From: the human T2T-CHM13v2.0 reference genome, Homo sapiens
DNA: 64,000 bases
Assembly (NCBI RefSeq): GCF_009914755.1
Contig: NC_060931.1
Strand: one strand, 5' to 3'
This document shows, piece by piece, positions 1 through 64,000 of the stretch. The notes beneath the pieces were generated by a model. It saw nothing but the letters and a program-made list of their open reading frames with translations. It did not search any database and had not been told where the DNA came from. The translations under genes and the position numbers were made by a program. How positions within the stretch are numbered: the first letter of the stretch is position 1; every line of letters begins with the position of its first letter.

Positions 1-144
1 AGCGCTCAAAGTTCATAAGTCAGTCTAATAACCTAAAGAACTATGGACAGTAGAAAGAATACAGCGACATACAAGAGGGCTATTACATACTGGACATTAT
101 AATCTGTGCTTCAAGATATTGTTGCCAATTATTACAGCAAATTG

Positions 145-270
145 CTAAAGTGAGTATTATTATGACTTCTATTACCCACATGAAGAAACACAAGCTCACA
201 GAGACTAGGAAACAGGCTCAAAGTCACTCAGCTAGTAAGTGATAGGGAATTTAACTCCCATCTCTTTCTA
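145..270 (+). mobile_element. MIR SINE fragment
   Basis: Degenerate MIR core: attacccacatgaagaaacacaagctcacagaga...aaagtcactcagctagtaagtga. Confidence 0.6.
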
Positions 271-984
271 GTAACTTAGGTTTATTTTATATAATAGATG
301 GGAGGTATGCTTGTTAAAATAAGTCATTTCAAGATCATATCACAGGTTTGTAGGCCACTTCTTCTTTCCTTGACTATATTTGGTTCTCTTTCCAGTGTGA
401 TTTTTAACTGGATCCTCAGTACCCGAAATTCTTTACATTTCCACGTCACCACTGCTGCCCCTCCACACCACGCCACCACCACCTCTGATCAGTACACAAC
501 ATGCAAATGCACAGGGGATGATGTGGTGATCCGTCTGTGATGGGAACAATCATTCCTCATCCTTATTTTATACCTTTGGGCTCCCATAAGGTAATTACTG
601 TCAAACCAACTTTCACATAGGTCTGGAGAGAAATGAGTCCATTGTTTCTAAAGCTGTGTCCTTCCTTAGCTTTACATGCAAATTTCTAAATTGTACTAAA
701 TGTAAAATAAGATATTTTAGTTGAAGAGAATAGTCTCATGTGTTTATTTTCAGTAATTACTATAATTGTGAGAAATGTAGTCAGTCCGTTGAAAGGTCCC
801 TAGGATGATGTGACACTTTAAATAGACAGCTAAAATAATATATATTATAGTTGAACTGGGAATCTACAATATGGCTTTAGAAAAAGAAAACAATGAATTT
901 TTGTTTGTTATTGTGGACACGACACTGGCATGCTCTGGCGGGAACACCTACATTAGAAGCGAGGTATATTAGGGATTATTAGAC

Positions 985-1945
985 TCCGCCAAGCCCAGCA
1001 GAATACACATGTCCCCCCAGTGCACCTGAAACATTCTCTAAAATAGACTGTATGTGAGGTCACAAAACAAGTCTTCATAATTTTTAAAAGGTTGAAATCA
1101 ACTCACACAAAGTGTCTTTTCTGATCACAACAGAATGAATTTAGAAATCAATAACAGATGGAAAACTGGAAAATACACAAGAATATTTGGAAATTAAACA
1201 CCCTGATAAATTACCAAAGTATTAAGGAGGAAACCACAAGGGAAACACAAAAATACTTTGAGCTGAGTAAAAACAAAAATACCACACAACATAGCAGAAC
1301 TTAGGGAATGCAATAAAAAGAGTAATTGGAAGGAAAATTATAGCCGTAAACATTTATATTAAGAAAGAAGAAAGATCTTGAATCCACAAACTACACTCTG
1401 CCTTACGAAACTAGCAAAAGAAGAGCAAGCTAAACCCAAAGCAAGCAGAAGGAAGGAAACAATAAATAATAGAGCAGAACTAAATAACATAGAGAACAGA
1501 AAAACAGTGGAGAATATTACCGGATTAGTCCGTTCTCATGCTGCTATGAAGAAATACCTGATACTGGTTAATTTATAAAGAAAACGGGTTTAACAGACTC
1601 ACAGTTCCACATGGCTGGGAGGGACTCAGGAAACTTACAGTTATGGAGGAAGGCGCCCCTTCACAGAGCAGCAGGAGAGGGAATGAGAGTCGAGCAAAGG
1701 GGAAAGCCCCTTAGAAAACCATCAGCTCTCCTGAGAACTCATTGTCACAAGAACAGCATGGGGGAAACCAGCCCCAGGATTCAATTGTCTCCACCTGGTC
1801 CTGCCCTTGACCTGTGGGGATTATTACAATTCAAAGTGAGATCTGGGTGGGGAAACAGCCAAACCATTTCATTCACCAAAACCGAAAGTTGATTATTTGA
1901 CAAGATGGAAATCAAACAGAGTTGAAAACCCTTTCGTTGGACTAG
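985..1945 (+). mobile_element. Old L1 (L1M-type) ORF2 fragment, interrupted by a THE1 LTR
   Basis: A-rich L1 ORF2-like sequence (gcagaatacaca...tgatcacaacagaatgaatttagaaatcaataaca; peptide KEEQAKPKASRRKETINNRAELNNIENRKTVE). It resumes after the LTR at 1872 (accaaaaccgaaagttgattatttga). Confidence 0.8.
1521..1871 (-). mobile_element. THE1C/D-like MaLR solo LTR
   Basis: attagtccgttctcatgctgctatgaagaaatacc...gactcacagttccacatggctggg...tgggtggggaaacagccaaaccatttca; ~350 bp, typical THE1 reverse complement; TSD degenerate. Confidence 0.9.
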
Positions 1946-2209
1946 ACTTCATCAACTGTTCTGGGTGCATTTTTAATTTCACAAGAATTTCCTTCAACTT
2001 TGCATGAAACCAGAGTTCCTCATGTGTACTGTTTCTAATCAAGTGTATTTTCATGTTTAGAAAGCTATTTTCTAAGGAGCAATTTCCATAGTTCTTATAA
2101 ATCATGAAACTTGTATAGATGACCATTTTCTACTACTTTAATCAACTCTTTAATTTTTGGTTCAAGGGCACTATCATTAAGGAAGACCCCTTTGAAAATG
2201 AACATAGAT

Positions 2210-2646
<437 letters not shown>

Positions 2647-2902
2647 TCAGTCAGAGTTCAAACTTGAGAGTGAAACTCTCAATATTTGGAATATTATAGA
2701 GTAACAACCTTTTACAGGAATGGTGTGAGGTGCTATGGAAGTAAAGGTCTGTCGAGTGGGGTACAGCATCGCATGGTGGCCCTGGACTCACTGCAAGTCA
2801 GCAGGGCTGGAAATCGGGAAATAAAGACAGGGGTAAGGAAGAGTGAAGACAAACTTGCACCCTGTGTCAGCTCCACTGTGTCTCTCACCACTTCTGACCA
2901 AT

Positions 2903-3500
2903 TGTAACTGGGCAGTTTAACTGCAAAATGCATTTTAAACTTTTTACTTATTTCTCGTGCGTTTCAAGATATAACCTTGAAGCAAATTGCAGAAGCCTTT
3001 CCCTCTTTGTCTTAAAATGAACTCCACATCCCTCCCTTTCTCACCATCTATACTCCCTTCACATTCATCTACCTGTATGCTAGCATCTAATTATGTCCCT
3101 TTTTAGAAGCTCCTGGGGGTAATCTTGAGACAGATGAACCAAGTCTGGAGACCCACCTGCAAAGTTCCAGAGATGACTTCAAGGTGGCGAGTCAACAGCC
3201 TCACCATTGTTGAGATGACACCAGCCCGTGATCCAGGTAAACTGGGACCCAAGATAGCCACCAGAACAAGGTACACAGACGTTGTACTCAGCACAATTCT
3301 TGCAAGCTTTTCACATCAAGTTTTCCTTTTTTAAACCCCTGTCTTCCTCTCTGCCAAATTGAAGTGGTTGCTTTGGATGGGAACCCGGCCACTTGTTCTT
3401 TATTAGTTTGAGTGAATAAAGTCACTTTCTTTCTACCAGAACTCATTCTTGTTAACTGGATTCTGCAGGCGGTGAGCATCCGGACCTCCGTTCAGTTACA
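2903..3500 (+). mobile_element. ERV1-class solo LTR (family not assigned)
   Basis: Terminal inverted repeat TGTAACTG...CAGTTACA, AATAAA at 3415-3420, near-perfect 4-bp TSD caat/cgat. Confidence 0.8.
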
Positions 3501-6500
3501 CGATGAAAACCTCCAGAGCATAATGGCCCCTCCTTCATTCACCTCCCAGGTCTCATGGCTTCACTGTGGCCAGCTCTAGCTCGGAACCATATGTATATAG
3601 GGAAAGAGATTCTGAGAAACTCCCACATCACAAGTTGATTATAGCCCAATCCATCACAGCTACATTTCCTAATATTTCTGAGTTTGCATCTCATCTGCTC
3701 ATCTGGTAAAGAGTATGGTGACATGACTGCATCATAGCCTGGTTGTATCACCTGAGATGATGTAAAACTGTAAAATGCCAGGTGGTATATGTATTATTAT
3801 TCCAACCAGTCGGTCAGCTTTTATTTTAGAGAAGCAGAATCAGAGGTAATAGGGAAGAAGAAACAGTGTATGTATCAATGGATGTGTTCTAAGATAAGAT
3901 GACGACCTGACACAGACAGCCAGTTCTAGTTGGCAGGGGTAGGGGGTGGCATGAATACTTCTAGTTTGATGTTGTGAGATTTGTCTGGAAAGCACGGGTT
4001 GCCTGTGTGGAAGAGTTTTGCCTTCTTTCCACTTCTGCCATAGCCCTTCAGATGTGCTTCTCCTATATCCCATACGTGATGTACACATGTTTAGTTGGTT
4101 TGTATGAGCAGTGGCAGCGGAGGCCAGGTCTTGGCTTCCTGGCTGCCACTGGCCCTGGTTACCATGGACATAAGTATTTCCCTTTCATTCAGGGCAGGGG
4201 TTCATGGCCCCTCCTGCAAACAACAGTGTGCGTCCACGTGACTATTAAACTGTCAAATTCACAAGACCCACTCCAAAATAAACCCTTATGGTCTCCACAA
4301 GCCTATTTCTCCTCACTACTATCTGGGAAGCACAGACTTTAGGAAGGGCTTCATGTTTTATAAAAATGCCAGTGATTATCTGGAAAAAATGACACCCAAT
4401 TTTCCACCACATCCTAAGACCTACGGGTGTCTACCTAAAAGCTAATATGTTGTCATGTTCCTGCCATCTCAGATATGAAGCTGAAGATATTTCATATGTA
4501 TGTCCCAGAAATGAATGAAGAAGAAATATACAGTTGCTTGACTACATGACATGCAGCTCCCTGTTGCTTATTCTGAATGTGCCCTGCCTCTAGGAGGAGC
4601 TGTAGATCTGTGGTACTGGTAACACTAGGCCCACTAGCCTTATCATCATGCACAGCTTTTGTGTTTTCTTCCTCCCTCAGCTTCCACACAACAGCCCTGA
4701 TGTTTACCAGCAGGCGTCTCTTGTTTAGTCTCATTGTCTTTGGCAAGTTCAATCTCAACCAGATTGTTGTTCTTCTCAAGAGGACTGATCCCAGCAGGCT
4801 CCAGCCCTAAAGCGGACTGTTCGGGAGATCTGTGTTAACCTTGTGTTTCAGTCCTCAGTCTCATGGTACTGGGTCCTACCGTGAGCGGAAAATCCCTCTC
4901 TACATCAGAACAGCCTTCTGGCCATGCTACAGTCCTCGCTCAGAAACACGGTATGTGTCTCTGCTACCCGTCTGCTCACCTGCATCTCCTACATCCTATC
5001 CAGCATTCTCCCGTCCACACCACTGGGCACATCAGATTTAGCAAATGATCAGTTAATTTACACTCATTAAGCAGCAGTCTCTACGATGAATCTCTTCTAA
5101 GCTCAGGACATTTGACACACACTTTGCAAAAATCATTATGTGTCATTGTGGCGAGCTGGCAGGTTCCCAGTTATGCTGAACAATGAAAAAGGGATAAAGC
5201 TCTGCAAAAGATAGAGTGGGGAGAGAAAGAAATCTGCATCGCATTGTCAGGACTAAACATTCTTTAAAGAAACCTACAGTGAGGTAAGAATGGCATCTGT
5301 GCTACTCTAGTCCAAAACGTGTATTCCCTTCCCCCTAAAAGACAGACAAAGACACCAAGGTACTAAGCACATCAATATAAAATAGGAGAAGAACAAGACA
5401 GGACTGCAGTAACTTGGTCTTTAAAAGAATCTCTAATTAAAAAGATATAAAATCATATTTGCTCAGACTTTGAAGGTAAAGGCAGAGTGTCTTGTACCTT
5501 GATCTTTCCACTCAATTATTTTGAGTTACTAATTTGTAACCATCCTTTAAAACTTGTATTTAAAATTTAAATAATAAAATTTAAAAATTTAAATGATACA
5601 ATAACAGAGTGTCTTAATCAGATCTAGTAAATGAAATGCTTGGGAAATATGTGCACTAGATCAAGTTTCTGATAGTCTAAGCAAGAAATTCTTTTAATTT
5701 GTATTTTTAGTTGAGAATGTATTCATTCCCAGGGGTTTCAACCTGTTCCCATAGAAAGTAAAGACTGGAGAAGAGAGGCCTTTTGGATGCTGGAGGATCT
5801 TGGGGAGTCCTAGGGTCAGCATTTTGGGGGTGCCCCTCCCGTGACCAGAAATGGAGAAGAATTAAGAATGAGGAGTGAATTTGCCCTGGGACCAAGCTGA
5901 GCTTAGAATTTGGTTTTCTTTTAAAAAATTTGTATTACCCTATGTTTTAGAATTGTTCTCTAAATTCACTTTCTGATAAAAGAGACAGGTCTTGACTAAT
6001 TGAGGTATCTGATTAAACAAACATTTGGCTTGATTAAAAACTAAGCAAAGAAGAATTCAAGAAAGATAGATCAGAAATGACATAAGGAGAAACAACTACT
6101 CTATAAAGGTAGATTGGTCAAATATGTAAAAGAGGGTTGAGATGAAGGGATATTTATATCTTGAACACACACTGAGAAAATAATTTTTGAGCATTTATTA
6201 AAGACCAAATACTTTAGGCTTTGTTTTATTGGGGAAAGTAAACTGTTTGCTTGTTCAATGACTTTCTGGGAGAATTAGAAAATTTAATCACAAATGAACT
6301 GCTGCAAATCAAATGTAGTAAAAGCCATTGTGCAGTAATCAAGGACAGAACATAAATGGTTCCTTTCCTTGAACAAGGGGTGTATTCAAAAGAGGGACCC
6401 TGATTTCTAAAGATCAATGAAAAATAAAGAGTTTGAAGCTAGTGTTTCATTCTTTTGCAAAACAAGCTAAATTATATAAAAAGGTTTTATTCAAGACAGT

Positions 6501-6507
6501 AAATGTC

Positions 6508-6533
6508 CATTCATTCATTCATTCATTCATTCA
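6508..6533. repeat. (CATT)n microsatellite
   Basis: Six CATT units; typical of L2 3' ends. Confidence 0.9.
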
Positions 6534-8369
6534 ACCACTCTTCATGAAATTTTTCCTTGGATGAGAAAATTTAAATAAAGCAGAAAACATAGTCCTAGAC
6601 TTAATTTTATGATCTATTCAAGTAACTAACCAAAGTGTGTATGTCTTACCTAACAGGCACACCATATATAAATATGATGGATAAGCAGTGAGTGTGTAAA
6701 GACCTTGTGACTACTGAATGTTTTGTAAAAGGTAAGAATTTAACCATTTGCCACAGAAACACATATTTGATTTTACATTTGACTTTATAACTAAGCTGTT
6801 CATAACAGGAATGAGATCCTTTTCTTCTGTTCAGAACTTGAACTCTCAAATGAGGTTACCTTATGCATTGATCGTTTGTCTATGATTGGCAAGAGTTTTA
6901 CCAGACAGCAAGCAAGAAAGTAAACTGGTCAGCTCTGCAGGTGTAATTACTTGGATGGTTGTGTATTCACAATAACTTCTGTAAGTTTGTAGTGTCCCCA
7001 CCTTACAATTGAAAGTGCTGAGACTCAAAGTCAACCAACCAAATGTGAAGAATCCAAACCCTATAGGCTGTATAACACTCTAAGAGCAGAGCTCTTCCCA
7101 CTACAATGGACACACCGCAACAAGTACAAGTGTCATCGGTAGCAATGGCAGGATTTACAGTCCGTGTGAACTTTTTCAATCCCAAGACCTCAGGAGTAGA
7201 CCCCACCCATGGACAATCAAGATGCAGCAGCAAGTGAGCCAATCTGCACTGGGCTTTTTGCATCAGGGCCCTATAACACTATCACCTGAGACCAAATCTC
7301 TGATAAGAGCCATGAGAATGAAGATCTGGAAACTCACGAAGGTCACTAATGGCTTCCTAGTCTGATGATTCTGTTCAACTAAAGCCAGGAGGAGTCCTTT
7401 GACAAAATTCATTGTTGTTTGGCTTTGAGGTTCATAATGGCTATAAGTAGGACCCTATAATTAGGACTCAGACTGGTCAATGCCTTGAGTGGTGCCTAAG
7501 TGGCCTCTGTTTACCATGAGCTGATGAGTGGCAGAAGTGGGGGACAGCACCTCCCATATATACTGGTTGCCTTTGAGGGCACAAAGGCATTTGTCTTTCA
7601 CACCATCTGATGACCGCAGCACTGTTCCAAGGGCAGCCAGGAACCTGCCCTCAGTGGGCCATATTACAGGGGCAGCCCGAGAGAGCTGGTCCTTGAGTTT
7701 CTTCTGAGCTCTATGAAGTACCCTCACCTGGAGAAGAAAACAAGATGTGAACCCAGGTTTACACCTCATAACTCTTGCCGTCAGCATGCCCATGAGGCAG
7801 CAGCACAGAACATCGGCCGATGAATAGTTTCTTACCTCTCCTTCCTCCACTGCTGCCTCATGCCTGTATTTGAAGGCAAGGATGTTTTAGAATGAGACCC
7901 ATGGCTACAGCCAGCATGTAGCACAGATATGAATGCTCAGATGTTGCCGAAGTCAGGTGTAAATCAGGGCGGACATTCTGGCAGCAAAAAAGACTGCAGA
8001 AGCCTCCTGGGTGCAGGTTGGAACACTTCCAAAAGTGGAACTCTATGATCGGTTGACTGAGGTGGAAGATTAATTATAACATCAGTATGGAGAGTGCAGC
8101 TCCCAACGCTCTATACCTGCTGCTGGGTGCCTGGGAGTTGAGCAATGGAGTTGGATGTGCCTTAGCTCTCTCTGACTCTCACTGGTTAAAGGCATGAGAC
8201 AATGCAGTTAAGGCCCTCCTGCTTGAGATGAGAAAACTCATGAATTGTTTAAGTTCACTGGGAAATAACTTCTGTTCTTTGGTCCTGTTCTTTATCCTCC
8301 TTCCTCTACCTCAATAATTAAATAAAGGTTAGTTTTTATTATTGTGTCAAGCTCAGGACTTGGAAAGAT

Positions 8370-8516
8370 TGCTTTACAGGATCTCATTTAGCCTTCATAT
8401 TATCCCTGTGGTATAGACACTGCTATTCCCCTTTTGCAGATAACAAAACCAAGAGTCAGAAAGCTTAAGCAGCTTCCTCAAGGAAACTCAGCCAGTGCAT
8501 GACAGGGCCATGATTC
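8370..8516 (+). mobile_element. MIR SINE fragment
   Basis: atctcatttagccttcatattatccctgtgg...ttttgcagataacaaaaccaagagtcagaaagcttaagcagctt. Confidence 0.6.
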
Positions 8517-8715
8517 TGCCATGGATAACTGAGAATTTTCCATTGAACTGGAAATTGTCTGATGTTTGCTGAGTGCCTGGTGGTGTGTCCAGGGCTGTGC
8601 TAAATGAAGCTCAGTGTAGGAGCATCTTGTTACTGGCCAGAGGGGAGAAATGATCTAAGCTCATTTTCTAGGAGCTCAACTCTTGCAAAATATTCTGTGA
8701 AGATAAGAAAGTTTG

Positions 8716-9354
8716 GGTTGTCTACACATAAGATCATGTCATCCACAAACAGAGATAATTTTATCTTTTTCTCATTTAGATGCCTTTAGTTTCTTTCTCT
8801 TGCCTAATTGCCCTGGCAAGGACTTCCACTACTATGCTGAATAGAAGCAGTGAGTGTGGGCGTCCTTGTCTTGTTCCTGATCTTAAAGGAAAAGCGTTTA
8901 ACTTTTCACCATTATAGTTAGTGCCAATAATACACGATGGGAAAATAACAGTCTCTTCCAAAAATGGTGCTGGGAAAACTGGATATCCATACAAGAGAAC
9001 TGAACTCTTACCTTATGCTGTACATAAAAAACAACTCAAAATATATTAAAGACTTAAACATAACACCTGACATTGTAAAACTCCCAAAAGAAGGCATGGG
9101 GGAAATGCTTCATGACATTGGCCCAGGCAATGACTTCTTGGATATGACACCAAAAGCACAAGAAACAAAAGCAAAAATCTTGAAAAGGCATTTCTTCAAA
9201 GAAAACATACAAATGGCCAACAGGCACATAAAAAGATGTTCAACATCATTAACCATCAGGGAAATGAAATCAAAACCACAAAGAGGTATCACCTCACACC
9301 TATTAGGATTGCTATTATATATCTATATGTATGTAGGTGTGTGTGTTGTGTGTA

Positions 9355-9410
<56 letters not shown>

Positions 9411-10075
9411 GGAAAACAAATGTTGACAAGGATGTGTAGAAATCAGAATCCTTGTACATTATTGGGGGGGAATGCAAAATGGTGTAGCCACTTTGGAATA
9501 GAGTATGAGGCTTCCTGAAAACACTAAAAATAGAACCACCATATAATCCAACAATCTCATTTCCAGGTACGTATCCAAAATAATTAAAATCAGGACCTCA
9601 AAGAACTATCTGCACTTCCATGTTCATTGCAGCATTATTCATAATAGCCCAAATGTGGAAACCATCTAAATGCTCATTGACAGATGAATGGATAAAGAAA
9701 ATGTGGCACATATATACCATCAAATATTATTTAGCCTTAATACAGCAGAAAATCCTGCCATATGCAAAAACATGACTGAACCTACAGGATGTTATGGTAA
9801 GTGAAATGAACCAATCACAGAAGGATAAACCCTACATGGTTCCACTTCCTAAAGCAGGCAGACTTGTACAGAGAGTAGAGAGGTGCTTGCCAGGGGCTTG
9901 GGATAAGGGGAAATGGGAGGCGTTCCATGGGTACAAAGTTTCAGTTGTGCAAAATGAAATAAGTTCTAGATATTTGCTGTATCCTACTGTGCTTTCAGTT
10001 AACAAGACTTAAACATTTATGGAGAGAGTAGATCTCATGTTAAGTGTTCTTATCACAAAAAAAAGAAAGAAAGAA
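8716..10075 (+). mobile_element. L1MA-type LINE-1, 5'-truncated with inverted 5' segment (8716 to ~8918 on minus strand)
   Basis: The minus-strand part encodes [45 protein letters not shown] (L1 RT). The plus-strand part is ORF2 C-terminus, 3'UTR and A-rich tail. TSD aagaaagtttg at 8705-8715 and 10076-10086. Confidence 0.9.
9317..9410. repeat. Compound (TG)n(TA)n microsatellite inside the L1
   Basis: Interrupted TG run followed by about 17 TA units. Confidence 0.95.
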
Positions 10076-10143
10076 AAGAAAGTTTGTAGCTATGTTTAGT
10101 TATGTTTTTTTCCCTGTTTTATTTAGTACCTACTGAGGGATTC

Positions 10144-10462
<319 letters not shown>

Positions 10463-11149
10463 TGATGCATTCCTTGCTACTAAACAGCATCCTAGATTTC
10501 CTTATTCCTCCACTGTTGATAATGTAATAGTTGATCTAAATACAGTAGATATCTGATCTCTCTTTCACAGAAAGTCACTGGGGTGTGTGATGGGAATTGT
10601 AAAGTAAGTATTGGTGATGGTTTCACCATAACAGGTGATATGATATCCACTGTCCACGTCATCCAAAACCTAAGTTTGTTTGGCTTCAGAGTTGCAGGAC
10701 ATTCCAATTATTCCACCTTTCTCAGCTTCCTACCCTTCGTGATCCACTCCAGCCAACATGCAAGGAGAATCTGGGGGAGTAAAGGAGGGCAAATTGGAAA
10801 ATGTCGCTTGTGTTACCCAGTCTCTGCCCATTTTGGCCTTAATAAAATTTTGATCAAAATTTAAAAATTAGGAATATGTGTGTTTCACCATTTATCTGTG
10901 AAGGAAAGAATCCTGCCTTATGCCTAAAAATATTTTAATAATGTGGTAACATTACCACTAATAATAGAACCTGCCTACGCACCAACACAATTCCAATCTA
11001 AGAGTTAGTCATATCCTCCCATCAAGACACTGTGTGCAGATTTTCTTCAGTCATATTCAGATGGGATTTCAGGTTCCAGTCTGAAGACAAAGAGATTATA
11101 GATCAGAAGAGACATCTAATTTCAACTAAATCATGCTTGCAAACAAAGC

Positions 11150-11150
<1 letters not shown>

Positions 11151-11204
<54 letters not shown>
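11151..11204. repeat. (AC)27 microsatellite
   Basis: Perfect AC dinucleotide run. Confidence 0.97.
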
Positions 11205-11206
<2 letters not shown>

Positions 11207-11354
11207 AACCCTGCCTGTTTTCATTTTTATTATCCCATCTGGCACTACCCAGATAAGAAAATAACTAAAATAAATATTTTCCATTAACCATTTGCATAAA
11301 TCATGATTTACTCTCACAGGTATCTCAACAGTACCCACACCGGTGATAGGACTG

Positions 11355-11510
11355 ATAATGTTGATTGACTGTTTACTATCTGCCATGCACTTCTAGAAGA
11401 GCTTGACTTGGGTTTTCTCATTTGTTTCTCAAAACATTCTTATGAGACAGACACCATTATTATCCCCACATTACAGATGAGGATACCAAGGCACCACAGA
11501 GCTAAGTGGT
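11355..11510 (+). mobile_element. MIR SINE fragment
   Basis: attattatccccacattacagatgaggataccaaggcaccacagagctaagtgg matches the MIR core. Confidence 0.75.
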
Positions 11511-13233
11511 CGAGCCGGGAGTGGGCACCACCCAATCCAGCTTGTGCTACTGAACACGTGCTCTCTGATCACTGGAATCCTGGCAGTTTGATGGGAGAGA
11601 CCTACTTCAAAAAATGCACAGTGCCATCAATGATGGAGCTGACAATAATCACAAATAACAACAACTGAATGTGTCTGTCCTTTCAATCAAGCACAGCCCA
11701 TGGTACTTGTCAAAGCCCTTCTTTCTGTACCCATTTGAAAGGATGCATTTTTAGGCTTGAGCTCGAAGTCCCCATTCAGAATGAACAGAACCTCCCTATG
11801 TCCCACAGACATAGCAGATACATTCAGGTCTTTCTCTTTGGTTTGTCCTGCCTCACATGCACCCTCCTCTCCATCCCCCATCCTTTCCTAACTATCCTTT
11901 ATCCTAAAACTGCTCATTCTAAGCCTTCAGCCCACATTAACCTCTTGCTTTCTCTTGTATTTTCTCTTCTATCCAGACACTGATCCCCAGACCCTGGAAG
12001 GTTTTCTGACTTTGAATAAAATAACAACTTCTAGATCTTGTCCTGGGCCATGGTCTGTCTGCTCTGTGACCTCCAGATGATGGAGAACTCCCGACCCATT
12101 TCCTCTTGGTGGGATGAGGTTTGCAAACTTCCTAGGAAATCACTACACATCAGTTGGGGCTGGCTGTTCCTGTGGAAAACCCACTCAACATTGCCAAAGC
12201 CTCCATCCCCTTTCTCGCTCATCCCATAAAGAATGGAAGTTTGTGGTCTCCCTTCTGCTCTACTGTTTGTACCTTATGATAAGGGGTCTGATGTGTCTGT
12301 GTGTTTCTCTCTGATTTCTGTCCTTCTTGTCTATTTTAAAACTCTGGCTGTTATTGTGTATTCACCGCGAGGTAAGTACCAGATTCCAGGGGAAATCAAG
12401 ATTCTTCCCTGACTACCCAAGCAGAGTGATGCTTCTTTTTGATTCAGTCATAGTGTTTTCTGTTTCGTGTAACACAACTCCTTAGTAAAGGGTAAGCACC
12501 ATGTTTCCTACCTAGTACAAGACTGATCAGAGGGTAGGCACTAATAGCACAAACACAATTTTTAGTTGGATGGAATTGAACAAACTCATTGCATTGAATG
12601 TTTCTGCATTTAACATCATTTGGAGAACACCAGGATGCAAATCTGGCCCATTTTCTCGCACAAAACTCCCCACCCATTGGTAGCCTGAAAGCCACAGTTG
12701 ACAAATGTTAGGAAGCACCAGCAAAAACCAGTTTCCACCCCTCTTACCTTGACTTGTGTGACTGCCCACACTTCTATCCAGAGCCAAATGAAAGCTTCCA
12801 GTCAATGAAAAAATCTAGCAACCAATATTTAGGTAAGGTACTAAGAGCTATTTTGCATTCTGTTGCTCCCCCACCCTGCACCCCAATTAGGGTTCCCTGC
12901 ATGGGCCCCGCAGGTATCTGAGGCTACTGCCTTGAAGCCCCCGCCCCACCCACTAAAGACACTGAGTACTGGAGGGTCCCCTCTCCTTGTTCTACAATCA
13001 TAACACGCCCACACAGGGGCCTGCTTCTTCAGGGGTTTAGTGCCCTCCACTGGGGGACAAAGGGTAATCAATGGACTATTATGCAACTCACAAAATTCTT
13101 ACTGTCTTTCCCCTTCTCAGGGAGAATTATGTCCTACCAGAGGAAAAAAAAAATGCACACATCATCAATAAAATCTTTGTGAGCAGCTTTTTAAAAAACT
13201 ATTATTATTTTTAAAGATTAGAAAATTAACAGC

Positions 13234-13546
<313 letters not shown>

Positions 13547-13774
13547 AGAAAAGTAACAGCATACTAGAGTATAATTTTCATATGCTCCTCATTAAAATTT
13601 TGAAAATTGTTAGTTTTCATATTTACTCCATATCTATTTTAAAAATTATTTCAATTGCATACAGGTACCAAAACATCATGCCTCGAAATCATTCAGGATG
13701 CATCTTTTTAAAAAATCTCAGTAAGCAACGCTAAAGAAGAGAGACCACAAGCTCTAGACGTTTTCCTGTATAAT

Positions 13775-13880
13775 TAAGAAGAATCTGTTCAACAAACCCC
13801 CATGACATAAGCTTATCTATATAACAAACCTGCACATGTGCCCCTGAACCTAAAATAAAAGCTTTTTTAAAAAAGAAAAA
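13775..13880 (+). mobile_element. Short primate L1 (old L1PA-type) 3' end
   Basis: aacaaacccccatgacataagcttatctatataacaaacctgcacatgtgcccctgaacctaaaataaaag followed by an A-rich tail. Confidence 0.85.
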
Positions 13881-15104
13881 GAACATTTTCACACTTAAAA
13901 ACTGAATACAATTTTCTAATCTCATGTAATAACTTCCCCAATTACTCTAAAATGACTGGTATAGCTGGTTTGTATAGGTAAGGATTTAGCCAAGGCCCAG
14001 GAATTGCCCTTGGTTGGTGGTAACGTATATTTCAACTTAGAACGTGTCTGCCCCAGTGGCTCCCCAGCCCACCGCACATTGCTGGCTTGCTGGAAGGAAT
14101 GGGCGAGTTGTTGCCTCCACGTTTCCACCTTCTGGATTTGTCTGGCTGTTTCCTCCTGGTGTGCATTAGCTGGACGCTCTGCAGCCTGTATTAGTTACGC
14201 ACTGAAAGTTAGACCTAAGAGCTTGATTAAGTTCAGCTCACACATTTCTGGCATTACCTCACAGGTGATGCTAAGCACCGCATGGGGCATGGAAGGATAT
14301 CTGCTTGTCCCAGTGTTAGGGATGCAGGAATTGATAAGGCGGAGAGCATCGGTGTTCTCCAGGATAAAGTCACATTTCTCCCCTTGCAACCAGCAGATGA
14401 TCCCTGGAGTGATACTTTAGCACCATGTAAATTCCCTGAGATGACTGTGTATCCATTCACGACATTTGCCTACATCAATTGGTTTACTAAAGATTTCTGC
14501 ATTTTACAAGCAAGGAAAGAAGGCTCAGAGATGACTGTTGGGCCACTTAGCAAATTGGTGGCTGAGAGGCTGGCCTGCCAGAGGTGGGATACTTGCTCAC
14601 CTCTTGGCCAGTCCCTAACCCACAGAAGTCTCATGATGAGAGAACCCTCAGCACCCTGAGAGAGTTAATGCATCATCCTTTGGCCCCATGAATCTGCCCA
14701 GAAGCCAGCTGAGAAAAGAAGGTAGAGAACAGGGCTGAGGGACAAGGTGCCCCTTTATATATTTGGGTGAACACATTTTTAAATTTTCCTTTCATTGTCC
14801 AGTCCCCATGAATTATTTATTTGTTATTAAATTCAACTGAATGAGATTTCAAAGCAACGAAAATTGAAGTTCAAATGAAACCAAATTACCACTCTGAGCT
14901 CCAGGTGGCCCTGACAGCCCAGTTTTGTGAAGGGCCCCTGAGGCTGTTCACTGAGTCTGAGATGTCACCAGGCATGGAGGGTCTCTGATCAGCATCCAGA
15001 GCTCCAGAGTAGGGAGCAACCCCTCACCACCACTTCTGGGCCCCAGGCAAGGCAGAGACCAAAAGAACCCTGGTAAGGTTCCCCAACCTCCATGTTCATT
15101 TAAA

Positions 15105-15896
15105 AAAAATGTTTAAAACTGACAAATAATAATTGCATATATTCATGGGGTCCATCATGATGTTTTGATATACATATACACATATGGAATGCTTATATCA
15201 AGATAGTTAACATATATATCACCTCACAGACTTATGTTTGTGGGTGTGTGGTACAAATATTTAAAATCTACTCTCTTAGCAATTTTTGAAACATACTTTA
15301 CATTATTAAATATAGTCACCATGTTGTGCAATTGATCTCAAAAACTTATGCCTCCTGTCCAATGAAATTTTATATCCTTGTACCAACATCTCCCCAACCC
15401 ACCCCCAACCATCCCTGAGCTAGTCTCTGCCTCTGTAATTTTGACTTTTTAAGATTCTACACAAGTGACATAATGTGGTATTTGTCTTTCTGTGCCTGGT
15501 TTATTTCATTTAACACAATGTCCTCCAGGTTCATTCATGTTGTCACAATTGACAGACTCTCCTGCTTTTTTAAGGCTGCATAGTATTCCATTGTGTGCAT
15601 ACACCACACGTTTCTTATCCATTCATCTGTGGATGAGCACAGGGAATGTTTCCATATCCTGGCCATCCAGAACAGTGCTGCAGTGAGCATGGGAGTGCAG
15701 ATGTCTCTTTGACAAGCTGATTTCAGTTCCTTTGGTTCTAAACCCAGAAGTGGGATTGCTGGATCATCCAGTAATTCTATTTTGGATTTTTTTTAAGGAA
15801 CCTCCACACTATTTTCCATATGGCTGTAAAACTCACATTCCCTCTAACACTGTGTGAGGGTTCCCTTCTCTCCACATCCTCGCCAACACTTGTTAT
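15105..15896 (-). mobile_element. L1MA-type 3' fragment
   Basis: Reverse L1 3' end (tatttgtctttctgtgcctggtttatttc...gggattgctggatcat...ccaacacttgttat); degenerate TSD tccatgttcattt / tccacattcactt. Confidence 0.88.
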
Positions 15897-16926
15897 GGTC
15901 CACATTCACTTTTCAAGGTGAAATCCATTCTCTGCACTCCCCTGCTTGAAAGCACTCGGCGTCAGTGCGTTGCTCCTTCCCTCACTTCCGGAGGCCCCTG
16001 ATCTGAACCTTCATCCATCCCTCCCCACACGGGTCTCAATTTTTCCTCCAGCCTTTCAGCCTCTTTTCTCTCCAGGGACTTTGCACCTGCTCTCACCTGT
16101 GCCTGGGTTGTCAGTGAGCTCCATTGCACCCTTCATTCCCAGCCCAGCTGCTGCCTTCTCAGGAGAGACACCTTCCCAGACCTCCTTCACCCACGTGCAC
16201 CCCCACCCATCAGCCCCTTTCCCATTTCCTACAAAGTCAGGAGCATTCACATATCACCTGTTGCTCCTCTACCCACTGCCTCTTACCTCCACAAGAACAC
16301 AGCAGCAGCATGAATGGCCACTGAATCTCCAGCACGCAGCCCAGTGCAGGGACAGAGCAGTGGGTCCTGTGTTTGCTCAGCCTTTTCACCAGAATGTCAA
16401 TCACATCTGCTCTGCTCACCCCACCACACTCCATGTCTACCATCACATTCTATAAACACGCACCAAGGATATAACGCCTGGCCTAGCGGTTGGAGATGCA
16501 GAGACCAGACCTAGCCTTTCTGTTCCTCCTCTTAAGAAACTGAGCCCCTCATGGAGAAGTGAGGCAGACACATGAACATAAGTTTTGCAACAGAAGCACT
16601 TTTCACCAGGTAATGCTATGGGAGCAAAGAAGGAAGTAACGGAGCCTGGGGGAACTCAAGATGTTTTCTGAATGAACTTTTATCTCTGAGTAAGAAACAA
16701 GGGCGCATAGGCAGAGTCTGCCACCCCTTTCTCTCCTCTCCATTGGGCCTGTGGAGATGGAGTGGGCAGGCACATAATCTGTGGGAGCACAGTGTATTCA
16801 GGGGAGTTATACAGTTCCATAGGTCACAGCTGGGCCCAGGGTACACATGAGGGACAAGCCAAAAGTGAGACCGGAAAGCGAGTCGGGGCCATGCCCTGAA
16901 GAGCCTGCAATGTGGACTTATCCTGA

Positions 16927-17289
16927 TGCATCAGTCTGTTCTCATGCTGCTAATAAAGACATACCCAAGACTGGGTAATTTATAAAGGAAAGAGGTTTAA
17001 TGGACTCACAGTTCCACATGGCTGGGGAGGCCTCACAATCACGGCAGAAGGCAAAGGAGAAGTAAAGGCACGTCTTACACGGCAGCAGACAAAGACAGCA
17101 AGTGCAGGGGAACTCCCCTTTATAAACCATCAGCTCTTGTAAGCCCTATTCATTCTCAAGAGAACAACACAGGAAAGACCCACCCCCATGAATCGATTAC
17201 CTCCCACTGTGTCCCTCCCAGGACACTTGGGAATTATGGGAGCTACAATTCAGATGAGATTTGGGTGGGCACACAGCTAAACCATATCA
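16927..17289 (-). mobile_element. THE1B/C MaLR solo LTR
   Basis: TG...CA termini, THE1 motifs, perfect 5-bp TSD cctga (16922-16926 and 17290-17294). Confidence 0.93.
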
Positions 17290-17678
17290 CCTGACTACTG
17301 ACCTTTTTTAAAACTGTGAGTTCAAAGGACCTCAAACTGGGCTGTGGTGGGTGCCTGCTGGTGGGTGATGAGGAAAGGCTGGTCGTTATTTGCAGCCAAG
17401 GCTCTGGTCACACAGAATCAGACACAGGCTCAGCAGTGAGCAGCCTTGGCAGGCCTGGAATCCCAGGCTAGTTGTGCCTGTGATTGGTTCTGTTATCAGC
17501 ACACTTTTCATTTTGGATTCTTTTGGCCATCCCTCTCCTCATTAATGATGTCATCAAAGAAGGAACAGAGCATCACCTCAGGCCCGGTCTCTCCCACTTG
17601 CCTTCTTTGACACAAATACTTCTGACATCTTAGATTACGTGTCAGAGGGAACAAGGGTGGAGTCAAATTCGATCTTAT

Positions 17679-17844
17679 GTTTTTTTGGTTTTGTTTTTTA
17701 GACAGAGTCTCACTCTATCACCCAGGCTGGAGTGCAGTGGTGCAATCATGGCTCAGTGCAGCCTTGACCTCCTGAGCTTAAGCGTTCTCCCACCTCAGCC
17801 TCTGGAGTAGCTGGGACCGCAGGCGTGTGCCACCAGTCCCAGCC
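17679..17844 (-). mobile_element. Alu monomer (FRAM/AluJ right arm)
   Basis: T-rich tail, gacagagtctcactctatcacccaggctggagtgcagtgg...gcagccttgacctcctgagct; single arm only. Confidence 0.85.
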
Positions 17845-18516
17845 TCAAACCTAATCTTACATTGAATGTTTGTTATGTAAGCACACACACAGAGGTGTGC
17901 CACCACTCCCAGCCTCAAACCTAATCTTACATTGGCTGTTTGTTATGCAAAGGTTAAGAGCTGCAATGTGTACAGGCAGATGCCTGCACAGCACAGGTCC
18001 AGAGCCGAAGGGTCCCTGAGAAAATACCACGTGTCCCATGTCCATGCCACCAAATAAATACACGGTAGCAGACTGTTTTGATATGTCATGGGATCTTTGA
18101 AATATGAATGCCATGCCTTGTTAATCATGAAAACACCTTCTCTCATCTTACTAAAGCACGTTCCACCATGGGCACTGGCCCGACTTTGACAGAGTGTTGA
18201 AGGAAGAGCCCATTAGTCCTCCCCAGCCATATATCATACATGTCCAATTTTCTAGCCACTGACAAATGATCTTCATAAAATATGACTAAGTTGTCCAGGA
18301 AGCAAAATTTCTCCAGGTCTAGCCAAGAACAATATGAGAAATGCACAACCCCTTCCCGTCCGGGGCAGCTGCATTTCCAAGTGATTATCCATCAGCTACA
18401 GGTGACGCATCTCCACGTGGAGGAGACTGCGATTCCAGAAAGGCAAGGCCACATGGGTTCCGTGAGGCCCCGTAGAAGTGAACGTGGCAAAGAAGGGACA
18501 AAGAAGGGTGGGCAAC

Positions 18517-19100
18517 CGTATTGGTCAGGAATCTCCAGAGGGACAGATCTGTGGGATGTATGTGTATATGAAACGGAGCTTATTAGGGAGAATTGTCTCA
18601 CATGCTCACGAGGTGAAGTCCCACCATAGGCCATCTGCAAGCTCGGGAAGAGAGAAGCCGGTAGTGGCTCAGTCCAAGTCCAAAAGCCTCAAAACCAGGG
18701 AAGCTGACAATGCAGCCTTCAGACTGTGGCCAAAGGCTGGAGAGCCCCCGGCAAACCACTAGCATAAGTGCCAGAGTCCAAAGGCGGAGGAACCGGGAGT
18801 CTGATGTCCAAGGGCAGGAGAAGCTGAAAGAAGCATCCAGCACAGGATAAAGCAAGAAGCCAGAAGAACCAGCGAGTAAGCTTATCTTACCTTCTTCTGC
18901 CTGCTTTGTTCTGCCTGCACTGGCAGCCGATGGGATGGTGCCCACCCACACTGAGGATGGGTCTTCCTCTCCCAGTCCACTGACTCAAACGTCAGTCTCC
19001 TCTGGCAGCACCCTCACCGACACACCCAGAAATCACACATTACCAGCTATCTAGGCATCCTTCAATCCAATCAAGTTGACAACTAACATTCACCATCACG
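18517..19100 (-). mobile_element. MLT2A/B (HERV-L) solo LTR
   Basis: tattggtcaggaatctccagagggacaga...ccttcaatccaatcaagttgaca; perfect 5-bp TSD gcaac (18512-18516 and 19101-19105). Confidence 0.9.
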
Positions 19101-20125
19101 GCAACAGAAGAAAAATTGGAGAGCGGGGAGCTGGCCAGTGGTGCCCTGCGAGGCCAAGCAGGGGTGCACTTGTATAATTTGCACACTTATAATTTGACAT
19201 TTATAATTTCCCTCCTATACTCAATGAGGCCCTTGCTTAGAGGACCACCAACATCTAAATTCACTGCAGGATTTTCTCCCACAAGGAAAACCCAGATGTT
19301 TTAGGAGAACCTAATGCCATCAGTATGGCTGATGGAATGGAGTCGCTTCCTGCAATGAGCAGATGGTTTTAGGAACAGGACAGAAGGAAGAGGCTTGCTG
19401 AGTTGACTGCACTTCTGTCGGAATCAGCTTTCTCAGGAGATGCTCCCCTTGAGCTAAGCAGGGCAACCTTCCCCTTTGCAATCCCCACCCACAGACCCCA
19501 TTGGAGCAATAAGTATTGTGATCAGGGTACTCATTGGGGACAGTAATTAAATGTCTGTTTGGAGAACACAGGCTCCACAAGGCTAACCAGGCCAACCCTC
19601 TGACCCCACGGGGCTGGCCTCTGTGATTCAGAATGGGGGTATTACCCCAGGCCCTCAGAGGACACCCTGTTCACTGCTCTCAAAATCCGATCGCATGTTG
19701 AGTGGAACATGACACTGATTAGTATTCCATAAAATCCTGTGGATGGCTTAAAGTGGCCTGATTTTAGAGAACTATACTGTGCATGATGCACATTAAGAGA
19801 GGAACAGCAATGATTAAAGCATCAGGAAAAAGGAGCTGGAAGCAAAGCTAAGGGAGCTAGGGTTGTCTGACATGAAATAGAGAAACAGGAGGTTTTATAG
19901 TTGTCCATTCAGTTATCCTCTTGTGATTTTTTTGATCAATATGAAAGTGCACAGATATGAGACTTATCCTAAGGATGATACTAAAAAGTATGAAATGTTT
20001 TTCACACTCAAGCCGAGGAGACAACTTGAGAACAAGGAAAAACGCACATGGAAGAATGAAGTGGCCATCGAAGGGGCAAGTCTGTGGCTGAATGAGGGGT
20101 CCCCACAGAAACTAAAGAGGGGCTT

Positions 20126-20425
20126 GGCCGGGCACGGTGGCTCATGCCTGTAATCCCAGCACTTTGGGAGGCTGAGGCGGGCGGATCACCTGAGGTCAGG
20201 AGTTTGAGACCAGCATAGCCAACATGGTGAAACCCCATCTCTACAAAAATACAAAAATTAGCTGGGCGTATTGGTGTGTGCCTGTAATCCCAGCTACTCA
20301 GGAGGCTGAGGCGGGAGAATCGCTTGAACCCGGGAGGCAGAGGTTGCAGTGAGCCGAGACTGTGCCATTCATTGCACTCCAGCCTGGGCAACAAGAGTGG
20401 AACTCCATCTCAAAAGAAAAAAAAA
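20126..20425 (+). mobile_element. AluSp/Sq-like element
   Basis: Full dimer with ggcaacaagag; TSD agaaactaaagaggggctt / ggaagctaaggaggggctt. Confidence 0.95.
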
Positions 20426-20654
20426 TGGAAGCTAAGGAGGGGCTTTATGGAGACAGTACAATGTGTAAAGGCCCATCACCCATAGAGCCTCAAAGTCCTG
20501 ACAATCTGTGAGTGTGAGAATAGCTTCATCTTTGAGGTCCAAGTGCCTAGAAAATCTTGGAGGAGGCAGGAAATAGAAATCCAATGTTTACTGAATGAAT
20601 GAGTGACGAAGGAAGAAGTGAGTAAGACAGTAGGAGCAAGAAGTGTTAACATTC

Positions 20655-20964
20655 TTTTTTTTTTTTTTTTTTTTGAGATGGAGTATGGAGTTTCGCTCTT
20701 GTTGCCCAGGCTGGAGTGCAATGGAGCGATCTCGGCTCACTGAAACCTCTGCCTCCCAGGTTCAAGTGATTCTCTCACCTCAGCCTCCCGAGTAGCTGGG
20801 ATTACATGCACCCGCCACAGTGCCCAGCTAATTTTTGTATTTTTGGTAGAGATGGGGTTTCACCATGTTGACCAGGCTTGTCTACAACTCCTGACCTCAG
20901 GTGATCCGCCCGCCTCAGCCTCCCAGAGGGCTGGGATTACAGGCATGAGCCACTGCGCCCAGCC
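20655..20964 (-). mobile_element. AluSp/Sq-like element
   Basis: Poly(T), tttcgctcttgttgcccagg; TSD aacattcttt / aacactcttt. Confidence 0.95.
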
Positions 20965-21259
20965 CAACACTCTTTATATAAAGCTCCATGCAATGTCCTA
21001 GTTACAGAATGTAAAGGATTTTTTTGCCTGCATATTTCTTGCCTGTGACAATATTAAACATTGCTGATCACCCCTTTTCTGATAAGATTTCCTCACTTTG
21101 CTCCTCCACTTTCCCTTCTAAATGTCCTGCTTTGTTTACTCTTCTCTTTCCATTGTGTGGAATTGTACTGATGTGTGCTGAAAGAAAGAAGGAAAGAAAG
21201 AAGAAAGGGAGAGTAGGACAGGGGAAGGGATGGAAGGAGAAAGAGAAAGAGTGAAATCA

Positions 21260-22190
21260 CAAGTATTTACTGAGCTCTAGGCTCTAGCTGGATACTCGCA
21301 CAGTAAATAAGGCAGGTCTGTTCTCTTTGAGGTCTTTCCAGACTGCAGAGAAAGCTGCACAGACCATTTTAATACTGCGTTGTTTGTTGTGGTAGAATTA
21401 AGCACAGGATGAGGCTGGAGTGCACAGGATGAACAACTGATCTGAACTGGAAATTACAGAGGAAGCTTTCCAGAACACCACATGGCATTCAGGTTGGTGA
21501 GTGTCCAACTGGTCAGTTAGATACAAAGACCTGGAGACAAGAGGCGGACCTCTGGAGGGGTGGAAAGGCCGAAGAGGTAAACACAGGACCAACCACCGCT
21601 CCGTGAGGGGCACCGTTGGCAGGACCAGCAGCACGCTGCACGGTCACGGGGAGGTGAGCCTCGTTTGGGGTCTTGACGAGGAAGGGAAGGCTTCACAGCA
21701 GAGGTGGTTCGAGGCCTGTCTTAAAGGCCCAGCAGGCTTTTTGTTGATCAGCAAGTGCAGACAGAAGGGAAAGTCCATTTTAGAGAAAGCAGATCATCAC
21801 CAGCAGGTCACACCTGTGCGGTATGTGCAGTCTGTGTGGGAAATCTCCTGGATGGATGCGTGGGTTAACTGCTGGCGTGGGGAGGGAGGAGGCTGGAAAG
21901 GCATGTTGGGACCAGACAGAGAAAGATCACAAACCATTCTAGGGGACGTGGGGAGCATCTGCCAGCAGTGCGGAAGCCCTCGGAAGGCCAGAGCAGATGG
22001 TCTTGCCCCGAGTGTGGCTCCATGGAAAGGGACGGAGTAAAGGAGGGGAGGGAGGAGAGGAAGGGGTAGGCTTGAGAGGGTCCAGGCAACAATAGGTCTG
22101 GGAGACGGCGGAGGCTCCACTCACTGAAAGAGAAATGAAGTGGGGCAGAGGCTTGGCATGACGGGGGATGGGGCGAATCATCCAGAAAAG
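21260..22190 (-). mobile_element. Degenerate L2 fragments
   Basis: Starts aagtatttactgagctct (reverse L2 3' end), followed by purine-rich L2-like sequence; edges approximate. Confidence 0.5.
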
Positions 22191-22469
22191 TCTGTTGCAT
22201 GAGGCAGAGAGAAACAAAATTGCTATTCAGGAGCTGGAGAGGAGTTAAGAACAGAAGAAAAGGAAACAGGCAAAGACAAACAGGCAGGTGGTCTTCAATT
22301 CTATGTAAGGACTCAGAGAATAACTGGGATTTTTTTTTTCAGTGTATGTTCTAAGGGACTTTCAGTTTGTAAAAATAGCAGTTCTGGTAAAAAAATAAAT
22401 AAATAAATAAAAAATAAAACTCCCACTTCTACTCTGGAAGTTGATTTTGCTCTATTATAATCTAATCGA

Positions 22470-23357
22470 AACCTTTTCTGTGAACTCCAGATTCATACAT
22501 TTATTTCAGTATCCAATGGCATCTTAAACTTTACAAACCAAACATAACCCTAAACCTGTTCCTTTCTCAGCATTCCCAATCTAAAAACAATGGCACTCTA
22601 TACTTGCAGGGGCTGGGCCAGAAACCTGACTGTTATGCTCCCTAATATCCCACATGTGGTCTGTGGGTCAATCTTGGCAAGTCTCCTTGCAGAACACACT
22701 CTCAGTGCTTTCACCCACCACTGCCACCCGGGGCCACGCCAGCACCATTTCTTGACTCGATTACTGCAATAGCTTCTCAAACACCAACAACCATTCATCC
22801 CAGAGATCCATCTCAGATTAGGAGTCTCTTCCTTCACACCCTCCAGCAGCCACCCAGCTCACTTTGGTTAAAACCAAAATCCTTAAATAACCAACAGGCA
22901 CACATGGTCAGGTTCTTCTGACCACTCCTCAGCCACGATGGACTTCGTCATGCTCTTGCACAGACCACCCTCCCCGACCACCCCAGGGCCTTTGCACTTA
23001 TTCTGTATTCTCAAAATGCTCTTCCTCCAGCTGGCTGTGGTGGTTCACTCCCTTGCTTCATTTAGCTATTTGGGCAAATGTGAACTTTGCAACGTGACCT
23101 CTTGGCCACACTTTTAATAATTTTAAGCCATTTCCCTGACCCTCTATATTCATTCCCTGATTTTTTTCCTTTATAATTTATCACCATATAACATGTAATA
23201 ATTTTTACTGATTCATTTGCTTTTGTTCCCTATGCATTGGAATTCAAAGCCAAGGAAGGCAAGGTTTTTTGTTGCTCACTGCTGTATCCAAGTGCTTAAG
23301 AGAGTGTCTGGTGCCTGGAATATATCTGGCATTCAATCAATATTTATTTGTGAATGA
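22470..23357 (+). mobile_element. L2a 3' fragment
   Basis: ccccagggcctttgcactt...ttgctcactgctgtatccaagtgcttaagagagtgtctgg...caatcaatatttatttgtgaatga. Confidence 0.75.
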
Positions 23358-24155
23358 CGGGATTATTAGGAAAGTCTTCAATTTTATTTTTAATATGAAT
23401 GGACATTATTGCAATTCCACATAAAGGCAGGATAATAGAGTCGATTATCCTCTATTTTCCACTGAGTCATATGAGCCCCTATCCTTACATGGAGCAAACC
23501 TCCATTTTCTATCACTGAATTTCCATTTTTACTCTCTGCAAAATATGTGCCTATCTTCCTAAAAATCATAAATCTGTCCACTGCATCAGTATATTAGAAC
23601 AAATCCTGATGTGATTGTTTGCAAAACAAATTTAAAGGCTCTTTAGTTTCTGCCTGTATGAGCAGATTGGCATGATTTACTTTTAAAGTGTAGACATTTT
23701 ATGGGGCAAGAATGAGTTTAGATACTTGTTTTATTTATACAGACATTTAGAAGTGGACATTTACTAGTGCAAGTATCATTATCAATTTCTTTGCAGAGGA
23801 AAGGTTAAGGGAGTATATATCACTGCCAAATGCAGTAGCGATCATGGAGGCTCCCACAATAGGGCCATTCCTCTCTTTCTTCTCCTTCTTGACTTGGATC
23901 CTGAAATGCAGGCAAACTATAGATATCCACCCTTCTTCTGCCCTCAGTAACATAAAGAGATGGGGCACATCACCCTGTGGCAAGCAGAGCCAATCCCTGG
24001 AGCTCAATGCTGTAAGCAAAAAGCTGAGCAAGTCCCTAGGAGATCTGTCTCCAGACCATAGTGTGTTAGACAAAGTCTTTGTTTCCTTCTTGGAGGCCCC
24101 TCTAATTACCTGCCTAGACCTGAGTCTCACTTTATTAATTAAATCTCCTGAAACT

Positions 24156-25020
24156 TTGTGATTTTAAAAAAGATGACCGCAAATTCTTTGATACCTGTAT
24201 TAGTCCATTCTCACACAGCTAATAAAGACATACCTAATACTGGGTAATTTATAAAGAAAAGAGGTTTAATTGACTCACAGTTCAGCATGGCTGGGGAGGC
24301 CTCAGGAAACTTACAATCATGGCAGAAGGGGAAGGAAATATGTCCTTCTTCACACAGCAGCAGGAAGGAGAAGTGCTGAGCAAAAGGGGAAAAGCCCCTT
24401 ATAAAACCATCAGATCTCGTGAGAACTCACTATCATGAGAAAGCATGAGGGTAACCATCTCCACGATTAAATTACCTCCCACAGGGTCCCTTCTCCAACA
24501 TAATCCAACAGGATTATGGGAGCTACAATTCAAGGTGAGATTTGGGTGGGGACACAGCAGAACCATATCAATACCTCTCCCTTCAAGAGGTGGAGCCTTG
24601 TGTCTGGGCTGGATTTTATGAATTGCTCCTAATGTATGTGGCAGAAGTGAGTGAGCACAACCCATAAGACTAGATCACAGGAAGGGGCTGCGCTGCTGTC
24701 TCCACCAACCTCCCTCCCACCACTCCCTCAGTCACTTGTTCTGGGAGAATCCAAATGCCACATGATGAGGAAGGGCCTACGTGGCTAGCACCCAAGGCCT
24801 CCTGCCAGAGGCCACATAAGAGAGCCTGGACGTTGCCCTGCTGCCTCCACAAGCCCCCAGGTGACAGCTGCCTCAGCCAGCACTAGCTGCGTGCTCCTGG
24901 AAGGCCTGAGCTAGAGTACCAGCCAGTCTGCTCCCAGATCCCTGCTACCCAGACCCTGTGGGTAACAAATGTGCGTAGTTTTAAGCCACTAAGTGTTGGG
25001 GTAATTTATTACATAAGTGT
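24156..25020 (+). mobile_element. MLT1F/G-like MaLR LTR, split by a THE1 insertion
   Basis: aagatgaccgcaaattctttgatacc|tctcccttcaagaggtggagc at the 5' end; ttttaagccactaagtgttggggtaattt at the 3' end. Confidence 0.7.
24196..24570 (-). mobile_element. THE1D/C-like MaLR solo LTR
   Basis: tgtattagtccattctcac...accatatca; perfect 5-bp TSD atacc (24191-24195 and 24571-24575). Confidence 0.93.
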
Positions 25021-27185
25021 CTAATTTCATCTTCAAATAGTGATAATCCTGTATTTTAAATACATAATAATTCTGTTTAGCAAAATCATCTGGAGTACAG
25101 AGGAATTCGATCATCTGTTTTACATTCTCAAGTTTACTGAGCATGTCCAGTGTGAAGCCCTGTCCAGGTATGCTGGAGCAATAGCGTTCAATCAGACGGG
25201 TCCTGCCCTCAAAGGGCTCGCAGCACGGCGGGAGAGTGGAGGTGTGCCCTGCACATAGAGGCCTCGGAACAAGCGATCATTGCTGCTGCTCCTGCTGTTG
25301 TCAGACTCAGCCTCTTCTTTCATGGGATGGGCCAAAATAAGCCCACTTATGAGGGTGTTTGTAGGACCCTGGCTTTGTAAACTCTGGTAGGAGACTGAGT
25401 GGCCGCCTGACTGTGGATATGTAGTTGGCTGGTTCCAGGTACACCCAGGCTACAGCAAAGGGAGTGACTCACATTGCAGGAAAAACTGACGAGACTGCTA
25501 GGAGGCCAGCAAGGGGAGGCTGGGCATCCTCCAAAGCAGGCTGTGCAGTGTGGAGACAGGCAGCTGCAGTGAACGCCAGGTCCATCCCATCACCTCTACC
25601 TACAAGGGGAGCACACGGTGAATACCCAACAAAACCGTGGGTCTTTCCTCTCAGAGTCTGATCCATTTCTTGAGCCAGCCTTGCTACACAACCATAACTA
25701 CTAATACCTGGTTTTCTAAAAATATAAATCACGTTGACCTTTGCTGTTGTTGTTATAAATATAATTGATGTTAATAGTGAAACATCTGGAATAATATAGA
25801 AAGAATAAACTAGAAATCATTTAATCATAATTTCACACACAGAGACAGCCAATCTAGTATAGTCATTATACTATTTTTACTAGTATTTTTAATCTATTAT
25901 TTATAAGATTTGGTCTCTATATGTAGTTTTAGATTTTATTCTCCCACTGTTTTCACTTAATGTTGTAATATAGAGATTTTCTTACATAATAAAAAATCTT
26001 CCAAAGTATGATTTTAATTATGAAATATTTTATTATGCAGACATAGCACAAATACCAAGATTTAAAATGTTTTACTTTATAAACCAAAAGCATAAAGGTA
26101 TTGCCTCAATAGCATCTTATGCACACTAGCGATTTCCTTTTACTGACTTGCTTAACTGATCCATAATCATTCTTATATAAATACCCACTGTTGGCATTTA
26201 CCTCTTGCCATTTTCTAGAACTGGAATTACCAGGTTGATAACTGGAGAACTTTATCAAGTTAACTCAATGTCCCTGAAAAATTTTTCTTATCTGTATAAA
26301 GGGGACATGAGATTATTTACGGCATTTCACTATAATACACACTAAGTTGATAGCATGGGTAGATAAATCTTTGTGTGCATAAAAAGGCACAGTGAGGACA
26401 TAACCCAGATCCCACTCGCTTTCCACGACACCCAGCTGCCTTCTTGTTCTAATTCATGTAAATCATTAAGGGTATTTTAAAAGGTTCTAATGTTGCCTCT
26501 GAAGTCAGCCCCACCCAAGCTATAACCTGGGCAACAGGGGAAACCGGGGGCGATGTCACACCTCAGCTCTGTTCCTTCCCCTTCCCAGCCCGCAGCTCCT
26601 GGGAGAGAAGCAGAAATCCAGTCCCCTCGACTCCCTGGTCTCGCCTGGAACTTAGCTCTCACCTGGGACTCAGCTCCCAGAGTGAAAGGGATTGTCCTGT
26701 AGCGTGAACGATGAGTGACACCCGCACCCTCCCTTGTAAATCTGCTCCAACAAGCTCTCCTCCAGGACGCTGTCTTTTCTGTGCTATCGAGCACAGCCCT
26801 GACATTACAGCTGGCCTTGCAGACATCACCAGACGACACCCAAGAAAAATGGCAGCGCCAGAGCCGTGAGCATCACAGGAGGTCTCAGGGACACGCCAAG
26901 GCCGCCTCCCAGGAAAAAGCAGAACACCGGAAAAGACCTTGTGAAGACTTCTTATCTTCCCCTCCAAATGGTGTCTCTTGCTTTGGCTCTTGTCGAGTTG
27001 GGGCTTGTTGGAAGACCAGGTGAAGGCCCAGCTGCTAAAGCTTCCCCTTTCTACTTCTTGTTACTCTATTACTCAATTAGGACTGGTGCTGATTTAGGGG
27101 AAAAACATTATTTGAAAACACAGAGGTTCCCTCTGCTTTGATCCTACACAGGCAGAGATATCTCCAAGCAGAGAGATCCAAAAAA

Positions 27186-27202
27186 GAGCGCCCCCTGCGG
27201 GA
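27186..27202 (-). promoter_or_regulatory. Candidate CTCF core motif
   Basis: Minus strand reads TCCCGCAGGGGGCGCTC, close to CCASYAGRKGGCRS, with CpGs retained; motif match only. Confidence 0.5.
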
Positions 27203-28947
27203 AACGTTCTTTTAATTTAGACTTTGCCGTTCCTCCTGTGGAGACGTTGTCACAGTTACAGTAGTGGGTGATACATCCCCAAATTTCTGCCACGTGCTCA
27301 GAGAGCTAAGGCATATCCCACACCCACGACAAGCTTACAGGTGTGAACCTGGGTCCAGGCAGGTGCCCTGTTCCTAACTCTGGTCTTGGACGTGTGATTT
27401 AAGCCAGGCCTCAGTTTCCTTGCTCACAGATGTGGATCCCAGGAGCTGCCTCAAATACTTGGAGGCATGAATGGTTCTAAATCACGCATGCCATGCCTGA
27501 CACATTAACCCCCCATTCTCTTCACTGTGCAGGGTGAAACAACAGACAGCAACCCAGCCTGGGCAGCACATGTCCTGCACCTGGGCTGTGCAGATACTGA
27601 GAGCTCCCTGCCTGGAGTGGAAATTCCTGCAGCATGCATGCAGAAAGGAGATGGCCAGGAAGTCCCAGGAAGATGTAGAAAGTAGAAAGGGAGGCAAGAG
27701 CGAGGAGTTCTCATTTGGGAGAAAGGCTCACCAGTGAGGCAGGAAGTGACCTTTGGAAACATGCGAGAACCAACGTGCATGGGTCCTCACCAACTTACTC
27801 TCAGCAGCGAGGCCTGCCAACAAGAAGGCATAGGCTCACCAGCTGCACACGGCTAATGCTCACCCAGCACCACCCTGCCTGTCCGTGCATCTGCTGTGCA
27901 CGTCAGAGGTCAACTACACGTCCCAGTGGTAGCCATATGAGGACAGTGCTGGTCCCAGAGAACAACACTGATATAAGACCCAGAGACTGGAAATCTGCCA
28001 CTCCACACTCCTTCCCTCAGAGAAGGTAAGAAATGAGAATTTTATACCCTCTCCAGCTCTGAACATGCCTCCTAGCCATGCCTCTTCTTCACAACTGTGA
28101 GATCACCGCAAACATAATGCAGCACACAGAGCCTGAATCCTTATTTCCAGATAACATGAGCAGAAACATGCAGCTCTCTCTGCGCCGAACCAAGTCCCAG
28201 TGACTATATCACACCACACCAAATCACACAGACGTGGAAAACTCCACCAGGGCCAGCACTCTTCCCTAAGAACTCAACTGCCTGCATGCAACGGTGCTAA
28301 CTTTCCCTTGAACAATCCGACAGAGCCGCGTGTTGATGGGAACGTCCCCTGACCTTTCAATCAATGTTTATGAATTTGTATCGCAAAGCATCCCGGGAAA
28401 CTGTGCATGCTAACTGGCCCGAGGATGATCTTGCATCTATTATGAAGCGAATGGCCCATTCCTCAAGGAGGAGTTCTCCCGGGGATACCGTCTGTCTAGC
28501 TAGGATTCAATATACATATTTTGTATACCTGTATTTTATATAGATAATTTCTAATCATTTTAATTGTTCAACATTCTTACCCCAGAGCCTCCCTTTTCAG
28601 ACTTAGAAATTGCTGCAGAAAACCTCATTCTTCTATGCCAGCAGGAATTAAAGGAAACACCCTTGGCCCAAACATGAAAGGAACTTTAATAGGAAACACA
28701 CTGTAATGGGCACACACAGGACCCAGGGTGGGAAGGACGCGTGGCGGGATCCCCCTACCCACACCCACACCACACGTGCCACACAGCCATGCCGTGGCTC
28801 ATCCCAGGGTTCTGCCGATCAGCCAAAGCGCCTCCCTGCCTCACGCCTGCATTTACTAACTTCAGAAGACAGGACTACCAAGTGGAAAGAAGTTGAGGTA
28901 GGGAGATGTAGTGGCTCCAAGTGGTGGGGGCACAGCCTCAACAGAAG

Positions 28948-30096
28948 TTTGTGTGTGTGTGTGTTTGTGTGTGTATGGTGTGTGTGTGTGTGGTGTGTAC
29001 AGTGTGGTGTATGGTATACAGTGTTTGTGTGTGTGGGTATGTATGGTGTATGTGGTGTTTGCATTTGTGTGTGTGGTTTGTGTGTGGTGTATATGATATG
29101 GTATGTGGGATGTGTTGGTATAATATGTGCAGTGTGTGTGGTGTGTATGATGTCGTATGTGGAATGTGTGGTATGTGGTGTGTGCTGTGTGTGTGATGTT
29201 TGTGGTATGTATGATGTATGGAAGAAGTGTGGCATGTAGTGTGTTATGTGGTGTATGTGGTACTGTGGGGTGTGTAGTATGTGTTGTGTGTGGTGTGTAT
29301 GATGTGGTATGTAGGATGTGTGGCATGCGGTGTGGTATGTGATGTGGTATGTGGTATGTGCTGTGTGTGGTATGTAGGATGTGTGTTGTGTGTGGTACAT
29401 GTGGTATGTAGTGTGTGGTATGTTATCTGGTGTGTGTGTGTGTGGTGTGATGTGTAATGCGTGTGGGGTTTGGAGTGTGTGTGGTATATAGTGCAGTGTG
29501 TGTGGTGTGTTTGTGTGTGTGCTGTATGTGTGGTGTCTGGTGTGGTGTGGTGTGTGGTGTGTACAGTGTGGTGTATGGTGTACAGTGTCTGTGGGTGTAG
29601 GTGTGCGTGGTGTGTGTGGTGTTTGTGTTTGTGTGTGTGGTTTGTGTGTGGTGTATATGATGTGGTATATGGTGTGTGTGGTATGTGATGTGGTATGTTA
29701 TGGGGTGTGTGTGGTGTGTGTGTGTGGTGTGTAGGATGTGGTATGTAGGTTGTGTGGCATGTGGTGTGTTATGTGCTATGTGTCATGCGTGTGTATGCTG
29801 TGTATGATGTGGTGTGTAGGTTGTGTGGCATGTGGTGTGGTATTTGATGTGTGTGTATGGTGTGTATGATGTATGTAGGATGTATGGCATGTGGTGTGTT
29901 ATGTGCTGTGTGTCGTGTGTATGGTGTGTATGATGTGGTATGTAAGTTGTGTGGCATGTGGTGTATTTGGTGTGTGTGTGGTGTGTATGATGTATGATGT
30001 CATATGTAGCATGTGTGTTATGTGGTGTGTTATGTTGTGTGTGTGGTATGTGGGGTGTGTATTATGTGATATGTGTGTGTGGTGTGTGTGTGTGGT
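28948..30096. repeat. 1.15-kb degenerate (TG)/(TGTGG)/(TATG) low-complexity tandem repeat
   Basis: Almost entirely T/G with sparse A and very few C on the plus strand; contains internal longer-range duplications. Confidence 0.95.
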
Positions 30097-30199
30097 ATTC
30101 GAAGGTAAGAGTGGTGCTTGCCTCACCTGCCCATGTACTAAAGTTGGAAATATGTGGAGAAGCTCAGCATAGCCATAGCTCTTGCACAAGGTGATGCAA

Positions 30200-31030
30200 G
30201 CTCACGACGGCTCCATATTTTCGTAGAATGCCAACTGATGGGCACAGATGGAGAAATGAAATTAGAAGATTGCCATCTGACAACCATTGTAATAATACTT
30301 GACTTGGGTAAGAATCATCAATGCATGCCCAAACTAGGAGGTGAAAATTTGATGAGTCAAAAGATATGAATATAGTCCGAAAAAATCGCCCCACAATTAC
30401 TTGTTCATTTCAAAGGAAATAGAGCAACCTACGGTGGGAAAACCTTACAGACACCACCTTAAATAAGATATCAAAATGACTATCCCCAGCAGGACACACT
30501 GATATCACGTGCCTCTTGATATGATGCATGGCAAGGACACAACATCACTTCTCTAGGATTCTGGCCAAAATTCTAATTATGAGGAAACATCAAACAAATC
30601 ATAGTGATGGGCACTGTACAGAAAACCTGTTCTGTTCTGAAAAATGTAACGGCCATAACAGGTAAAGAAAGAGGGAAGAAATATTCTAGTTGAAAGGAAA
30701 TTAAGGAGACAGAGCAACTACACACACTGGAGGCCTGGGTGGATCCCAGACCAAGGTGGCAGTGGTCCACAGTGTGCCAGGGAGCAGGTGAAACTGGAAT
30801 GTTGATGCCAGGTTAGACGCCGATACTGTGCCAACTGCGAATATCCTGATTCTGGTCACGGTCCTGTGCCTCTGTAAGAAAATGCTCTTTTTATTGGTAA
30901 ATACAGAAAGAGAGAAAATAATAAAGTAAATGGAGCAAAATGTAAACAATTGGTCATCTGAGTAAAGGATATAAATAGGTCATAGTATTTTTGCAACTGT
31001 TCTGTAAATTAAAAATTCCACCTAAATAAA
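30200..31030 (+). mobile_element. L1MC/L1MD-type 3'UTR fragment
   Basis: aagaatcatcaatg...acaccaccttaaataagatatcaaa...atgaggaaacatcaaacaaa...ttttgcaactgttctgtaaat. Confidence 0.7.
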
Positions 31031-31823
31031 CAGATACAATACACAGGTGGGAGAGCAGGTAGGCAGATGGTCCAGTCTGTGAGAACCCCTTTCTGCATAA
31101 GCACAGCTCCCACCCCTGATGTCATGTCATGGATAAATAAATGCAACATCCTGGAAATTGTTGAGAACCACCAAGGGTCAGCCAGCCCATCATCCCAATC
31201 ACTGTGATGTCCACATGTCCTAGATGAAACTGATGTGAGATTTTTGCAAAATCCTGCCTCTTCTGAACCTTGCTTTGGACAGTTTATAAAGCTGCACGAT
31301 GAACAAAATGCTGGGCAGTGGATGTCCACATCACCTCCTTGCGTTACTGACCCGGTCTCTTCATCTGGTACATCGGGAGGGTCAGCAGAGGCAGTGACAC
31401 CGCCCTATCTCCTAAGGCCACGTGGTGAGGGGGGGAAGAGGAGGTGAGGAAGGCAGGGCAGGGGGCCCTTTCTTAGGGACCTTATCCTTTCTCTTAGGGA
31501 CCCTTGCCTGTCAGATTCACCAGCTTCTGCTCTCTCTCTGTCCCTCAAGCAAAAAACTGCCATTGTTATACTGCGAGAGACTTTCTCAAATGCTTCTGAC
31601 GGGACATAACTAACACAGCAGGCTCTCTGCTGCCTACAAACTAGGGAACACATTTTCTTCCTACAAGGAGGGCTGATAGAAACTCTTCTTCTGCCAGGGT
31701 TACAAGAAATGCATTCAGATAACCCAGGAAATAGAAACATGCCCAGCTATGAGAAGCTATAAGTCTGCTCAACAGAAAGCCATAGACCGCTCAAAATACG
31801 TAAGCCCTTGGCTGCTGGACTGA

Positions 31824-32342
<519 letters not shown>

Positions 32343-33604
32343 CAGAATTGAATTTTGAAAGTAGCCACACAAACTATTTATGGCTCCAGGCTAATATGGA
32401 AAAAGCTTAAGGACAGTAATTTAAACAAGGTGAGTAAAAGCCAAGGATTGGATTCAGCTTTTCTTACCAGTTCCACCTGTGGTCCCTGGTGCCCTCAACA
32501 ACCCACTGAACCTCTGTGCTTCTCAGCTCAACGGACCAGAAGCAGCAAGTCCAGCCTCTGCAGGCACCTCTATGGGCAATGGTGGTGGTGGTGGTGGCTT
32601 TGTATTCCCAAAAAAATATACTTTTTGATACACAAGGGGTCTGTATTTAAAATGAAACATTTTTCAAGGTTTTATTCTTCCTGTTATGGATGGGAATACA
32701 AACCTTAGATTTCATAACATACTTCTCAATAGGCATATCCACATATTAAACTAAATGCAAGAGGATTTAAATGTTTCAAGCCAATTAGCAACCGGATCCT
32801 AAGCTACACAGAACCTGAACCTTTGTTTGTGGACCAACAGCATCTTAGCTCCTTGGAGCATGTGGCCAGTTGGCTCATTGTATGAATTTGCAGGTCGGGG
32901 GATAGCATTACCACAGCCTAGAGCAGAAACCCCCTCCCCACCAGCAGTGAGGGTCCTCGAAGTGTGAAGACTGGGAAAGATGAAGGCTACTTTGCTGCTC
33001 ACGACCCAACGAATGGCTCCAGAGACTGAGATCCACACAGCACCCGCTTTTGCCAAGTTCCATGGCCCCATGCCTGGAAGAGTCTGAGGAACTGAGGCTT
33101 CCAAGGCTTGCTCATCACATCTTCACAGGCATAGAAATGGAGGAGAAGAAAGGATGTTTTCTTTCTTATAGTATTTACAACAAAATAGTCTGGTCTCACT
33201 TGAATTCCTCATAATAAAACATATGGTCTTGAACCCTATGCCAGCATTGGAACCTCTAAAGGTGGACAGGGCTTAGGATGCTCCAAGAACGGCGATTCTC
33301 ACCTTTGGGGTTCTGACACTTGATAATTGTGCTAGTGAAATCTGCTACTGATAATGATTAAAGTCTCGCTCTGTAACTAATTTATTTAAAAAAATAAACC
33401 AGAGAAGATTAAAGTTGATACCTCACATAACCACATTCTGATTTCCTTGCATTTCACGTCGATTTCATGAGTGGGGTAGAGTTTTGGTGCCTGCGTGAGG
33501 ACTGCCGTGGGAATGAGCTGTGGATGTTGTGGGTCACGGATGTTGTCAGTCAGTCGTGTGTGTGGAGCAGCAAGGCAGGGTGAGCCTCTGATTAGTGCAA
33601 GTCA

Positions 33605-33815
33605 CCTGCTCTGGGACAGGCACTGCCTTTGATACTTTACTTTGTGGTCTCATTTAACACCCAACACAGTATTGTGAGACAATTAGTATTGTCCTCACTT
33701 TACTGGGGAGAACGGAGGGGTGTGGTGAGTTGAGCAAAGCCATTAAGTTAGAAAATGATAGAACCAGGACTTGGGTTAAATCTACCTAGTTCTAAAATCC
33801 ACATTCTTTGCTGAC
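33605..33815 (+). mobile_element. MIR SINE
   Basis: tctcatttaacacccaacacagtattgtgag...attgtcctcactttactgggga...ttctaaaatccacattcttt. Confidence 0.6.
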
Positions 33816-34215
33816 CCCTCACTACCTCCATCTGAGGCAGAAATCCCCTCCCTAGCATTGGCAATAATTGGACAGCAGTCTCTATTTGAACGTCTTAAAC
33901 GAAAGAAAAAAATCACAATTCCTGGAGACTCGCATTCCACGTTTTGAACACTTCTGATGGAAATGTTGGACTTGCATTCAGCTAAAACCCTCTCTTTACA
34001 TCCCTTCAGTTAATCCAAGTTATGCTGTCATGAGTCACTCTTCAGAAATCCAATTCTGCTTCTGTGACATAGATTCTGAATTGTCTGAGGACAATTTTGT
34101 AGGGCACACAACTTTAGTGTTTTCAACTACTTCTCACTCCATGAGGTCCTGGCTCTGTGACTTCCGGGCTGGACGTGCTCTGAGCCACATCCTTCCAGAG
34201 GACAGGGCATGCTCT

Positions 34216-34375
34216 CCACTGTGCTGCCTGACACTCCAGCCGGAGCCGCACGTGGCTCCAGTTCATCTGAAATGTGGCCAGTGCCAGAGCAACTGTTTTA
34301 AATTTTCATTAATTTTAATTACATAAAATTTAAATATCCACAGGTGGTTAGAGGCTACTGTATCAGAGAGCACAG
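34216..34375. mobile_element. MER3/MER33-like hAT-Charlie MITE within a CR1/L3-like remnant
   Basis: ctgtgctgcc...gccgcacgtggct...tttcattaattttaatt...ccacaggtggttagaggctactgtatcagagagcacag; internally palindromic. Confidence 0.7.
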
Positions 34376-35739
34376 ACCCGGACCTCCTCAGGAAAGCACG
34401 AGTTTCTCTTAAAAATGTGTCTCCTAGAACTGAGCACAGTGCTCCAGAGATAACTGGTCATCACTGTGCCTCTATTCTACAGACTCCATAGCACTAGCTG
34501 CCCAGGGGCCACATCCCCCAGTGACCCATCTCACAATGAGACTCAACTGTAACCTGTAAGACCTTTGCACATCTGCTGCTATCAAGTCCCATACCTCCCA
34601 TTTTTACTTGACTTCCCCAGGCAGGAACTTCAGGGCTTCCAAACAGGGTTTAGATGAAGGAAGTAACTAGCATAGCTGGGGAGAGTTGCCTGAATTGCAT
34701 GGACACTGATGAGCAGGGAACGGGGCTCCCGCAAGTCATGGTGTTTGGAAGCCAATAACCCTTGAAGATGGAGTTCACCATACAGCAGTTCTCAGAAAGC
34801 CACCAGTGTCTCAGAAGAGAGGGCACCGAACATCTCAGGGAAGACGGCAGGCATCGTGGCTGGTGTTGCCACGTGATGGGCCAGAATGGAATGCAGCTAC
34901 TGCAGCCCAAGCCCCACTGGGCCAGAAGTGGGGATGTTAGGCAGGCAGAGAGCACAGCCCCTCCCAGAGCAAAGCCCTAAAAGATAGTCAAGGACTCTGC
35001 TAGGCCAAGTGGATGGTTGTTTCCGTTTCAGCCAATGGTGCTGGGGCAGGTGCTGTGCCACGAGGGGCTTCCCATCACTCCACCACTCCAAAAGTGTGGT
35101 CACAAGACTGGCTGAGAGGGTAGATTCCAATGAGGGACATAAGAATCTGTCCTCCACCCCAGCACACCCAGGAAGACAAGAGGCACAAGAACCAGGCTCT
35201 GCAGCAGGTCTGTGCATTCAGTGAACACCCGATGAAATTTCCAACACTGCGCGAAGTGCATTTTTGGCATTTGTAGAAGGTGGCCCCTGTTCTCAGGATG
35301 GGATGTCACTCCAATGACCTTGCATACATGTGTGTCTATATGTCTGTATTTAATAATCCCCAAATGCAGTAGCTTTGGGTAATAAATACCTGTGAGTTTC
35401 TTTGAGTACCACCCCATGTTTACTTGACCACTGGGCTCTAAAATTTAACAAATCCTCAGAGAACCATGTCTGGCTAGAAAAGCAAGAACGGGGCAGCAAA
35501 GGACCAGAGGACCTTTTAAACTAAGAGCCTTCATTCTCTCTTGGCTTGGATTAGGGACGGACAGAGAGAAACACCAGAGAAGAACGATCACTCACTGTTA
35601 AAAAGGCTCTCTAGCTGAGTGTGGCTTTTAGTGAGAAGTGTCCTTCCAAGGTCCCTAGCCTGCGGCTAATTCTCTCCTCTGCTCTTACACTCCATGTTTG
35701 CTCCCAGCTACGCTTGCTCTCACTCTCTCCCTCCAACCC

Positions 35740-36260
35740 ATATTCAGTCCTTCTTCAGCTGTGAAGAGCAGACAGAGTAGTCTTTGAAAAGCACAGTTCA
35801 GCTCCCATTACTTGCCAATTTAAACTCTTCAGTGCCTTCCTGCTACTCTTATAATGAAGCTAAAATCTGTGCCATACTCTGCAAAGTCCCGAGAGGTTGG
35901 TGCTGACACCTGCTCGGCTTCATCTCACACCACTCCTTTCCCTTCCTTGTGTGCCAGCCAAGTGGGCATTCTGTCAGCCCCGTGACACTCCCTCCTGTCC
36001 CACAGCCTCATTCGGGCTGTTCCTTTGCATGGACAATGTTCTCTTCTGTTCCAAACTAGTGAGCACCTACTGACACTTTAGCTGTCAGCCTATACATCCC
36101 TTTCTTGGGAAAAAAATATGTAACATCACCCTGCACCTCATTCTCAGCAGCCACATCCCACTCACTGGTCTCCCTGAACCACATCATTTCATTTGATAAC
36201 AGTCCTCAGATGTGTAATGTTATATGTATGGGTGAGATATTTAACAGATCCCTGGCTTCT
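35740..36260 (+). mobile_element. L2 fragment
   Basis: ttaaactcttcagtgccttcc...gctgttcctttgcatggacaatgttct; degenerate. Confidence 0.55.
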
Positions 36261-36293
36261 TCACTGGGCCCTTAGCAATATACAAGTAGGCTC

Positions 36294-36580
<287 letters not shown>

Positions 36581-37150
36581 TCACTGTATATCTGCAGAAC
36601 TGTGCCTAGCAACTGGTCCATGCTCAGAAATGAGCCCTGAAATGGAACATCGTGTAGGGCAGCAGATGGAACAGAATGAGAAAGGGGTTGTGTCTGAGGG
36701 GTTGGTCCAAGTGCCATGTGGATTCACCAGGGCTCACCACAGTGCCCTTCCTGCTGCTGCCACTTTCTTTATGGGTAAAGTCAGTCCTGTGTCAGGGCCA
36801 GCACAGCATGAAAGCCAAGGAAAAACACACCTGCAGCCTCTATACCCTGCTCGGCATGCTGTGTTTTCCTCCTTCTTTAGTTACAGTGCTATGGCTCCTG
36901 TGTCTAGAAAGTTTCTCCAAGTTGCCTAACCCTGCTCACCCAGGGTCTCTGAATTTCTGATGAGCTATGCCCTTCTCATATTTGTATTCATTCATCTTGA
37001 CCTGTCTCAGGTCCATTGGATTCCAAGGTCTTTGGGAGAAATAATCATAGAGAATTTATGTCTCTATCTCTAAATAACCAGGACAATGCAATGTTTTCTT
37101 AACACCTTCATCAAAGGTCTATATTTTGATTTGGCTTAGAAATAAATGCT

Positions 37151-37660
<510 letters not shown>

Positions 37661-38121
37661 TTAAAAACTTACTTATTAGGTATCACATATTTTCTGAAAA
37701 TAATAGACATTAAAAAGAAGTATAAAATGCTTACTGTCTAGTTGGCGAGATGCATTAATGACTAATCACTATTTAAGAGATGTCAGAAGACAGTGAACGG
37801 TAAAGGCCAATTGAGTACAAGAGGCGAGAGAGTTTTCAGTTCAGATGAGGTAGATATTACTGCAGAATGTCCGGAAAAGCTTGAGAGCGGCGATGGGGTA
37901 TTCTTTGGGATGGAAAAGAAGTTGAGAATTGGATAAAATGAAATATAAAAGAACATTCCAGATGGAGAAACTATATCAGCCCAGTGTGTAGGCTAAGTCA
38001 GTAACTGCTAAATGCCTGTCCACGGATTGCTGGTCTTTAAAGAAGCTCTTTTTTTTTCTTTATTCTTTCCCTTTCTTACTCTAGGGATAATGAAGCTCTT
38101 CTGAATTTGTGGCAAAATTAA

Positions 38122-38476
<355 letters not shown>

Positions 38477-40039
38477 AAGGCATCTTTTTAAAATTAAGGA
38501 GCCATGATATTTGTTCAGAAAATGTTTTTCCCACTTTTTGATGTTAAAATGTCCTTCTACTTTTGAAATTACAGTGATAGAAATGGCAGTTGGTATTTTT
38601 TTCAAGCTAGATCATCAATTTGTTGTTAGGTTAGATCGCCTCTCTCCATGTACCATTAAAACAGAAATGCTGGCATCTACACACTACCAGGGGACCTACC
38701 TGCAGCCAGGGAGTATGTGTTTGCAGGATGAGGCTGGAAAGGTGGCTTGGTTCTGCTCATGAACATTTAGACCAAGGCTTCCCTTCTCATGCAAGAATTA
38801 TAGAAATGCTTTTGAGAAAAATGTGACATGATGAAAATGGAGTTTGGGAGACACACGCAGTCTCCTTAGAAAATATCACTTGCAGATAAATCTTGAGAAC
38901 CCTTGTAAGTCTATTTGTTCTTTTCAATGTTATTTTTGCCATTTTCCTCCTGCTAAACTGAAACCAGCATCCCTCTTCATTCTTTTCAATGGGCAGAACC
39001 CAAGCTCTGACTCCTTTGGCACCCTCTGGTGCTTCAGAAAGCCCTGAGCTTTGTTCTGAGGCATGAGTTAAAATCTCTCCTCCAGTATGTTTTCTAGCTG
39101 AATGACAAATTCAGTTTCTCCAACTTCAAACCAGAGAGACTTAGATGGTAGACTCTGCACAGAAAAGCATATTTAAACTCCCAAGCATCTTATGAGTTAT
39201 ACTAGGCTTCTTGGGACCCCTCAGAACACTGCTCGTTCTCAATTCTAGCCCCCAAGGTTTAGGTGAACCTCACGATTCATAAGGCAGCTGTTCTCCCATT
39301 TCCCACACTTCCTCTCAATACCTGTGATTCAGGAAGAACATGGAAATATCCATGCCTGTCTTAATGGATGAAGCTAACTGCACCAAGAGATTGGAGCCTG
39401 TCCCAGGAACAGGCTGGAGGCACTGCATGGAACCTGGGATTGGCCGTTCCCTCCTCAGGGCTCTCATAGGAAGATGCCTTGGGCATGCATGGCTGGTGAG
39501 AAAACATGAGATCCCTGTTCTCTTCTTTCTCCTTTATTTGAAACAGCTGAAGCTAAGTCCCTGGAGCTGTCCCCATAACCATCTATACCTAGACCTCAGT
39601 CATACTGAAGAGAAGTGGTGCTCAGCATTTTGAGCTGTGGCTTAGGGTATTAAAAAATAAAAGGAAGAGAAGGGAAGAGGGCATGATGGAGGCTTGGGTG
39701 ACCAGGAACCAGAGACTCAGAGGTGGGTAGGGAGGATGGCAACGCTATTCTCCTTCAGAACTTCCATGTCTATAGGCCTCTTTCATTTCCTGGTACCTGA
39801 AGAGAGATAAACAAGAGGAGGAAAGACACTGGGTATTCTGCACAGAGTCTGCCAACCTGAGTGGCTGGGATATTTCTTCTGCAAGGAGGGCTTCCATGGG
39901 CTTCTGCAAGGAGGGCTTCCTCATCCCTTAGAACAGGTAGTCAAAATGAGGCCCATGTAGCAGCCCAGTGCACTGCAAAGAAGCACAACAACTAACCAAC
40001 TCCTCGCTAATCCAACTAGTCAATTAAATGATAGGCATA

Positions 40040-40440
<401 letters not shown>

Positions 40441-41689
40441 CTAGGCGGCAGCAGGACCAGCACTAGCAAACTTGATTCTATCAGCCTTGAAATGCAAACT
40501 GAGCCATTATGCTGCCTCTGACAGTGGAGGAAGGGGTGAGGGTCCACAGGCGGTTGTTACCTAAGAAAGGAATGGCAACTAATGCTTAGTGGGCCCCTTC
40601 TGTGAGCCAGGACTTTCTGCACTTCATGTCGTTTAATGGAACTGGGGGTGTTCTTTCCATTCCTGAAATGATTGTGTTGTTGAAATTAGGTGACTTCTTG
40701 CCACTCCTCACTGCAATAACTGGGATTTGACTCTCAGCGGTATTACTCCAAAAGCCATGCTTTCCTCTCCATCCTCTCCATAAGTTCAGTGTTTGACCCT
40801 GGATCAATTTTCCACCTTTCCCTGGATTTTGTTTTCTCCTCTATAAATTAGGATGTATGGAGAATAACAAAACAACCCCTATGATACAATGGCTCTGAAG
40901 ATGAATGTAGAAGAGATATAAAAGGACTTCTGCAGAGTTCTACAACTCAGGCAGGTGAAAGTATATATTAAATAAGGTTTATTCATTCATTTATTCAGCC
41001 ATGGTTGAGGGCCAAATGCTATGTGACTCTCTAGGGGGACTGGCTCCAACCCTTGAGCACCATCTCCCGTAGACAATGGAACCCGCTGTCCCTGTGCTGC
41101 TGTGTTCACATGCAGAGTAAGGTTCTAAGAGGGTTGAAGTCCTCCAAGCAGACCACACAGTCCAAGGCAGTCTCTGATGTTTTGCAGAGAAAGGTCACTC
41201 AAGTTGATTTCTAATATGAATCAGTAGGGAGACGTCCCCAAGAAAGAGGTGGCTCCAGAAAGCCTTCAGTAATGACCTTAAAGTAAACATCCATTTTCCA
41301 TCACATACACTCAGTTGCCACAGGATCCATAACATACAACCTTATTTGCTAACGTCAAGAGCTGTCCCTTTCTATAACAAACTAGAACTGCAGAAAGACA
41401 CGTTCCCTTTTACAATTAGCACTTGGCATTGAAACACACTTTCTGGAGGTTTTGACATGTCTCTAAATGGCAACTCTAGCAGATATGTTTCTCCCCAGGT
41501 AGTAACAAGCTATTACCACGCTCTTGACGTCCCTTGATTTTCTCTCCTACCCACATGAATCCCACCACGGATCATGAACCAAGGCCCGCCTTTCCTAGGA
41601 GCCTTCATTGCCCAGCCTACTCCATGCCACAGTGACCGCTCCCTCCTCCAGCTTCTAATGGCACAGGTGGTGGGGAGGGAGCAGAGGAA

Positions 41690-41816
41690 AGGGTGACTAC
41701 ATGTCCTCATTTTGCTAGGAGCATTCTGGTAGTGTATGTCTGTTGTTTTAGCATCATTATTAATAGCACATCTACTCTCAAAAGTACGCTAATAGGATGA
41801 TGTTATGTGGTTTTCC
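41690..41816. mobile_element. MER94-like hAT-Blackjack MITE
   Basis: agggtgactacatgtcc terminus and cattattaatagcacatctactctcaaaagt core. Confidence 0.6.
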
Positions 41817-42444
41817 ATGGCACAGTGAATCCACCCTGGAGGCCTCAGAGTCTAAGGTGTTGCAAAGGCTTGGCCCTTTCTACATTCCTGTGCACTGATC
41901 ACAGTGCATAGGAAAGAGAGGCACAATGCTTCAAACTGCTACCAAGCACGCTCATCCCCCACAGTGGGCCTCACTACAGGGCCTTTGCTACTCCATCCTG
42001 CTCTCTGCCCCAGCATACTGGCTCATTCGGACTAACCACAGCTGATCAGGGTCTAGGTCATGCTAAGTGGCTCAAGCCTCCATCAACACCCTCTTCCCTT
42101 GTCTTTCTATTTTTTAATACCCCAAGCCATAGCTCAAAATTCTGACAACTGCTTATTTGCAAAATTTCCAAGATCTAGGTATAGATGGATGTAGAAACAT
42201 CTTAAGGGATTTAGCTTCAGCTGTTTTACATAAAGAGAGCAGAAGGTAATACACATCTCATGTTTTCTCAGCATCCAGGCACACCCAAGGCATCATCTTC
42301 CCATTAGAGCCCTAATGAGGGGATGGCCAATCCCAGGTTCCATGCAGACCTCCTAGCCTGTTCCTCGAACTGGCTTTGACCTACCAGCCAGTTAGCTTCA
42401 TCCATCAAGACGGACATGGATATTTCCACTGCATGTTTCAATCA

Positions 42445-42873
42445 TAGGTATTGAGAAGACATGCAGGAAATGGGAAAAGAGCTGCCTTACACTTTGTGAG
42501 GTTTACCTTGTGTTCCATGAAAGGTGAACTTACAGACGGAGGTATGACCTTGGGTGGCACCAAGACAGGTAGATCTCTGCACTCTTACTCCCAGACCCAA
42601 GGCTTATATACCATAGGGAAAAGCATATGTGCTTCAGCAAGACAATTAAAGGCAATCCTCTAGCACAGGCAGGAATGGTATATGTGTCATAGCCTGTAAT
42701 TTGTGCAATAACATCAAGGCCGCTTTGGTCTAAGGGCAGGATCCATGGTGAGTTAAACATTCTTACATAAGAGAAGTAAATAAAGTAGAATTCTTGGAGG
42801 TATTCCCAGGACTGGGGTTAATCAGAAGTCAACATGGTGGATTGAAGTCTGAGATGTCACTGTCAACTCCACA
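42445..42873 (-). mobile_element. ERV1 (MER4-group)-like LTR remnant
   Basis: ggggttaatcagaagtcaacatggtggattgaagtctgagatg resembles the reverse 5' end of MER4-group LTRs; family uncertain. Confidence 0.45.
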
Positions 42874-43257
42874 CCTAGATCTTGGATGCTGATTAAGTAG
42901 GAACCTGGGAGCAGGATTAGAGTCAACAGCCAATCTTCTGCCAAGCTCCTACTTCACTTAGGCCAAGGGATGCGCTGGCAGTAAATGAGGTAGGGTCAGA
43001 GTATTCACAGCCCACTTCCCACTGTGGGTCCTCTTGACTTCCCTTGTACTCCTTCTCCATGCAAAGTGACCTTTTTCATAACATGTTCCACTTCTGGCTT
43101 CTGATGACAGCTCCTGCACATCCCCCAGCCTGCGCTATCTCGTGTGGCTTCCCAGCCTGCAAGTTTCAAATTGTATTTGGTGCCTTTCTTAAACTTCCTT
43201 GAAGTCTTCTTATTTGGGAGCCCCTTCTGTTTCTCCAGGTCCCTGACTGACACACTA

Positions 43258-43395
<138 letters not shown>

Positions 43396-43399
43396 CTAT

Positions 43400-43585
43400 T
43401 TAAGGTTCTCAACAGGGCCATTCTACCTCCTAGGAAGCATTTTTGAAATGAGGAGTTTTTCAGTTGTCACAATGAATCCTAGACTTCACTGGCATTTGGG
43501 GTAGAGGCCAGGGGGCTGGACACCCTGCAATGGGTAGAGATCCTGCACGGTGAGAAGTGTAGGTGCCCCACATCCCAGTTTTCAA
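43400..43585. mobile_element. MER20/MER20B-like hAT end
   Basis: ggttctcaacagggccattctacctcctagg...gttgtcacaatg...actggcatttggggtagaggccaggg; a possible opposite end (gttgagagttattg) lies near 45170-45183. Confidence 0.55.
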
Positions 43586-44569
43586 CAGACTCATTGGAAT
43601 AAATCCACAGAACTATAAATAAGGAGTACTTCAGTACATAATGATACTGAAAGTTTTTATGGGATGAAAAATAAAGGGTCCAGGGATTCAGGACAAGCTC
43701 GTTGCAGAGGTGGACGCTGGCTTCTTAATTCTACACATTGTGTCTATTATTGAATATGGTGTCTATGGAGTATTGTGTCTAGTGAGTATTTTATAACCCA
43801 TCCAACTACAAAGTTAATTGGCTTTAGTACAGAGTTACAATCACTACACAAACAGTGCAACAATGCAAAGGCATTTTAAATCACCTTAGTCAAATAGGAA
43901 CATTCTTAGAAGCAAACATTATTTTTAGTGCAAACACATGAAACATAGAGGTCTTAATAAAGTTTATCAAAAGCATTGTTTTAAAACATTTTATAGTGTT
44001 TCCTATATGCTTCACAATTATAGCACCAGAACAAGAAATCTACATGGTAAACTTTAAGTATTGAAATTATTTCCTGGAGGGAGGAATCTGTGTTTTTTCG
44101 GTCCTTTTCTGACACTGCCCCCAGGATCTTATCATACAACTTCTCTAGAGACCTATTTCGGTTTCTGTTTCAAAGAGCTGTATTCCTCATTAAGTATCAG
44201 AGGTTACAGTTTACAAGGCATTTATTAAGCACTGGAGACTGAGGGTACACCTTGTCAGGTGGTAGGATCCCAGGGACACTTCATTCCCCCCATCCATGTC
44301 ATAATTTGTTTCACGCCATGCTTAAAAAGAAGAAGCCACACCTGGCTATCAGTGGAGAATCTCACACATTTTCTCCTCTCAATCTGTGATCCACCTTGGT
44401 ACGCATCCTGTATTTCAAATGGAGTGTGTCCCCATTTTCTTTTCATTTTCAAAATAAAACTAATCTATTATTACTTAATCTCAGGCTTTATTCTAAGGTT
44501 CTTCTGTATTATCTGCTCTTCCCTTTTCCTATATTTTTTATACGGAACTATTTCTGGTCTGCTTTTTAA

Positions 44570-44893
<324 letters not shown>

Positions 44894-45209
44894 TAAACCC
44901 AGTTTTACTCTTTACACATAGGAAGAAGCTTCTGACTTCATCACAGATGTCAGTGCCCTAGCTGCAGACCACCTGGCAAGCAGGACCTGAGCAGTGACAC
45001 GCTGAAGGACAGATAACTGGATTATAAGTTCATTCCTTTATTTAGCCTATATATTGAAACTTTTAAAGTGGTATATGCATATACGTTTTATCACCTATGA
45101 ATTTAATTTAAATTAGGAAAGGAGCATTAAAATAATTTGCCAAAATAAGGAGGTGTAGGTTCTGGTACAGTTGAGAGTTATTGTCTATTTCAACACATGT
45201 ATCTCTTTT

Positions 45210-46162
45210 TTAAAAATTTATTTTATGTTTATTTCAATCGTTTTTGAGGAACAGGTGGTTTGGGGTTACATGGGTAAGTTCTTTAGTGGTGATTTCTGAG
45301 GTGTCGGTTCACCCATCACCTGTGCAGTATACACTGTACCCCATGTGTAATCTTTTATCCTTCATCCCCCTCCCAGCCTTCCCCCCAAGTCCCCAAAGTC
45401 CATTATATCATTCTTATGCCTTTGCACCCTCATAGCTGAGCTCCCACTTAAAAGCGAGAACATACGATACTTGGTTTTCCATTCTTGAGTTACTTCACTT
45501 AGAATAATGGTCTCCAACTCTGTCCAGGTTGCTGTGAATGCCATTGTTTCATTCATTTCTTATGGCTGAGTAGTATTCCATGGTGTATATATACCACATT
45601 TTCTTTCTCTACTCCTTGGTTGATGAACATTTAGGCTGGTTCCATATTTTTGCAATTGTGAGTTGTACTGCTATAGGCGTGCGTGCCAGTGTCTTTTTCG
45701 TATAATGACTTATCTTCTGCTGGGTAGATACACAGTAGTGGGGTGGCTGGATCAAATGGTAGATCTACTTTTAGTTCTTTAAGGAATCTCCACACTGTTT
45801 TCCATAGTGGTTATACTAGTTTACATTCCTACAAGCAGTGTAGAAGTGCTCCCTTTTCACCATATCCATGCCAACATCTATTATTTTTTGATTTTTTAAT
45901 TATGGCCATTTGTGCAGGAGTAAGGTGGTATTGCATTGTGGTTTTAATTTGCATTTCCCTGATCATTAGTGATGTTGAGCATTTTTTATATGTTTGTTGG
46001 CCATTTGTATACCTTCTTTTTAAAATTTTCTATTCATGTCCTTAGCCCACTTTTTGATGGGATTATTTGTTTTTTTCTTGCTGATTTGTTTGAGTTCCTT
46101 GTACATTCTGGATAGTAGTACTGTGTCAGATACATAGTTTGCAAATATTTTCTCCCGCTTTG
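45210..46162 (-). mobile_element. L1PB-type 3' fragment
   Basis: ggaacaggtggtttggggttacatgggtaagttctttagtggtgatttctgag (L1PB1-like 3' end); TSD caacacatgtatctctt / caacacatgcatctctt. Confidence 0.92.
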
Positions 46163-46846
46163 ACAACACATGCATCTCTTGATTTCCATTTCTTTTCAAG
46201 AAAATAGTGACTTGCTTATGAAAGGCATATACCAATCATAAACTGAGCTGGAACTCTCAGCGGGGTCTTTATCCTCCCTGCCCTGGTTCTTGACACTCCC
46301 CTCCCTGCTGTGGCTATAAAGCTTCAGGCCCAGGGAGTAGCCGGTGTGTCTCTTATGCCAATTCCTCTTATGTGACTCTTTCAGCAATTTAACCTTTCTT
46401 TTTCTATTTTCTTAAAGCATTAAATGGAGACCTATAAATGTTACTTCATGGATAGCTGCAAAGATTAAATGAATTTATATTGGAAAGTTGTTTAAAACAG
46501 CCCAGCTGGTAACAAGAACTGTGTAAGTATGACCAATTGTTTCTGTTTGGTCCATTGATCTACTTATTCTGTCTCCACATCCATGTGGGGTATAGTCATC
46601 AGAATTACTAAGACTTTATAATAAGTGCCATCTAGTTAGACAGAAATGTTCCTCTTCATGATTGTCTTGTTAGTCTTGGTGTTTTAATGCTTTCATAATA
46701 TTTGCTCCTACCTATTTTACTAATTAATATATGCAGAAACTCACAACTCACACAGTACAGATCACATAAAATATCATCTTCATCCTTCCCACCCTATTTC
46801 CCCGAAGGTTATGACATGCACCTGTTGAGTATATATGTTCTCCAGG

Positions 46847-47359
<513 letters not shown>

Positions 47360-49629
47360 TAGGATCTTTAATGCCAAGGATGTAAAACTAATGGATGTGG
47401 GGAGATTTTTAGCTAAGAAATGAAAGGTTTTATTCTGGATCTTGGCCTTTACACATTGCAATTATTTTGCTGAAGTTCATTCATGTATTAATCGCGATGA
47501 GTACTGAGACCCTATCTTGTGTAAAGGTAAGTATGGAAAAGTACTCATCCTTGAGTCTTCTGGGCTGGTGGGCACGGCCGACACTTAAGTGAATAACTGA
47601 TGTATAAAACACTAAGTGTGATCACAGATATAGGTCCAGGGGCTGCGGAACAGGAGCCGGAGCCATGGAGAGGAGCAAAGGAGATGACAGGAGGAAGCGC
47701 AGGCTTGGAAAATCCTTGGTAGAGAGCACAGATTTAGAGGAGAAGGCAGACCAGGAGTTCCCCCACTAAAGGGCATCCTAAACAGAAGGAAGGAGACAAA
47801 GGCAGACAGAGGACCATGGAAGGCCATGACGGTGCCTGAAAGCAGTCACGATCCCAGCGTCACAGACCAGAGTCAGGGCTGTCAGAGAGGCCGCCCAGGG
47901 CACGAAGGAACGTGCTCGCTGCACAGAGCGACTTTACATTTAAATTCTTTCTTTTGGGCAATTAAGGGACCACAGAGGACATGAGGCTGAGGTGCAGCTA
48001 CTCCAGGGTCCCTGCACCTGCAGATATGGGCCCGAGATGGCAGCAAAACGGGGAGCAGGAGGACCCACGGGAGGGTGGATGAACCCTGGATTCTGCAAAG
48101 TCACAGTCGTCATGTCTCACAGTTGCTGGCAGGGACTGCGTGAGCGTGTGGGTCCCCCGGCTCTCTCTGTGCCAGACAACCATACACGTGGGAAGAGCCA
48201 TCACTTACCACTCTGCAAACCACATTAAGTGAGGGCCTGTGGCTTCCGACAGTTGCTTTCCTTCATGTTGCTCTGATGGAACCACCAGGGACATCAAGCC
48301 CAAGCCCTTGGGCTCATTAGCATGGTGCTGGGACAAGTCCCCCAAACAAACGGGCACAGGTTCCAGGCTATTTTTATTTCCATCCGACTCAGCACAGCCT
48401 AATAACCCTTGGTGTGCAATGAAAAACACCACACTTGCGTGCAAGAGCCTATTGATGTCCTGTAATATCAGGGTAGGCAGCTACCTGCTCTCTTCCAGTG
48501 CTTACTGTTGGGCTGGAAGAATGATACTGGAAACAGTGAGCCAACTCTGTGATGTAAGCCTCTCAGCAGGGAGATCTGTGCAATTCATGCATTACAAATG
48601 CACAATCAGGGAGCTTTCTCATGACAAAAAGGAATCAAATCCTGTCTATTATTGAGAAGTCCTCCTTTAGGTGAGCAGCAAAGCGCAGGCGGCTTTGCAA
48701 AGCAGCAGCATGCTGTTAGCAAGGTCTGGAGGGCCACACCTCTGGAAAGGATGTTTGTCATGATACAAACATATAAACTAACACCATGGATAAGCAATTG
48801 ATTCTTCAAAGAAGAGCCTTTCTCATGAAAATCCTGAAATAATATATGGAGTTTAGGGGGAATGAACAGAACTGCAAGTGGATATAAGCTCTTCCATCTT
48901 GCCAGTTTTCCCTTATGTAATAATTTCCTTCTATTGACATAAGGAATAATGTTTCATAGCCTACTGCTTTTCCTCCCCAAGCCTCATTGCACTTTTGCAA
49001 TGCCAGGAAACTCTAATCAGTACACTCTACCCTCTGGTGTCCACACTCAAAAAGCACATCACCCTGTTTTTTTCCCTCCAACATTAGCATGTGTACCAGG
49101 CATGTGGATGAAAATTATTAGCTACTAGGGGGATTGTATTGTTTGCTTAAAACTGTTGATTTTTCTGTTTTCAAGGGATCGAGATTTTAGACTAATTTAA
49201 CTAGCTGCATTTTTCCCTTGTATCACACAGGGAAGTTGAAGAAAGACGAAAGCCCCCTCTCTTTTCCCCAGCAGTAAGACAACGGTGTCCTCTTTTACTC
49301 TCATTTGAAGACATCCTAGAACATAACTTATGTGAAGGCTTAGTATAAAATATGGGCACAAACAGGATCCAACATAATAAAATGTTTTTAGCGGAGGAAA
49401 ATGATATCTGGCATTTGTTTCAAATCATAGTGGTAGTGAAATGGATGAAACGAGATTGCCGAAGCCTTGATAATTATACAGCTGGGTCATGGGTACAACC
49501 GGCTTATTGCCTAATTCCCTCCACTTTTCCGTATGTTTGGAAATTTCCAGGAATCAAGTTTTTCCCCATCTTAGTCTGATGCAGACTGAGCTACTATGTC
49601 TGAAGGATAAAGATGTGACATTCTAACAT

Positions 49630-49850
49630 GTGAACCAGGGCAGTGGAAGGAATACGGCTTTAGAAATCAGAAACACGTGAATTCTCACCCTGCTTCGAAC
49701 TCTCGCTGACTGCGAGGCCTTCGGAGGGTCACTCCATCTCTCTTCATCTAAGCTAGTTTCCATATTTGTAAAATGAGAATAATGAAACCTCCCACACAAG
49801 GTTATTCCGGGGATAAAGAAAGGGAAAATGCCTGGCACACAGAAGGCAAA
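49630..49850 (-). mobile_element. MIR SINE
   Basis: ggctttagaaatcagaa...gtttccatatttgtaaaatgagaataatgaaacctccc...gcctggcacacagaaggca. Confidence 0.75.
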
Positions 49851-50986
49851 TGACGTAGCTTCCCTTTCTCCTTTTTCCAGCAGCCCTCAGATAAATAAAT
49901 CCCAATGGTCAAAAAAATACAACCAGTATGAATAACTCATTAGGAATAACCCTGGCAAACCCTGATTGAGACATTTTGTTTGCTCTATTTCAGTCTTTCA
50001 TGGTGAAATTCATCATAACATCATTCCACCTTTATCAGCAAAAAACAAATAAAATAGCATGCATGCACATACATGATAAGCTACTATTTTATACTATATG
50101 TTGTCTTGATTGGTTTTATATTCAAGCGTTCCTGCTCAATAGCACTGATGTATCTCAGGCCTCTATTATTTCAAAGAGGATGGATTAAAGTCAATATGAA
50201 AGAACAGCTATTAATGCCATACTATCTTTATATAATACAGTTCATCTGGCAATTTCCAGAGTTTGGCCCATGGGTAATTCACTTATTGGGAATGGTTTGA
50301 GTGAACACTACAAATACAGTTTCCCATACCTTCAATTAACCAAATGATGTGAAGAATTATCTGTGCTAATTTAAATTTTCTGTTAAACTAAGCATTAAAC
50401 AGAGGGCTGTCTTTGTTTATAGTGGATTTTAATGAAGGAAACTGACTTAGCTATTTTCCTTAAGAATTTTGCATGACCTCATTAATTAATTATGTCATTC
50501 AGGAAAAAAAATCTTAGAGAAGCAAATATAGAAGTTGATGGAAAATTTGACAGCATGTATATTAGAGGCAAGCCTTTTGCCAATTAGCATGTCATCTAAC
50601 TGATCACATAAAACACTTAAAATTTGTCAGGACCTTTTAAAAATGAACAAAAATGTCATAAAATAATAGATGTATCACAACTATCTTCTGAGAAATAAAT
50701 GCATTTATTTGTCTCACTTTTTAAAGGAGAAAATCAAACCAAGGCTTAAGGTTTTCTTCCATATAATTAATTTGTGACCGAGCCAGGATTCAGAGCCAGG
50801 TGGTCTGACTGCCTAAGAAGCTCTTTCTGCCACTCACACCCTGCCAATCTCTGTACACAGTGAACGACACAGTCCACAATTACCTGATACCTCGGTATGG
50901 GGCTCTAGGGAAACTTTCTTCTCTTTTGCTGCCTTACCTAAATTCCTGATAGTACACAGTGAACGGCACAGTCCACAATTACCTGA

Positions 50987-51318
<332 letters not shown>

Positions 51319-51691
51319 CCATAGTTCTTTTTTTAAGTTGTCCAAATAATTGGGCATTTTGCAAAGCTACCTTTAAGAAGATGCCACTTGAAGGAGGAAT
51401 AAACACTGACTTGATTAATTCATCTAACTCTATCAGACACAGGAACACTGATTTGTTATTAAATGAAGTATCATCAAAAGAAGATAAATAACCAATGGTC
51501 CATGGCAACCTAGCTCTCAGTCAGGTTTAAATTTTTGAAAAAACAAAATACTGTGCTTAATTCCAAATAAGAATAAAAAATATAAATAATGGGCCAAAGA
51601 CTTTTAAAACTATAATTTGAACATTCTCGAAAATTATACTTTATTTTCAGACTCTGGAGTCCACAGTTTAACTCTTGAAAAGTAGTCACTA

Positions 51692-51782
51692 GAGCATGCT
51701 TGTATCAAAACATCTTATGTACCCCATAAATATATACTAGGTGCCCAAAAAATAAAAAAATTAAAAACTTTAATAAAAAGAA
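51692..51782 (+). mobile_element. Short L1MA-type 3' end
   Basis: catgcttgtatcaaaacatcttatgtaccccataaatatata plus A tail; degenerate TSD gaaaagtagtcactaga / gaaaaatagccaccaga. Confidence 0.8.
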
Positions 51783-52958
51783 AAATAGCCACCAGAAAAC
51801 ACTCTTCATTGAATTAGTCCTCTTAATTGATTTTTTGACTTTTATATTTTATTTCTAAGTCGATATGTTTTAAAAATAATGATTATGCAGGCTTTCCATT
51901 CAGAATATGGAAATCATCTGGAATTTGGTTTTAGGGGACTCTCTCTTGACCCAGCCGTGCCCTTCACTATTTTACAGTCCAATTATCTTCCTCCCACGGG
52001 GGCTGGAGCCCTGTGCATTACTTATGGGACAGGCTCTTAGATGTGTGGCATTGACATCTTTGTGGCTGGGTTTTTATCTGTCTCATAAAAGAGGTGTGTG
52101 CATGCCTGTGTCTGTGTCTGTGTCTGTGTGCATTTGTGTAAGTGCACGGGAGATCAAACCTCAATGTAATTTGACAATTCTCATAGGTTAATTTCCAATC
52201 ATCAGACTTTAAAGCAGTGAATTAAGCCTCTGGTGGCCCAATTTACTAAATTTCCAACAGTCAACATCTAGTCTCCAAGTGTCCTTCAGACCTAAGACCC
52301 GCCCGGCGCCGAGGCTGATCCCGTGGGCACCTGTTTGTGGGCTTAGCGGCATCTCTGCTTCTGGCCTTTATCCCCCCACCTGACACTCAGCAGCTGCTGT
52401 CTGGGAAGAGGAGGGCCTGTGCAGCAGCCCGGAAGAAACCCCCACACTCATCCCCCTGTGCTACGTGCCTCGGGTTCGTGTTAATCCGACTTTGGTCACC
52501 TCAGCCTCAACCACACCTGTGCTCCTGCCAAAGCCACCCTCCCTGCAGACACCAGCTGCCCTCCAATGCCGGGGCCACTGGGCCCTTTCCCAATTCAGGT
52601 TACTTGTCTGCTATGAGCCTGCCTTTTCTGCTTTCTTAGAGGTAGCTTTCTCCTGGATTCTAACAGCATCTTCTTCCCATCCTTTTTTCCAGGCCTTCCC
52701 TGAGGCCAGAAGCCTGTAAACATGGGAGTCACCCAGCTTGTTCTCCAGCCCTCTCCTCTTATTACACTGCCCATTGCTTCTGGGTAATCTCTCAATTCTT
52801 ATTACTCCAAGAATCAACAATAGAATAATAACCTCAAAATACAAACACCTCCACCACAGGATTGCTGTGTCAAGCCGATGCCTCCTCCCACAGTGGCCTG
52901 TGTTCAGCACAAATGTTGACACCCCTAAGGGCATCCTGCAGCTGCCCCTTCCCTGCTA

Positions 52959-53338
<380 letters not shown>

Positions 53339-53967
53339 CTCTTACACTGCTCTCCTTCTTTCCAGCAACATTACTGCTTTTTGGAAAATACCGAAATGGA
53401 AGCAGAAAAACAGAAATCTCATGTGTCTGCTTCCAATTTTCAAATGACTCCCCATGACCTTAAAAAAAGTCATCTGAGGCCTAAGCCCCATGGTGCCCTG
53501 CCCATCTCCGAGGGTCATTCTGAATGGCTTTGCCCCACATGCACGAGTCTCCAGGCCCACATACCTCCCTGAATACTCTGAGCTCTCCCTGATGCTGCTG
53601 CTTCTCTGATAACCATGGGGTTGTTGCCTCCACCTGAGATAGCTTTCTCCTCCTTCTCAAGGTTATCTCCCATTAACTCTTCAAGAATCATCCTAATCAT
53701 CGAATCTCCCAGAAAACTCTCCCTGACACCCTTGAAGCTGAATGAAGTGTCCCTCCTCTCGCTCCCATGGGCTCCTTTGCATTTTCTCAGATAACAATAA
53801 GATAAGGTGATGTGTTTGACTTGAAGGCAAGGACTGCTTTATTTATGCAGTACCATGTATTGAAGCCCTAGTACTTGTGAAACGATTAATATATAGGTTT
53901 AAAAAAACTAATCAATGTGTCTTCCTATTAGTTATTGGATATAAATTTCTTACCATGTGCCTCCAGC

Positions 53968-54185
53968 CCTGTGCTGCCCAATATGGTAGCCACTAGCCCC
54001 ATGTGGCTGGCTATTTAAATTTAAAATAGATGAAGGTTAAATAAAATTTAAAATTGAGTTCCTCAATCTCACAGGCCTCATTCCAAGCACTCAACAGCCA
54101 TATGGGGCAAGTGGCTATTGGATTGGATGGTATAGATAGACAGCCTTTCTGTCACCAGAGAGTGCTAACCAACTGCACTATTCTA
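53968..54185. mobile_element. MER3 hAT-Charlie MITE
   Basis: ctgtgctgcccaatatggtagccactagccccatgtggct...atttaaatttaaa...gcactcaacagccatatgg. Confidence 0.8.
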
Positions 54186-54721
54186 GACTCTTCATGGGAC
54201 AGACACAGCTCATTTATTTGCTCACATGCCTGTCTCTCCCCAGACTGACACTCAAAAGCATTTCTGTATCCCATGGTGTCAGCCTTGCATCAGGCCATGG
54301 TTGGTATCGAGTAAAAGTTTGTTATAGATGAATGAATAAAATCTTTATTGTACAATATCCACTATGATTTATCTTCCCTGTTCAGGAAGGTGACCTTGCC
54401 CTTCTACATGAGACTCTCACTTTCTTCGCTCCTACTCTTGTCTCTGCCAAACTCTAGCACCCTTGAAGGTCCTGCTCAGGAGCCCCTTCCCACACACCCC
54501 TCCCACCACTTAAGCTGCCTCACTCACTCCATTCGCAATGGCAGTTTCCCATGTGAATGCCTGCAGGGCTGACCGCTGCATGCCCCTCAGCTTGGTGGGT
54601 GTTCTTCGTGGCATAGAGCACATGCGTGTTAACCTGGCTCCAGGGCACAACAGCAGAGGGCTCTGTTCAGTAGGGACAAGTCCATTTAATTGCAATGTGG
54701 CATCATTGTAAAAAAATCTGA

Positions 54722-55071
<350 letters not shown>

Positions 55072-55693
55072 TCACAGAAGTGTGAAGGTGAGGCTTAGAA
55101 GAATGTGAGGGTCTCCAACAGGAAAAATTACGGGTATTCTGGGCCTGCTTAAGGCCAGTGGGATACCAAGGCGGCTTCTTAGGAGGATAAAACAACTCAC
55201 CTCCTGAAGCCCTCATGCAGGCCAGTCAGAAGACATCCTTGGCCCCCAGGAACTTGCCCCATTCCCTGAGGAAAACCCAGTCCCTGAGTAAAACCTGAGT
55301 CCAACTCAGGGCCTCTATGCCACTGATGTCGGTGGAACACAGGACTCAGGCTTCTCCAAGGAGCTCTAGGGGCTGAGTGACAGGCAGGTGTATTTATACC
55401 ATTGGCCTGGTCCTAATTTGTGCCTTTTGCCATTATACCTTGATGGACAATTTGCTTACAATTTCTGCTCTCGGGGGTGGGGGTACTAGGACCATGGTGT
55501 AACTGCTTACGTAGTGGTATTCAGTAGGGCCTGGCCTGTGCACCCGGCCAGTGAGGACAGCAAAGAGGACAGAGCTCCACTTCACTGCTGGTTGTGTTTT
55601 CCTTGGGCCCTTCCTGTTTTGTTCTTACTGGGGGGAATGTTGGAATGGAATGTGGGCACTCAGGCTGTATTGTTTTCACCCTGTATGGCAGCC

Positions 55694-55773
55694 AGTGATG
55701 GGAGGTGTCCCTGCTTGCTCCCAGGGCCCTCTAAGAGTGATGGGAGGTGTCCCTGCTTGCTCCCAGGGCCCTC
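55694..55773. repeat. Two-copy tandem duplication, period 42 bp
   Basis: agtgatgggaggtgtccctgcttgctcccagggccctc occurs identically at 55694-55731 and 55736-55773. Confidence 0.95.
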
Positions 55774-57206
55774 ACAGCCTTGCCCCTTCTTCCGGTCTAT
55801 TTCATCTCTGCCTTGTTGGAGCTGGTTTAAGTGGCAGTGATGTCTGTCCTTGCAGCTGCTGCTCATCACAAGCAGCTATGATTACAGGTAAGATAGTGAC
55901 GATGGTGAGGATGGTGTGTCATGATAATGCTATGGAAATTCAGATGCAGGAACAGTCACCCATTTAGGGAGTTGAGACAGGTAGATGAGGTTGCTGCTTT
56001 GGAGGTGACAGCATTAGAATGGGACCTGAAAGGAGGGGTGCATTTTGAGAGGAAGCTCTTGTAAGGAAAAGGCATTTGAGGATGAGACGCTGCAAGGTCT
56101 GCAGAACCACTTTGTCCTAATGGAGATTCCCTCCCTGGCCAGTCCTGTTCCTGTCTGTGCAACGTGCTTGCGGTGCAGGCCCTGACAACACAACTGACTC
56201 CAAGTGGCTGGGCCATGTGACCAGTGCTGGATCAACCAGAAACCCTGAATGAGATTTCACATGTAGACCCTGGGAGAGAGCATGCCTCTGTCTTCCTCTC
56301 TCGTTAGGAAGTGTAAAACTTCATGAGCTTAGAGCAGAAACTACCTTTGCTATCTGCTTGAGATTAACACCCACAGAGGAAAGTAAATCTGAGAGTTAGG
56401 GAGACAGACAGAAAGAGTTTTGGGAATATCATGTCAGCATGTCAGCACCACATCCCAGATAAGAGTGAAGTCCCACAGCCTCTGGTCTTCAGTTCTAAAG
56501 AACAATAGGTTACTTTAGTAGAGGTAGTGGTTTGCTATACAATTTGTGCCTTTTTTTTTCTCTGTAGGTCGTCGTGGAATGTGTCTATCACTGAGAGCTG
56601 AAAGAAAACTGACCAAGACAAGTTCAATGGCCATGAAATGAACCATGAGCAAATGTCCAGAGGTGGGAAGGCATGGGGTGGATTCCGGGCACTTGACGCT
56701 GCCCAGCTTGCTGATGTGCAAAAGGTCTGCTGGAGACTCACAGAAGAGCGTAGCAGGGAAGAGCTCTGGTCAGATGGCAGGACGGGCCAGTGCAATGATT
56801 GCGAGGGCCCCAACAATCAAGACCAGGAGGTTCTGCTGTGTGGTGAGCACATTGTCAGCCTGAACGGGGAGTGGGACAGAGGTGTATGGGGGTACAGGGT
56901 AGATGAGTGTCCCCTCCCTGCAGCAGGGCTCTGTTTGTCCTACCATTGAACAACTCGCTGGGGTTTCCCCACTCTGATCAGCCCAGGACTCTGCTTGCTA
57001 GCTGGGTTGCAAAAGCTCCTGGACCCTTTTCTTCTCAAACCAATTATCTCTTCCTGGGCTTTGCGTTTGCTCTAGGGCTCTTCTCATTCTTGGATGCTCT
57101 AGCTGTGCTCTGTCCCTGGAGGCTTCCCGAGACTCATGAGTATCAGCTCCTGACATGATTCTCCTTCACTGTCTTTTTTATTAGGGTTTCATGCAGACTC
57201 TCATGC

Positions 57207-57275
57207 ACCTGCCGTCGGAAGATTTGAACTTTCTTCTAGGACACCTAATATCCACAGTACTCCAGGTGGGTCCTA
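57207..57275 (-). mobile_element. Short HERV-E-like pol module at the array's left boundary
   Basis: acctgccgtcggaagatttgaactttc...cacagtactccaggtgggtcc, same as the right end of the long copies. Confidence 0.85.
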
Positions 57276-57888
57276 AGGATCTGAGGATCCACGATGGGGG
57301 TCCTAAGCCAGGGGTGGAAGAGGGGCTGGCTCTCAGTCCCCGCCTCGCAGGAGGTGCCTCCCCCCGCTGCAATGGGGGTCCTAAGAGCCAGAGGGGGAAA
57401 AGGGAGTGGCTCTCAGTCCCTGCCTCGCGGGGGGTGCCTCCCCCACTTGCGATGGGGGTACTAACAACCAGGGGCGGAAGAGGGGATAGCTCTCAGTCCC
57501 CACCCTCGTGGGGGGTGCTTCCACCTCCTGCGATGGGGGTCCTCAGAGCCAGGGGGGGAAGAGGGACTGGCTCTCAGTCCCTGCCTCGTGGGGAGTGCCT
57601 CCGCCCCCAGCGATAGGGATCCTAAGAGCAAAGGGGGGAAGAGGGGCTCGCTCTCAGTCCCCGCGTCGCGAGGGGTGCCTCCCCCCCTGCGATGGGGGTG
57701 CAAAGAGCGAGGGGGGGAAGGGGGACGTTCGCAGTCCCCGCCTCGGGGGGATTGCCTGCCCCCCTGCGATGGTGGTCCCAAGAGCCAGGGGGGGAAGAGG
57801 GGTTGGCTCTGAGTCCCCGCCTCGCGGGGGGTGCCTCCCACCCCGCGATGCAGGTCCCAACAACCGGGGGGAAGAGGGGATGGATCTC

Positions 57889-58490
57889 AGCCATCACAAA
57901 ATAGGGGGCCTTTATGTTCAGGTTTTGCCCAAGAATCAGCTTATTTGCTTCTTGTACTAGCAGGGCAGTTGCTGCCAAGGCCCTCAAATAGGGGGGCCAT
58001 CCTTTAGCAACTAAAAACCTAGTTGTTTAGAGACGTAGGCTACCGGCCTCAGCCAGGGCCCCACAGTTTGGGTTAAAAGTCCAGCTGCCATCTTTTCTCT
58101 CTCTGACGCATACAATGGAAAAGGCTTTGTCAGATCGGGTAGCCCCAGGGCTGGGGCTGCCAGAAGATTTTCTTGTAACTCATGAAAAACTTGCTGTTGT
58201 TGGGATCCCCATTTCAAAACTTCCATGTCCCCGCCCCCTTTGTGACCTCATACAAAGGCTTGGCTAATACTGCAGTTTGGGATCCACAGTCTACAAAATC
58301 CCACAGCTCCTAAGAATTCTCTCACCTGCCTTCTGCCCTTAAGCTCCGGTAGATTGCAAATAACCTGCTTTCTTTCTGTTCCCGAGCTGCCTTCGGACCC
58401 GTCGGATCGTAAATCCCACGTAAGGTACCTGCCGTCGGAAGATTTGAACTTTCTACTTGGACACCTAATACCCACAGTCCTCCAGGTGGG
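57889..58490 (-). pseudogene. Gammaretroviral (HERV-E-like) pol fragment, long copy 1 (RT thumb/connection), frameshifted
   Basis: ERKQVICNLPELKGRRQVREFLGAVGFCRLWIPN and WGSQQQQVFHELQENLLAAPALGLPDLTKPFPLY...RPVAYVSKQL, split across frames. Confidence 0.9.
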
Positions 58491-58798
58491 TCCTAAGGAT
58501 CCTAGGATCAACGAAGGGGGCCCTAAGCCGGTGGGGGAAGAGGGTCTGGCTCTCAGTCCCCGCCTCGTGGGGGGTGCCTCCCCCCTCTGCGATGGGTGTC
58601 CTAAGAGCCAGTGGGGGAACAGGGGCTGGCTCTCAGTCCCTACCTCGCGGGGGGTGCCTCCCCCACCCTGCGATGGGGGTACTAACAGCCAGGGGCGGAA
58701 GAGGGGATAGCTCTCAGTCCCCACTCTCGTGGGGGGTGCCTCCCCCTCCTGTGATGGGGGTCCTCAGAGCCAGGGGGGGAAGAGGGACTGGCTCTCAG

Positions 58799-58882
58799 TA
58801 ATCCCACGTAAGGTACCTGCCGTCGGAAGATTTGAACTTTCTACTTGGACACCTAAAACCCACAGTCCTCCAGGTAGGTCCT
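58799..58882 (-). mobile_element. Short HERV-E-like pol module (further copies at ~59662-59745, 61278-61361, 61666-61749 and 63945-64000)
   Basis: taatcccacgtaaggtacctgccgtcggaagatttgaactttctacttggaca...cacagtcctccaggt repeated, always preceded by ggctctcag. Confidence 0.9.
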
Positions 58883-60283
58883 AAGGATCTTAGGATCAAC
58901 GATGGGGGTCCTAAGCCAGGGGGGGAAGAGGGTCTGGCTCTCAGTCCCCGCCTCACGGGGGGTGCCTCCCACCTCTGCCATGGGGGTCCTAAGAGCCAGT
59001 GGGGGAACCAGGGGCTGGCTCTCAGTCCCTGACTCGCGGGGGGTGCCTCCCCCGTTGCGATGGGGGTAGTAACAGCCAGGGGCGGAAGAGGGGATAGCTC
59101 TCAGTCCCCACCCTCGTGGGGGGTGCCTCCCCCTCCTGTGATGGGGGTCCTAAGAGCCGGGGGGGAAGAGGGACTGGCTCTCAGTCCCTGCCTCGCGGGG
59201 GGTGCCTCCGCCCCCAGCGATGGGGGTCCTAAGAGCAAAGGGGAGAAGAGGGGCTCGCTCTCAGTCCCCGCGTCGCGAGGGGTGCCTCCCCCCCTGCGAT
59301 GGGGGTGAAAAGAGCCAGGGGAGGAAACGGGGAGGTGTGCAGGCCCCGCCTCGCGGGAATTGCCTCCCCCCCCTGCGATGGTGGTCCGAAGAGCCAGGAG
59401 GGGAAGAGGGTCTGGCTCTCAGTCCCCGCCTTGCGGGGGGTGCGTCCCCCCTCTGCGATGGGGTCCCTAAGAGCCAGTGGGGGAACCAGGGGCTGGCTCT
59501 CAGTCCCTGCCTCGCGGGGGTGCCTCCCCCGCTGCGATGGGGGTACTAACAGCCAGGGGCGGAAGAGAGGATAGCTCTCAGTCGCCACTCTCGTGGGGGG
59601 TGCCTCCCCCTCCTGCGATGGGGGTCCGCAGAGCCGGGGGGGAAGAGGGACTGGCTCTCAGTAATCCCACGTAAGGTACCTGCCGTCGGAAGATTTGAAC
59701 TTTCTACTTGGACAACTAACACTCGCAGTCCTCCAGGTGGGTCCTAAGGATCTTAGGATCAGCGATGGGGGTCCTAAGCCAGGGGGTGAAGATGGTCTGG
59801 CTCTCAGTCCCCGCCTCGCGGGGGGTGCGTCCCCCCTCTGCGATGGGGTTCCTAAGAGCCAGTGGGGGAACCAGGGACTGGCTCTCAGTCCCTGCCTTGC
59901 GGGGGTTGCCTCTCCCCCCCTGCGATGGGGGTACCAACAGCCAGGGGCGGAAGAGGGGATAGCTCTCAGTCCCCACCCTCGCGGGGGGTGCCTCGCCCTC
60001 CTGCGATGGGGGTCCTCAGAGCCAGGGCGGGAAGAGGGACTGGCTCTCAGTCCCTGCCTCGCGGGGGGTGCCTCCGCCCCCAGCGATGGGGTCCTAAGAG
60101 CAAAGGTGGGAAGAGGGGCTCGCTCTCAGTCCCCGCGTCGCGAGGGGTGCTCCCCCCCTGCGATGGGGGTGCAAAGAGCCAGGGGGGGAAGAGGGGTTGG
60201 CTCTGAGTCCCCGCCTCGTGGGGGGTGCCTCCCCCCCCGCGATGGGAGTCCCAAGAGCCAGGGGGGAAGAGGGGATGGATCTC

Positions 60284-60895
60284 AGCCATCACAAAATGGG
60301 GGGCCTTTATGTTCAGGTTTTGCCCAAGAATCAGCTTATTTGCTTCTTGTACTAGCAGGGCAGTTGCTGCCAAGGCCCTCAAATAGGGGGGCCATCCTTT
60401 AGCAACCCTGTCTAGTTGTTTAGAGACGTAGGCTACGGGCCTCAGCCAGGGCCCCACAGTTTGGGTTAAAAGTCCAGCTGCCATCTTTTCTCTCTCTGAC
60501 GCATACAATGGAAAAGGCTTTGTCAGATCGGGTAGCCCCAGGGCTGGGGCTGCCAGAAGATTTTCTTGTAACTCATGAAAAACTTGCTGTTGTTGGGATC
60601 CCCATTTCAAAAGTTCCGGGTCCCCGACCCCTTTGTGACCTCATACAAAGGCTTGGCTAATACTGCAATGTTTGGGATCCACAGTCTACGAAACCCCACA
60701 GCTCCTAAGAATTCTCTCACCTGCCTTCTGCCCTTAAGCTCCGGTAGATTGCAAATAACCTGCTTTCTTTCTGTTCCCGAGCTGGAGCTGCGTTGGGACC
60801 CGTCGGATCGTAAATCCCATGTAAGGTATCTGCCGTCGGAAGATTTGAACTTTCTAATTGGACACCTAACACCCACAGTCCTCCAGGTGGGTCCT
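60284..60895 (-). pseudogene. HERV-E-like pol fragment, long copy 2
   Basis: REFLGAVGFRRLWIPNIAVLAKPLYEVTKG, frameshift, then LLAAPALGLPDLTKPF...GWPPYLRALAATALLVQEANKLILGQNLNIKAPH. Confidence 0.9.
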
Positions 60896-62125
60896 AAGGA
60901 TCTTAGGAGCAACGATGGGGGGTCCTAAGCCAGGGGGGGATGAGGGTCTGGCTCTCAGTCCCTGCCTCGCGGGGGGTGCCTCCCCCCCTGTGATGGGGGT
61001 ACTAACAGCCAGGGGCGGAAGAGGGGATAGCTCTCAGTCCCCACCTTCGCGGGGGGTGCCTCCCCCTCGTGCGATGGGGGTCCTAAGATCCAGGGGGGGA
61101 AGAGGGACTGGCTCTCAGTCCCTGCCTCGCGGGGGGTGCCTCCCCCCCTGCGATGGGGGTACTCACAGCCAGGGGTGGAAGAGGGGATAGCTCTCAGTCC
61201 CCACTCTCGTGGGGGGTGCCTCCCCCTCCTGCGATGGGGGTCCTCAGAGCCGGGGGGGAAGAGGGTCTGGCTCTCAGTAATCCCACGTAAGGTACCTGCT
61301 GTCGGAAGATTTGAACTTTCTACTTGGACAACTAACACCCACAGTCCTCCAGGTGGGTCCTAAGGATCTTAGGATCAACGATGGGGGGTCCTAAGCCGGT
61401 GGGGGAAGAGGGTCTGGCTCTCAGTCCCCGCCTCGCGGGGGGTGCCTCCCCCCTCTGCGATGGGGGTCCTAAGAGCCAGTGGGGGAACCAGGGGCTGGCT
61501 CTCAATCCCTGCCTCGCGGGGGTGACTCCCCCCTCCTGCGATGGGGGTACCAACAGCCAGGGGCGGAAGAGGGGATAGCTCTCAGTCCCCACCCTCGTGG
61601 GGTTGCCTCCCCCTCCTGCGATGGGGGTCCTAAGAGCCTGGGGAGGAAGAGGGACTGGCTCTCAGTAATCCCACGTAAGGTACCTGCCGTCGGAAGATTT
61701 GAACTTTCTACTTGGACAACTAACACCCACAGTCCTCCAGGTGGGTCCTAAGGATCTTAGGATCAATGATGGGGGGTCCTAAGCCAGGGGGGAAGAGGGT
61801 CTGGCACTCAGTCCCTGCCTCGCGGGGGGTGCCTCCGCCCCCAGCGATGGGGGTCCTAAGAGCAAAGGGGGGAAGAGGGGCTCCCTCTCAGTCCCCGCGT
61901 CGCGAGGGGTGCCTCCTCCCCTGCGATGAGGGTGCAAAGAGCCAGGGGAGGAAAGGGGGAGGTTCGCAGTCCCCGCCTCGCGGGGATTGCCTCCCCCACT
62001 GCGATAGTGGTCCTAAGAGCCAGGGGGGGAAGAGGGGTTGGCTCTGAGTCCCCGCCTCGCGGGGGGTGCCTCCCCCCACTGCGATGGGAGTCCCAAGAGC
62101 CAGGGGGGAAGAGGGGATGGATCTC

Positions 62126-62732
62126 AGCCATCACAAAATGGGGGGCCTTTATATTCAGGTTTTACCCAAGAATCAGCTTATTTGCTTCTTGTACTAGCAG
62201 GGCAGTTGCTGCCAAGGCCCTCTAATAGGGGGGCCATCCTTTAGAAACCTGTCTAGTTGTTTAGAGACGTAGGCTACCGGCCTCAGCCAGGGCCCCACAG
62301 TTTGGGTTAAAAGTCCAGCTGCCATCTTTTCTCTCTCTGACGCATACAATGGAAAAGGCTTTGTCAGATCGGGTAGCCCCAGGGCTGGGGCTGCCAGAAG
62401 TTTTTCCTTTAACTAATGAAAGACTTGCTGTTGTCGGGATCCCCATTTCAAAGTTTCCGGGTCCCCGCCCCCTTTGTGACCTCATACAAAGGCTTGGCTA
62501 ATACTGCAATGTTTGGGATCCACAGTCTACGAAACCCCACAGCTCCTAAGAATTCTCTCACCTGCCTTCTGCCCTTAAGCTCCGGTAGATTGCAAATAAC
62601 CTGCTTTCTTTCTGTTCCCGAGCTGCGTTCGGACCCATGTCTTATTGTAAATCCCACGCAAGGTACCTGCCGTCGGAAGATTTGAGCTTTCTTCTTGAAC
62701 ACCTCATACCCACAGTCCTCCAGGTGGTTCCT
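62126..62732 (-). pseudogene. HERV-E-like pol fragment, long copy 3 (most divergent copy)
   Basis: One frame reads LRNHLEDCGYEVFKKKAQIFRRQVPCVGFTIRHGSERSSGTERKQVICNLPELKGRRQVREFLGAVGFRRLWIPN. Confidence 0.9.
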
Positions 62733-62872
62733 AAGGATCTTAGGATCCCCGATGGGCGTCCTAAGCCAGTGGGGGAAGAGGGGCTGGCTCTCAGTCCCCG
62801 CCTTGCGGGGGGTGTCTCCCCACCCTGTGATGGGGGTCACAAGAGCCAGAGGGGGAAGAGGGGCTGGCTCTC

Positions 62873-63478
62873 AACCACCACGAAATGGGAGGCCTTTATG
62901 TTCAGGTTTTGCCCAAGAGTAAGCTTATTTGCTTCTTTTACTAGCAGGGCAGTTGCTGCCAAAGCCCTCAAATAGGGAGGCCGTCCTTTAGCAACCCTGT
63001 CTAGTTGTTTAGAGACGTAGGCTACCGGCCTCAGCCAGGGCCCCACAGTTTGGGTTAAAAGTCCAGCTGCCATCTTTTCTCTCTCTGACGCATACAATGG
63101 AAAAGGCTTTGTCAGATCGGGTAGCCCCAGGGCTGGGGCTGCCAGAAGATTTTCTTGTAACTCATGAAAAACTTGCTGTTGTTGGGATCCCCATTTCAAA
63201 AGTTCCGGGTCCCCGACCCCTTTGTGACCTCATACAAAGGCTTGGCTAATACTGCAAAGTTTGGGATCCACAGTCTACAAAACCCCACAGCTCCTAAGAA
63301 TTCTCTCACCTGCCTTCTGCCCTTAAGCTCCGGTAGATTGCAAATAACCTGCTTTCTTTCTGTTCCCGAGCTGCGTTCGGACCCGTCTGATCGTAAATCC
63401 CATGTAAGGTACCTGCCGTCGGAAGATTTGAACGTTCTACTTGGACACCTAAAACCCACAGTCCTCCAGGTGGGTCCT
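62873..63478 (-). pseudogene. HERV-E-like pol fragment, long copy 4
   Basis: GFCRLWIPNFAVLAKPLYEVTKG, frameshift, then APALGLPDLTKPF...LRALAATALLVKEANKLTLGQNLNIKASH. Confidence 0.9.
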
Positions 63479-64000
63479 AAGGATCTTAGGAGCAACGATG
63501 GGGGGTCCTAAGCCGGGGGGGAAGAGGGTCTGGCTCTCAGTCCCCGCCTCGCGGGGGGTGCCTCCCCCCTCTGCGATGGGGGTCCTAAGAGCCAGTGGGG
63601 GAACCAGGGGCTGGCTCTCAGTCCCTGCCTCGCGGGGGGTGCCTCCCCCCCCCGCGATGAGGGTAGCAACAGCCGGGGGTGGAAGAGGGGATAACTCTCA
63701 GTCCCCACCCTCGCGGGGGGTGCCTCCCCCTCGTGCGATGGGGGTCCTAAGAGCCAGGGGGGGGAAGAGGGACTGGCTCTCAGTCCCTGCCTCGCGGGGG
63801 GTGCCTCCCCCCCTGCGATGGGGGTACTAAGAGCCAGGGGTGGAAGAGGGGATAGCTCTCAGTCCCCACTCTCGTGAGGGTTGCCTCCCCCTCCTGCGAT
63901 GGGGGTCCTCAGAGCCAGGGGGGGGAAGAGGGTCTGGCTCTCAGTAATCCCACGTAAGGTACCTGCTGTCGGAAGATTTGAACTTTCTACTTGGACAACT

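What the first reader, a model, noticed from the sequence alone, without database searches (positions are those of the whole stretch)
57200..64000. Chimeric macrosatellite: a retroviral reverse-transcriptase fragment co-amplified with a GC-rich 80-bp satellite
Seen: nine blocks of ~80-bp units (about 2-10 units each) alternate with ten copies of the same pol segment, four of ~600 bp and six of ~55-90 bp. All are in one orientation, with no LTR, gag, env or integrase in the window. Long copies start at about 57889, 60284, 62126 and 62873, giving irregular periods of ~2.4, 1.8 and 0.75 kb. Established: the peptides are class I ERV RT thumb/connection motifs, best matching HERV-E from memory. Inference: a small piece of ERV was captured into a satellite and the hybrid became the unit of tandem amplification (a VNTR of VNTRs). 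This is likely length-polymorphic and poorly described by standard repeat annotation. It is the best candidate for an under-described element here.
Basis: partly seen in the sequence, partly recalled or inferred. Interest (0 to 1): 0.85.

Follow-up and report, generated by a model that had tools for sequence, protein, structure and literature searches.

The report
Retroviral pol fragment satellite array
This is a real tandem array in which a dead piece of an endogenous retrovirus reverse-transcriptase gene alternates with runs of a GC-rich 80-bp satellite, but it is one copy of an old repeat family found at ten or more human loci, and this locus appears to have been catalogued in 2008.

Summary
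In the window, four ~625-bp and six 55-88-bp copies of one segment (P) alternate with nine blocks of an 80-bp, 69% GC unit (S), all in one orientation. P is the antisense strand of a gammaretroviral RT thumb/connection domain (Pfam RT_RNaseH_2; MLV RT residues 314-422) and is broken by stops. The array runs past the window end to 65743.

It is not a local invention. The same P+S composite, with the same two breakpoints, occurs on chr13 (five loci), chr3, chr12 and in an inverted paralogue 4 Mb away on chr7. At Xiao/DA duplicon loci, P sits intact inside gag-pro-RT-RNaseH-IN.

The composite therefore formed once from a HERV-E-like provirus embedded in satellite, spread by segmental duplication, and was remodelled locally by unequal exchange.

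Warburton 2008 lists a 7q36.1 "HERVE" megasatellite (1.7 kb x 5, in an SD), which I take to be this locus. Li 2009 names the related SATR-HERVE-SATR element.

S is at best a remote GC-rich relative of SATR1. Interest is low to moderate.

The parts
57207..64000 (.). The composite array as far as the window shows it. It continues to window coordinate 65743 outside the window.
57207..57279 (-). Array start: partial P piece (positions 553-625 of the long unit). The same truncation is present in the chr7 paralogue.
57292..57890 (.). S block 1: 7 full 80-bp monomers plus 1 truncated
57875..58499 (-). Long P copy 1 (pol sense on the minus strand; RT thumb/connection; stops and frameshifts)
58512..58799 (.). 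S block 2: 3 full monomers plus 1 truncated
58800..58887 (-). Short P copy (positions 538-625 of the long unit)
58900..59662 (.). S block 3: 9 full monomers plus 1 truncated
59663..59750 (-). Short P copy
59759..60285 (.). S block 4: 6 full monomers plus 1 truncated. Together with the short P before it, it overlaps the RefSeq 'enhancer' 59636-60151 of the hub table.
   Evidence: hub annotation
60270..60900 (-). Long P copy 2 (ORF 60047-60640 minus matches Pfam RT_RNaseH_2, E 2.9e-13)
60913..61278 (.). S block 5: 4 full monomers plus 1 truncated
61279..61366 (-). Short P copy
61379..61666 (.). S block 6: 3 full monomers plus 1 truncated. With the short P it forms the 388-bp period seen by TRF.
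61667..61754 (-). Short P copy
61768..62127 (.). S block 7: 4 full monomers plus 1 truncated
62112..62737 (-). Long P copy 3. The segment 61768-62995 is duplicated at 64515-65743 (97.6% over 1230 columns).
62750..62873 (.). S block 8: 1 full monomer plus 1 truncated
62859..63483 (-). Long P copy 4 (ORF 62837-63229 minus: RT_RNaseH_2 E 6.3e-13; MLV RT residues 314-422, E 2.2e-36)
63363..63469 (+). Exon 1 of lncRNA LOC100134040 (hub table). It lies antisense inside long P copy 4 and ends at CCAG|GTGGGT, a donor-like motif found 8 times in the window's P pieces.
   Evidence: hub annotation
63496..63945 (.). S block 9: 5 full monomers plus 1 truncated
63946..64000 (-). Short P copy, cut by the window end (complete at 63946-64033)
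33982..64000 (.). Part of an inverted segmental duplication of at least 57 kb (window 33982 to 91420) that carries the array. The partner is at chr7:155,206,001-155,264,000; the flanks are 97.6-98.4% identical.

Best explanation
The region is a non-coding composite satellite. Its unit is a ~600-bp internal fragment of a HERV-E-like gammaretroviral pol gene (end of the RT palm, thumb, connection; read on the minus strand) fused on both sides to a GC-rich 80-bp satellite (S). The fusion arose once, from a provirus embedded in SATR-type satellite of the kind that bounds Xiao/DA core duplicons. An intermediate form is still visible at chr3:8.67 Mb. The composite was amplified in tandem and carried to at least ten loci by segmental duplication. 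It reached 7q36.1 before an inverted duplication of at least 57 kb copied it to chr7:155.2 Mb. The chr7 lineage also made an 88-bp 'short P' module by an internal deletion. The number of S monomers per block and of modules per array then drifted through unequal exchange or replication slippage. Shown: anatomy, pol identity, shared breakpoints, paralogues, SD. Inferred: order of events, mechanism of amplification, and absence of a sequence-specific function beyond incidental use as a lncRNA start and splice donor.
For: Pol identity: Pfam RT_RNaseH_2 matched 2 of 3 minus-strand ORFs. PDB search gave 4 hits, the best being 4mh8_A RT residues 314-422, E 2.2e-36. Proviral source: at L014 (chr2:71.03 Mb, the 2p-71 Xiao locus in Li 2009's table), P positions 18-614 lie between RVT_1 and RNase_H in a colinear Gag_p30-RVP-RVT_1-RNase_H-rve series; 5 of 21 ORFs had Pfam hits. 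Multi-locus family: the genome search listed 55 matches, with 40 of 295 first-look candidates scored. Full-length P with junctions is present at chr7:151.21, chr7:155.23, chr13:44.60/45.69/62.96/63.06/79.93, chr3:8.67 and chr12:9.39/31.0. P alternating with S was mapped in 9 fetched loci. Single origin: 32 of 36 aligned P copies share both breakpoints, while 3 proviral copies and the array-edge copies read through into pol. Tree: the 8 chr7 copies form one clade (SH-aLRT 100) inside a chr13+chr7 clade (98); chr3 and chr12 copies lie next to the proviral copies. Intermediate: at chr3:8.67 each unit also keeps a ~520-bp piece of L014 1400-1919, and the array merges into the provirus at both ends. 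Remodelling: chr7a has 5 long, 6 short and 2 end pieces, while chr7b has 3 long, 4 short and the same 2 end pieces. The flanks are 97.6-98.4% identical, against 86-96% inside the array. There is an internal 1.23-kb duplication at 97.6%. Non-coding: one-frame translation of a long copy has 9 stops.
Against: No reference HERV-E or Dfam model was available, so the family name HERV-E rests on the literature's RepeatMasker labels and not on a test here. The tree root is weak (86), 16 of 33 inner branches are unsupported, and the three proviral rows were not one side of a branch, so the order chr3/chr12 then chr13 then chr7 is tentative. P copies differ from the proviral copies by about 9-10%, more than the SD flanks differ, so gene conversion or faster decay in arrays may distort dating. 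Only 40 of 295 candidate places were scored, so the locus count is a lower bound, and a closer source copy may exist. RefSeq marks an enhancer and a lncRNA first exon inside the array (hub table), so 'no function' is not shown.
Confidence: 0.85

Rival explanations
1. One reading: a local event at 7q36.1 captured a small ERV piece into a pre-existing satellite, producing a locus-specific, under-described macrosatellite.
For: The short-P module (88 bp plus about 3.6 S monomers; the 388-bp period) was seen only on chr7: all 6 short-P rows are on chr7. The locus is not among the 30 DA/Xiao loci tabulated by Li 2009.
Against: Both P/S breakpoints are shared with arrays on chr13, chr12 and chr3 (32 of 36 copies). 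The chr7 copies nest inside the chr13 clade. A 7q36.1 HERVE megasatellite in an SD is tabulated in Warburton 2008.
Confidence: 0.05
2. The array is an assembly artefact: a collapsed or expanded repeat in T2T-CHM13.
For: GC-rich tandem repeats are prone to HiFi read dropout, as stated for macaque in 10.1101/2025.08.04.668424.
Against: The copies differ by 4-6% and carry distinct S-block lengths. A paralogous array 4 Mb away has the same end truncations. The BAC-based hg18 assembly is reported with a 10.1-kb, 5-unit array at 7q36.1.
Confidence: 0.01
3. The array is an exapted regulatory element. The antisense pol piece provides a reiterated transcription start and splice donor for lncRNA LOC100134040, and the GC-rich S blocks act as enhancer or promoter DNA. 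This is compatible with the origin story above.
For: The hub table places exon 1 (63363-63469) inside long P copy 4, ending at CCAG|GTGGGT, and an enhancer at 59636-60151 over a short P plus S block. The donor-like motif recurs 8 times in the window. In S blocks CpG o/e is 0.40 and GC 69%, against 0.24 and 44% in the rest of the window.
Against: CpG o/e of 0.40 is below the usual CpG-island threshold and fits a methylated, decaying repeat. Assigning a transcript to one of 12 near-identical donors is a mapping choice. No paper mentions the lncRNA (0 papers). There is no conservation test.
Confidence: 0.15
4. The 80-bp S unit is retroviral sequence (a leader or gag-proximal repeat of the provirus) and not a satellite relative, so the whole composite is ERV-derived.
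For: A 60-bp S-like piece lies about 1 kb upstream of Gag_p30 in L014 (1347-1407). Matching S-like runs lie at the same relative place in L020 and L021, the latter with 6.4 units.
Against: That piece sits within 63- and 76-bp-period repeats that carry the SATR1 primer sites, outside recognisable gag. The S profile hits the 76-bp arrays beyond the integrase fragment 19 times (10 at E<0.1, best 1.5e-4), against 3 short hits (best 0.028) in the reversed control. This points to a satellite relationship.
Confidence: 0.12

Closest known systems
7q36.1 'HERVE' megasatellite of Warburton et al. 2008 (PMC2588610, Table 2D; passages seen)
   Same: Band 7q36.1, inside an SD, HERVE content, 1.7-kb unit x 5 copies. 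CHM13 has 5 long P copies in 8.5 kb, which is 1.7 kb per long copy.
   Different: The paper gives one table row and no anatomy. It gives 10.1 kb in hg18 against 8.5 kb here. This could be allelic length variation or different boundaries. The coordinate equivalence (hg18 149.36 Mb to T2T 151.21 Mb) rests on my recalled assembly offsets, not on a liftover.
SES = 'SATR-HERVE-SATR', the modified HERV-E that flanks Xiao and DA core duplicons (Li et al. 2009, PMC2700803, parts 1-3 of 4 read; Mohajeri et al. 2016, PMC5088589, passages)
   Same: P is 90-92% identical to the pol of the proviral copies at Xiao/DA loci (chr2:71.03, chr9:102.39, chr11:67.72 and others). At the 3p-8 Xiao locus the P+S array is continuous with such a provirus.
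   Different: The chr7 locus is not in the table of 30 DA/Xiao loci. It has no OR7E-type ORF or any Pfam-recognisable ORF nearby (0 of 58). It keeps only 600 bp of the provirus and lacks the 76-bp SATR1-type arrays. The founding paper (Ji and Zhao 2008, PMC3092482) was not held, so I could not see how much of this anatomy it already describes.
SATR1 / SATR1v / SATR2 mixed arrays (macaque T2T preprint 10.1101/2025.08.04.668424, passages; Hoyt et al. preprint 10.1101/2021.07.12.451456, passages)
   Same: The design is alike: variable-length GC-rich tandem blocks alternate with a conserved ~0.6-kb element. The S profile is remotely similar to SATR1-type 76-bp units.
   Different: SATR1 consensus primers (PMC3606032, supplement file 3) match nothing in the window at up to 3 mismatches. 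Whether S is what those authors call SATR1v could not be tested, because no Dfam library was available and the preprint supplements are closed.
LTR (MaLR) megasatellite arrays and other TE-derived tandem repeats (Warburton 2008, passages)
   Same: Fragments of retroelement internal sequence were amplified as tandem units, dispersed by SD, and then reshaped by unequal crossing-over at each locus.
   Different: The source here is an ERV1 pol fragment fused to a short-period satellite, giving two nested levels of repetition.

Membership tests
Gammaretroviral (ERV1) pol fragment | Translation matches the RT thumb/connection (RNase H-like) domain | tested here: met
   Pfam PF17919 E 6.3e-13 and 2.9e-13, above the cut-off. 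MLV RT 4mh8_A residues 314-422, E 2.2e-36.
Gammaretroviral (ERV1) pol fragment | The same DNA is colinear with gag-pro-RT-RNaseH-IN in a proviral copy | tested here: met
   L014 4554-5155 lies between the RVT_1 ORF (3881-4489) and the RNase_H ORF (5183-5623).
HERV-E (HERVE-int) specifically | Best match to the HERV-E internal consensus rather than other ERV1 families | not testable with these tools
   No Dfam/Repbase library was available. The label comes from Warburton 2008 and Li 2009.
SATR1 satellite (for the 80-bp S unit) | Carries the SATR1 consensus primer sites | tested here: not met
   0 and 0 matches in the window at up to 3 mismatches, against 9 and 16 in L014's 76-bp-period arrays.
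SATR1 satellite (for the 80-bp S unit) | Monomer-level homology to SATR1-type units | tested here: inconclusive
   nhmmer with the S profile gave 19 hits, 10 at E<0.1, best 1.5e-4, 17 on one strand. The reversed control gave 3 hits, best 0.028. Hits on a tandem array are not independent.
Xiao/DA core duplicon flank (SES) | Bounds an OR7E-bearing core; locus among the 30 listed | tested here: not met
   0 of 58 ORFs of 110 aa or more had a Pfam hit within window 1-57206 and 65744-74000. The table in Li 2009 lists only 7p-6.6 and 7q-97 on chr7.
Xiao/DA core duplicon flank (SES) | HERV-E part homologous to that of Xiao/DA loci | tested here: met
   P positions 18-614 are 90-92% identical at chr2:71.03, chr2:159.3, chr3:128.4/132.8, chr4:8.9, chr9:102.4/102.9, chr11:67.7 and chr13:40.6.
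Megasatellite in the sense of Warburton 2008 | Tandem array whose kb-scale unit contains interspersed-repeat fragments | tested here: met
   5 long P copies in 8.5 kb, with periods of 0.75-2.7 kb.
Megasatellite in the sense of Warburton 2008 | Identity with the tabulated 7q36.1 entry | tested here: inconclusive
   Band, SD flag, HERVE label, unit size and copy number agree. The coordinate conversion is recalled, not computed.
T2T-CHM13 'composite element' (Hoyt et al.) | Listed among the 19 curated composites | not testable with these tools
   The preprint's main text has 0 occurrences of HERVE or HERV-E.

The most novel reading that the evidence does not exclude
The P+S composite is the amplified core of the 'modified HERV-E' that forms the LTR-like ends of Xiao/DA duplicons. 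The chr7 arrays would then be orphan ends that travelled without a core. The same composite might be what expanded to megabase scale as the GC-rich 'SATR1v plus ~0.6-kb element' arrays of macaque subtelomeres. In that case one ancient provirus/satellite fusion would underlie both a major class of ape core-duplicon boundaries and an Old World monkey subtelomeric satellite. Its antisense pol piece would also supply reiterated lncRNA starts and splice donors.
Probability: 0.15. Interest if true: 0.5.

Novelty: already known. Interest (0 to 1): 0.22.

Why it matters
As found, it matters little. It is a correctly observed member of a dispersed, ERV-derived composite satellite, and this locus appears as one row in a 2008 catalogue.

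It has some practical value in three respects:
- The array lies inside an inverted SD pair of at least 57 kb at about 98% identity, 4 Mb apart on 7q36. That is the kind of architecture that mediates inversions.
- Module number differs between the two paralogues, so the array is a plausible multi-allelic VNTR that short reads will mis-map.
- An annotated lncRNA first exon and a RefSeq enhancer lie in near-identical repeat modules, so their placement needs care.

The shared-breakpoint evidence also gives a simple, testable history linking these arrays to the ends of Xiao/DA core duplicons.

Tried and rejected
2. Ji and Zhao 2008, the paper most likely to describe the SES anatomy, was not held under its DOI or its PMC id.
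3. I first took P to be what RepeatMasker calls SATR1, because the macaque preprint mentions a 'conserved 589-bp SATR1'. I dropped this after finding that the real SATR1 primer sites lie in 63/76-bp-period AT-richer arrays flanking the provirus and are absent from the window.
4. I looked for a target-site duplication at the array ends and saw none. The array starts at P position 553 and ends at P position 137, next to unrelated sequence.
5. Canonical G-quadruplex motifs (loops of 1-7): 0 in the array on either strand, so that idea was dropped.
6. window.fa carries no soft-masking, so NCBI's repeat mask could not be read for the array.
7. Literature searches that gave nothing specific: 'LOC100134040' found 0 papers. 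'HERV-E + pol + tandem + satellite + segmental duplication' found 2 papers, only Li 2009 being relevant. 'SATR1v / SATR-1' returned, among the 15 of 20 papers listed, one relevant paper, the macaque preprint.
8. I made no protein-database or structure-prediction runs. The domain identity was already clear from Pfam and the PDB sequence search.


Full report
OBSERVATION

The array is real and far beyond chance. A blastn of one long copy against the whole 64-kb window gave 10 hits, all on the + strand and all between 57209 and 64000.
- Four are long copies: 57875-58499, 60270-60900, 62112-62737 and 62859-63483, at 94.2-100% identity.
- Six are short copies of 55-88 bp: 57209, 58800, 59663, 61279, 61667 and 63946.
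- The short copies are all the last ~88 bp of the long unit.

TRF reported 14 rows for 55000-64000. Eleven of them are periods of 79-81 bp or multiples (157, 161, 388) within 57292-63945. A profile of the 80-bp monomer (S) found 51 monomer hits in nine blocks inside the window. Each block ends in a truncated monomer. The truncation is at model position 48 before a short P (6 of 6 over the whole array) and at 51-53 before a long P (6 of 6).

The window cuts the array. With the next 10 kb of the same chromosome, it runs from 57207 to 65743 in window coordinates. It then holds 5 long P, 6 short P, a 73-bp start piece, a 137-bp end piece and 12 S blocks.

WHAT P IS

The pol sense is the minus strand. 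Two of three minus-strand ORFs match Pfam RT_RNaseH_2 (E 6.3e-13 and 2.9e-13). The best solved relative is a murine-leukaemia-type reverse transcriptase, 4mh8_A, residues 314-422, E 2.2e-36. Every copy needs at least two frames, and one-frame translation of a long copy shows 9 stops, so nothing is coding.

A genome search placed P positions 18-614 at 90-92% identity in several loci that Li et al. 2009 tabulate as Xiao or DA duplicons: chr2:71.0, chr2:159.3, chr3:128.4/132.8, chr4:8.9, chr9:102.4/102.9, chr11:67.7 and chr13:40.6.

At chr2:71.03 (L014) this stretch lies in a colinear series of ORF fragments: Gag_p30, RVP, RVT_1, then P, then RNase_H and rve. Five of 21 ORFs had Pfam hits and all five are on one strand. 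P is therefore an internal piece of a provirus.

The name HERV-E comes from the literature's RepeatMasker labels. I could not test it against a reference.

A blastn of that 10-kb proviral locus against the whole window found only P (10 HSPs) and a 60-bp S-like piece (42 HSPs). None of 58 ORFs of 110 aa or more around the array had a Pfam hit.

WHAT S IS

S is an 80-bp unit with 69.3% GC and CpG o/e 0.40. The rest of the window has 44.2% GC and CpG o/e 0.24.

Published SATR1 consensus primers (PMC3606032, supplement file 3) match the window 0 and 0 times at up to 3 mismatches. They match the 76-bp-period arrays that flank the provirus in L014 9 and 16 times (array structure). S is therefore not classic SATR1.

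An S profile does hit those 76-bp arrays weakly: 19 hits, 10 at E<0.1, best 1.5e-4, 17 on one strand. A reversed control gave 3 short hits, best 0.028. I read S as a remote GC-rich relative of SATR1-type units. It may be the 'SATR1v' of the T2T papers, but that name could not be tested.

S arrays also occur without a listed P at chr9:77.05, 80.49, 42.19 and 140.35 Mb. In that search 40 of 140 candidates were scored.

A FAMILY, NOT A LOCAL EVENT

Full-length P with its junctions occurs at chr7:151.21 (this locus), chr7:155.23, chr13:44.60, 45.69, 62.96, 63.06 and 79.93, chr3:8.67, and chr12:9.39 and 31.0. Only 40 of 295 candidates were scored there, so these counts are lower bounds. In nine fetched loci P alternates with variable S blocks in the same relative orientation.

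I aligned 36 P copies. Thirty-two share both breakpoints:
- On one side, S ends at ...CTCAG and pol begins at (T/C)CACCAC.
- On the other side, pol ends at ...CCAGGTG and S-like GGTCCTAAGGATC... follows.
- The three proviral copies, and one array-edge copy on each side at chr3, read on into pol.

The fusion therefore happened once.

A quick ML tree puts the 8 chr7 copies in one clade (SH-aLRT 100) inside a chr13+chr7 clade (98). The chr3 and chr12 copies lie next to the proviral copies. The rooting is weak: support is 86, 16 of 33 inner branches are unsupported, and the outgroup is not one side of a branch.

At chr3:8.67 (the 3p-8 Xiao locus) the array is continuous with a provirus at both ends. 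Each unit there keeps an extra ~520 bp that matches L014 1400-1919. I take this as an intermediate form. The chr13 and chr7 units have lost that piece. This last step is inference.

THE CHR7 HISTORY

The array sits inside an inverted segmental duplication, not at its edge. Window 33982 to 91420 aligns to chr7:155,264,000-155,206,001 at 97.6-98.4% identity. Both ends reach the limit of what I fetched, so the SD is at least 57 kb.

Both arrays begin at P position 553 and end at P position 137, so the array predates the duplication. The partner has 3 long and 4 short P copies, against 5 and 6 here, and different S-block lengths. Alignments inside the arrays fall to 86-96%.

Within this array, 61768-62995 is repeated at 64515-65743 at 97.6% identity. 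The 88-bp short module was seen only on chr7.

Unequal exchange or slippage is the natural mechanism, but it is inferred. No target-site duplication is visible at the array ends.

WHAT IS IN PRINT

Warburton et al. 2008 (PMC2588610, passages only) list under 'Megasatellite arrays' the row: 7q36.1, 10.1 kb, 1.7-kb unit, 5 copies, SD, HERVE, chr7:149,361,474-149,371,533 in hg18. CHM13 has 5 long copies in 8.5 kb, which is 1.7 kb per copy. Band, SD status and content agree.

The coordinate conversion is from my memory of assembly offsets and of the position of ATP6V0E2. I therefore rate identity as very likely, not proven. The 10.1 kb versus 8.5 kb difference hints at length variation but may only reflect boundaries.

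Li et al. 2009 (PMC2700803, parts 1-3 of 4 read) name the 'SATR-HERVE-SATR' modified HERV-E at the ends of Xiao/DA. Their table of 30 loci has no 7q-150 entry. Mohajeri et al. 2016 (passages) use the same elements as 8p23.1 breakpoint markers. Ji and Zhao 2008 was not held, so I cannot say how much of the anatomy above is already described there.

Hoyt et al.'s preprint main text has no mention of HERV-E, and its supplement is closed. No paper mentions LOC100134040.

FUNCTION

The hub table puts exon 1 of lncRNA LOC100134040 (63363-63469, + strand) antisense inside long P copy 4. It ends at CCAG|GTGGGT, and that donor-like motif recurs 8 times in the window. A RefSeq enhancer (59636-60151) covers a short P plus an S block.

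These may be real by-products of a GC-rich repeat or mapping choices among near-identical modules. I give exaptation about 15%.

VERDICT

It is wrong in place and in novelty. This is an old, single-origin, multi-locus composite tied to the Xiao/DA 'modified HERV-E', and this locus has very probably been catalogued since 2008.

Noticed in passing
window 33982-64000 and beyond to 91420; partner at chr7:155,206,001-155,264,000 (L012, L013, L024-L027): Inverted segmental duplication pair of at least 57 kb at 97.6-98.4% identity, about 4.0 Mb apart on 7q36. Both ends reach the limit of the DNA fetched, so the true size is unknown. Such pairs can mediate inversions.
   Followed up: partly
L011 5100-7800 (window coordinates about 69100-71800, outside the window): Cluster of long stop-free stretches in several frames on both strands (15 ORFs of 110 aa or more within about 4 kb; none with a Pfam hit). 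This suggests a GC-rich or low-complexity stretch just downstream of the array.
   Followed up: no
L014 34-1188, 6571-8588, 9068-9973 (chr2:71.03 Mb): The HERV-E-like gag-pol remnant at this Xiao locus has no LTRs or env. It is embedded in 63-bp- and 76-bp-period tandem repeats that carry the SATR1 primer sites. This is a direct view of the 'SATR-HERVE-SATR' element.
   Followed up: partly
L015, L016, L022, L023 (chr13:44.6, 63.06, 45.69, 62.96 Mb): On chr13 pairs of long P copies are separated by only 48 bp of S (0.6 monomer), giving a ~665-bp period. At chr13:45.69 two P copies are rearranged (positions 359-624 joined to 1-456). The chr13:62.96 and 63.06 arrays are inverted relative to each other, about 100 kb apart.
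   Followed up: no
chr9:77.05, 80.49, 42.19, 140.35 Mb (not fetched): Multi-kb arrays of the GC-rich 80-bp S unit, at 82-87% identity to the window's S, with no P hit listed nearby. S may therefore exist as a satellite in its own right.
   Followed up: no
window 55694-55773: Perfect 42-bp tandem duplication (1.9 copies, 100% match) inside the RefSeq enhancer 55432-55933, just upstream of the array.
   Followed up: no
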